IMG/VR virus record: IMGVR_UViG_3300028610_001064
Location: 1-19,436 of that record
Direction: 5' to 3' (one strand)
Length of the DNA stretch: 19,436 nt
This document shows positions 1 through 19,436 of this stretch, piece by piece. How positions within the stretch are numbered: position 1 is the stretch's first letter; the number at the start of each line of letters is the position of its first letter. The notes under the pieces were generated by a model. It had not been told where the DNA came from, made no database searches, and worked only from the letters and a program-made list of their open reading frames with translations. The position numbers and the translations under genes were made by a program.

Positions 1-144
1 GAAGACACCATCTACTTAGTAAAAGAGAAATAATTTCTCAATCCTACCCAGACAGATAAGGTTGAACACTTCAGCCGAAAGTACCTAGTTCTTGTTTGAT
101 TCGTTCAACCCTCACCTTATTATTAATCATTAGCAGACTTCACT
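1..144 (+). repeat. Terminal direct repeat, left copy (144 bp)
   Basis: 1-144 is identical to 19293-19436, indicating a circular or permuted complete genome (probably assembly overlap). Confidence 0.97.
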
Positions 145-260
145 CTAAACAAAACAAACAAAAATACCCTACTTTTATCTGATCTGTTCATATTTAAACA
201 ATCATATTTATTAAGAAGTAAAATAATACTCAATTATAAAATAGTATTATTTTGTCTACT

Positions 261-1874
261 ATGGGTAGAGCCTCTTTTACTCCCTTAATAAAGACTACAC
301 TAGAAACATTTCCAAACCTTAAGGACAATTACAAGAAATTAGCCGAAAAGGTTGGATGTTGTGTTAAAACAATAAAAAGATATTTTAAGAGTTTAGAATC
401 AAAAGTCCCTTCGGACAATCAAAGTAGTCTTTTTAGCCAAGAGGGAGGTTTAGCCTTTCCTCCCTCTATTACTAACCAAGACATCTCTAATATTATAGAG
501 ATCCCCGATAATCAAGCACTTATATTAGATAAACCATCTGCCCCTAAATTACTAAATATGGTCGGGTTAATAGAAACTAATCTTAACCGGATATTGCAAC
601 AAGGAACTAATGATGCTAGGATACTTAATACCGCAATCTCATTTTCAGATAAAACAAGCAAATTCATAGTAAAAGAGGAATCGGGGAGGGGTAAAGGATT
701 TGTGGATTATCAAGCTCTTACTGAAAAGTTTACGGATAAACAATTAAATATATTTAATGCCATGATTCGAGAGGGTTGGGTATCATTACTCGGTTCTCGT
801 AAGACCGGTAAAACTTTTCTAATATCCTCCGCAGCCACTTATTTGGGCTCAAGAAAAAGCTTAGAAATTCATGTCCTCTCCAGTAAGAAGGATACTGCAA
901 GTCATATCATTACACAGATTATCCAAATTGATGCAGAACATAAATTTAATCTTTTTAAAAGACCTGCTAAAGAACAAATTATTTTTAATAATAGTACCAG
1001 GATAAAAGCTCATTCTAATACTTTAGCAGATACCGGCACATATGAAGCTGACATCCTTATAATTGATGAAGCTCAAGAAGTTATGGAGGAAGTATGGGCC
1101 AAGATTATTCCACAGTTAGCAACCGGACGTAAGATGAGAGTCTGGATATTCGGCACCGCAAAAGCCGGAACTCCATTCTATAATTTCTGGTTCGGTATAA
1201 ATCCTAAATTTAAGAAATTTGAATTAGGAATGGAAGATGCAACATGGGTTAAAGAAGAATCGTGGGATGCAATTAAATCCCTAATGTCTGATAGAATGGT
1301 TAGGCAAGAATTAAAAATGGAATGGGTAGAACCGGAAGGTGCATTCTTTAGGGCTGATGACGTAGAAGCGGCATTCGAACCATACCCAGAAGGACTTAAA
1401 AGAGATTATTTAGAGATTGTATGCGGTATCGATTTCGGTCAAGGACATGAAACAGTCATGGGAAACCTAGCATATAGAAAAGAGCAGATATATGAGATTG
1501 AATCATGGGGGAAGTTTAATCCTACAAGTGACATGATCCTCGCAAAAGTTATAGAATATGATAATAGATATACCTCTCTGTTTATTATGGAGGGATCACC
1601 ATTAGGAGGGTTTGTAAGAAGGGACGTTGCAGATTTACGAGTTAAATTTAAAACCTCCAATTTCTCACTTCATAAAGATAAATATTGGTTTGCCTTGAAC
1701 TTTCTTTTAAATAATCATTTAATACACCTTAAAACACAAAAACTAAAACAACAACTCCTACGCTATATAGGAGATAAAATTGACGATGATTGGGTTGATA
1801 TGTTATTACATGTCGCCTATTACTATTTTAATAAATATTATAAAAATAATGAGAAGTGGATATTTAATAGATGA
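261..1874 (+). CDS. terL: Terminase large subunit with an N-terminal HTH extension
   Basis: Walker A GSRKTGKT, Walker B ILIIDEAQ, coupling motif FGTA, RNase H-like nuclease GIDFG...DDDWVDML. N-terminal YKKLAEKVGCCVKTIKRYF is HTH-like. ATG at 261 preferred over TTG at 252. Confidence 0.92.
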   Translation: MGRASFTPLIKTTLETFPNLKDNYKKLAEKVGCCVKTIKRYFKSLESKVPSDNQSSLFSQEGGLAFPPSITNQDISNIIEIPDNQALILDKPSAPKLLNMVGLIETNLNRILQQGTNDARILNTAISFSDKTSKFIVKEESGRGKGFVDYQALTEKFTDKQLNIFNAMIREGWVSLLGSRKTGKTFLISSAATYLGSRKSLEIHVLSSKKDTASHIITQIIQIDAEHKFNLFKRPAKEQIIFNNSTRIKAHSNTLADTGTYEADILIIDEAQEVMEEVWAKIIPQLATGRKMRVWIFGTAKAGTPFYNFWFGINPKFKKFELGMEDATWVKEESWDAIKSLMSDRMVRQELKMEWVEPEGAFFRADDVEAAFEPYPEGLKRDYLEIVCGIDFGQGHETVMGNLAYRKEQIYEIESWGKFNPTSDMILAKVIEYDNRYTSLFIMEGSPLGGFVRRDVADLRVKFKTSNFSLHKDKYWFALNFLLNNHLIHLKTQKLKQQLLRYIGDKIDDDWVDMLLHVAYYYFNKYYKNNEKWIFNR

Positions 1875-1984
1875 GTGAGAATAAATGTAGTGAATGTAAA
1901 AGACATAATGGACATTATGTTCATGGTGATTCATACTGTTCATATTGTAGACGATTAGGATGGAGGTACTTTAAAGATGAGTGA
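1871..1984 (+). CDS. 37-aa zinc-finger microprotein (not in ORF track)
   Basis: ATGA overlap with the terL stop; MSENKCSECKRHNGHYVHGDSYCSYCRRLGWRYFKDE has two CxxC pairs. Confidence 0.7.
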   Translation: MSENKCSECKRHNGHYVHGDSYCSYCRRLGWRYFKDE

Positions 1985-2360
1985 ACAATATGGGCCATGG
2001 GTTGATACACCAGAGTCTTCAAATGTACTTAGATTCGGTTATGCTTTTGCTAAGCTAAGAGTGGCATTTCAAAATGGAAGTGAGTATGAATATTTCGTGC
2101 CTTTCTATTATTATAATGGTATGAGATTAGCTCCCAGTAAAGGAAAATTTGTATGGAATTACCTCAGAAGGGCCAATAAATCATATAGACTAGTAAGAGG
2201 TCCCTTCAAGAAACCTATTGGAGAGGTTCGAAGGGAAGTGCCCTATAAGGTTGAACCGGGAAGGCCAAGAAGGAAGTTTGGAGAGATAACATTGAGAGGC
2301 CCCCATAAAGAGAAAGAAGCGATATGGGAAGAAATGAAGTGGGAAGAGGAGAAAGGATAA
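1977..2360 (+). CDS. KTSC-domain protein with a basic C-terminal extension
   Basis: SSNVLRFGY..LRVAFQNGSEYEYFVP..YY..M..APSKGKFVWNYLR matches the KTSC pattern; GGAGGT RBS upstream. Confidence 0.85.
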   Translation: MSEQYGPWVDTPESSNVLRFGYAFAKLRVAFQNGSEYEYFVPFYYYNGMRLAPSKGKFVWNYLRRANKSYRLVRGPFKKPIGEVRREVPYKVEPGRPRRKFGEITLRGPHKEKEAIWEEMKWEEEKG

Positions 2361-3515
2361 ATGGGATTATTTAACCGAGACAGAGCTAGCAAATACGAAG
2401 ATAATGTATATGTGCCAAGTCTATTAAAGATGGGGGCCGTCAATTACTCTTTACCAGAGCATAGGATGGCGAGACTTGACGAGGATCCAATTGCCGGAAA
2501 TCTAGTTCTAAAGACCGCAGAGTTAATTACAGCAAGACCTCCGATATTTCTTGATGAGAATGATAATGAACTCGATGAGACAAGGAATACATGGGAAGAC
2601 AAACAATATAACAACTTATTGAAGGAAGTTATTGAATCAACCCGGACACATGGTTATATTGCATTGGAACCCCTTAAAAAACCTATAAATGATAGGGCCT
2701 GGATTGTTCATGATTCTTCAGATATTAAAACAATTAAGTATAAGGAATTAGAAATAGAATCCTATAAAATCCTACCCCGTGTTGAAGGCGGGATAGAGAC
2801 CTCAATTGTAGATACACCAAAAGAAAGAATCCTTGAACCTAAGGAGGTGATTCATTATTATGTCGGTCGGTACGATCGTTCACTACAAGGGCTAGGTATT
2901 ATAAAAAGATGTTGGCATGCATTAGTTAGATTTACAGAAATATTTGAGTCTATGGCCATGTACGATTCAAGAATAGGAAATGGGATCCTATTAATTATTG
3001 TAGATCCGGAGCAATACACTAAAGAATTAACTTCATTACATAGTGCCGTAAAAAATCTTAATAATAGGCGGTATATGATTCTAAAGACTGGTGTAGAAGG
3101 AAATCCTCCAGATATGAAGTTCCTAGGTTCTACTTCTCCAGTTGACTTCTCTACAGACTTGGAGACTTGTTTAAAGGTTATTGCCGGTGCTTCCGGATTT
3201 CCGGTTAGGTATCTTATCGGAGATCCTAAAGGTGCTCTAAGTGCTGCAGGAGAGGATACAATTGCCGTATGGGAAAATCTTAAATCTATATTTGGAGAAT
3301 ATAAAGATTTTATTAGAAAAATTATTTCGTGGCAAGAGGATGGGGAAGCCCTAAATGAAAAGATTGCCAAGATTGAATTTGATGATGGTGGACACCTTCC
3401 TGAAGAGGGAGAATTGGATAAAACAAAAGAAGAGGAAGGAATATTTGAAGAGAGACCAGATCTTACTACTACTGATATTATTAGACAACAAAAAGAATTA
3501 AGAGGTATTAAATAA
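2361..3515 (+). CDS. Portal protein
   Basis: 384 aa between terminase and scaffold/capsid genes; portal-like segments VIHY, GLGII and IAGASGFPVRYLIGDPKGALSAAGED. Confidence 0.82.
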   Translation: MGLFNRDRASKYEDNVYVPSLLKMGAVNYSLPEHRMARLDEDPIAGNLVLKTAELITARPPIFLDENDNELDETRNTWEDKQYNNLLKEVIESTRTHGYIALEPLKKPINDRAWIVHDSSDIKTIKYKELEIESYKILPRVEGGIETSIVDTPKERILEPKEVIHYYVGRYDRSLQGLGIIKRCWHALVRFTEIFESMAMYDSRIGNGILLIIVDPEQYTKELTSLHSAVKNLNNRRYMILKTGVEGNPPDMKFLGSTSPVDFSTDLETCLKVIAGASGFPVRYLIGDPKGALSAAGEDTIAVWENLKSIFGEYKDFIRKIISWQEDGEALNEKIAKIEFDDGGHLPEEGELDKTKEEEGIFEERPDLTTTDIIRQQKELRGIK

Positions 3516-3922
3516 TGAATGAAGATAAAGAACAACCACCAAAAGAGGATCTGAGTGGTGAGGAAGAACGAAAAAGGGATGAAGGCGGTAAATTCAAGAA
3601 GAAAGAACCGACAACTCCAGAGGAGCCTGAAAAGAAGGAAGAAGCCGAAACCCCTAAAGAACCTGAGGAGGACTTAAAAAAACAAATAGAAACACTAAAT
3701 AAAGAATTAGTGGAGTTGCGTAATTTTAAAGTGGCTCGTATGAAAGAGATTGATGATTGGGAAGAAAGGTCAAAAGCTCAGAGAACTAAAGAGGATCAGA
3801 AGCTAAAAGGCTTTAAAGAGGAGAAAAAGTCTGAAGGCGATCAAACTGTAACCCCGTCATTATACAAAAAAATGTCCTTTAAAAATCTAACAGAAACATC
3901 TAAGAACATGAGGAAAAAATAA
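3515..3922 (+). CDS. Capsid scaffolding protein (putative)
   Basis: Highly charged, E/K/P-rich N-terminus with RDEGGKF motif, then coiled coil; lies between portal and capsid genes. Confidence 0.65.
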   Translation: MNEDKEQPPKEDLSGEEERKRDEGGKFKKKEPTTPEEPEKKEEAETPKEPEEDLKKQIETLNKELVELRNFKVARMKEIDDWEERSKAQRTKEDQKLKGFKEEKKSEGDQTVTPSLYKKMSFKNLTETSKNMRKK

Positions 3923-3992
3923 TGATTATTAATTATAGGGAGAAGACGGCCCTTAAACCCATGATGGGAGCAAATGAGAGAGAGAGATAATT

Positions 3993-4418
3993 ATGACAAA
4001 TACAAAAGTTAGTGAAGTATCTGAAGGAGGAGTAGCATTAGGAGAAAACAAATTTGCGGAAGGACAAATAATTGACGAGGCAGTTAAGGCGGGAGAGATT
4101 GTGGAATTGACCGCAGAGGGACACGTAGTTCTATGTAATGGAACTGATGGAGTATTTTTAGGAGTAGCGAAAGAACACGAAGAATTTGATCTTGATACCG
4201 ATATTACGTCTGGAAAAAAAATAGATGTAATCACCGAAGGATATGCGGTAGTATTCCTTTGCGATATTAATCAAACTTATTATGCCGGTGAATTCTTTTA
4301 TTGTCATTACGATACACCTGGAAGTTTAAGAAATACTGCCAATGGACATCCAGCTGCGAAATTACTGAGAACTATTAATTCAGGCGATACCGTAGCCATA
4401 GTTAAACTCATGAGGTAA
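3993..4418 (+). CDS. Capsid decoration/cement protein (putative)
   Basis: 141 aa immediately before the MCP; AVKAGEIVEL...VFLGVA...SGKKIDVITEG pattern typical of small beta-tulip cement proteins. Confidence 0.7.
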   Translation: MTNTKVSEVSEGGVALGENKFAEGQIIDEAVKAGEIVELTAEGHVVLCNGTDGVFLGVAKEHEEFDLDTDITSGKKIDVITEGYAVVFLCDINQTYYAGEFFYCHYDTPGSLRNTANGHPAAKLLRTINSGDTVAIVKLMR

Positions 4419-4423
4419 TCATC

Positions 4424-5374
4424 ATGGTAGAAATTAGAGGTGTTACTGAAAGAGAATGGAAGGGAATTGATAAACAAGTAGCTCAATTAATGCGGGAGCC
4501 AATTGTATATCGGAATCTTCCTAGTGGTATGCAAATAGGGAAAGGAAAAAACAAAGCGGAGTATTATCAAGCAACCGATGTCTTTTATGTGAATGAAGGT
4601 AAAAGATTTGCGTATGAAGATCGAAATATCGGAGCCCGAAAAACAAGAGATAACGCAATTACTTATCTAACATTGCCAATTCACGTTGATGAGAAGGATA
4701 TTGATGCTTCCAGTGGTGAGGGTATCACTCCTGTATTAGTAGCACATGAAATTGAGTGCAGAGCAAAGATGCAAGAAAGAATTCAGAAAGTAGTGCTTCA
4801 TGGAAGCACTCATTCCGGAGGACGGGGAATATGTACCTTTCAACAAGATGAGGAGACAACCTATGCTTTTGCGGCAGCTGGGGGAGCTTGGAGTACTACT
4901 GGTAATTTCTTCACAGATTTAGAATCCGCAAGAGCCCTTTTAAGAGCAGCTCACATACAACCACCCTATAAATTATGGATGACTCCAGGAATTCAACCCG
5001 ATCTAAGAAAAGTCTTTCATGCTACAAGTGGTCAATCCGATTGGAGAACCTTTTTACAAGATTATATGCAATATGGTGTAATCTCAGGTGAAGCGGGAAA
5101 GCAACCATTTGTCCCGCAAATTGATCAAGTTATAGAAACTGATTCACTTTATAACGGAACATTAGGCGTGGCAACTCAAGCTTTTCTATTATGGAAGGAC
5201 GATGTTAATAGTAATTATATAGCAGAATCCTATCAAGTCCATAGAGCCAATATTCCAAATAAACCATTTGAGGGTGATGTAGATTATGCTATTCGATGGG
5301 CGGGATGTTTCATTCCTAAGAATCCTAAGGGTGCTGTCTATTGTCACACTGGAACCACAACTACAGCATATTAA
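4424..5374 (+). CDS. Major capsid protein, HK97 fold, encapsulin/linocin-like
   Basis: N-terminal EREWKGIDKQV..LMREPIVYRNL, VVLHGS..GGRGI and ARALLRAAHIQPPYKLWMTP resemble family-1 encapsulin motifs; synteny; GAGGT RBS. Confidence 0.85.
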   Translation: MVEIRGVTEREWKGIDKQVAQLMREPIVYRNLPSGMQIGKGKNKAEYYQATDVFYVNEGKRFAYEDRNIGARKTRDNAITYLTLPIHVDEKDIDASSGEGITPVLVAHEIECRAKMQERIQKVVLHGSTHSGGRGICTFQQDEETTYAFAAAGGAWSTTGNFFTDLESARALLRAAHIQPPYKLWMTPGIQPDLRKVFHATSGQSDWRTFLQDYMQYGVISGEAGKQPFVPQIDQVIETDSLYNGTLGVATQAFLLWKDDVNSNYIAESYQVHRANIPNKPFEGDVDYAIRWAGCFIPKNPKGAVYCHTGTTTTAY

Positions 5375-5389
5375 GAATAATATCTAAAT

Positions 5390-5420
5390 AGTCGTAGAGA
5401 AGCGACTCTAAATTTTTTTT
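5390..5420 (+). terminator. Hairpin plus T8 tract after the MCP gene
   Basis: AGTCG(T)-AGAGAA-(G)CGACT stem followed by TTTTTTTT at 5413-5420. Confidence 0.55.
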
Positions 5421-5434
5421 ATTCTCAAAACAAT

Positions 5435-5505
5435 GGACCTGATAGGTGTTTTAAGCCTTAGTTAGATTTGGCTTTTAGAAGGTTCGATTCCTTCCAGGAC
5501 CACCA
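5435..5505 (+). ncRNA. tRNA-like RNA (acceptor stem, T-arm and CCA; no D-stem)
   Basis: GGACCTG pairs with CAGGACC (6 of 7, A3-A70 mismatch); T-arm GAAGG-TTCGATT-CCTTC; ends A-CCA; central AAGCC/GGCTT stem. Confidence 0.75.
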
Positions 5506-5558
5506 ATAAAAATTAAAAAAATGTTCATAAAAAAATAAAAAAGATGTGATAAAAAAAA

Positions 5559-5939
5559 ATGACCAATGAAACAGATTTAAGAGAAATTTCTGCTCAAATT
5601 GAACTTGTGAAACAATTACTTGGACCTGAGACTTTTGATCTTGATAAAACTTTAATAGAACTTGAAACTAAAAAAAAACTTTTAATGACATTCAAGCCAA
5701 GAAGTTATGCTACAATCCTTAAAGGTTTAGAATCGGGAGAACTTATACATCCTGGAGAATGGGTAAAACCCCCTGAAGAGAAAAAAGTAATAAAAAAACC
5801 AGAAAAACCCAAGATCGATAAGAAGGCACTTGCTTTAGAGAAAGAGACTATAGAGCTTATAGTAGATAAAGAACTCTTAGAGAAAAATAAATTAATAGAA
5901 GATAAGAAAGCAGAATTGGCAAAGTTATTAGGTGAGTAA
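5559..5939 (+). CDS. Hypothetical protein, charged and coiled-coil
   Basis: 126-aa ORF in the structural arm; no recognisable motif. Confidence 0.75.
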   Translation: MTNETDLREISAQIELVKQLLGPETFDLDKTLIELETKKKLLMTFKPRSYATILKGLESGELIHPGEWVKPPEEKKVIKKPEKPKIDKKALALEKETIELIVDKELLEKNKLIEDKKAELAKLLGE

Positions 5940-5941
5940 TC

Positions 5942-6325
5942 ATAGCAGCCGCAGGATATGGAGATGCAGGAATAGGGCAGAGTATCTGGTCGGCTACATG
6001 GGATGGAACCCAATTCGGTCATATTAATAAGCTGATTGGGACGGAGTTTAATTTCTATATTACGGAAGATGGAGCGACGGATATTACAGATCCAAAAGTC
6101 ACCTCAATGCTAGCAGCTCAGACTCATAAACTATTTGGTAGATGGAATGCCATAGTTAAGAGTTCAGCGGTCCATAATCCCTGGGATTTCATCAATGTAT
6201 TACTGTCGAAAATGGATTTTGAACGGGAGTTTAGGAGTGTTATAAGAAAAGCCCGGAAGATATTAGAATTAAATATAACAGAATTGAGTGGGACCTTCAC
6301 CTTTGGAGTGAGAAATAATGAGTAA
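5942..6325 (+). CDS. Putative head-tail adaptor, probable ATA start (extends track ORF 6107..6325)
   Basis: Frame is open from 5936; RBS AGGTGA 7 nt upstream of ATA 5942; gives 127 aa (MAAAGYGDAGIGQSIW...) and fills an otherwise empty gap. Function from synteny only. Confidence 0.6.
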   Translation: MAAAGYGDAGIGQSIWSATWDGTQFGHINKLIGTEFNFYITEDGATDITDPKVTSMLAAQTHKLFGRWNAIVKSSAVHNPWDFINVLLSKMDFEREFRSVIRKARKILELNITELSGTFTFGVRNNE

Positions 6326-6491
6326 AACAGAAAAAGCAAAAATATCAACACCAAAACAACAAACCGATTTGATGGCATTAGATTCTATTATTAAGGGTCT
6401 TGCTAATCAAATAAAGAACTATCAACAAATAATTAAAAATACATTAGTTACTAAACAAGCACTACAATCAATAAGGAAGAGGTTGTTATAA
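6318..6491 (+). CDS. 57-aa hypothetical protein (not in ORF track)
   Basis: GGAGTGA RBS; MSKTEKAKISTPKQQTDLMALDSIIKGLANQIKNYQQIIKNTLVTKQALQSIRKRLL; TAATG overlap with the next gene. Confidence 0.7.
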   Translation: MSKTEKAKISTPKQQTDLMALDSIIKGLANQIKNYQQIIKNTLVTKQALQSIRKRLL

Positions 6492-6703
6492 TGACAGATA
6501 TAGATATTGTAGAAGCTTTTCAAATAGACGTGCGTCAATCCATCCTTTCATCACTAGCTGGTTTAGTTAAACAGTTAAAAATAGAAGAATTTAAGGAAGA
6601 TTATAATGAGGAGACTCAGACACGGACATTTGAAATAGCCTTTAATGAAGGTAGTATTCGCACCATAGAAATAATATTAGATATAGATCCCGACGGAAAA
6701 TAA
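6491..6703 (+). CDS. 70-aa acidic hypothetical protein (possible tail completion protein)
   Basis: GAGGT RBS; directly precedes the putative tail tube gene. Confidence 0.65.
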   Translation: MTDIDIVEAFQIDVRQSILSSLAGLVKQLKIEEFKEDYNEETQTRTFEIAFNEGSIRTIEIILDIDPDGK

Positions 6704-6724
6704 TTAATAGAAATTGGTGATATT

Positions 6725-7771
6725 ATGGTAGAATATATGGCAAGGGACGGGTACTACATGGCGTATGCCTGTGGTGTCGACCTCGGAAATGTATGGGATA
6801 ATGCTCAAGCAGCCCTAGTAGTAGGGGAGCTTAACGCGATGGATTGGTTCGTTAGTGCTAGTGTACAGCATACTAAACCTAAGACTGTTAGTATCAACCC
6901 TATGACTGCAACCCACTATCCTAAGCGATTACAAGTAGGAAGAGATATAGGAATATTATCTACTATTCATTACCTTCAAACGGGAATTTTAACAGGAAAT
7001 ACTATGGGAGGAATGAGTACTGTAGAAGCTACTCCTAATGTTCATACTATAACGAAGGATACCACAGAAACCCCAACAGCTATAGCGTTTCATGTAGAGA
7101 AGGAAGGCACTACAGCCAATAGAAGAAAAGATATGATGGGGGGTGTTCCAACAGGTTTAGATATTGGAGTTTCAGAACCTGCACCAATAGCTAAACAGAC
7201 CTATAATAGTGAATTCTCTTATACCGGTGCCGGTGGTAACCTATTACAACCAACAGCACTCACTCAAGCTATTCATGCTCCTTATAACTGGTATCATTAT
7301 AGAGATGCTAGTTCAGCCTCAGAGTTTAAATATCACGGTGGTGCTATTAATGTATCTATTATAGGCTTTAATATGCATATTGGTTGGCTTGATAGATTAT
7401 TTGGTCAGTACGATCTTAATGGTTATCCCGCTAACGGTTTAGTAGTTCCTCCCTTTGACTCTTATATTGACGTGGACGTACTAATAAGCGATGCGGGAGG
7501 TACAGACATCAATACTATTGCTGATACCGCTCATGGTTCTTATGCCGGAGATCTTGATTTTATTGCTGATTTTTATGAATCGGCAACTAGGTATTTGAAA
7601 TATACATGGGATAAAATGTATATAGTTCCTAATAGTTATAGAGAAGTATTTCAAGAGGAGGGTTCTTGGTTTGATGGTGCTCAGTTCAGGCTTGCCTTTT
7701 TAGACGAGACTTCCTCTTTAGCAGTAGAAGAGAAAAACGCCCTTAATAACGATTATTATTTGAACCCCTAG
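6725..7771 (+). CDS. Major tail (tube) protein, putative
   Basis: 348 aa, G/T/A-rich and beta-rich; NVHTIT...AIAFHVEK pattern reminiscent of siphovirus tube proteins; position after head-tail genes; GGTGA RBS. Confidence 0.6.
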   Translation: MVEYMARDGYYMAYACGVDLGNVWDNAQAALVVGELNAMDWFVSASVQHTKPKTVSINPMTATHYPKRLQVGRDIGILSTIHYLQTGILTGNTMGGMSTVEATPNVHTITKDTTETPTAIAFHVEKEGTTANRRKDMMGGVPTGLDIGVSEPAPIAKQTYNSEFSYTGAGGNLLQPTALTQAIHAPYNWYHYRDASSASEFKYHGGAINVSIIGFNMHIGWLDRLFGQYDLNGYPANGLVVPPFDSYIDVDVLISDAGGTDINTIADTAHGSYAGDLDFIADFYESATRYLKYTWDKMYIVPNSYREVFQEEGSWFDGAQFRLAFLDETSSLAVEEKNALNNDYYLNP

Positions 7772-7779
7772 GTGATATC

Positions 7780-8250
7780 ATGTCCGAGCAAGAATTAGAG
7801 GAAAAGGATTGGAAAGAACTAACTCAAGGGATTAAGAATACTAGAGAGTTATTAAGAGAATTTCCAGATGGTCTTAAAGGATTAATTAATAAATCAAAAG
7901 AAAAAGCTAAAAGTCAAGTGGAAAATGATCTAGATCGTTTATTTACACCCATAAAAAATACCCTTACAGATACGAAAAATAAACTCAAACAAATAATAGG
8001 GATTGATGGAGCTATGAATAGATTAGAAAATAAAACATTACAATTTATTAATGCATTTGCAAATTTTATTACAAAATTTATGTCCACAATAGGGGTTTTA
8101 GATAGAGGAAACGATGCCTATAAAAATCTAGTGGCATGGATGCAATTGCTAGGAAATCCCTTTAACTATGGTCGTATTGGTTGGTTTTGGGGAATATTAT
8201 TACCGCCCGGCTTACCAGGGCCAGGGGATATAACAATAATAGAGAAGTGA
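7780..8250 (+). CDS. Helical tail-region protein with Pro-rich C-terminus (paralog A)
   Basis: Amphipathic helices, W..LLGN, then PPGLPGPG; similar to 8255..8815. Confidence 0.7.
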   Translation: MSEQELEEKDWKELTQGIKNTRELLREFPDGLKGLINKSKEKAKSQVENDLDRLFTPIKNTLTDTKNKLKQIIGIDGAMNRLENKTLQFINAFANFITKFMSTIGVLDRGNDAYKNLVAWMQLLGNPFNYGRIGWFWGILLPPGLPGPGDITIIEK

Positions 8251-8254
8251 TTAA

Positions 8255-8815
8255 ATGTCTATCGCAGCAATAACAGCAAAGGAAATATTTTTAAAAGAAG
8301 CAATTGCCTTTAAGAAGGAGTTTGCTGTGGGATTTGTACAATTTTTTGCCGGTTCTACTATCGATAACATTAAAGAACATGCTAAAGGAGCAATTGAGGG
8401 AATAACTATTCCCATAGAGAATGAACTTACTGCTATAGGCAATCAAATAACGGGAAGTGAGGGTTTAAACGATTTTATAGAATCCTTAAATATAACATTA
8501 CAAAATGCTATAAAAAAAATTATAGAGGATCCTAATATCACACTTTTACTGTTAGGTACTGGTTATTTTATCAATAAACTTACTGATAAAATAGAAGCTT
8601 TTCTCCAAGATCAGATTGATATGTTAGAACTATGGGCTTTGTGGATAGGGAACTTACCGCCCCCACCTACTCCTAATACTCCGGTGTTTGTTCTCCCTAC
8701 TCCCCCTGGAGGTTTTTTCCCTCCTCCGTCAGATTTTACATACCCCGTCATTATCGATTATCCCGGTGGTGACCCATGGTTACCTGGTGGTGGTGGTGGT
8801 TATGGATGGCATTGA
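8255..8815 (+). CDS. Helical tail-region protein with Pro/Gly-rich C-terminus (paralog B)
   Basis: Amphipathic helices, hydrophobic ITLLLLGTGYFI, WALWIGN, then a long Pro-rich tail. Confidence 0.7.
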   Translation: MSIAAITAKEIFLKEAIAFKKEFAVGFVQFFAGSTIDNIKEHAKGAIEGITIPIENELTAIGNQITGSEGLNDFIESLNITLQNAIKKIIEDPNITLLLLGTGYFINKLTDKIEAFLQDQIDMLELWALWIGNLPPPPTPNTPVFVLPTPPGGFFPPPSDFTYPVIIDYPGGDPWLPGGGGGYGWH

Positions 8816-8824
8816 GGTGATTAT

Positions 8825-9358
8825 ATGGCAACAGGTTTAGAAGATGGTAAGATATATCTACTTGAAACTGCGGGAGACTTAGGAGCAAAAACAAACTGGA
8901 TTGTTGCAGGATCGGGAGATCCAGATACTATAGATACTGAACAATTTACAGAAGGATTAACTCTATGTAAATTTAGTTTTCCTATGAAATTCGTTAAGAG
9001 AGGTAAAACAGGTATGGTCCCTTCTACTGCTAGCGGAGGTCTTACGGGAGTATCTAGGACAGCAAATAAATTTTATAATGCTATTATAATGGGTACTACT
9101 GCGACTAGGGCAGCCGGTTATTTAATAGGAGAATTCCTAATGGATGATAGGCATCATGTACCTGTATCAGCAACCTTTAAAGATTATTTTTTAGTTGTGT
9201 ATTATGGAACAAATGATCATGAGCCCTTTACTAATGTTGCTAATTCAAGACTTTCTTATGCCCCGGGAGTAGTCACCGATTTTGAGATCGCTTGGCGTTC
9301 GGATCAGCATATAAATTTAAATGTGAGATTAAACTGGTGGTCGGCATTCACTTCATAG
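8825..9358 (+). CDS. Putative distal tail or tail-tip protein
   Basis: 177-aa beta-rich ORF upstream of the large tail-tip gene; GAGGTGA RBS; function from synteny only. Confidence 0.5.
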   Translation: MATGLEDGKIYLLETAGDLGAKTNWIVAGSGDPDTIDTEQFTEGLTLCKFSFPMKFVKRGKTGMVPSTASGGLTGVSRTANKFYNAIIMGTTATRAAGYLIGEFLMDDRHHVPVSATFKDYFLVVYYGTNDHEPFTNVANSRLSYAPGVVTDFEIAWRSDQHINLNVRLNWWSAFTS

Positions 9359-9501
9359 AGATATTAGTTTTTATATTTATTATTTTTAGTATTATTTATC
9401 AAAATTATCTTTATTTTAAGAATAAACCTAATTTAGGGACTGCATTTGAGTGGATGGGATATGTATGTTTATTTGACATTATAATGAGGTTATTATGGTA
9501 G
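9337..9501 (+). CDS. Small membrane protein with two hydrophobic segments (holin-like size)
   Basis: ILVFIFIIFSIIY and WMGYVCLFDIIMRLLW; start uncertain (GTG 9337, or ATA 9355 overlapping the upstream TAG). Confidence 0.5.
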   Translation: MVGIHFIEILVFIFIIFSIIYQNYLYFKNKPNLGTAFEWMGYVCLFDIIMRLLW

Positions 9502-12500
9502 ACTGTAGAAGATTTGTAGATTTAGGAATAACAAGTGCAAGAAAACCCGCTAATACCCATTTATGGGTTGTGACTACGGCAGGCTATATCTATATTGTTG
9601 ATTCTGTAGATCCAACAAAGATATATAAATCAGAAGATAAATGTGCTACTTGGACGGAGATCGATGATAGGTTCTTTAATATTCAAGCTCTATTACTAGA
9701 TGAACCTAATAATAAACTGTATTATATTTGTAAGGGAGGAACAGACGTTGATGTTCGAGTTCTTACTCTATCAAATGATAATACTACTAGATATGATGAT
9801 TTTCCTGTAAACTCTGCTTTTGCGTTAGATCTTTTAAATGGAGCAGACCTTTTCCTAGCTAATTCTGGGACTCTATATGCCTTAGTATCGTATGAAGATA
9901 CAAATACTCCCTCCCAATATTTTACCGAAGTCTTTATTGATAATGCCGGGAATTTTGTATATGAGGATGGAGCAAGAGATTTTGTTCTAAGTACTAAAGA
10001 TATATCTTATACTGTTGTTATAGATGATGATGATGTATATTTCATTAGAGAAGAAACCAATGGACCTTTGGTATTTCTCTCTAAATTCGTTGCCTCTACA
10101 TCTACCTATACAGAAGAGCATAAGGCTCTGGGAGCTCTTCTTATGTCCGATTCTGAAAGTCAACAAGGGATAGCCTATGATGGATCCGATAACCTTCTAT
10201 TTATTTTGAAGGTTGGGGGGGTCGATAAATTATATAATTATAATATCACAGGGAATGCATTAACACAGATAGGCACTTATGACATAGCCTTAATGTTAGA
10301 TCGTAATAATATAGGAACAGCTCCTAATGAGCTGGAAAAGGCATTTGGTATTGCCGATAAGATTATTTATGAGATTAAGCCTAAGAGAGGTGGAGTTAAC
10401 CAATTACAAGATTTATCTAGTCAATTATCTGGAAATATTATCTGTATTAATGACCGATTTCTCCTAGCTGAAGATAATGGAACGTGGGATGTTTATGAAT
10501 GGATTAATGTAGCTATTGAGATGTCTAATCTCGTCTATACTGGTGGTATTGTCCCTATACCGAAGCTAGGCTCATTTCAAGTACACGATACCCTAAAGGA
10601 TAAATGGAGTGTAAAAGACTCCTTCAAATATTACGATGATAATGATGTGTTGGAAATATGGGCTAAAATTACAGAAGAATATGTAGATCTTTTTAATAAT
10701 TATCATTATGATTTTGATTTTTTCTCCAATGAAATGTATAGAACACCATACAATAAAGTCTATACCGCTGATAATACGGGAGAAAAACAAATAGATATGA
10801 TCGATAATGCCCTCGATTTTTGTTATCAGAGTTCTTCGATAGTTGCAACCGCAACCGATTGGTCTTATACATACACCAGAAATACTGCCTATTTAATGGA
10901 TTTAGGTAGATTCTTAGAAAGGCAAGTTCCTTATATAGAACCTGATTGTAAGACCTGGACTAAAGCCCATGACGGTTTGGGTAAGAATGCCCAGTACTAT
11001 CCCGGTACAGAGAATTTCAAGGAGGATGTTATAGGTTCTTTTCCTTCTGGTTGGAGTGATAATGATGGTGTTGATTGTGAAACTACTATAATCACTTCTT
11101 TTGACAATCATAGAAAGGTTATGCAGTTAGATGACCAAGGAGTAGGAGCCGCTAACCGATGTCAAGCCCACGTTAGCATTACCCAAGGATTAAATACTGA
11201 GATCGAATTCTGGCTTACTAAAGATTCTGTTGCCGCAAATACTATAGGAAGAGTATATATAAGAGAAGCTAGTGATATTTTAGTATATTTACAATGGGAT
11301 AATGATGATCTCGATTATTATGATGGTGCTTATAAAAGTATAAAAGATAATTTCTTGGTAGCTAACACACTCACCCATTTTAGAATCATATTAGATGATA
11401 CTGCAAATACTTTTGATTGTTATATTAATGGAGATTTAGAGGGAAATAATCTCGCTTATCTGAATAATTCTACTTCGGGAGCAGATGAATTTATTATTGT
11501 AACTGGCGATAACGATACAGGATATAAATGTTATTTAGATGCTTTAGGGATTTCTACCGATCCTACTTATATTATTGGGGATAATGTAGTGGCATGGACC
11601 TTAAACGATGGGAATCAAAACGTTCAAATGATTGATATACCTCGATTAGCCTTGGATAGAGGCGGTTATTTTAGTGGTAGTTTAGGAGTTACTAGAGCAA
11701 CAGTAAGATATAAAGACAATACGACTAGTACTAAGCCCACGATCCCCGCTAGTGGAAAGACCGCAGCCGAACTCTTAACAGGTATTATTGAACTTAAGGA
11801 GTTCCGGGATTCTAAGGTAGAAGATTCACCCGAAGCTGACCAACTAGCTACTAACCGCTATGATATTTTTACCTCTACTATTCAGTTTATAGGTCTTAGG
11901 GTAGAGGGTGAAGGGTTTCTTCAAGAGGGTAAAACCGTTTATCTTGAGAATACTGGACAGATAACTATTACAGCGGGACATTTTGTAATATTACGTTATA
12001 GGAGATGGCCTCTCCAAGATGTCACCAATATGGTAGTTTCTGATAATATTATATTCCCTTTTGAATTTAGTTCTTTTGGAGATACTACGAGATTACAGGT
12101 TCATAGTGCTAACTTACAGAGCTTCGAGAACCAAGCAGATATAATCGCTCATCTTACGAGAGAAGGAGGCTTAGCAGTAAGGCTTATTAATGAGACTGGA
12201 GCCGTATCTGTAAAAGGAAGCTTAGTAGAACCCCATACTAATGATAGATCGTTTGAACTTACTGATGGAGATTGTACTGAATGTTTTGGAGCTGTATATG
12301 AGGATGGTATAGCTGAAGGTGCTGAATGTTTAGTAGTTTTTGGAGGAAGAGTTCAAGTATTACTTAAAGATGCGACAGCTTCTACAACAAAGAACTGGGT
12401 AAAGACTTCAGACGTAGCAGGAAGGGCAGACGCTACAGGAGCCTCCCCCGCAGCAGCCCCACAACATTTCCAAGAGGTAGGGCACTGTATTGAAACTAAA

Positions 12501-12548
12501 GCGGCTGATACTGACGTATTAGCTTATATTATGATGCATTTCTTATGA
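9495..12548 (+). CDS. Large multidomain tail-tip/receptor-binding protein
   Basis: 1017 aa: N-terminal propeller-like region with Asp-box-like YKSEDKCATW, hub-like middle, ConA/LamG-like insert (IEFW, THFRIILD..ANTFDCYINGDL), small C-terminal beta domain. Confidence 0.7.
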   Translation: MVDCRRFVDLGITSARKPANTHLWVVTTAGYIYIVDSVDPTKIYKSEDKCATWTEIDDRFFNIQALLLDEPNNKLYYICKGGTDVDVRVLTLSNDNTTRYDDFPVNSAFALDLLNGADLFLANSGTLYALVSYEDTNTPSQYFTEVFIDNAGNFVYEDGARDFVLSTKDISYTVVIDDDDVYFIREETNGPLVFLSKFVASTSTYTEEHKALGALLMSDSESQQGIAYDGSDNLLFILKVGGVDKLYNYNITGNALTQIGTYDIALMLDRNNIGTAPNELEKAFGIADKIIYEIKPKRGGVNQLQDLSSQLSGNIICINDRFLLAEDNGTWDVYEWINVAIEMSNLVYTGGIVPIPKLGSFQVHDTLKDKWSVKDSFKYYDDNDVLEIWAKITEEYVDLFNNYHYDFDFFSNEMYRTPYNKVYTADNTGEKQIDMIDNALDFCYQSSSIVATATDWSYTYTRNTAYLMDLGRFLERQVPYIEPDCKTWTKAHDGLGKNAQYYPGTENFKEDVIGSFPSGWSDNDGVDCETTIITSFDNHRKVMQLDDQGVGAANRCQAHVSITQGLNTEIEFWLTKDSVAANTIGRVYIREASDILVYLQWDNDDLDYYDGAYKSIKDNFLVANTLTHFRIILDDTANTFDCYINGDLEGNNLAYLNNSTSGADEFIIVTGDNDTGYKCYLDALGISTDPTYIIGDNVVAWTLNDGNQNVQMIDIPRLALDRGGYFSGSLGVTRATVRYKDNTTSTKPTIPASGKTAAELLTGIIELKEFRDSKVEDSPEADQLATNRYDIFTSTIQFIGLRVEGEGFLQEGKTVYLENTGQITITAGHFVILRYRRWPLQDVTNMVVSDNIIFPFEFSSFGDTTRLQVHSANLQSFENQADIIAHLTREGGLAVRLINETGAVSVKGSLVEPHTNDRSFELTDGDCTECFGAVYEDGIAEGAECLVVFGGRVQVLLKDATASTTKNWVKTSDVAGRADATGASPAAAPQHFQEVGHCIETKAADTDVLAYIMMHFL

Positions 12549-12727
12549 CTAAAGATAAAACTATTAAAGTCGGAAGGGAAGAGCATAAGAAAATGAGAAA
12601 ATCAGCGGGGTATAAATATAAGTTTGAAGTTTCTGAACCCAAACCGTACGATCATTATAAATGGTTAGAATCATTATCTAAATTAAAGCTGGGAGGTGAC
12701 AAGACAAATGAGAATGAAAAAGTTTAG
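12545..12727 (+). CDS. 60-aa basic hypothetical protein
   Basis: ATGA overlap with the upstream gene. Confidence 0.65.
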   Translation: MTKDKTIKVGREEHKKMRKSAGYKYKFEVSEPKPYDHYKWLESLSKLKLGGDKTNENEKV

Positions 12728-12902
12728 GCAGATATTAGAACTGCTACCTGAAAGTGAGCAAAAAACAAAAGTTCTAGCTACTCTAAACGTTAAAGCTGAG
12801 AAGACCAAGAGTTTCATATTAAAATGTAAAAAAATAGGTAGATATTTAGTGGAAATCTATTTGATAATCAGTTATCTCATCCAGACGCTAGGGATTGTTT
12901 AA
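12708..12902 (+). CDS. Small protein with C-terminal hydrophobic helix
   Basis: GGAGGTGA RBS favours ATG 12708 over GTG 12696; ends YLVEIYLIISYLIQTLGIV; stop overlaps the stop of the convergent minus-strand ORF. Confidence 0.6.
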   Translation: MRMKKFRQILELLPESEQKTKVLATLNVKAEKTKSFILKCKKIGRYLVEIYLIISYLIQTLGIV

Positions 12903-13093
12903 TCTAACCCGCATTTTTTATCAAATCTAGCTATAAGCCCTGTAGAGTAGGGTTTGATAGGAGGAAAGCATGTTCCAAAATCAGTTACCCCATTCCAATA
13001 CCAAAAATAGAGTTTCTGTTTTTCCTTACTCCATTTATCATGAACTTCTTTATTTTCTTTCCTTATATCTTTTCCACATTCTTCACAACTCAT
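12899..13093 (-). CDS. 64-aa Cys-containing hypothetical protein
   Basis: CEECG at the N-terminus; GAGGT RBS; ATGA coupling. Confidence 0.7.
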   Translation of the reverse strand: MSCEECGKDIRKENKEVHDKWSKEKQKLYFWYWNGVTDFGTCFPPIKPYSTGLIARFDKKCGLD

Positions 13094-13212
13094 GTTTCAA
13101 CCTCTAACTTTTTTACTCTTTTCATTAATTTTAAATAGTTTTTATATTGATTGGTAGCTTTCTTTTCTATTTCTTTAATCTTTTCAAATAGTTGTTCTAT
13201 TAACTCTAACAT
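13090..13212 (-). CDS. 40-aa coiled-coil microprotein (not in track)
   Basis: AGGAGG RBS; MLELIEQLFEKIKEIEKKATNQYKNYLKLMKRVKKLEVET. Confidence 0.65.
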   Translation of the reverse strand: MLELIEQLFEKIKEIEKKATNQYKNYLKLMKRVKKLEVET

Positions 13213-13324
13213 TTATTTTTTCCTCCTTTTCATTTGGACATTCTTCAGGAAAAATATTACCATAATCCAAATATACTCTTAAACAATTCTTAAAGTAGGG
13301 GCACCTCGTTTCACAATCTATCAT
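13184..13324 (-). CDS. 46-aa Cys-rich microprotein (not in track)
   Basis: ATGA coupling; MIDCETRCPYFKNCLRVYLDYGNIFPEECPNEKEEKINVRVNRTTI. Confidence 0.65.
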   Translation of the reverse strand: MIDCETRCPYFKNCLRVYLDYGNIFPEECPNEKEEKINVRVNRTTI

Positions 13325-13512
13325 TTCATCAAATCCAATATGTCTATTATTTTCTGCACTAAATCTTCTCTAGGACCACGATGGGATCCTCCTCCCAAGT
13401 CCTTATAGAAGTTCCTTAATTTCTCTATGTTGACATTTTTTCGCAACCATTCCTTTTGTCTTCTTATCCTACCATACTCTCTATTATATTGTTTGCGATT
13501 TCTTGTCACCAT
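13321..13512 (-). CDS. 63-aa basic hypothetical protein
   Basis: GGAGG RBS; Arg-rich N-terminus. Confidence 0.7.
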   Translation of the reverse strand: MVTRNRKQYNREYGRIRRQKEWLRKNVNIEKLRNFYKDLGGGSHRGPREDLVQKIIDILDLMK

Positions 13513-13684
13513 TCTGTCTTCCCTCCCACTTCTGTATTAATTTTCTCAGAGGCTCAAAACCAAAAGGAATAAGAGAGGGAAATTCATTTAAAGAACATAG
13601 GTCTTGCAGGAACTCCGCGATTGAAGCTTTATAACCTTCCACATACCCATCATCATAAACTTCTTTCGCAAGTTTTTTATTCAT
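13484..13684 (-). CDS. 66-aa protein, paralog of 16673..16885
   Basis: Start reassigned to ATG 13684 after AGGAGGAG; shares AEFLxDL and RKxIxKWEGR with 16673..16885. Confidence 0.7.
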   Translation of the reverse strand: MNKKLAKEVYDDGYVEGYKASIAEFLQDLCSLNEFPSLIPFGFEPLRKLIQKWEGRQNGDKKSQTI

Positions 13685-14384
13685 CGTGCTCCTCCTTGTC
13701 GGTTGCGTCCGACAGCCGCTTATAAAGCTTTCTAAATATTCTCTGAAATTTCTTGGTATTCTTTGATTCAAAATAATCATCTAAAGCATTAAAGAAGTCC
13801 CGCAGCACCTCTTCTAAGGTTATGATTCTTGGCATGGCAACATTATGTCGGAAGTCTTTTAGCTCATCTACTCTGAGTCTATTCCTCTCAGTTAGTTCTT
13901 TCAGCTCCGGAATCTTTTCCTTTATGATATTTGCAAGATCTACCCACCACGTGTCATGAGCAAGTTTCTGTTCTGTAAATTGTTCTTTCAGCTCTTTACT
14001 ATTCTTATTAACAGCTTCTAATGTCTCGTTTCTAAATTTGCAAAACTTATTTCTCCATTGTTTAAGCTCTTTTTCTTGAAATCCATATAAATCATTCACT
14101 AATTTAACCCGCTTTTCGAGAGCCTCTAATCTCTCATTATAATTTGAATGCCCATTCACATTATATTTCTCCAAATTTGAAAGCTTCTTTTCGAGAGCCC
14201 CGATCCTTGGTTCAAGATTCTCTTTATGATAAAGTGCATGTCCTGTCTCATTCTCATATTTAATTTCAAGCTTCTGCTCCAACACTCCAAGTCTTCGCAC
14301 TATTTCTTGATAATCCTTAAGAACTAAATCACTCAACTCATTGTATTGTTTCTTTAGTTCTTCTTCCATATTAAAGTCGCTCAT
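13677..14384 (-). CDS. 235-aa coiled-coil protein ending in RLSDATDKEE
   Basis: Recurrent R[LI]xxLExx[LV] trimeric coiled-coil motifs (RLGVLEQKL, RIGALEKKL, RLEALEKRV, RIITLEEVL). Confidence 0.8.
   Translation of the reverse strand: MSDFNMEEELKKQYNELSDLVLKDYQEIVRRLGVLEQKLEIKYENETGHALYHKENLEPRIGALEKKLSNLEKYNVNGHSNYNERLEALEKRVKLVNDLYGFQEKELKQWRNKFCKFRNETLEAVNKNSKELKEQFTEQKLAHDTWWVDLANIIKEKIPELKELTERNRLRVDELKDFRHNVAMPRIITLEEVLRDFFNALDDYFESKNTKKFQRIFRKLYKRLSDATDKEEHDE
13689..13719 (-). repeat. Junction palindrome repeat, copy 1
   Basis: Minus strand GCGGC-TGTCGG-ACGCAA-CCGACA-AGGAGGAG; identical to 16688-16718. Confidence 0.95.
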
Positions 14385-14557
14385 GGGGTGTCCAACCTCT
14401 TTTCAAATAACTTAGGATAATGTTGGCATGTAAGTAGCCTCCAACCATGTTTATCTATCTCATATATTCCCATTTCAACCCTATAACTTAATTTTAGTTG
14501 TCCTATACACTCATTACATATACAGTCAATTAAGATTGGTTTAATTTTAGACACCAT
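14381..14557 (-). CDS. 58-aa Cys/His microprotein (not in track)
   Basis: GAGGTGA RBS; TAATG and ATGA coupling; CICNEC...TCQH. Confidence 0.65.
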   Translation of the reverse strand: MVSKIKPILIDCICNECIGQLKLSYRVEMGIYEIDKHGWRLLTCQHYPKLFEKRLDTP

Positions 14558-14673
14558 TAGGGTAATGTCACCTCTCTAAACTCGGGCTCCCACAGAGTCC
14601 AACTCAAGGTACTATAAATGAAGCCATGATCAACCGCCTCTAAATAATGGTAAAAATCCGGTACATCACTCAT
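14557..14673 (-). CDS. 38-aa hypothetical protein
   Basis: Start reassigned to ATG 14673 (GAGGT RBS, ATGA overlap); MSDVPDFYHYLEAVDHGFIYSTLSWTLWEPEFREVTLP. Confidence 0.6.
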   Translation of the reverse strand: MSDVPDFYHYLEAVDHGFIYSTLSWTLWEPEFREVTLP

Positions 14674-14759
14674 GGTGTATACCTCGCCATTGTAATACAT
14701 AAAAAAATTAAAAATATAGTAAATAACATCCATAAACAAAACTCTGTCTCATCGCTCAC
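14670..14759 (-). CDS. 29-aa single-TM peptide (not in track)
   Basis: GTGA overlap upstream and ATGA downstream; MSDETEFCLWMLFTIFLIFLCITMARYTP. Confidence 0.6.
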   Translation of the reverse strand: MSDETEFCLWMLFTIFLIFLCITMARYTP

Positions 14760-15040
14760 TCTAATCGCCTCACGATCCTATAAAGTTTTGATTGTCCTGG
14801 AATTCTAATCATATTATCATTTAATATTCCTTGATTAAGATCTTCTACTTTTACTACAAATTCTAAGTCTTTTTTAATTTGATTATTAATAGCATTTCTA
14901 ATACATTCTGCTATAGATGCGTAATATCCCCATTTTATAAGCTTTTCTATTGTTGTCCTTACTTTACGCGTAATATTGACAGTCATAACCAATAAAGCAT
15001 GATTAGTATTGTCCTTTGTCTCTAACCTTCTATTTCCCAT
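14756..15040 (-). CDS. Ribbon-helix-helix (CopG/Arc/MetJ) DNA-binding protein
   Basis: MTVNITRKVRTTIEKLIKWGYYASIAECIRNAI matches the archaeal RHH pattern (LxxxGxYxSxSExIRxAI). Confidence 0.85.
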   Translation of the reverse strand: MGNRRLETKDNTNHALLVMTVNITRKVRTTIEKLIKWGYYASIAECIRNAINNQIKKDLEFVVKVEDLNQGILNDNMIRIPGQSKLYRIVRRLE

Positions 15041-15568
15041 TTATTTCCACTCCAGTTTGCCTATAACCCATGCGGATTTTTCACTCACTATTACCCTCGT
15101 ACCCCCTTCCTTAATACTCTCTGTCCTAATAACAAACTGTTTAGCTAAAAAGGAACATTTGTTATCATAGCCTATGAGCTTGTAAGACTTACTAGAGTAG
15201 TCCGTACACTCTCGAACATCTACAAAGTTCTGAGTCTGTACTACTTTCGGCAAGGGCTTTGAGTCGGTTGGTACTGGCTTTTCAACCACTCTCGTAGGTT
15301 CTGCAGTTGGATTGGTCATCGATACAACCCTGTCCCCTACCCATGTATTTTGCCCACTTACTGATTTCTCACCCTCCCAAGCATTAGGAAAACCAGGACT
15401 ACTGATTCTTATCTTAGGTTTCTCCTCATCCTGTATGTTAAATAAATGTCTAGCTTGGTAAGCTTTAACAAAACCTTCGAGAGCTTCCGCAATCCTTTCC
15501 AGATAACCATTTCTCTTTTCTTGGGTATCATTATTAATACCCTCCCATGTAGGTTGATATTCACTCAT
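15041..15568 (-). CDS. 175-aa hypothetical protein
   Basis: Low-complexity linker and a compact beta-rich C-terminal domain; no confident family. Confidence 0.75.
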   Translation of the reverse strand: MSEYQPTWEGINNDTQEKRNGYLERIAEALEGFVKAYQARHLFNIQDEEKPKIRISSPGFPNAWEGEKSVSGQNTWVGDRVVSMTNPTAEPTRVVEKPVPTDSKPLPKVVQTQNFVDVRECTDYSSKSYKLIGYDNKCSFLAKQFVIRTESIKEGGTRVIVSEKSAWVIGKLEWK

Positions 15569-15744
15569 AATCTTAAGAACCCCTCTATATTGTTTCTAAG
15601 TTTTTGAGCATTTTCCGTATAGCCTAACCAACCAGTAAGGAACTCATATAGTTCATGATAACAATCATTTATATGGTCACACTCGTTTGTTTCACAATCT
15701 ATACTCTGATAATTCCCAATATTTAGTTTAATTGTTAATCTCAT
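15565..15744 (-). CDS. 59-aa hypothetical protein (not in track)
   Basis: ATGA coupling at both ends; MRLTIKLNIGNYQSIDCETNECDHINDCYHELYEF... Confidence 0.7.
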   Translation of the reverse strand: MRLTIKLNIGNYQSIDCETNECDHINDCYHELYEFLTGWLGYTENAQKLRNNIEGFLRL

Positions 15745-15911
15745 TTCAATAATGTCTCCAATACTTTTTTAAAACTTTTTATTTTAATTTCTCTCGAATC
15801 AAAAACCTCTTTACTTCGTATAAGAGAAGACTTTAGACTTTCATTCTCTCTCTCCATAAAAGAGACTTTTTCACGAATATAATTTCTAACAATTTTTAGT
15901 TCTTCACTCAT
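15741..15911 (-). CDS. 56-aa hypothetical protein (not in track)
   Basis: GGAGG RBS; ATGA coupling at both ends; MSEELKIVRNYIREKVSFMERENESLK... Confidence 0.7.
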   Translation of the reverse strand: MSEELKIVRNYIREKVSFMERENESLKSSLIRSKEVFDSREIKIKSFKKVLETLLK

Positions 15912-15923
15912 TTCAATTCCTCC
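15903..15923 (-). repeat. 21-bp junction repeat GGAGGAATTGAAATGAGTGAA, copy 1
   Basis: Identical to 16165-16185; contains RBS, stop and start. Confidence 0.9.
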
Positions 15924-16057
15924 TCTATATCAAGTTCCCAGTCCTCATCAATTAAGACTTGTCTAATTTTCTTCATAGTATCAATAATTTCTTGATACAT
16001 GCCTGGTCTTTTAAAAGATATTGTTAAAATTACTTCCACATTTGTTTTTACATTCAT
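15908..16057 (-). CDS. 49-aa hypothetical protein (not in track)
   Basis: GGAGG RBS; ATGA coupling; MNVKTNVEVILTISFKRPGMYQEIIDTMKKIRQVLIDEDWELDIEEELK. Confidence 0.7.
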   Translation of the reverse strand: MNVKTNVEVILTISFKRPGMYQEIIDTMKKIRQVLIDEDWELDIEEELK

Positions 16058-16173
16058 TTAATTTCATCCTCCATTAATATTTTTTTAACCGATTTCGGGT
16101 CTCGGGACGCTTTATCGGTTTTAAGACCATACTTTTCTTTAAATTCCTTACTAAACCCCTTCCATTCACTCAT
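16054..16173 (-). CDS. 39-aa hypothetical protein (not in track)
   Basis: GGAGG RBS; ATGA coupling; MSEWKGFSKEFKEKYGLKTDKASRDPKSVKKILMEDEIK. Confidence 0.65.
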   Translation of the reverse strand: MSEWKGFSKEFKEKYGLKTDKASRDPKSVKKILMEDEIK

Positions 16174-16185
16174 TTCAATTCCTCC
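16165..16185 (-). repeat. 21-bp junction repeat GGAGGAATTGAAATGAGTGAA, copy 2
   Basis: Identical to 15903-15923. Confidence 0.9.
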
Positions 16186-16331
16186 ACTTTATAATCCTCT
16201 AAATTTGCAATTATATGATCTCTCAATTCATTAAAAAACTCTTTTCCAACTGAGAAATCAAACAACATTTTCTTTGTAGTTAAATCCATCAATTGTAGAT
16301 GAATCCAACCATCTTTTTCAAATATTTTCAA
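16170..16331 (-). CDS. 53-aa hypothetical protein, TTG start (not in track)
   Basis: GGAGGT RBS 8 nt upstream of TTG; MKIFEKDGWIHLQLMDLTTKKMLFDFSVGKEFFNELRDHII... Confidence 0.65.
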   Translation of the reverse strand: MKIFEKDGWIHLQLMDLTTKKMLFDFSVGKEFFNELRDHIIANLEDYKVEELK

Positions 16332-16458
16332 TAAATTCTACCTCCAATATTTTTTTCATTCTTTTTTTATTTCTTTTTTTTAACTCTTTAATTTCTGATC
16401 CGGGAATTGCCAGTTTATCTCGCAACTGTTCACTTAAAAAATATATTTTATAGCTCAT
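16318..16458 (-). CDS. 46-aa basic hypothetical protein (not in track)
   Basis: ATGA coupling; MSYKIYFLSEQLRDKLAIPGSEIKELKKRNKKRMKKILEVEFIENI. Confidence 0.6.
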   Translation of the reverse strand: MSYKIYFLSEQLRDKLAIPGSEIKELKKRNKKRMKKILEVEFIENI

Positions 16459-16676
16459 GATAGATCCCCCTTAAATTGTATAGAGACCTTATAACAAAAC
16501 TCTCTAAGACTACATCTAACAAGACAGTTTACCCCTTTCCCCTTAAGTTCATTAATTAAGCCAAAACAAGAAGGTCTTCTCTCAGCAAGACTCTTTACCC
16601 TTCTACCACAAACATATAGTCTTAACTCTATCCTCTCATATCTTTTGGTTTTGTATAATTTAGGTTTTAATATCAT
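16455..16676 (-). CDS. 73-aa Cys-rich protein
   Basis: Start reassigned to ATG 16676 (ATGA overlap); PSCFG...CLVRC....FC metal-binding-like pattern. Confidence 0.7.
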   Translation of the reverse strand: MILKPKLYKTKRYERIELRLYVCGRRVKSLAERRPSCFGLINELKGKGVNCLVRCSLREFCYKVSIQFKGDLS

Positions 16677-16885
16677 AGCCCCATCAACTCCTCCTTGTCG
16701 GTTGCGTCCGACAGCCGCCCTTCCCATTTCTCTATCGTTTTCCTTACTTCAGACCAACACAATCCCGTTGATGGCTTTTTATATGCTCTTTTCAAGTCTT
16801 TAAGGAACTCTGCTCTCTGTTTACTTAGTTGTGTCTCAACAAACTCCTCGCATACTTTACTTCTTATCCACTCTTTACCTGCCAT
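16673..16885 (-). CDS. 70-aa protein, paralog of 13484..13684, ending in RLSDATDKEE
   Basis: Start reassigned to ATG 16885 (GGGGTGA RBS, TAATG overlap). Confidence 0.7.
   Translation of the reverse strand: MAGKEWIRSKVCEEFVETQLSKQRAEFLKDLKRAYKKPSTGLCWSEVRKTIEKWEGRLSDATDKEELMGL
16688..16718 (-). repeat. Junction palindrome repeat, copy 2
   Basis: 31 of 31 identical to copy 1. Confidence 0.95.
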
Positions 16886-16992
16886 TAGAACATCACCCCT
16901 AGATATAGTGCTAGTACCGCTAAAAAGTACATCATAAAGAAGATTGATAGTAGGGTGAGCAGGCCGCATACGACCCAGTTAGATTTGGACAT
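16885..16992 (-). CDS. 35-aa single-TM peptide (not in track)
   Basis: MSKSNWVVCGLLTLLSIFFMMYFLAVLALYLGVMF; TAATG overlap with the next gene. Confidence 0.65.
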   Translation of the reverse strand: MSKSNWVVCGLLTLLSIFFMMYFLAVLALYLGVMF

Positions 16993-17164
16993 CTTTCTTT
17001 TCCTCTCTTTTCTTTTCTAACACTATCATTTCTTCAGCTAAATTGAATGGAAATCTACTCCTTCCTGGAGGACAATCTGGATTAGTACAACCCCAATAAT
17101 GTTGGTATCCACAATAAGACATAGGTTCTCCGCATCTGATACATTCATGTTCCTCTTTACTCAT
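16979..17164 (-). CDS. 61-aa zinc-ribbon protein
   Basis: CIRCGEPM...YWGCTNPDC (topoisomerase C4-like); start reassigned to ATG 17164. Confidence 0.75.
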   Translation of the reverse strand: MSKEEHECIRCGEPMSYCGYQHYWGCTNPDCPPGRSRFPFNLAEEMIVLEKKREEKKDVQI

Positions 17165-17349
17165 CGCTGGGCCTCCAAACATTCATAATCATAATTATGC
17201 TGACAATATTCGTTCAGCTTACAGATATTACATAGGTCCCTTTGTTCTTTCTCTTCAATAAACTTAAACAGCTCCAGTCTCTTACTAAAAGTAGCCTTAC
17301 CATAGAAAGGGTGAATTTTTTCATTGAATTCTTCAAAATCTTTATACAT
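17161..17349 (-). CDS. 62-aa protein with a C-terminal Cys cluster
   Basis: CNICKLNEYC......C; GGAGG RBS. Confidence 0.7.
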   Translation of the reverse strand: MYKDFEEFNEKIHPFYGKATFSKRLELFKFIEEKEQRDLCNICKLNEYCQHNYDYECLEAQR

Positions 17350-17363
17350 TTTAGTTAGCCTCC
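17346..17363 (-). repeat. 18-bp junction repeat GGAGGCTAACTAAAATGT, copy 1
   Basis: Identical to 17667-17684; variant at 18428-18443. Confidence 0.85.
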
Positions 17364-17492
17364 AGTTAGTATAAAACCTACTCTTTTCTTTAGATTAGTA
17401 GTTTTTTGTTTAGCTTTTATTAAATCAGTATCCATTAACATCCTAATTTCTGTAAGCTCTTCATAAATCTCTAATAATACATTACTACTCAT
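17355..17492 (-). CDS. 45-aa hypothetical protein (not in track)
   Basis: AAGGAGG RBS; MSSNVLLEIYEELTEIRMLMDTDLIKAKQKTTNLKKRVGFILTGG. Confidence 0.65.
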   Translation of the reverse strand: MSSNVLLEIYEELTEIRMLMDTDLIKAKQKTTNLKKRVGFILTGG

Positions 17493-17670
17493 CGCTGTCC
17501 TCCTTCTCAAACAACATTTCATATATTTGTCCCATCCACAGACAGTCTCGACACATCAAGATTATAGGTGAGTCCCCTGTTATATTTGAGCCTTTACAAT
17601 TAGGACAATGAACCTGAACTTTCTTACCATGATTCTCTCTAGTATGAATCAAATCATAATTAAATAACAT
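17485..17670 (-). CDS. 61-aa zinc-ribbon protein
   Basis: CPNCKGSNI...CRDC. Confidence 0.75.
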   Translation of the reverse strand: MLFNYDLIHTRENHGKKVQVHCPNCKGSNITGDSPIILMCRDCLWMGQIYEMLFEKEDSDE

Positions 17671-17684
17671 TTTAGTTAGCCTCC
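17667..17684 (-). repeat. 18-bp junction repeat GGAGGCTAACTAAAATGT, copy 2
   Basis: Identical to 17346-17363; overlaps palindrome copy 3 through the shared GGAGG. Confidence 0.85.
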
Positions 17685-17776
17685 TTGCCGGTTGCGTCGG
17701 GCTGCCGCTCCTCAGCTTCTTTACATGGACAATAAGGATAATGGTCTCCGTACCGGCATTTTAGACAATCAACCAT
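17672..17776 (-). CDS. 34-aa Cys-rich microprotein ending in RQPDATGKEAN (not in track)
   Basis: AGGAGG RBS; MVDCLKCRYGDHYPYCPCKEAEERQPDATGKEAN. Confidence 0.65.
   Translation of the reverse strand: MVDCLKCRYGDHYPYCPCKEAEERQPDATGKEAN
17680..17708 (-). repeat. Junction palindrome repeat, copy 3 (diverged)
   Basis: Minus strand GCGGC-AGCCCG-ACGCAA-CCGGCA-AGGAGG; loop invariant, one compensatory T-A to C-G change, two mismatches. Confidence 0.85.
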
Positions 17777-17779
17777 TAT

Positions 17780-17920
17780 TTATGTTTCCTCCTTATTATT
17801 CTTAGAAATTAACTCTCCGCATTTATAACAATGATTCTTTCCTAAGATTTTCTCAACACAAGTACCTTCCTCTCTTTTCTTTCTACACTCCTTTAAGGTC
17901 TCAACAATACAGATTGTCAT
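17780..17920 (-). CDS. 46-aa Cys-rich microprotein (not in track)
   Basis: GGAGG RBS; MTICIVETLKECRKKREEGTCVEKILGKNHCYKCGELISKNNKEET. Confidence 0.65.
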   Translation of the reverse strand: MTICIVETLKECRKKREEGTCVEKILGKNHCYKCGELISKNNKEET

Positions 17921-17924
17921 TTTC

Positions 17925-18149
17925 CTAAGCCTCCACCTTGTCGGTTGCGTCCGACAGTCGCTCTTCCTTATATATTAGGCTAGGATGCTTGGTACAGAAC
18001 TCGGCAACGACCAGAGCAAAATCATCGGAAGGTAAGTGAGCGTGCGGGTATAGCTCTGCTCTGAATACTTTATGTCGCTCGGTGTTATGGGCTTCTTTTT
18101 CCTTCTCAGACCAATCATAAATGATCTTACCATTAATTCTCCAAGGCAT
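17925..18149 (-). CDS. 74-aa hypothetical protein ending in RLSDATDKVEA
   Basis: GAGGT RBS; TAATG overlap. Confidence 0.7.
   Translation of the reverse strand: MPWRINGKIIYDWSEKEKEAHNTERHKVFRAELYPHAHLPSDDFALVVAEFCTKHPSLIYKEERLSDATDKVEA
17931..17961 (-). repeat. Junction palindrome repeat, copy 4
   Basis: 29 of 31 identical to copy 1; both differences lie outside the palindrome. Confidence 0.95.
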
Positions 18150-18430
18150 TATGCTAGGACCTCTTTAACTATAATTTGATATTTCTTATCCGGATCAAAA
18201 AAGAGGGTAGATGTTTGGGGGATCCGGAAATACATATAATTATTTTTTTTATCTAAATAAGAAGGAGAATCATTCCAGGTAGTAATAAAACCGTCAGGCA
18301 TAGAAGAAGCATTAATTTTCCTTCGGTCCGATTCCTCTTGATTCTTCCATGAACAATCCACACAGATACCTTCTGAAGTAAAAGTGTCCTTTCTGACCTC
18401 ACACTGAGGGCATATTTCTAAATTAACCAT
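18149..18430 (-). CDS. 93-aa protein with zinc ribbon and possible AbrB-like C-terminus
   Basis: CPQC...CVDC; C-terminal YFRIP...DPDKKYQIIVKEV resembles swapped-hairpin DNA binders. Confidence 0.65.
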   Translation of the reverse strand: MVNLEICPQCEVRKDTFTSEGICVDCSWKNQEESDRRKINASSMPDGFITTWNDSPSYLDKKNNYMYFRIPQTSTLFFDPDKKYQIIVKEVLA

Positions 18431-18670
18431 TTAATTAGCCTCCCTTTTCTCTATTCTTGAGATTATAGTATTTAGAAAGTCCCGCATTTTAATCATCTCT
18501 TCAACACTAGTAGCCATTTCAATTAAGTCGGGAGCCTCTTGAGTATTAGCATAAAACTCCGCATAGATTGCCTCATCCTTGACTGAACCAGAGAATAGGG
18601 TAAGATTTCTATACCCTGTAGTGTCTTCATACGCATCCATTACTAAACTTTTATTAGCCATTTTTTTCAC
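18431..18670 (-). CDS. First gene of the leftward operon, hypothetical
   Basis: GTG 18670 or ATG 18661; downstream of a BRE-TATA promoter. Confidence 0.7.
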   Translation of the reverse strand: MKKMANKSLVMDAYEDTTGYRNLTLFSGSVKDEAIYAEFYANTQEAPDLIEMATSVEEMIKMRDFLNTIISRIEKREAN

Positions 18671-18727
18671 ACTATTTAAGATTATTTGATTTATATGTTT
18701 TATCTATGTTTTATATATGAACACTAG

Positions 18728-18743
18728 TATATAAATGTTTCGG
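18728..18743 (-). promoter_or_regulatory. Archaeal BRE-TATA promoter of the leftward operon
   Basis: Minus strand CCGAAAC-A-TTTATATA. Confidence 0.7.
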
Positions 18744-18773
18744 TTCGATTTTGTTCGTGTTAGATATGATAAG

Positions 18774-18788
18774 CGATAACTTTAAATA
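18774..18788 (+). promoter_or_regulatory. Archaeal BRE-TATA promoter, rightward
   Basis: CGATAAC-TTTAAATA upstream of 18833. Confidence 0.6.
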
Positions 18789-18832
18789 TTTATAATACAA
18801 TTATTTATATAACTAAATATTTTTAATTTATT

Positions 18833-19030
18833 ATGGTAGCTAACAAGGATATAGATCGGATAGAGAAAGTAAATAAAAAGAAAAAGATTTATATTAATTT
18901 CCATATAGCAGGGGATACAAAGACAATGTTCCTAGAGATAAAAAAACACTATAACCTGTTATATAATATGGAAGTTTTTAGAGTCATGGTAAAAAAAATT
19001 CATGATAATATCTTTAAAAAATCTAAATAA
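18833..19030 (+). CDS. RHH-like DNA-binding protein (candidate repressor)
   Basis: Strand IYINFHI followed by helices TKTMFLEIKKHY and NMEVFRVMVKKIH; divergent from the minus operon. Confidence 0.6.
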   Translation: MVANKDIDRIEKVNKKKKIYINFHIAGDTKTMFLEIKKHYNLLYNMEVFRVMVKKIHDNIFKKSK

Positions 19031-19161
19031 TCTTCGTGAAACAGACGCTTCCCGATCTATCTACCACTATCTAGTTCTATTTAGGTATAGATGATATATC
19101 TATGCTATATATATAATATATATGTAATATAGAAATGATCTTTCTAACCTTAACAAAGGGA

Positions 19162-19176
19162 CCAAAAACTTATAAA
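19162..19176 (+). promoter_or_regulatory. Candidate BRE-TATA promoter for a leaderless transcript
   Basis: CCAAAAAC-TTATAAA ending 23 nt before ATG 19200. Confidence 0.5.
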
Positions 19177-19199
19177 CATAGACAGTGTATATTTATATA

Positions 19200-19325
19200 A
19201 TGATGTCTGAAACTATAGCAAAAGAATTCCTAGAGAAGAAAGAAATATTCAACTCATTAGGGTTTGAATTAGTAGGGACTAAAGACATTAATGAAGACAC
19301 CATCTACTTAGTAAAAGAGAAATAA
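19200..19325 (+). CDS. 41-aa hypothetical protein (not in track)
   Basis: MMSETIAKEFLEKKEIFNSLGFELVGTKDINEDTIYLVKEK; reads into the terminal repeat. Confidence 0.55.
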   Translation: MMSETIAKEFLEKKEIFNSLGFELVGTKDINEDTIYLVKEK

Positions 19326-19436
19326 TTTCTCAATCCTACCCAGACAGATAAGGTTGAACACTTCAGCCGAAAGTACCTAGTTCTTGTTTGATTCGTTCAA
19401 CCCTCACCTTATTATTAATCATTAGCAGACTTCACT
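19293..19436 (+). repeat. Terminal direct repeat, right copy (144 bp)
   Basis: Identical to 1-144. Confidence 0.97.

What the first reader, a model, noticed from the sequence alone, without database searches (positions are those of the whole stretch)
5435..5505. D-armless tRNA mimic in the structural operon directly after the capsid gene
Seen: 71 nt with a 7-bp acceptor stem (A3-A70 mismatch), a perfect T-arm (GAAGG-TTCGATT-CCTTC), discriminator A and encoded CCA. The D region is an unpaired 11-nt stretch (ATAGGTGTTTT), and the anticodon-like arm (AAGCC/GGCTT) closes 12 nt that include a possible GT-TAG-AT loop. It follows a hairpin and T8 tract and is flanked by A/T tracts. Known: acceptor stem plus T-arm is what RNase P, RNase Z, CCA-adding enzyme and elongation factors read, and the tmRNA tRNA-like domain also lacks a D-stem. 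Inference: not a normal decoding tRNA. It may be an mRNA processing signal that sets capsid-to-tail stoichiometry, a decoy for host anticodon nucleases, or a packaging-associated RNA.
Basis: partly seen in the sequence, partly recalled or inferred. Interest (0 to 1): 0.75.

Follow-up and report, generated by a model that had tools for sequence, protein, structure and literature searches.

The report
Decaying tRNA-like insert in Asgard virus
A 71-base sequence with the outer shape of a tRNA but no usable anticodon sits after the capsid gene of one Asgard-archaeal tailed virus; 15 related viruses lack it and one holds only a fragment, so it is most likely a decaying captured tRNA gene rather than a conserved regulatory device.

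Summary
Window 5435-5505 has a 7-bp acceptor stem with one A:A mismatch, a perfect T-arm with a TTCGATT loop, discriminator A and an encoded CCA. It follows a hairpin and T8 tract after the capsid gene. Acceptor, T-arm and NCCA together arose in 9 of 2000 shuffles.

The window is a complete verdandivirus genome, a tailed virus of Asgard archaea, so bacterial assumptions do not apply.

ARAGORN at default settings and Rfam call no tRNA or tmRNA. Only the 3' 30 nt resembles any annotated tRNA. The middle folds two almost equally stable ways. One has no D-arm. The other is a cloverleaf whose anticodon loop has only 4 nt. Neither can decode.

Fifteen distinct relatives (capsid 73-90% identical) have an empty site. 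Only an identical second assembly carries the element. One relative, L144, holds a 43-nt remnant of the same cassette. The hairpin and T-run upstream are conserved in all 12 sequences aligned, with compensatory changes.

Best reading: a strain-limited, tRNA-derived cassette that is decaying. Interest is modest.

The parts
4424..5374 (+). Major capsid protein gene (HK97-like) of a verdandivirus
   Evidence: It is 73-80% identical to proteins that NCBI names as the major capsid proteins of Lokiarchaeia virus VerdaV1 and VerdaV4 and Thorarchaeia virus VerdaV2. There is also a weak Linocin_M18 hit.
5390..5407 (+). Conserved hairpin directly after the capsid stop codon
   Evidence: It is present in all 12 aligned verdandivirus sequences. 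Three of its 7 pairs show compensatory changes.
5413..5420 (+). T8 tract, the likely archaeal oligo-T termination or attenuation signal
   Evidence: A run of T7-T9 is conserved in every relative. Oligo-T acting as an archaeal terminator is established knowledge and was not tested here.
5430..5434 (+). Left end of the inserted cassette (ACAAT)
   Evidence: It is shared only with the L144 remnant and is absent from the other relatives.
5435..5441 (+). Acceptor stem, 5' strand (GGACCTG)
   Evidence: It forms six Watson-Crick pairs with 5495-5501, with A3:A70 unpaired.
5442..5452 (+). Linker, or D region (ATAGGTGTTTT)
   Evidence: It is unpaired in fold A. In fold B, 5444-5447 pair with 5455-5458 as a 4-bp D-stem.
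5453..5474 (+). Central hairpin: AAGCC/GGCTT closing 12 nt (fold A), or AGUUA/UGGCU (5460-5464 with 5469-5473) closing the 4-nt loop GAUU (fold B)
   Evidence: The two folds score -17.0 and -16.6 kcal/mol. This sequence occurs nowhere else in the window.
5478..5494 (+). T-arm (GAAGG / TTCGATT / CCTTC)
   Evidence: It is a perfect 5-bp stem with a canonical T-loop. It is the only exact GGTTCGATTCC in the window.
5495..5505 (+). Acceptor stem 3' strand, discriminator A and encoded CCA
   Evidence: Read directly. The 3' 30 nt is the only part that matches annotated phage tRNAs, at 90% identity.
5506..5527 (+). A-rich tail of the cassette, ending in TGTTCA
   Evidence: It aligns with the tail of the 43-nt L144 remnant. 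The combined pattern of T-loop plus tail is unique to this contig in IMG/VR.
5559..5939 (+). First gene downstream of the capsid gene (126 aa, function unknown), preceded by the Shine-Dalgarno-like GATGTGA at 5543-5549
   Evidence: The ORF is listed. The leader and start are conserved in relatives. It has no Pfam or PHROG match.

Best explanation
The element is the remains of a tRNA gene cassette, about 98 nt long: ACAAT, the tRNA-like body, then an A-rich tail ending in TGTTCA. The cassette was inserted into a variable intergenic spot of a verdandivirus, between the conserved hairpin and T-run after the capsid gene and the leader of the next structural gene.

In this virus the outer half of the tRNA survives: acceptor stem, T-arm, discriminator A and CCA. 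The D and anticodon regions no longer form a decoding tRNA. In the cloverleaf reading, the anticodon loop is cut to 4 nt and the D-loop lacks the GG pair.

The element is therefore not a decoder and not a core part of verdandivirus gene regulation.

Inference only: if read-through from the capsid gene or a local promoter transcribes it, the intact acceptor/T-arm minihelix would still be a substrate for host RNase P, tRNase Z and the CCA-adding enzyme. It could then incidentally cut the transcript between the capsid and tail genes.
For: **It derives from a tRNA and is not a chance match.**
- Acceptor, T-arm and NCCA occurred together in 9 of 2000 shuffles.
- A cloverleaf-compatible middle arose in 1.2% of shuffles.
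- The 3' 30 nt matches tRNA 3' ends in GenBank phages at 90% identity.
- The antisense Rfam hit is to a plastid motif whose consensus I read as the antisense of a tRNA 3' half (my reading).

**It does not decode.**
- ARAGORN at default settings and Rfam give nothing.
- Only relaxed or mitochondrial ARAGORN modes force a 'Thr(agt)' fold, and that fold contains mismatches.

**It is limited to one strain.**
- Fifteen distinct relatives, with capsid identity of 73-90%, have an empty site.
- Scans of IMG/VR and of JGI metagenomes with element-specific patterns returned only this genome and a 100% identical second assembly, L168.

**It is decaying.**
- L144 holds a 43-nt remnant at the same site. 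It shares the ACAAT left end, a GTTCAATTC T-loop fragment and the A-rich tail.
- The alignment score of that remnant was reached by 0 of 2000 full shuffles. It was reached by 1.15% of shuffles when the flanks were held fixed.

**The conserved regulatory feature lies elsewhere.** The upstream hairpin and T-run are conserved, with compensatory changes.

**Literature.** The founding verdandivirus preprint never uses the word tRNA (doi 10.1101/2021.07.29.453957; search counts).
Against: - The outer 35 nt (both acceptor strands, the T-arm and ACCA) carry only one defect, while the middle 36 nt has lost every canonical tRNA landmark. That is not what uniform neutral decay predicts. It could mean the minihelix is under selection, or that the donor was already non-canonical.
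- The two stems of the cloverleaf reading are still fully paired.
- Homology with the L144 remnant rests on short, partly low-complexity matches (p about 0.01 with flanks fixed).
- No donor tRNA was identified.
- No expression data exist.
Confidence: 0.55

Rival explanations
1. It is a functional RNA-processing or stabilising element. The tRNA-shaped RNA is cut out by host RNase P and tRNase Z. This would define the 3' end of capsid read-through transcripts or the 5' end of the tail-gene mRNA, much as mascRNA does for MALAT1 or tRNA punctuation does in mitochondria.
For: - The acceptor/T-arm minihelix and CCA are intact while the rest has degenerated.
- There is no T-run between the element and the next gene, so any transcript that enters the element runs on into 5559-5939.
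- The element sits exactly at the boundary between the capsid gene and the tail genes.
Against: - It is absent from 15 relatives, which manage with only the hairpin and T-run.
- It is deleted down to a fragment in L144.
- The T8 tract upstream should stop most transcription before it reaches the element.
- The tRNA-like fold is not the predicted minimum-energy fold.
Confidence: 0.2
2. It is a decoy or sponge for host factors that bind tRNA, such as tRNA-cleaving defence nucleases, toxins or modification enzymes.
For: The only support is the tRNA-like outer shape and the viral setting.
Against: - No anticodon loop is available to mimic a nuclease target.
- It occurs in a single lineage.
- There is no obvious strong promoter, and it lies downstream of a T8 tract.
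Confidence: 0.07
3. It is a non-canonical tRNA that can still be charged or can still decode. Candidate anticodons are UAG in a GUUAGAU loop, or AGU in the D-armless ARAGORN fold.
For: - The GUUAGAU loop has U33 and A37 in the right places.
- ARAGORN in mitochondrial mode returns a D-loop tRNA-Thr(agt).
- A covariance model built from GC-rich tRNA-Leu-like viral elements with reduced D-arms scores the element at 38.9 bits. Canonical tRNAs with the same acceptor stem score 18-31 bits.
Against: - That model's family was found with a search pattern derived from this element, so the score is partly circular.
- Every anticodon-stem register has mismatches or U:U pairs.
- It lacks the long variable arm that, from established knowledge, archaeal LeuRS requires.
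- It has no G18G19 pair and carries the A3:A70 mismatch.
- CTA is an ordinary codon here, 64 of 397 Leu codons.
Confidence: 0.05
4. It is a recombination site: an attP-like tRNA fragment for integration into a host tRNA gene, or a landing pad or scar of a small mobile element or satellite.
For: - Only the 3' 30 nt is tRNA-like by sequence.
- The 25-nt 3' end is identical to tRNA-Val genes of DPANN archaea.
- Another verdandivirus, L140, carries a tRNA 3'-half-like fragment elsewhere in its genome.
- The site is an indel hot spot.
Against: - No integrase or recombinase was detectable, and the literature considers verdandiviruses lytic.
- The 5' acceptor strand and a cloverleaf-compatible middle are also present.
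- The identical 25-mers also occur in unrelated bacterial contigs (a gammaproteobacterial tRNA-Val(CAC) gene and a Bacteroidetes contig), so they are consistent with coincidence.
Confidence: 0.05

Closest known systems
Virus-encoded tRNA genes and tRNA pseudogenes in tailed viruses (small, patchily distributed cassettes)
   Same: It is a compact insert of about tRNA size in an intergenic spot, with a strain-specific distribution. The 3' half matches tRNA 3' ends.
   Different: The host is an Asgard archaeon, and the founding verdandivirus preprint does not mention tRNA. The element fails every tRNA detector at default settings. The anticodon arm is not usable.
tRNA-like domain of tmRNA (Rfam RF00023)
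   Same: Both have an acceptor stem plus T-arm with CCA and, in one reading, no D-stem. A GG lies in the single-stranded linker.
   Different: It has A3:A70 rather than G3:U70, and no GGxUUCGAC or GGAC motifs. It gets no Rfam tmRNA score and has no room for a tag reading frame. From established knowledge, archaea lack tmRNA/SmpB.
mascRNA (MALAT1 3' end) and the tRNA-like TMERs of murine gammaherpesvirus 68 (recalled from the literature, not tested here)
   Same: These are non-decoding, tRNA-shaped RNAs with a reduced anticodon arm. They lie within or next to abundant transcripts and are processed by RNase P and tRNase Z.
   Different: Those elements are conserved and their processing has been shown by experiment. 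This one is a singleton with no expression data.
D-armless mitochondrial tRNAs of metazoa
   Same: ARAGORN in mitochondrial mode folds the element as a D-loop tRNA. It has an 11-nt D-replacement loop and a 3-nt variable region.
   Different: The setting is not mitochondrial. The forced anticodon stem contains a C:A mismatch, and position 37 is U.

Membership tests
Canonical tRNA (Rfam RF00005 / ARAGORN) | 7-bp acceptor stem with a discriminator base | tested here: met
   Six of 7 Watson-Crick pairs, with A3:A70 unpaired; discriminator A; encoded CCA.
Canonical tRNA (Rfam RF00005 / ARAGORN) | 5-bp T-stem with a 7-nt T-loop of the form TTCRANN | tested here: met
   GAAGG / TTCGATT / CCTTC.
Canonical tRNA (Rfam RF00005 / ARAGORN) | D-arm with conserved G18G19 in its loop | tested here: not met
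   The only possible D-stem, AGGU/GCCU, closes the loop GUUUUAA, which has no GG. That stem also competes with the central hairpin.
Canonical tRNA (Rfam RF00005 / ARAGORN) | 5-bp anticodon stem closing a 7-nt loop with U33 and a purine at position 37 | tested here: not met
   The clean stems close loops of 12 nt or 4 nt. The 7-nt registers need mismatches.
Canonical tRNA (Rfam RF00005 / ARAGORN) | Detection at standard thresholds | tested here: not met
   ARAGORN finds 0 genes. Rfam finds nothing at gathering scores and no tRNA hit at E<=10.
tmRNA / tRNA-like domain | G3:U70 alanine identity pair | tested here: not met
   The pair is A3:A70.
tmRNA / tRNA-like domain | Match to the Rfam tmRNA models | tested here: not met
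   The only hit is an 8.7-bit match of beta_tmRNA to the T-loop. Phage elements that keep only the tRNA-like domain score 47-65 bits under the same model.
tmRNA / tRNA-like domain | A host with SmpB and trans-translation | not testable with these tools
   The host is inferred to be an Asgard archaeon. That archaea lack tmRNA/SmpB is established knowledge.
Conserved cis-regulatory or processing element of verdandiviruses | Present at the same locus in related genomes | tested here: not met
   Fifteen relatives have an empty site. One has a 43-nt remnant and one has an unrelated insert.
Conserved cis-regulatory or processing element of verdandiviruses | Cleavage by RNase P and tRNase Z, giving discrete RNA ends | not testable with these tools
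   No expression or biochemical data are available.
tRNA-fragment attachment site (attP) | An integrase or recombinase encoded by the virus | tested here: inconclusive
   Pfam and PHROGs find none. However, most verdandivirus proteins have no recognisable relatives.
tRNA-fragment attachment site (attP) | Identity to the 3' end of a host tRNA gene | tested here: inconclusive
   The 25-nt 3' half is identical to tRNA-Val genes of DPANN archaea, and also occurs in two unrelated bacterial contigs. No Asgard genome matched.
GC-rich viral tRNA-Leu-like elements with reduced D-arms (unnamed; L068, L069, L127-L129) | Score under a covariance model built from the family | tested here: inconclusive
   The window scores 38.9 bits, against 18-31 bits for canonical tRNAs with the same acceptor stem. 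Most of the family was collected with a pattern derived from the window element, so part of the score is circular.

The most novel reading that the evidence does not exclude
The element is a live, non-decoding, tRNA-shaped RNA of an Asgard-archaeal virus. Selection keeps its acceptor/T-arm minihelix and CCA intact while the anticodon arm is free to degenerate. Host RNase P, tRNase Z or the CCA-adding enzyme acts on it, either to cut and stabilise the capsid/tail transcripts or to titrate a tRNA-binding host factor.
Probability: 0.2. Interest if true: 0.6.

Novelty: new member of a known kind. Interest (0 to 1): 0.3.

Why it matters
In the literature searched, no tRNA or tRNA-like gene is reported for verdandiviruses. 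These viruses encode no replication or transcription machinery and depend fully on their Asgard hosts.

Even a decaying tRNA cassette shows that these viruses capture translation-related genes, and it marks an intergenic hot spot for small inserts.

If the intact minihelix turned out to be processed, it would give a simple handle on Asgard RNase P and tRNase Z activity on viral transcripts.

As it stands, it is a singleton with no evidence of function. Its value is mainly for annotation and evolution.

Tried and rejected
**Detectors and similarity searches**
- ARAGORN at default settings and with introns allowed finds nothing. Very relaxed settings give spurious intron-containing or tmRNA-like calls, which I rejected.
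- Rfam at gathering scores and at E<=10 gives only an antisense hit to a plastid motif that I read as the antisense of a tRNA 3' half.
- blastn of 4400-6400 against GenBank phages gives no match. blastn of the element alone matches only through its 3' 30 nt.

**Looking for a donor**
- The exact 3'-half pattern hit five species genomes: DPANN archaeal tRNA-Val genes and unrelated bacterial contigs.
- Only about 10 of the 25 positions are free to vary, so I treat these matches as coincidence and not as a donor.

**Looking for more copies**
- Five patterns were run in IMG/VR and one in JGI metagenomes.
- They returned only this genome and its identical twin.
- The pattern was swamped by ordinary tRNA-Leu(UAA) genes.

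**tmRNA-like reading**
- Rejected, because the host is archaeal, G3:U70 is absent and there is no model score.
- The short GCC...UAG reading frame in the central hairpin was seen by eye and discarded as chance in A/T-rich sequence.

**Covariance model of similar GC-rich elements**
- It gives a significant-looking hit, but the result is partly circular.

**Insertion signatures**
- The flanks share only 3-4 nt repeats (CAAT, AATG), which are too short to interpret as a target-site duplication.
- The 9-nt repeat TGGACCTGA at 5434 and 5621 is compatible with chance.

**Other checks**
- Codon usage shows no special demand for CUA or ACU.
- The sigma-70 promoter scan was not used, because the host is archaeal.

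Full report
**What is there.**
- The acceptor stem is GGACCTG/CAGGACC with an A3:A70 mismatch.
- An 11-nt linker follows, then an AAGCC/GGCTT stem around 12 nt, then three bases.
- The T-arm is perfect: GAAGG-TTCGATT-CCTTC.
- The element ends with discriminator A and CCA.
- It sits in the 184-nt gap between ORF 4424-5374 and ORF 5559-5939, downstream of a hairpin (5390-5407) and a T8 tract (5413-5420).
- A T-arm, an acceptor stem with at least 6 of 7 pairs, and NCCA arose together in only 9 of 2000 dinucleotide-preserving shuffles of the window. The tRNA resemblance is therefore not chance.

**What the window is.**
- ORF 4424-5374 is 73-80% identical to proteins that NCBI names as the HK97-like major capsid proteins of Lokiarchaeia virus VerdaV1 and VerdaV4 and Thorarchaeia virus VerdaV2.
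- TerL and the portal protein lie upstream.
- The contig is IMGVR_UViG_3300028610_001064. It has a 144-nt terminal overlap, so it is a complete genome of about 19.3 kb.
- Verdandiviruses are tailed viruses assigned to Asgard archaea by CRISPR spacers. They are considered lytic and encode no replication or transcription proteins (doi 10.1101/2021.07.29.453957). That text never mentions tRNA.
- The archaeal host changes the frame of reference. Sigma-70 promoters and tmRNA/SmpB do not apply, and oligo-T is the usual archaeal terminator (established knowledge).

**Is it a tRNA?**
- ARAGORN finds no gene in the window.
- Rfam finds nothing at gathering thresholds.
- At E<=10 Rfam finds no tRNA or tmRNA match on the plus strand beyond an 8.7-bit T-loop hit. 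The best hit, at 22 bits, is an antisense match to a plastid motif whose consensus I read as the antisense of a tRNA 3' half.
- blastn against GenBank phages matches only bases 42-71, at 90% identity to the 3' ends of assorted tRNAs.
- With the acceptor stem and T-arm held fixed, the middle 36 nt has two nearly equal folds.
- The other fold is a four-arm cloverleaf at -16.6 kcal/mol. It has a 4-bp D-stem AGGU/GCCU and a 5-bp stem AGUUA/UGGCU closing only 4 nt.
- The middle is not unusually stable (z = -1.1). A cloverleaf in canonical register, however, arose in only 1.2% of shuffles. That points to descent from a real cloverleaf.
- In that reading the layout is that of a 71-nt class I tRNA with three bases missing from the anticodon loop and no GG in the D-loop.
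- Relaxed or mitochondrial ARAGORN modes force a 'Thr(agt)' fold with mismatches.
- No reading gives a usable anticodon arm.

**Relatives.** I examined the same locus in 17 distinct related sequences. Sources were IMG/VR (L002-L006) and contigs that encode capsid homologues (L137-L144, L292-L299).
- Fifteen have an empty site. The capsid stop codon is followed by the hairpin, a T7-T9 run, AATTCTCA, a conserved A/T-rich spacer of about 35 nt, a Shine-Dalgarno-like GATGTGA or AGGTGA, and the start codon.
- In the 12 sequences aligned, the hairpin is conserved, and three of its seven pairs show compensatory changes. The hairpin and T-run, not the tRNA-like element, are the conserved feature that could attenuate transcription after the capsid gene.
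- Element-specific pattern scans of IMG/VR and of the JGI metagenome collection found the element only in this contig and in a 100% identical, rotated assembly (L168).

**A remnant in L144.** L144 (capsid 78% identical) has 43 extra bases at exactly this site.
- Aligned to the window, this insert shares three things: the ACAAT left end, a GTTCAATTC segment matching the T-loop, and the A-rich tail ending in TGTTCA. About 47 nt of the tRNA 5' part and part of the 3' acceptor strand are deleted.
- No full shuffle out of 2000 reached the alignment score. With the flanks held fixed, 1.15% of shuffles did.
- I read this as a deletion derivative of the same cassette of about 98 nt. The cassette is therefore older than this one genome, patchily distributed, and dispensable in at least one lineage.
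- VerdaV2 (L137) has an unrelated, strongly folding hairpin of about 85 nt at the same spot (z = -3.2). The site is an indel hot spot.

**Best explanation and its weak point.** The simplest account is a captured tRNA-gene cassette that is decaying. It is non-decoding, limited to one strain, and not part of conserved verdandivirus regulation.
- The weak point is that decay is uneven. The outer 35 nt have one defect, while the middle has lost every landmark.
- That leaves room for selection on the minihelix, or for a donor that was never canonical.
- There is no T-run between the element and the next gene. Any RNA polymerase that passes the T8 tract would therefore make a transcript carrying the element upstream of the tail genes.
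- Host RNase P, tRNase Z and the CCA-adding enzyme read mainly the acceptor stem and T-arm (established knowledge). Cleavage there is plausible but is inference only.
- I give the functional-processing rival 0.2, a decoy 0.07, a chargeable or decoding oddity 0.05 and an att-type site 0.05.

**Comparisons.**
- The tmRNA analogy fails on defining features: no G3:U70, no model score, an archaeal host.
- The 25-nt 3' half is identical to tRNA-Val genes of DPANN archaea. The same 25-mer also occurs in a gammaproteobacterial tRNA-Val(CAC) gene and in a Bacteroidetes contig. With only about ten free positions, this is compatible with coincidence and names no donor.
- A group of GC-rich viral elements (L068, L069, L127-L129) has a similar layout and an ACUUARAN loop. 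ARAGORN calls one member tRNA-Leu(taa).
- A covariance model of that group scores the window element at 38.9 bits, against 18-31 bits for ordinary tRNAs with the same acceptor stem. Most of the group was collected with a pattern taken from the window element, so membership is inconclusive.

**Verdict.** The structural interpretation is largely right, with the caveat that a D-stem is possible. This is a new member of a known kind: a virus-borne tRNA-derived relic, here in an Asgard virus. Interest is modest.

Noticed in passing
L016, L028, L034, L045, L062 and about 15 more IMG/VR loci (e.g. L045:4277-4358): Many viral contigs carry elements of 67-79 nt with the layout: GGGCCTG, a GGxTTCGAC-like motif, a short hairpin, GGAC, a T-arm, then CAGGTCC-A, with G3:U70. 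The Rfam tmRNA model matches five of them end to end at 47-65 bits, with the roughly 300-nt mRNA/pseudoknot region missing. ARAGORN calls none of the five. They look like tmRNAs that keep only the tRNA-like domain. Two literature searches found no description of them.
   Followed up: partly
L068:3591-3663, L069:2880-2951(-), L127:3747-3818(-), L128:7474-7545(-), L129:8938-9008(-): This is a GC-rich family of tRNA-like genes of about 72 nt. They have G3:U70, a reduced D region, covarying inner stems and a conserved ACUUARAN loop containing UAA or UAG. ARAGORN calls L129 and the identical L131 tRNA-Leu(taa) and misses the others.
   Followed up: partly
L137:5210-5350 (Thorarchaeia virus VerdaV2): A different insert lies at the same post-capsid site. 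It is a long imperfect hairpin of about 85 nt (MFE -35.7 kcal/mol over 156 nt, z = -3.2) with no tRNA features.
   Followed up: partly
L140 minus strand, about 3994 down to 3900: This is a tRNA 3'-half-like fragment: a GAGGG-TTCGAAT-CCCTC T-arm plus an acceptor-like strand. It lies inside a called 122-aa gene of another verdandivirus and could be an att-type fragment.
   Followed up: no
window 1-144 and 19293-19436: The two ends of the contig share an identical 144-nt terminal overlap. The contig is therefore a complete circularly assembled or terminally redundant genome of about 19.3 kb.
   Followed up: yes
L145:2503, L156, L166 (JGI metagenome contigs): These are compact tRNA-like genes of about 67 nt with a CTCTAAA loop (anticodon CUA), a weak anticodon stem and encoded CCA. 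They may be amber-suppressor or pyrrolysine-type tRNAs.
   Followed up: no
window 5434-5442 and 5621-5629: An exact 9-nt direct repeat, TGGACCTGA, links the 5' end of the element to a site inside the downstream gene. Part of this motif (GGACCTGA) is also present in relatives that lack the element (seen in L004 and L006). This is probably chance.
   Followed up: partly

What the first reader, a model, noticed from the sequence alone, without database searches (positions are those of the whole stretch)
13689..17961. Dispersed GC-rich palindromic module at gene ends in the accessory operon: candidate cassette-recombination site or RNA regulatory element
Seen: four same-orientation copies (13689-13719, 16688-16718, 17680-17708, 17931-17961) of minus-strand GCGGC-TGTCGG-ACGCAA-CCGACA-AGGAGG. 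It is 21/31 GC in an AT-rich genome, with 6-bp inverted arms around an invariant asymmetric 6-nt core. Each copy sits in the last codons of an unrelated ORF and abuts or includes a Shine-Dalgarno-like sequence ahead of the next gene. Copies 1 and 2 are identical, copy 4 differs only outside the stem, and copy 3 shows a compensatory T-A to C-G change. Known: inverted arms around a 6-8 bp asymmetric spacer is the layout of tyrosine-recombinase sites, and hairpins next to an RBS or repeated through long operons act in translational control, processing or antitermination. Inference: this is a portable junction that either lets microgene cassettes be excised and shuffled (integron-like, by a host recombinase, since none is encoded here) or coordinates expression of a 29-gene transcript. 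I do not recognise it as a described element.
Basis: partly seen in the sequence, partly recalled or inferred. Interest (0 to 1): 0.85.

Follow-up and report, generated by a model that had tools for sequence, protein, structure and literature searches.

The report
Portable hairpin at Asgard-virus gene junctions
A small GC-rich hairpin module has recently spread to four gene ends, each time just ahead of the next gene's ribosome-binding site, in a small tailed virus of Asgard archaea; two related viruses carry variants whose stems change in a paired way while the loop never changes, so it is a real, undescribed structured element, most likely read as RNA, and not a peptide motif or an integron-type site.

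Summary
In detail: four same-strand copies sit at the stated coordinates (0 of 200 shuffles give even one match).

The window is a complete, terminally redundant 19.3-kb verdandivirus. It is nearly identical to the published VerdaV6 contig.

All copies lie in the same reading frame. The codons are strongly atypical for this genome (P about 3.5e-5), and homologues of three host genes in relatives lack the tail. So nucleotides, not a peptide, are what is kept.

The module is absent from most relatives. Single variant copies occur in two related contigs (L162, L170). Across the six copies, 3 of 6 stem pairs show changes on both sides. The ACGCAA loop, a 5' GCG and the 3' Shine-Dalgarno sequence never vary.

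Comparison with empty sites shows in-frame insertions of different sizes placed directly 5' of a Shine-Dalgarno sequence. Two of them come with gene-content changes.

Best reading (confidence 0.4): a portable hairpin, recognised through its loop, that acts on RNA next to the ribosome-binding site and spreads by short-homology recombination.

Main rival (0.25): a REP-like selfish mini-element moved by a host enzyme.

An integron-like or Xer-type site, a peptide motif and a CRISPR-repeat mimic are not supported.

The parts
13689..13719 (-). Copy 1. 5' GCGGC, 6-bp stem TGTCGG/CCGACA, loop ACGCAA, then AAGGAGGAG (SD). Hairpin core at 13697-13714. Lies in the last codons of ORF A.
   Evidence: Empty-site comparison with L170 and with the tails of A-family homologues.
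16688..16718 (-). Copy 2, identical to copy 1 over 31 nt. Hairpin core at 16696-16713. Lies in the last codons of ORF B, between the native SD (TGGGAAGGG) and the start of the next gene.
   Evidence: Empty junctions in L162 and L170.
17680..17708 (-). Copy 3, the diverged copy (arms AGCCCG/CCGGCA, two unpaired positions), at the end of the 34-aa ORF C. It is orthologous to the single copy in L162.
17931..17961 (-). Copy 4. Two differences from copies 1 and 2, both outside the stem. Hairpin core at 17939-17956. Lies at the end of ORF D. Position 17958 is the only substitution between this genome and the VerdaV6 contig over 15.2 kb.
   Evidence: Empty sites in L162 and L125.
13677..14384 (-). 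Host ORF A (235 aa, coiled-coil-like). Its tail is K-L-Y-K-[RLSDATD]-K-E-E-H-D-E. Homologues end in K-Y-L-K-E-E-(H/E)-D-E without the insert.
16673..16885 (-). Host ORF B (70 aa), a member of the 'KWEG[RK]' family. A paralogue at 13484-13684 and homologues in L162, L170 and L125 lack the module.
17672..17776 (-). Host ORF C (34 aa, Cys-rich).
17925..18149 (-). Host ORF D (74 aa). A 79%-identical homologue (P0009, in L162) and a 41%-identical one (in L125) end differently (…EGLKN…) and have no module.
13484..13684 (-). Gene directly downstream of copy 1 (a B-family paralogue). Its SD is the 3' end of the module.
16455..16676 (-). Gene directly downstream of copy 2 (73 aa, basic and Cys-rich). 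It is conserved in L162, L170 and other contigs.
17485..17670 (-). Gene directly downstream of copy 3. It is the first of a five-gene block that is absent from L162.
17780..17920 (-). Gene directly downstream of copy 4. It is absent from L162, where D' is followed directly by C'.
12899..18661 (-). Accessory operon of 28 tightly packed or overlapping microgenes that holds all four copies. Most junctions have a recognisable SD 5-14 nt before the start codon.

Best explanation
The module is a nucleic-acid element, not a peptide motif.

Anatomy: a short hairpin with a 6-bp stem free to vary in sequence, an invariant ACGCAA loop closed by G-C, and a conserved 5' RAG-CGG. It is fused on its 3' side to a Shine-Dalgarno sequence (AAG-GAGG).

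Placement: it has been placed, always in the sense orientation and in frame, immediately 5' of the ribosome-binding site of the next gene. This occurs at several junctions of the accessory operon of a sub-lineage of verdandiviruses.

Shown:
- It has been gained at junctions that are empty in relatives.
- Three near-identical copies arose recently in this genome.
- The inserted stretch differs in length between sites.
- Stem pairing is maintained through changes on both sides, while the loop is invariant.

Inferred:
- It spreads by short-homology recombination or template switching between SD-bearing junctions. This is also how cassettes are exchanged there.
- It is retained because the transcribed hairpin is recognised through its loop by a trans-acting factor, either an RNA-binding protein or a ribonuclease of virus or host.
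- That factor would set translation, processing or stability of the adjacent cistron in the long polycistronic mRNA, in the manner of a phage translational operator.
For: Kept at nucleotide level, not peptide level:
- The codons of RLSDATDKEE are extremely atypical for this genome (P=3.5e-5). GC3 is 9 of 10, against 0.28 genome-wide.
- The peptide varies non-conservatively between copies (RLSDATD, RQPDATG, REPDATG, RVRDATR). Only residues encoded by invariant bases are kept.
- Homologues of A, B and D lack the tail.

Structure:
- Six copies in three genomes form standard pairs in 91.7% of cells, against 78.5% in shuffles (0 of 500 reach the observed value). Slid controls give 17-42%.
- 3 of 6 pairs changed on both sides (7 of 500 shuffles reach this).
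- 8 of 12 stem columns vary, against 0 of 6 loop columns. My hypergeometric estimate is P about 0.011.
- Other GC-rich perfect hairpins are rare in these genomes, 0-3 per genome.

Placement:
- All six copies are in the sense strand and abut an SD.
- The shared reading frame follows from a general habit of these operons. The SD core GAGG is read as a GAG codon in 39 of 49 junctions without the module.

Gain and spread:
- Empty sites exist for copies 1, 2 and 4.
- The inserted stretch is about 24 nt at copy 1 and 36-39 nt at copy 2. At copy 4 the tail is replaced and a new gene comes with it. This fits recombination better than a fixed-end transposon.
- Other indels in this operon lie among other junction-repeat families.
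Against: - No RNA data and no candidate binding factor exist.
- Rfam gives no match.
- Folding energies are not better than those of shuffles.
- In L170 the minimum-energy fold uses a different register.
- Predicted accessibility of the SD and AUG hardly changes when the 24 nt are removed in silico.
- Copy 3 has lost two of six pairs, so constraint in place is weak.
- Most relatives have no copy, so any function is dispensable.
- The genes downstream of the copies share no evident function.
- Covariation rests on only three lineages, and it cannot tell RNA from single-stranded DNA.
Confidence: 0.4

Rival explanations
1. Selfish miniature mobile element, REP- or MITE-like. A roughly 24-nt hairpin unit is mobilised in trans, as single-stranded DNA, by a host-encoded enzyme (an HUH/Y1 transposase of the IS200/IS605 or RAYT type, or similar). 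The enzyme would recognise the hairpin and loop and insert the unit at RAG^GAGG, that is, into Shine-Dalgarno sequences. The unit is tolerated because it is a multiple of three and regenerates the SD.
For: - Sporadic distribution, and a recent burst of three near-identical copies in one genome.
- At copy 1 only about 24 nt are added, with both neighbouring genes conserved.
- The codon before CGG is AAG or GAG in 5 of 6 copies, against a 14% background (P about 0.002 for 4 of 5 independent sites). The module therefore sits between RAG and (A)AG-GAGG like a short target duplication.
- A conserved 5' box plus a hairpin recalls REPs (PMC2817692, PMC3116915).
- The old copy 3 is decaying.
- The only substitution between two strains lies in a copy.
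Against: - The inserted stretch differs between sites (24 nt, 36-39 nt, or tail replacement plus a gene).
- No transposase is found in the virus.
- The exact hairpin is not repeated in any of 185,579 species-representative genomes. It gave 15 single hits in unrelated GC-rich bacteria, about the number expected by chance by my estimate. Variant stems were not searched.
- REPs are extragenic, number in the hundreds per genome, and their loops are not the conserved part.
Confidence: 0.25
2. A passive recombination linker. The module is only a long, GC-rich stretch of junction homology that is carried along when cassettes are swapped by homologous recombination between junctions. It would work like PeSLs or the 'boundary sequences' of phages, with no function of its own.
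For: - Relative to L162, all three copies in the comparable region lie at gene-content breakpoints.
- Other junction-repeat families exist: D3 and D5 in the window, and similar ones in L131, L125 and L127. D3 lies within a segment absent from L162.
- PeSL precedent: PMC2839356, PMC4122927.
Against: - It does not explain why stems stay paired through double changes while the loop is invariant.
- It does not explain a GC-rich hairpin in an AT-rich genome.
- Copy 1 is an insertion without any cassette change.
- The breakpoint association is not significant: 7 of 16 junctions are breakpoints, P about 0.06.
Confidence: 0.12
3. A site-specific recombination site, integron attC-like or Xer/dif-like, used by a host tyrosine recombinase to excise and insert microgene cassettes.
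For: - The layout is inverted arms around an invariant asymmetric 6-nt centre.
- The copies sit at gene 3' ends, in the same orientation.
- attC sites are likewise recognised as folded single strands (from general knowledge, not tested here).
Against: - The arms differ between copies within and between genomes (TGTCGG, AGCCCG, AGCCGG, TGCGAG), so they are not conserved binding arms.
- The whole hairpin is 18 nt, against 57-141 nt for attC, and it has no RYYYAAC/GTTRRRY boxes.
- Only 4 of 27 junctions carry it.
- No integrase or attI is present.
- Insert boundaries differ from site to site.
Confidence: 0.05
4. A double-stranded DNA operator. The palindrome is bound by a dimeric regulator, for example the ribbon-helix-helix (RHH) protein at 14756-15040.
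For: - Perfect 6-bp inverted repeats spaced by 6 bp.
- An RHH-like gene is present.
Against: - Half-site sequence is not conserved while complementarity is.
- The RHH gene is conserved in relatives that have no copy.
- The sites lie inside coding ends, far from the promoter region.
- The centre is asymmetric.
Confidence: 0.05
5. A protein-level C-terminal motif (RLSDATDKEE), such as a docking or degradation tag, shared by four unrelated proteins.
For: All copies are in one reading frame and lie at C-termini.
Against: - Codon choice is far from genome usage (P=3.5e-5).
- Changes between copies are non-conservative.
- Homologues lack the tail.
- No peptide-level match with other codons is found in any relative.
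- The shared frame is explained by the SD being read as GAG in 80% of junctions.
Confidence: 0.03
6. A translational-bypass ('byp' or T4 gene 60-like) insert. The ribosome takes off at the RAG codon, stalls at the rare CGG/CGA codon, skips the hairpin and lands on the matching downstream codon, which restores the ancestral tail.
For: - Matching triplets flank the insert in 5 of 6 copies (AAG…AAG or GAG…GAG).
- The next codon is the rare Arg codon CGG/CGA (about 6% of Arg codons for CGG).
- A hairpin follows.
- Precedents are GC-rich mobile inserts in AT-rich mitochondrial genes and T4 gene 60 (PMC8211752; 10.1101/2022.08.31.505936).
Against: - No stop codon follows the take-off codon.
- Every insert is a multiple of three and reads through in frame, so bypass is not needed.
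- The matching GAG is simply the SD.
Confidence: 0.02
7. A solitary CRISPR-repeat mimic (RNA anti-CRISPR) or other host-derived repeat.
For: It is a dispersed, GC-rich, hairpin-forming unit of about 30 nt in a virus.
Against: - No array or repeat family with this hairpin is found in 185,579 species-representative genomes.
- No other IMG/VR contig carries it.
- Only about 18 positions are conserved.
Confidence: 0.02

Closest known systems
PeSLs (promoter-early stem-loops) of T4-type phages (PMC2839356, PMC4122927)
   Same: Both are short conserved regulatory cassettes with a stem-loop, repeated at junctions between small non-essential genes in a hyperplastic region. Both are found at indel and replacement boundaries between close relatives, and both are thought to mediate modular shuffling by homologous recombination.
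   Different: PeSLs are intergenic and consist of a sigma-70 promoter plus a terminator stem-loop. This module lies inside the last codons of a gene and consists of a hairpin plus an SD. It has no promoter or U-tract, its stem covaries and its loop is invariant. The virus is archaeal, and mini-circles have not been tested.
REP / REPIN elements and RAYT transposases of bacteria (PMC2817692, PMC3116915, PMC3337134)
   Same: Both are very short GC-rich palindromes with a conserved 5' box. Both are dispersed at gene ends within operons, and both may be mobilised in trans as folded single strands.
   Different: REPs are extragenic, present in hundreds of copies in cellular chromosomes, often paired in inverted orientation, and linked to a RAYT gene. 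Here there are 1-4 copies in viral genomes, all in one orientation and inside coding sequence. No RAYT is known, and no host copies were found for the exact hairpin.
In-frame palindromic inserts in coding genes: Rickettsia palindromic elements, and mitochondrial GC clusters and byps (PMC10969869, PMC8211752, PMC6649704)
   Same: Both are mobile palindromic inserts that land inside protein-coding genes without breaking the frame, and both are GC-rich in an AT-rich genome.
   Different: Those elements are 27-150 nt or longer and are scattered within genes. This one is about 24-31 nt and is tied to the SD at the gene's 3' end.
Phage translational operators (MS2/PP7 coat-protein hairpins; the T4 gp43 operator hairpin next to its SD). 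From general knowledge, not tested here.
   Same: Both have a covarying stem with a sequence-specific loop, placed at or beside the ribosome-binding site of the regulated gene.
   Different: Those are single-copy and have a known binding protein. Here there are several copies, no known binding partner and no expression data.
Integron attC sites
   Same: Both sit at the 3' end of gene cassettes, are recognised as folded single strands rather than by arm sequence, and lie in one orientation.
   Different: attC sites are 57-141 nt with paired core sites and extrahelical bases, need IntI and attI, and occur at every cassette. None of these features is met here.

Membership tests
Any Rfam family | A match to a curated covariance model | tested here: not met
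   cmscan of the whole window at E<=1 gave 0 matches.
Integron attC | An adjacent integron integrase (IntI) and attI | tested here: not met
   There is no integrase or recombinase Pfam hit in any ORF of 58 aa or more that was scanned. No unassigned ORF is long enough apart from the 348-aa and 1017-aa ORFs in the structural operon.
Integron attC | A 57-141-nt imperfect palindrome with R''/L'' and L'/R' core sites (RYYYAAC … GTTRRRY) | tested here: not met
   The hairpin is 18 nt. ACGCAAC and GTTGCGT do not fit RYYYAAC or GTTRRRY (sequence).
Integron attC | One site at the 3' end of every cassette | tested here: not met
   Only 4 of 27 internal junctions carry it. Relatives have 0 or 1 copy.
Tyrosine-recombinase core site (Xer/dif type) | Two conserved recombinase-binding arms flanking a 6-8-bp overlap | tested here: not met
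   The arms differ between copies while staying complementary, and they are 6 bp, not about 11 bp.
Tyrosine-recombinase core site (Xer/dif type) | A cognate recombinase acts on it | not testable with these tools
   None is encoded in the virus. Host XerA cannot be assayed here.
REP / RAYT | High copy number in the host chromosome, extragenic | tested here: inconclusive
   The exact 18-mer gave only 15 single hits in unrelated GC-rich bacteria among 185,579 species genomes.
REP / RAYT | A conserved 5' tetranucleotide followed by a palindrome | tested here: met
   GCG is invariant and the next base is G in 5 of 6 copies. The codon before is RAG in 5 of 6.
REP / RAYT | An associated RAYT or IS200/IS605 TnpA gene | not testable with these tools
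   None is in the viral genomes. Host genomes could not be searched with a structure model.
PeSL | A composite of an early promoter and a terminator stem-loop | tested here: not met
   The module is inside coding sequence, has no U-tract, and its other half is an SD, not a promoter.
PeSL | Flanks indels or replacements between close relatives | tested here: inconclusive
   3 of 3 copies in the window-L162 shared region lie at breakpoints, but 7 of 16 junctions are breakpoints (P about 0.06). Copy 1 shows no gene change.
PeSL | Mini-circles formed by recombination between copies | not testable with these tools
   This needs reads or PCR.
Translational bypass element (gene 60 / byp) | A take-off codon followed by a stop or unreadable codon, a matching landing triplet, and a hairpin | tested here: not met
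   Matching triplets and a hairpin are present, but there is no stop and all copies read through in frame.
Verdandivirus (Asgard-archaeal Caudoviricetes), for the genome that carries the module | Identity with a published member; a roughly 20-kb circular genome with HK97-type capsid protein, portal and terminase | tested here: met
   L180 is Ga0114923_10001063, named VerdaV6 in 10.1101/2021.07.29.453957. It differs from the window by 1 substitution and 1 indel in 15.2 kb. Weak Pfam hits to terminase, portal and encapsulin/HK97 families. A 144-nt direct terminal repeat.

The most novel reading that the evidence does not exclude
This is an ultra-small (about 24 nt) structure-dependent mobile element that homes into Shine-Dalgarno sequences (RAG^GAGG) of Asgard-virus operons. 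It inserts in frame and regenerates the ribosome-binding site. It is recognised through its invariant ACGCAA loop by an as yet unknown host or viral enzyme. [quoted passage not shown]
Probability: 0.2. Interest if true: 0.75.

Novelty: new variant of a known kind. Interest (0 to 1): 0.5.

Why it matters
Verdandiviruses are among the few known viruses of Asgard archaea, and nearly all of their accessory genes and control signals are uncharacterised.

The module is a structured element whose gains can be traced, with empty and filled sites, within one virus lineage. That makes it a concrete handle on two open questions:
- how these viruses turn over their microgene cassettes;
- whether Asgard hosts or their viruses have a hairpin-recognising factor (a translational regulator, a ribonuclease or a single-strand transposase).

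It also shows that a repeated in-frame 'peptide' can be a by-product of a nucleotide element. This matters for annotating ORFan microgenes in metagenomic viruses.

If it proves to be a true SD-homing mobile element, it would be one of the smallest mobile units known.

Tried and rejected
1. Pattern scans of IMG/VR with exact and degenerate patterns. Only the window's own contig carries the module. Every other hit was a chance match in a GC-rich contig.
2. Scan of 185,579 species genomes with the 18-mer. It gave 15 scattered single hits, about the number I estimate from chance. No host repeat family or CRISPR array was found.
3. Rfam at E<=1 and ARAGORN: nothing.
4. Terminase-based relatives from IMG/VR and JGI metagenomes, L122-L144. 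There is no copy within 8 mismatches or by covariance model. Their own junction repeats are plain SD-start consensus sequences without a hairpin.
5. Peptide-level search for RLSDATDKEE-like tails in six-frame translations of relatives: none.
6. Thermodynamic significance of the hairpin: not distinguishable from shuffles of the same composition.
7. The idea that the hairpin insulates or exposes the SD. Predicted unpaired probabilities of the SD and AUG with and without the 24 nt differ little and not consistently. Rejected as unsupported.
8. The same reading frame as evidence for a peptide. Rejected, because 39 of 49 ordinary junctions read the SD as GAG.
9. Exact-protein look-ups for neighbours of the L170 and L162 copies: no further contigs.
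10. Pfam scans of structural and accessory proteins for a recombinase, transposase or RNA-binding domain: none. There was only a weak RHH hit.

Full report
**What the window is.** Bases 1-144 repeat at 19293-19436, so this is a complete, terminally redundant or circular genome of about 19.29 kb. The plus strand (252-12548) encodes terminase-like, portal-like and HK97/encapsulin-like capsid proteins and tail proteins. These Pfam hits are weak but consistent.

The minus strand from 18661 to 12899 holds 28 tightly packed or overlapping microgenes. Most junctions have a recognisable Shine-Dalgarno (SD) sequence 5-14 nt before the start codon.

The contig is IMGVR_UViG_3300028610_001064. The same genome was assembled from at least four samples. 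One of these assemblies, Ga0114923_10001063, is named VerdaV6 in 'Viruses of Asgard archaea' (10.1101/2021.07.29.453957). It differs from the window by one substitution and one single-base indel in 15.2 kb. The host assignment (Asgard archaea) therefore rests on that paper, not on anything tested here.

**The observation.** The 18-nt hairpin core occurs three times exactly, and no match appeared in any of 200 shuffles. Copies 1 and 2 are identical over 31 nt. Copy 4 differs twice, both times outside the stem. Copy 3 differs at four or five positions.

Three points need adding:
- All copies are in one reading frame, giving R-L-S-D-A-T-D-K-E/V-E.
- Copy 3 has two broken pairs besides the compensatory T-A to C-G change, and it no longer folds into the canonical hairpin.
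- The hairpin (-8.6 kcal/mol as RNA, about -5.5 as DNA) is not significantly more stable than shuffles of the same GC-rich composition.

**Peptide or nucleotides?** The evidence points to nucleotides.
- For the peptide RLSDATDKEE the genome would normally use AT-rich codons. The codons actually used have P=3.5e-5 under the genome's own usage, and GC3 is 9 of 10 against 0.28.
- A 79%-identical homologue of ORF D (P0009, in L162) and a 41%-identical one (in L125) end in …EGLKN… without the tail.
- Homologues of ORF A end in K-Y-L-K-E-E-(H/E)-D-E, whereas the window has K-L-Y-K-[RLSDATD]-K-E-E-H-D-E.
- Members of the ORF B family end in K-W-E-G-K/R without it.
- No relative encodes a similar peptide with other codons.

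The shared frame needs no peptide function. In 39 of 49 junctions without the module (window, L170, L162) the SD core GAGG is read as a GAG codon of the upstream gene. Anything anchored to the SD is therefore likely to share a frame (0.8^5 is about 0.33 for five independent sites).

**Relatives.** Terminase-based relatives at 70-90% identity (L122-L144) have almost entirely different accessory genes. None has a copy, either within 8 mismatches or by covariance model.

Two other contigs do carry a copy:
- L162 (ENA, 8.7 kb) was found through the ORF D homologue. It shares the regulatory region and the start of the operon at 82% nucleotide identity, but its structural module is unrelated. It has one copy at the end of the ORF C orthologue, with a perfect 5-bp stem GCCGG/CCGGC.
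- L170 (Logan, 19.8 kb) has structural proteins mostly 78-94% identical to the window's and encodes a PAPS reductase. It has one copy at the end of an unrelated 122-aa ORF, with a perfect 6-bp stem TGCGAG/CTCGCA.

No further copy was found in IMG/VR with patterns built on the invariant positions. The exact hairpin is not repeated in any of 185,579 species-representative genomes.

**Structure.** In the six-copy alignment (A1) the invariant columns are a 5' GCG, the closing G-C pair, the whole ACGCAA loop and the AGG.GG of the SD. Eight of 12 stem columns vary.
- With the hairpin imposed, 91.7% of cells pair, against 78.5% in shuffles (0 of 500 reach this) and 17-42% when the partner is slid.
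- Three of six pairs have changes on both sides: U-A/C-G, C-G/G-C and G-C/A-U. Only 7 of 500 shuffles reach this.
- A variable but paired stem with an invariant loop (my estimate: P about 0.011 for 0 of 6 variable loop columns) marks a folded single strand recognised through its loop. It does not fit a duplex site with two conserved binding arms.

Caveats:
- Only three lineages contribute: {1, 2, 4}, {3, L162} and {L170}.
- L170 alone supplies two of the three covarying pairs.
- The minimum-energy fold of L170 uses another register.
- RNA and single-stranded DNA cannot be told apart from these data.

**How the module got there.** Empty and filled sites were compared for copies 1, 2 and 4.
- Copy 1. 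In L170 the junction between an ORF that ends with the A-family tail and the B-family paralogue runs …TAT CTC AAG GAG GAG CAC G ATG…. It is identical to the window from CAAGGAGGAGCACGATGAA onward, but it lacks the hairpin. With the protein tails, this indicates an in-frame gain of about 24 nt and no change in gene content. The upstream flank is too diverged to fix the 5' edge at the nucleotide level.
- Copy 2. In L162 and L170 the gene homologous to 16455-16676 is preceded by …GGAGG GTAAATC ATG…. The window has an extra 36-39 nt (hairpin, a new SD, and TTGATGGGGCT) between the native SD TGGGAAGGG and the start.
- Copy 4. The tail of D is replaced from the point where homology with L162 stops (window 17970, just 5' of the module). 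An extra gene (17780-17920) follows. In L162, D' abuts C' directly.
- Copy 3. It is shared with L162, but it is followed by five genes that L162 lacks.

So all three copies in the region comparable with L162 sit at breakpoints. However, 7 of 16 junctions there are breakpoints, which gives P about 0.06.

The codon 5' of CGG is AAG or GAG in 5 of 6 copies, against a 14% background in gene tails (P about 0.002 for 4 of 5 independent sites). The unit therefore lies between RAG and (A)AG-GAGG, like an insertion into an SD with a short repeat.

The differing sizes of the gained stretch argue for short-homology recombination or template switching between SD-bearing junctions rather than a fixed-end transposon. 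Other junction-repeat families lie in other variable segments (D3 and D5 in the window; similar ones in relatives).

The only substitution between the window and VerdaV6 lies in copy 4, at the very position where copy 4 differs from copies 1 and 2. The chance of one substitution in 15.2 kb falling in the 124 nt of copies is about 0.008. This fits gene conversion or a local hotspot, but it is a single event.

**Mechanism.**

Shown:
- A nucleotide-level, structure-constrained, portable module.
- It is always in the sense strand, directly 5' of an SD and in frame.
- It is dispensable, because most relatives lack it.
- It expanded recently in this genome.

Inferred (confidence 0.4): the transcribed hairpin is the binding or cleavage site of a trans-acting factor that reads the ACGCAA loop and so affects translation, processing or stability of the neighbouring cistron. 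It would spread by recombination at SD microhomology. The simple idea that it keeps the SD accessible found no support.

The main rival (0.25) is a REP-like selfish mini-element moved as single-stranded DNA by a host enzyme. That view fits the sporadic distribution, the burst, the decay of copy 3 and the RAG repeat. It fits the variable insert sizes and the lack of host copies less well.

A purely passive recombination linker (0.12) does not explain the covariation or the invariant loop.

Integron/Xer-type sites, a duplex operator, a peptide tag, a bypass element and a CRISPR-repeat mimic each fail specific tests. These are listed under rival explanations and membership tests.

**Comparison with known systems and novelty.** In behaviour the module is closest to the PeSL cassettes of T4-type phages (PMC2839356, PMC4122927). 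In size and form it is closest to REPs (PMC2817692, PMC3116915). In living inside coding sequence it resembles in-frame palindromic inserts such as Rickettsia palindromic elements or mitochondrial GC clusters (PMC10969869, PMC8211752). It is a member of none of these.

I found no description of it in the verdandivirus paper; a text search there for 'hairpin', 'palindrom' and 'repeat' returned only CRISPR and terminal repeats. Rfam has no match. I rate it a new variant of a known kind: a dispersed palindromic junction element. Interest is moderate. It is well supported as a real element, but it is based on six copies, with no expression data and no identified partner.

Noticed in passing
window 1-144 and 19293-19436; L180: There is a 144-nt direct terminal repeat, so the window is a complete genome. 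It is nearly identical to Ga0114923_10001063, published as verdandivirus VerdaV6, and it recurs in at least four samples with 0-2 differences.
   Followed up: yes
window 16673-16885 and 13484-13684; L162 7296-7719; L170 13131-13782; L125 1904-2104: A family of roughly 66-79-aa proteins ends in K/E-W-E-G/E-K/R. The codons TGG-GAG-G double as the SD of the next gene, so part of the 'conserved motif' may be a translation signal. L170 has three such genes in tandem, and L162 has two adjacent genes with this ending.
   Followed up: partly
window 15903-15930, 16049-16076, 16165-16192 (family D3); 17341-17363, 17662-17684, 18421-18443 (family D5): Other junction-repeat families (SD, spacer, start and first codons) are present. 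The three D3 copies lie at successive junctions in a three-gene segment absent from L162. The D5 junction GGAGGCTAACTAAAATG also recurs in L170. This suggests general cassette turnover by recombination at junctions.
   Followed up: partly
L162 1-5600 versus 5690-8266: L162 shares the divergent regulatory region, two small plus-strand genes and the start of the accessory operon with the window at about 82% nucleotide identity. Its structural genes are unrelated, with only one 40% protein hit. The early/accessory module therefore seems to be exchanged between virus lineages.
   Followed up: partly
L170 8079-8097: There is a perfect tRNA T-arm-like hairpin (GGAGGG-TTCGAAT-CCCTCC) inside the 122-aa ORF that also hosts the L170 copy, about 110 nt upstream of it. 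ARAGORN finds no tRNA gene. It may be a tRNA-gene fragment, such as a remnant of an attachment site.
   Followed up: partly
window 17958 and 16013: These are the only two differences from VerdaV6 in 15.2 kb. One is A versus G inside copy 4 (CGA versus CGG, both Arg). The other is a one-base indel in a T run, which changes the ORF calls around 15908-16057.
   Followed up: yes
window 13677-14384 (ORF A, residues about 165-215); P0002-P0004, P0007: A block of about 50 residues (…ELKELSERNRLRVDELKDFRHN.A.PRI…) is 58-69% identical in otherwise different proteins of 190-362 aa from other metagenomes. One of these is labelled as from a Candidatus Aerophobetes MAG. It is a shuffled conserved domain of unknown function.
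   Followed up: no
L167-L169 (GC 22-23%): Homologues (79% identity) of the 73-aa protein encoded at window 16455-16676 occur in very AT-rich contigs. One of these, L167, also carries RNA-ligase and DNA-ligase genes. This microgene is therefore shared across quite different mobile elements.
   Followed up: no
L125 1012-1090: Three tandem 29-nt repeats (…TATCATAATTATATTCGTCAATTTCT…) lie in the accessory region of a relative. They may be iterons or a regulatory array.
   Followed up: no

What the first reader, a model, noticed from the sequence alone, without database searches (positions are those of the whole stretch)
15740..18443. Three further families of reused RBS-stop-start junction sequences between unrelated microgenes
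Seen on the minus strand: GGAGGAATTGAAATGAGTGAA twice (15903-15923, 16165-16185; partial at 15740-15750); GGAGGCTAACTAAAATGT twice (17346-17363, 17667-17684; variant at 18428-18443); CAGCGATGAGTA after GGAGG twice (17158-17169, 17486-17497). Identity extends well beyond the Shine-Dalgarno while the flanking genes are unrelated. Inference: standardised connectors that let genes be swapped by microhomologous recombination while keeping translational coupling, making the operon a plug-and-play array.
Basis: partly seen in the sequence, partly recalled or inferred. Interest (0 to 1): 0.65.

Follow-up and report, generated by a model that had tools for sequence, protein, structure and literature searches.

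The report
Reused gene-junction connectors in phage microgenes
A small sediment phage and its relatives reuse a few fixed 16-21-base "ribosome-site, stop, start" junctions between unrelated tiny early genes, and gene swaps between relatives begin and end at these junctions, so they look like the long-debated "linker" sequences for shuffling phage genes one at a time.

Summary
All three repeat families sit at the stated coordinates on the minus strand. The 21-nt (F1) and 18-nt (F2) repeats exceed an RBS/ATG-preserving null. The 12-nt F3 repeat does not on its own, but recurs in relatives.

The window is a complete 19.4-kb phage genome. The repeats lie in a tightly packed, hypervariable early operon of about 28 microgenes.

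In nine related early arrays (175 junctions), 77 junction pairs share an exact start-anchored run of 14 nt or more (null mean 0.84). In 70 of these pairs the genes on both sides are unrelated. F1 and F2 each have 13 members, across 7 and 6 genomes. A co-occurring relative (L153) shares 17-27-nt identity islands exactly at junctions, with different genes between them. Homology blocks end within 5 nt of a start codon seven times more often than random. Copies within one genome share genome-specific variants.

Best reading: these are functional translational-coupling modules that also act as short-homology crossover points. This is a translation-junction version of Botstein/Clark boundary sequences and T4 PeSLs. 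Recombination at the motifs is inferred, not shown.

The main rival is a regulatory start-associated motif like the SAS of Cluster K mycobacteriophages. Classification: new variant of a known kind.

The parts
12899..18661 (-). Early operon of about 28 microgenes (34-235 aa). 26 of 27 junctions overlap or have gaps of 5 nt or less, and 11 are ATGA overlaps. This is the hypervariable region in which all connector families lie.
   Evidence: ORF list and start contexts. Only 3 of 28 genes have homologs in complete relative L131, and none in L135, whose TerL is 89% identical. No excess of promoter-like or terminator-like sites.
16165..16185 (-). F1 copy a: GGAGGAATTGAAATGAGTGAA. It contains the SD, a 7-nt spacer, the ATG of the 39-aa gene (start 16173), and the overlapping TGA stop of the 53-aa gene.
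   Evidence: The same 16-21-mer occurs in L153, L156, L158 and L161 in front of unrelated genes.
15903..15923 (-). F1 copy b: the same 21-mer at the start of the 56-aa gene (15911), overlapping the stop of the 49-aa gene.
   Evidence: The downstream gene family (MSEEL...) occurs behind F1-like junctions in L159 and L156 but behind a different junction in L158.
16049..16076 (-). F1-like junction (71% to F1), TAATGGAGGATGAAATTAAATGA, at start 16057.
   Evidence: D3. A 19-nt exact match occurs at a junction in L135, and 16 nt in L159.
15740..15750 (-). Partial F1 (TTGAAATGAG) at start 15744.
   Evidence: 11-nt anchored run with both F1 copies.
17667..17684 (-). F2 copy a: GGAGGCTAACTAAAATGT, at the start of the 61-aa gene (17670). 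The upstream 34-aa gene ends ...KEAN* inside it. It directly follows hairpin copy 3.
   Evidence: The exact 17-mer occurs twice in L156, three times in L158 and once in L159.
17346..17363 (-). F2 copy b: the same 18-mer at the start of the 62-aa gene (17349). The upstream gene ends ...TGG* in the other reading frame.
   Evidence: In L131 the homolog of this gene sits directly after the homolog of the 74-aa gene (18149), with a different junction.
18428..18443 (-). F2 variant GGAGGCTAATTAAATG at the start of the 93-aa gene (18430). The upstream gene ends ...REAN*.
   Evidence: (D5).
17918..17939 (-). Junction J17920, AAGGTGGAGGCTTAGGAAAATG. It is F2-like, with 14 of 17 positions matching.
   Evidence: A 22-nt island 100% identical to L153 2748-2769, flanked by unrelated sequence on both sides. 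In L153 it is joined to the homolog of the 34-aa gene, and the 46-aa gene (17780-17920) is absent.
17486..17503 (-). F3 copy a: GGAGGACAGCGATGAGTA at start 17492. The upstream stop TAG lies in an 8-nt overlap (ATGAGTAG).
   Evidence: A 17-nt island in L153 (3129-3145) lies between unrelated genes. L158 has two copies of the variant GGAGGAGGACGGCGATGA.
17158..17176 (-). F3 copy b: GGAGGCCCAGCGATGAGTA at start 17164, with an ATGA overlap with the upstream stop.
   Evidence: 12-nt anchored run with copy a.
16673..16696 (-). Junction J16676: AAGGAGGAGTTGATGGGGCTATGA.
   Evidence: A 24-nt island 100% identical to L153 3349-3372. The genes on both sides are unrelated: the window's 73-aa gene is replaced by an 84-aa gene in L153.
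16960..16986 (-). 27-nt island covering codons 3-11 of the 35-aa membrane microgene (start 16992).
   Evidence: 100% identical to L153 3298-3324, where it heads a different 25-codon ORF.
13680..13698 (-). Junction J13684: CAAGGAGGAGCACGATGAA.
   Evidence: An exact 18-19-nt match at junctions in L158 and L159.
17931..17967 (-). Hairpin element D2, copy 4 (stem TGTCGG, loop ACGCAA, stem CCGACA), immediately 5' of the SD. Other copies lie at 17678-17714, 16688-16724 and 13689-13725.
   Evidence: D2. Covariation with L153, L158 and L159 copies: 92.9% of cells paired, 3 of 6 pairs compensatory, 0 of 500 shuffles reach the score, and slid controls reach at most 38%.

Best explanation
F1, F2 and F3 are members of clade-wide families of 16-24-nt translational-coupling modules. 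Other junctions, such as J17920, J16676 and J13684, belong to such families too.

Each module holds a GGAGG Shine-Dalgarno, a fixed A/T-rich unstructured spacer, and the start codon. The stop of the upstream gene lies inside or overlapping the module. Usually both non-start frames contain a stop, as in ATGAGTGA, ATGAGTAA and CTAACTAAAATG.

The modules sit between unrelated microgenes in the hypervariable early operon of a group of ~19-20-kb sediment phages.

Proposed mechanism. The same module recurs at several junctions of one genome and in co-infecting relatives. It therefore provides short perfect homology at exactly the place where a crossover or template switch leaves both neighbouring ORFs and their coupling intact. 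Exchange at these modules deletes, duplicates, inserts or replaces single microgenes. It also homogenises the modules within a genome.

Shown: recurrence beyond chance; unrelated flanks; breakpoints at the modules; genome-specific variants shared by copies within a genome; the same gene family behind different modules.

Inferred: that crossovers occur within the modules; which enzymes act (no recombinase was recognised); and that coupling is functionally preserved.
For: 1. The repeats exceed RBS/ATG-preserving and dinucleotide nulls, and only in early arrays. This holds in the window and in relatives L131, L135 and L137.

2. Across 9 arrays and 175 junctions, 77 pairs share a start-anchored exact run of 14 nt or more (null mean 0.84, maximum 4). 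In 70 of the 77 pairs both neighbouring genes are unrelated. The F2 family has 13 members in 6 genomes and the F1 family has 13 members in 7 genomes.

3. Window versus co-occurring relative L153. L153's arrangement is confirmed by independent assemblies L154 and L155. Five islands of 17-27 nt with 100% identity lie exactly at junctions, flanked by sequence only 10-43% identical. Different genes lie between them. Homology to shared genes starts or stops at the ATG.

4. Of 167 homology-block ends among the arrays, 35% lie within 5 nt of a start codon, against 5% for random positions.

5. Concerted variants. L137 carries its own variant GGAGGCGATCTAAAATGG three times. L158 carries its F3 variant twice. 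L131 carries its variant twice.

6. Module and gene are separable. F1 precedes six unrelated genes. The CPECGG zinc-ribbon gene follows F1 in L153 but other junctions in L158 and L135.

7. Window versus L131. Homologs of the 74-aa and 62-aa genes are adjacent in L131. In the window they are separated by four genes whose outer junctions are both F2-type.

8. The window phage and L153-type phage co-occur in the same metagenome and run, so co-infection is at least possible.

9. The motif is nucleotide-level, not peptide-level. F2 and F1 each occur in two upstream reading frames.
Against: - No recombinant or deletion variant between two copies was observed directly. The only run available is stored as contigs, which cannot show rare variants.
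- 16-21 nt is short for RecA-type recombination, and no recombinase or annealing protein was recognised in the genome.
- The edges of identity coincide with the functional unit (start of the SD to the start codon). That is what selection on a translation element alone would also give.
- At least one gene-precise indel (loss of the 46-aa gene in L153) has only 4 nt of shared sequence at the joint itself. Illegitimate events plus selection therefore also operate.
- The same 17-20-mers arise in unrelated phages, so some identity could be convergent.
- Only about a third of junctions belong to a recurrent family.
Confidence: 0.6

Rival explanations
1. Start-associated regulatory motifs. The fixed junctions are cis-acting translation elements: preferred initiation or re-initiation sites, or operators for a phage or host RNA-binding factor. 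This is what was proposed for the SAS/ESAS of Cluster K mycobacteriophages and is known for T4 RegA targets. Selection conserves them. Gene swaps arise by illegitimate recombination filtered by selection at gene borders, and the motifs are not the substrates.
For: - The motif edges equal the SD-to-start unit. F1 RNA is completely unstructured (MFE 0), as expected for an efficient initiation site.
- F2-family variants partly fit an extended anti-SD complement (GGAGGNGATC-like); this is my reading.
- A covarying hairpin with an invariant ACGCAA loop sits directly 5' of the SD at 4 junctions. That looks like a factor-binding or structural RNA element.
- SAS are likewise SD-containing, restricted to non-structural genes, and found before genes of different families (PMC3203893).
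- The same 17-20-mers occur in unrelated phages.
Against: - There are several distinct motif families rather than one consensus.
- Only 2-4 of ~28 genes per genome carry each family.
- The same gene family sits behind different motifs in different genomes, unlike SAS/ESAS, which stay with their gene family.
- Genome-specific variants shared by copies within a genome need copying between junctions, which is itself recombination.
- Identity islands flanked on both sides by unrelated genes are not expected from illegitimate joins.
Confidence: 0.25
2. Relics of tandem duplication. The repeated junctions are what remains of duplicated two-gene units (262-nt and ~321-328-nt periods) whose coding parts have diverged beyond recognition.
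For: - F2 and F3 alternate (F2-F3-F2-F3) with nearly equal spacing of 321 and 328 nt. The F1 copies are 262 nt apart, which is two genes.
- One true paralog pair exists elsewhere in the array: the 70-aa and 66-aa genes, E=2e-7.
Against: - No protein similarity exists between the supposed duplicate genes; BLASTP gives no alignment at E<=100.
- F2 copy b uses a different upstream frame from copy a.
- The same motifs occur in other genomes between yet other unrelated genes.
- Equal spacing follows simply from the uniform microgene size.
Confidence: 0.05
3. Chance or compositional convergence. SD, A-rich spacer, ATGA overlap and a preferred Met-Ser-Glu start restrict sequence space so much that identical 12-21-mers arise without common origin or function.
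For: - F3's 12 nt is within the chance range.
- ATGAGT(GA/AA/AG) starts are generally favoured: 28 of 175 junctions.
- The F1 and F2 strings occur in unrelated phages.
Against: - Position-specific shuffles give 0.001 expected runs of 17 nt or more against 2 observed in the window. Across the arrays they give 0.84 pairs of 14 nt or more against 77 observed.
- The excess is absent from late genes of the same genomes.
- Density within the clade, about 8 exact F2 copies in ~45 kb, is orders of magnitude above database background.
Confidence: 0.03
4. Assembly artefact. Repeats or mosaic relatives are chimeric joins made by the assembler at shared k-mers.
For: Logan unitigs break at the D2 and F2 repeats.
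Against: - The window genome was assembled identically or nearly so in separate assemblies: JGI Ga0209976, Ga0114923 (99.97%) and ENA ERZ27251120.
- L153 is reproduced in L154 and L155, L159 in L160, and L156 in L157.
- The 17-27-nt islands are far shorter than the assembly k-mers.
Confidence: 0.01

Closest known systems
Short conserved boundary ('linker') sequences of the modular theory of phage evolution (Susskind & Botstein 1978; Clark et al. 2001 for HK620 and lambdoid phages; cited through PMC3029335)
   Same: Both are short conserved sequences at the borders of exchangeable modules, flanked by non-homologous DNA in different genomes. Both are proposed to guide homologous recombination so that functional units are swapped intact.
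   Different: - Here the linker is the translation-initiation and stop junction itself, 16-24 nt, inside a gap-free translationally coupled operon.
- The exchanged unit is a single microgene of 34-90 codons.
- A few linker families recur many times within each genome.
- The literature notes that such sequences cannot be found at most mosaic boundaries (PMC3029335). Here about a third of junctions belong to a recurrent family.
PeSLs (promoter-early stem-loops) of T4-type phages (Arbiol et al. 2010, PMC2839356; Comeau et al. 2014, PMC4122927)
   Same: Both are repeated motifs concentrated in hyperplastic regions full of small ORFans. Both span the upstream stop, an SD and the downstream start. 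Indels and replacements between relatives end in them. Both are proposed to mediate modular shuffling.
   Different: - PeSLs are intergenic cassettes with a strong sigma-70 promoter and a terminator stem-loop. F1-F3 have neither and lie in overlapping or abutting gene junctions.
- PeSL recombination products (mini-circles) were shown experimentally. Nothing comparable is available here.
- The D2 hairpin type has a stem-loop plus SD, but no promoter and no U-tract.
Start-Associated Sequences (SAS) and extended SAS of Cluster K mycobacteriophages (Pope et al. 2011, PMC3203893)
   Same: - Both are asymmetric conserved motifs that contain the SD core and lie a few nt upstream of ATG starts.
- Both have many copies per genome, one orientation, and occur only among non-structural genes, before genes of different families.
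- In both, a subset carries an inverted repeat just upstream, and function is unknown.
   Different: - SAS is one 13-bp consensus (GGGATAGGAGCCC), found mostly after intergenic gaps of more than 50 bp, and it stays with its gene family across genomes.
- Here there are several families that extend through the start codon and the upstream stop, with no gaps, and genes and motifs re-assort.
- ESAS arms do not covary as RNA. The D2 hairpin does.
- SAS were interpreted as translation or regulatory sites, not recombination sites.
Integron gene cassettes with attC sites
   Same: Both are arrays of promoterless single-gene cassettes in one orientation, with a short structured or recurrent element at each gene border.
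   Different: No integrase was found. The connectors are 16-24 nt and unstructured, not 57-141-bp imperfect palindromes. Only 4 of ~28 junctions carry a hairpin. The resemblance is in logic only.

Membership tests
Conserved boundary/linker sequences (Botstein-Clark model) | A short sequence conserved at module borders in different genomes | tested here: met
   F1 occurs in 7 genomes and F2 in 6. F3, J17920, J16676 and J13684 each occur in 2-3 genomes.
Conserved boundary/linker sequences (Botstein-Clark model) | Flanked by non-homologous sequence on one or both sides, so that homology breakpoints coincide with it | tested here: met
   The 30-nt flanks are 10-43% identical. In 70 of 77 junction pairs both neighbouring genes are unrelated. 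35% of block ends lie within 5 nt of a start codon, against 5% random.
Conserved boundary/linker sequences (Botstein-Clark model) | Recombination actually takes place within the linker | not testable with these tools
   Only Logan contigs of one run were available, and no joint between two connector copies of the window genome was seen. Indirect support comes from genome-specific variants shared by copies.
PeSL (T4-type phages) | Repeated motif concentrated in hypervariable regions rich in small ORFans | tested here: met
   The repeat excess is confined to early arrays. 25 of the 28 early genes have no homolog in complete relative L131, although the structural genes are 76-87% identical.
PeSL (T4-type phages) | Contains a strong sigma-70-type early promoter | tested here: not met
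   25 promoter-like sites were found against 27 +/- 5 in shuffles. None is part of F1, F2 or F3 as a shared feature.
PeSL (T4-type phages) | Contains a stable stem-loop acting as terminator or attenuator | tested here: not met
   F1 context folds at MFE 0 kcal/mol and F2 context at -4 kcal/mol (z=-0.24). Only the separate D2 element has a hairpin, and it lacks a U-tract.
PeSL (T4-type phages) | Bounded by the upstream stop codon and the SD plus start of the downstream gene | tested here: met
   PeSL anatomy is taken from PMC2839356.
SAS/ESAS (Cluster K mycobacteriophages) | Asymmetric conserved motif including the SD core, 3-7 nt from the start codon, in one orientation, among non-structural genes only | tested here: met
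   All copies lie on the coding strand of the early array. No copies were found elsewhere in the window or on the other strand.
SAS/ESAS (Cluster K mycobacteriophages) | The specific 13-bp consensus GGGATAGGAGCCC | tested here: not met
   The motif sequences are different, and several families exist rather than one (consensus from PMC3203893).
SAS/ESAS (Cluster K mycobacteriophages) | The motif stays with its gene family across genomes and follows an intergenic gap of more than 50 bp | tested here: not met
   The same gene families lie behind different junction types. Junctions overlap or have gaps of 5 nt or less.
Integron cassette array | Tyrosine-recombinase integrase and attC sites (57-141-bp imperfect palindromes) | tested here: not met
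   No integrase or recombinase hit appeared in the proteins scanned: 10 early proteins against Pfam and 20 proteins against PHROGs. Not every ORF was scanned. The connectors are 16-24 nt and the D2 hairpin is 18 nt.

The most novel reading that the evidence does not exclude
This phage clade runs a dedicated cassette-exchange system. A small set of standard translation junctions acts as the attachment points at which single microgenes are inserted, excised and traded between co-infecting phages. One junction type is preceded by a covarying hairpin with an invariant ACGCAA loop. A phage-encoded factor may recognise the hairpin or the connector. The array would then be an integron-like but integrase-free and translation-coupled 'plug-and-play' accessory-gene store, not just a place where general recombination happens to succeed.
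Probability: 0.15. Interest if true: 0.85.

Novelty: new variant of a known kind. Interest (0 to 1): 0.62.

Why it matters
How phage genomes become mosaic is an old open question. One view is homologous exchange at conserved linkers (Botstein, Clark). The other is random illegitimate joins filtered by selection (Hendrix, Hatfull). The linker view has suffered because linkers are usually not found.

In this clade, about a third of gene junctions in the accessory-gene array belong to a few recurrent, exactly conserved families, and gene replacements end there. The linker model therefore becomes directly testable, using read-level joints or surrogate-host recombination assays with scrambled-spacer controls.

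The finding also suggests that a translational-coupling junction can double as a recombination module. That would explain how dense operons of overlapping microgenes stay expressible while turning over almost completely between phages whose structural genes are 76-90% identical.

For annotation, recognising the connector families helps call true starts of microgenes of 34-60 codons.

Tried and rejected
- Megablast of the early region against GenBank phages gave no match.
- A 16-nt D2 pattern in IMG/VR gave only scattered single chance hits. The 20-nt D2 pattern gave none.
- The search for related loci with the 175-aa and 235-aa early proteins in IMG/VR found no relatives. Relatives were reached instead through TerL and through the word search plus exact-protein look-ups.
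- Two records (L124, L127) could not be searched whole.
- Read-level test of the 262-bp F1-F1 deletion. Only one run holds the phage, and it is stored as contigs. The 'joints' reported there turned out to be contigs of the co-occurring L153-type relative, not deletion variants of the window genome.
- Scans of IMG/VR for the exact F1 20-mer and F2 17-mer returned more than 115 contigs each. These are mostly homologous loci of unrelated GC~50% phages. They are useful as a caveat, not as relatives.
- Island versus gene conservation: 111 nt of islands with no difference against 6-17% divergence of shared genes. I rejected this as evidence because islands were defined as exact matches, so the test is circular.
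- The Fisher test for 'both frames closed' (67% against 44%, p=0.007) is only suggestive, because family members are not independent.
- Tandem-duplication origin was rejected.
- Rfam gave no family.
- There is no promoter or terminator excess.
- Pfam and PHROGs gave no function for the early proteins beyond a weak RHH hit.
- Literature searches for RBS-type linkers found nothing directly equivalent.

Full report
CONTEXT

The window is a complete 19,436-bp viral contig with a 144-nt terminal direct repeat and 35% GC.

The plus strand (252-12727) carries the structural and packaging genes. These include the large terminase (phrog_2, E=5e-28), a weak portal hit, and a 1017-aa tail protein.

The minus strand from 18661 down to 12899 is one dense array of about 28 microgenes of 34-235 aa. 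26 of its 27 junctions overlap or have gaps of 5 nt or less, and eleven are ATGA overlaps. None of the early proteins has a recognisable function apart from a weak ribbon-helix-helix hit. The region shows no excess of promoter-like or terminator-like sites, and Rfam finds nothing.

The same genome was assembled independently, identically or at 99.97%, from other samples and pipelines. The arrangement is therefore not an assembly artefact.

OBSERVATION

- F1 (GGAGGAATTGAAATGAGTGAA) lies at 16185-16165 and 15923-15903.
- F2 (GGAGGCTAACTAAAATGT) lies at 17684-17667 and 17363-17346, with a variant at 18443-18428.
- F3 (CAGCGATGAGTA after GGAGG) lies at 17497-17486 and 17169-17158.

Each spans a start codon with a good SD and the stop of the upstream gene. 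To see this, two ORF starts must be corrected to the internal ATGs at 17492 and 17164.

I used a null that shuffles each position among 45 start-aligned junctions, so it keeps SD and ATG composition. Runs of 17 nt or more are expected 0.001 times, and two were observed. Runs of 12 nt or more are expected 0.36 times, and four were observed. F1 and F2 are therefore beyond chance. F3 alone is not.

A start-agnostic count of exact direct repeats of 14 nt or more gives 7 in the early region against 0.26 in dinucleotide shuffles. The late region gives 1 against 0.87.

The proteins on either side of the repeated junctions show no BLASTP similarity.

It matters here because it sits immediately 5' of the SD at four junctions, including F2 copy a.

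RELATIVES

Terminase-based searches found related phages from sediment and subsurface metagenomes whose terminases are 76-90% identical. Their early arrays are almost entirely different. Only 3 of 28 window microgenes have homologs in the complete relative L131, and none was detected in L135, whose terminase is 89% identical.

A word search with the 46-aa protein led to L153, a 4.6-kb contig from the same assembly and the same metagenome as the window phage. L153 is reproduced by two independent assemblies.

The conserved 175-aa early 'anchor' protein led to four more arrays: L156, L158, L159 and L161. Each window microgene has homologs in a different subset of these genomes.

WHAT THE COMPARISON SHOWS

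First, the window and L153 share five islands of perfect identity, 17-27 nt long, and all five lie at junctions:

- J17920 (22 nt)
- F3 (17 nt)
- the first codons of the 35-aa gene (27 nt)
- J16676 (24 nt)
- F1 (21 nt)

Each island is flanked by sequence that is only 10-43% identical, and different genes lie between them. Where a gene is shared (34-aa, 46-aa, 175-aa), homology starts or stops at the ATG.

Second, the motifs are clade-wide. The exact F2 17-mer occurs twice in L156, three times in L158 and once in L159. The F1 16-21-mer occurs in L153, L156, L158 and L161, with close variants in L159, L156 and L158. An F3 variant occurs twice in L158.

Over 175 junctions from nine arrays, 77 pairs share a start-anchored exact run of 14 nt or more. 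The null mean is 0.84 and its maximum is 4. In 70 of the 77 pairs the genes on both sides are unrelated. Opposite-strand controls give essentially no matches.

Third, 35% of the ends of homology blocks between arrays lie within 5 nt of a start codon, against 5% for random positions.

Fourth, copies within one genome share genome-specific variants. L137 has GGAGGCGATCTAAAATGG three times. L158 has its own F3 variant twice. L131 has its own variant twice. This is the signature of copying between junctions, that is, concerted evolution.

Fifth, gene and junction re-assort. F1 precedes six unrelated genes. The CPECGG zinc-ribbon microgene follows F1 in L153 but other junctions in L158 and L135.

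Sixth, homologs of the window's 74-aa and 62-aa genes are adjacent in L131. In the window they are separated by four genes whose outer junctions are both F2-type.

ANATOMY OF THE CONNECTORS

Each connector consists of GGAGG, a fixed A/T-rich spacer, and ATG. F1 RNA is predicted to be completely unstructured.

The connectors tend to carry stops in both non-start frames. This holds for F2 (TAA twice), F1 and the common start ATGAGTGA, and F3 (ATGAGTAG and ATGAGTAA). Starts of the form ATGAGT(GA/AA/AG) make up 28 of the 175 junctions. Both frames are closed in 67% of family junctions, against 44% of singletons and 11% of random sites. That contrast is suggestive only, because family members are not independent.

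The frames are not used evenly. 12 of 13 F2 copies end the upstream protein with E-A-N/I, and most F1 copies end it with E-E-L-K. One copy of each family uses the other frame. This shows the motif is conserved as nucleotides rather than as a peptide. It also shows that 'frame-agnostic' is an overstatement.

INTERPRETATION

The pattern is the one predicted by the linker (boundary-sequence) model of modular phage evolution. It closely parallels the PeSL cassettes of T4-type phages, which also run from the upstream stop to the downstream SD and start and lie in ORFan-rich hyperplastic regions (PMC2839356, PMC4122927).

The difference is that these connectors have no promoter and no terminator. 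They are the translational-coupling junction itself, in a gap-free operon, and they exchange single microgenes.

I therefore commit to this reading: functional coupling modules that double as short-homology crossover or template-switch points (confidence about 0.6).

What is shown is the comparative pattern. What is inferred is that crossovers occur inside the modules, and by what machinery. No recombinase was recognised, and 16-21 nt is short for RecA.

The only public run with this phage is kept as contigs. The predicted 262-bp and 321-bp deletion variants therefore could not be looked for. The 'joints' reported by read laying are contigs of the L153-type relative.

At least one gene-precise indel has only 4 nt in common at the joint. 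Illegitimate events plus selection therefore also contribute.

MAIN RIVAL

The closest sequence-level precedent is the Start-Associated Sequence of Cluster K mycobacteriophages. It is an SD-containing 13-mer just upstream of many non-structural genes of different families, and half of the copies have an inverted repeat upstream. It was interpreted as a translation or regulatory site (PMC3203893).

A purely regulatory role would explain why motif edges equal the SD-to-start unit. It would also explain why a covarying hairpin accompanies some copies. That hairpin (D2) has a 6-bp stem and an invariant ACGCAA loop, with three compensatory pairs among seven copies in four genomes, 92.9% of cells paired, and 0 of 500 shuffles reaching the score.

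A regulatory role does not explain several other findings: the existence of several distinct families, genome-specific variants shared by copies, genes changing their junction type, or identity islands between unrelated genes. I give it 0.25. The two explanations can both be true.

CAVEATS

The exact F1 and F2 strings also occur in many unrelated IMG/VR contigs, mostly as one conserved locus in a few abundant phage groups. Identity by convergence is therefore not negligible, and rarity must not be computed from 4^n.

The apparent hyper-conservation of the islands relative to shared genes is circular, and I do not use it.

Short proteins limit homology detection, so some 'unrelated' neighbours may be very distant homologs. 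One example is the 39-aa gene and a 41-aa L135 gene with similar C-termini.

VERDICT

The feature is a new variant of a known kind (boundary/linker sequences, PeSL-like shuffling), realised as translational-coupling junctions.

Noticed in passing
window 13689-13725, 16688-16724, 17678-17714, 17931-17967 (minus strand); L153 2840-2857; L158 4078-4095; L159 8925-8942: A GC-rich hairpin (6-bp stem, invariant loop ACGCAA) lies immediately 5' of the SD at four junctions. Three stem versions (GTCGG/CCGAC, GCCCG/CGGGC, GCGAG/CTCGC) keep pairing through compensatory changes that alter the encoded C-terminal peptide (R-x-x-D-A-T-x-K-E). Selection therefore acts on the nucleic-acid structure. Function is unknown; it could be a factor-binding RNA hairpin, a boxB-like site or an mRNA stabiliser.
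   Followed up: partly
window 16673-16885 and 13484-13684 (minus strand): The 70-aa and 66-aa microgenes are paralogs (47% identity over 34 aa, E=2e-7). Their similarity ends at KWEGR, exactly where the D2 hairpin element begins in one of them. A related ...EEKWEGKLKE* gene end occurs in L131.
   Followed up: partly
window gene starts 1871, 1977, 6318, 15568, 15911, 16173, 17164, 17492: Eight of 45 genes start with ATGAGT(GA/AA/AG), which is a start codon plus stops in both other frames. I estimate 0.2-0.5 would be expected. In every case the upstream gene's stop lies inside this octamer: five times as an ATGA overlap and three times as an 8-nt overlap. Across nine arrays, 28 of 175 junctions start this way.
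   Followed up: partly
window plus-strand starts 4424, 6725, 7780, 8255, 8825, 9495 versus minus-strand early starts: Late structural genes mostly use a 3'-shifted SD of the (G)AGGTGAT type. Early microgenes use GGAGG. This may be two classes of initiation site tied to expression class.
   Followed up: no
window 15565-15744 plus 15041-15568; L156 7001-7528; L159 7001-7489; L161 251-793: The window's 59-aa gene and the C-terminal part of its 175-aa 'anchor' gene correspond to a single fused ORF in L156, L159 and L161 (MKLTIKLN... N-terminus). The window, L153 and L158 have a different N-terminal part. This is a domain-level mosaic in the most conserved early protein.
   Followed up: partly
loci L281-L395 (IMG/VR hits to the F1 20-mer), e.g. 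L350-L388: In an unrelated, abundant GC~50% phage group the same 20-mer heads a gene starting MSDYISREAA. That gene has two alternative upstream flanks, and its sequence becomes variable after ~20 nt. This may be an analogous mosaic junction in other phages.
   Followed up: no
window 19166-19328 and 1-36; L153 702-971; L135 4296-4417: The non-coding region between the early operon start and the terminase is the only sizeable non-structural stretch with 76-98% nucleotide similarity to relatives. It is likely the early promoter, origin or packaging region.
   Followed up: no
L131 1019-1077 (minus strand; array index 4684-4742): A perfect 30-nt sequence (ATAAAGAAATTGACGAATATAATTATGATA) is repeated in tandem with a 29-nt period near the distal end of the relative's early array. 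It looks iteron-like. No equivalent is seen in the window.
   Followed up: no
window 13000-18700 in run X1: Contigs of at least one related phage (depth 4-9x against ~40x for the window phage) co-occur in the probable source run. The same pair co-occurs in ENA assembly ERZ27251120 and in JGI sample Ga0209976 (L155). Co-infection of one host is conceivable but unproven.
   Followed up: partly
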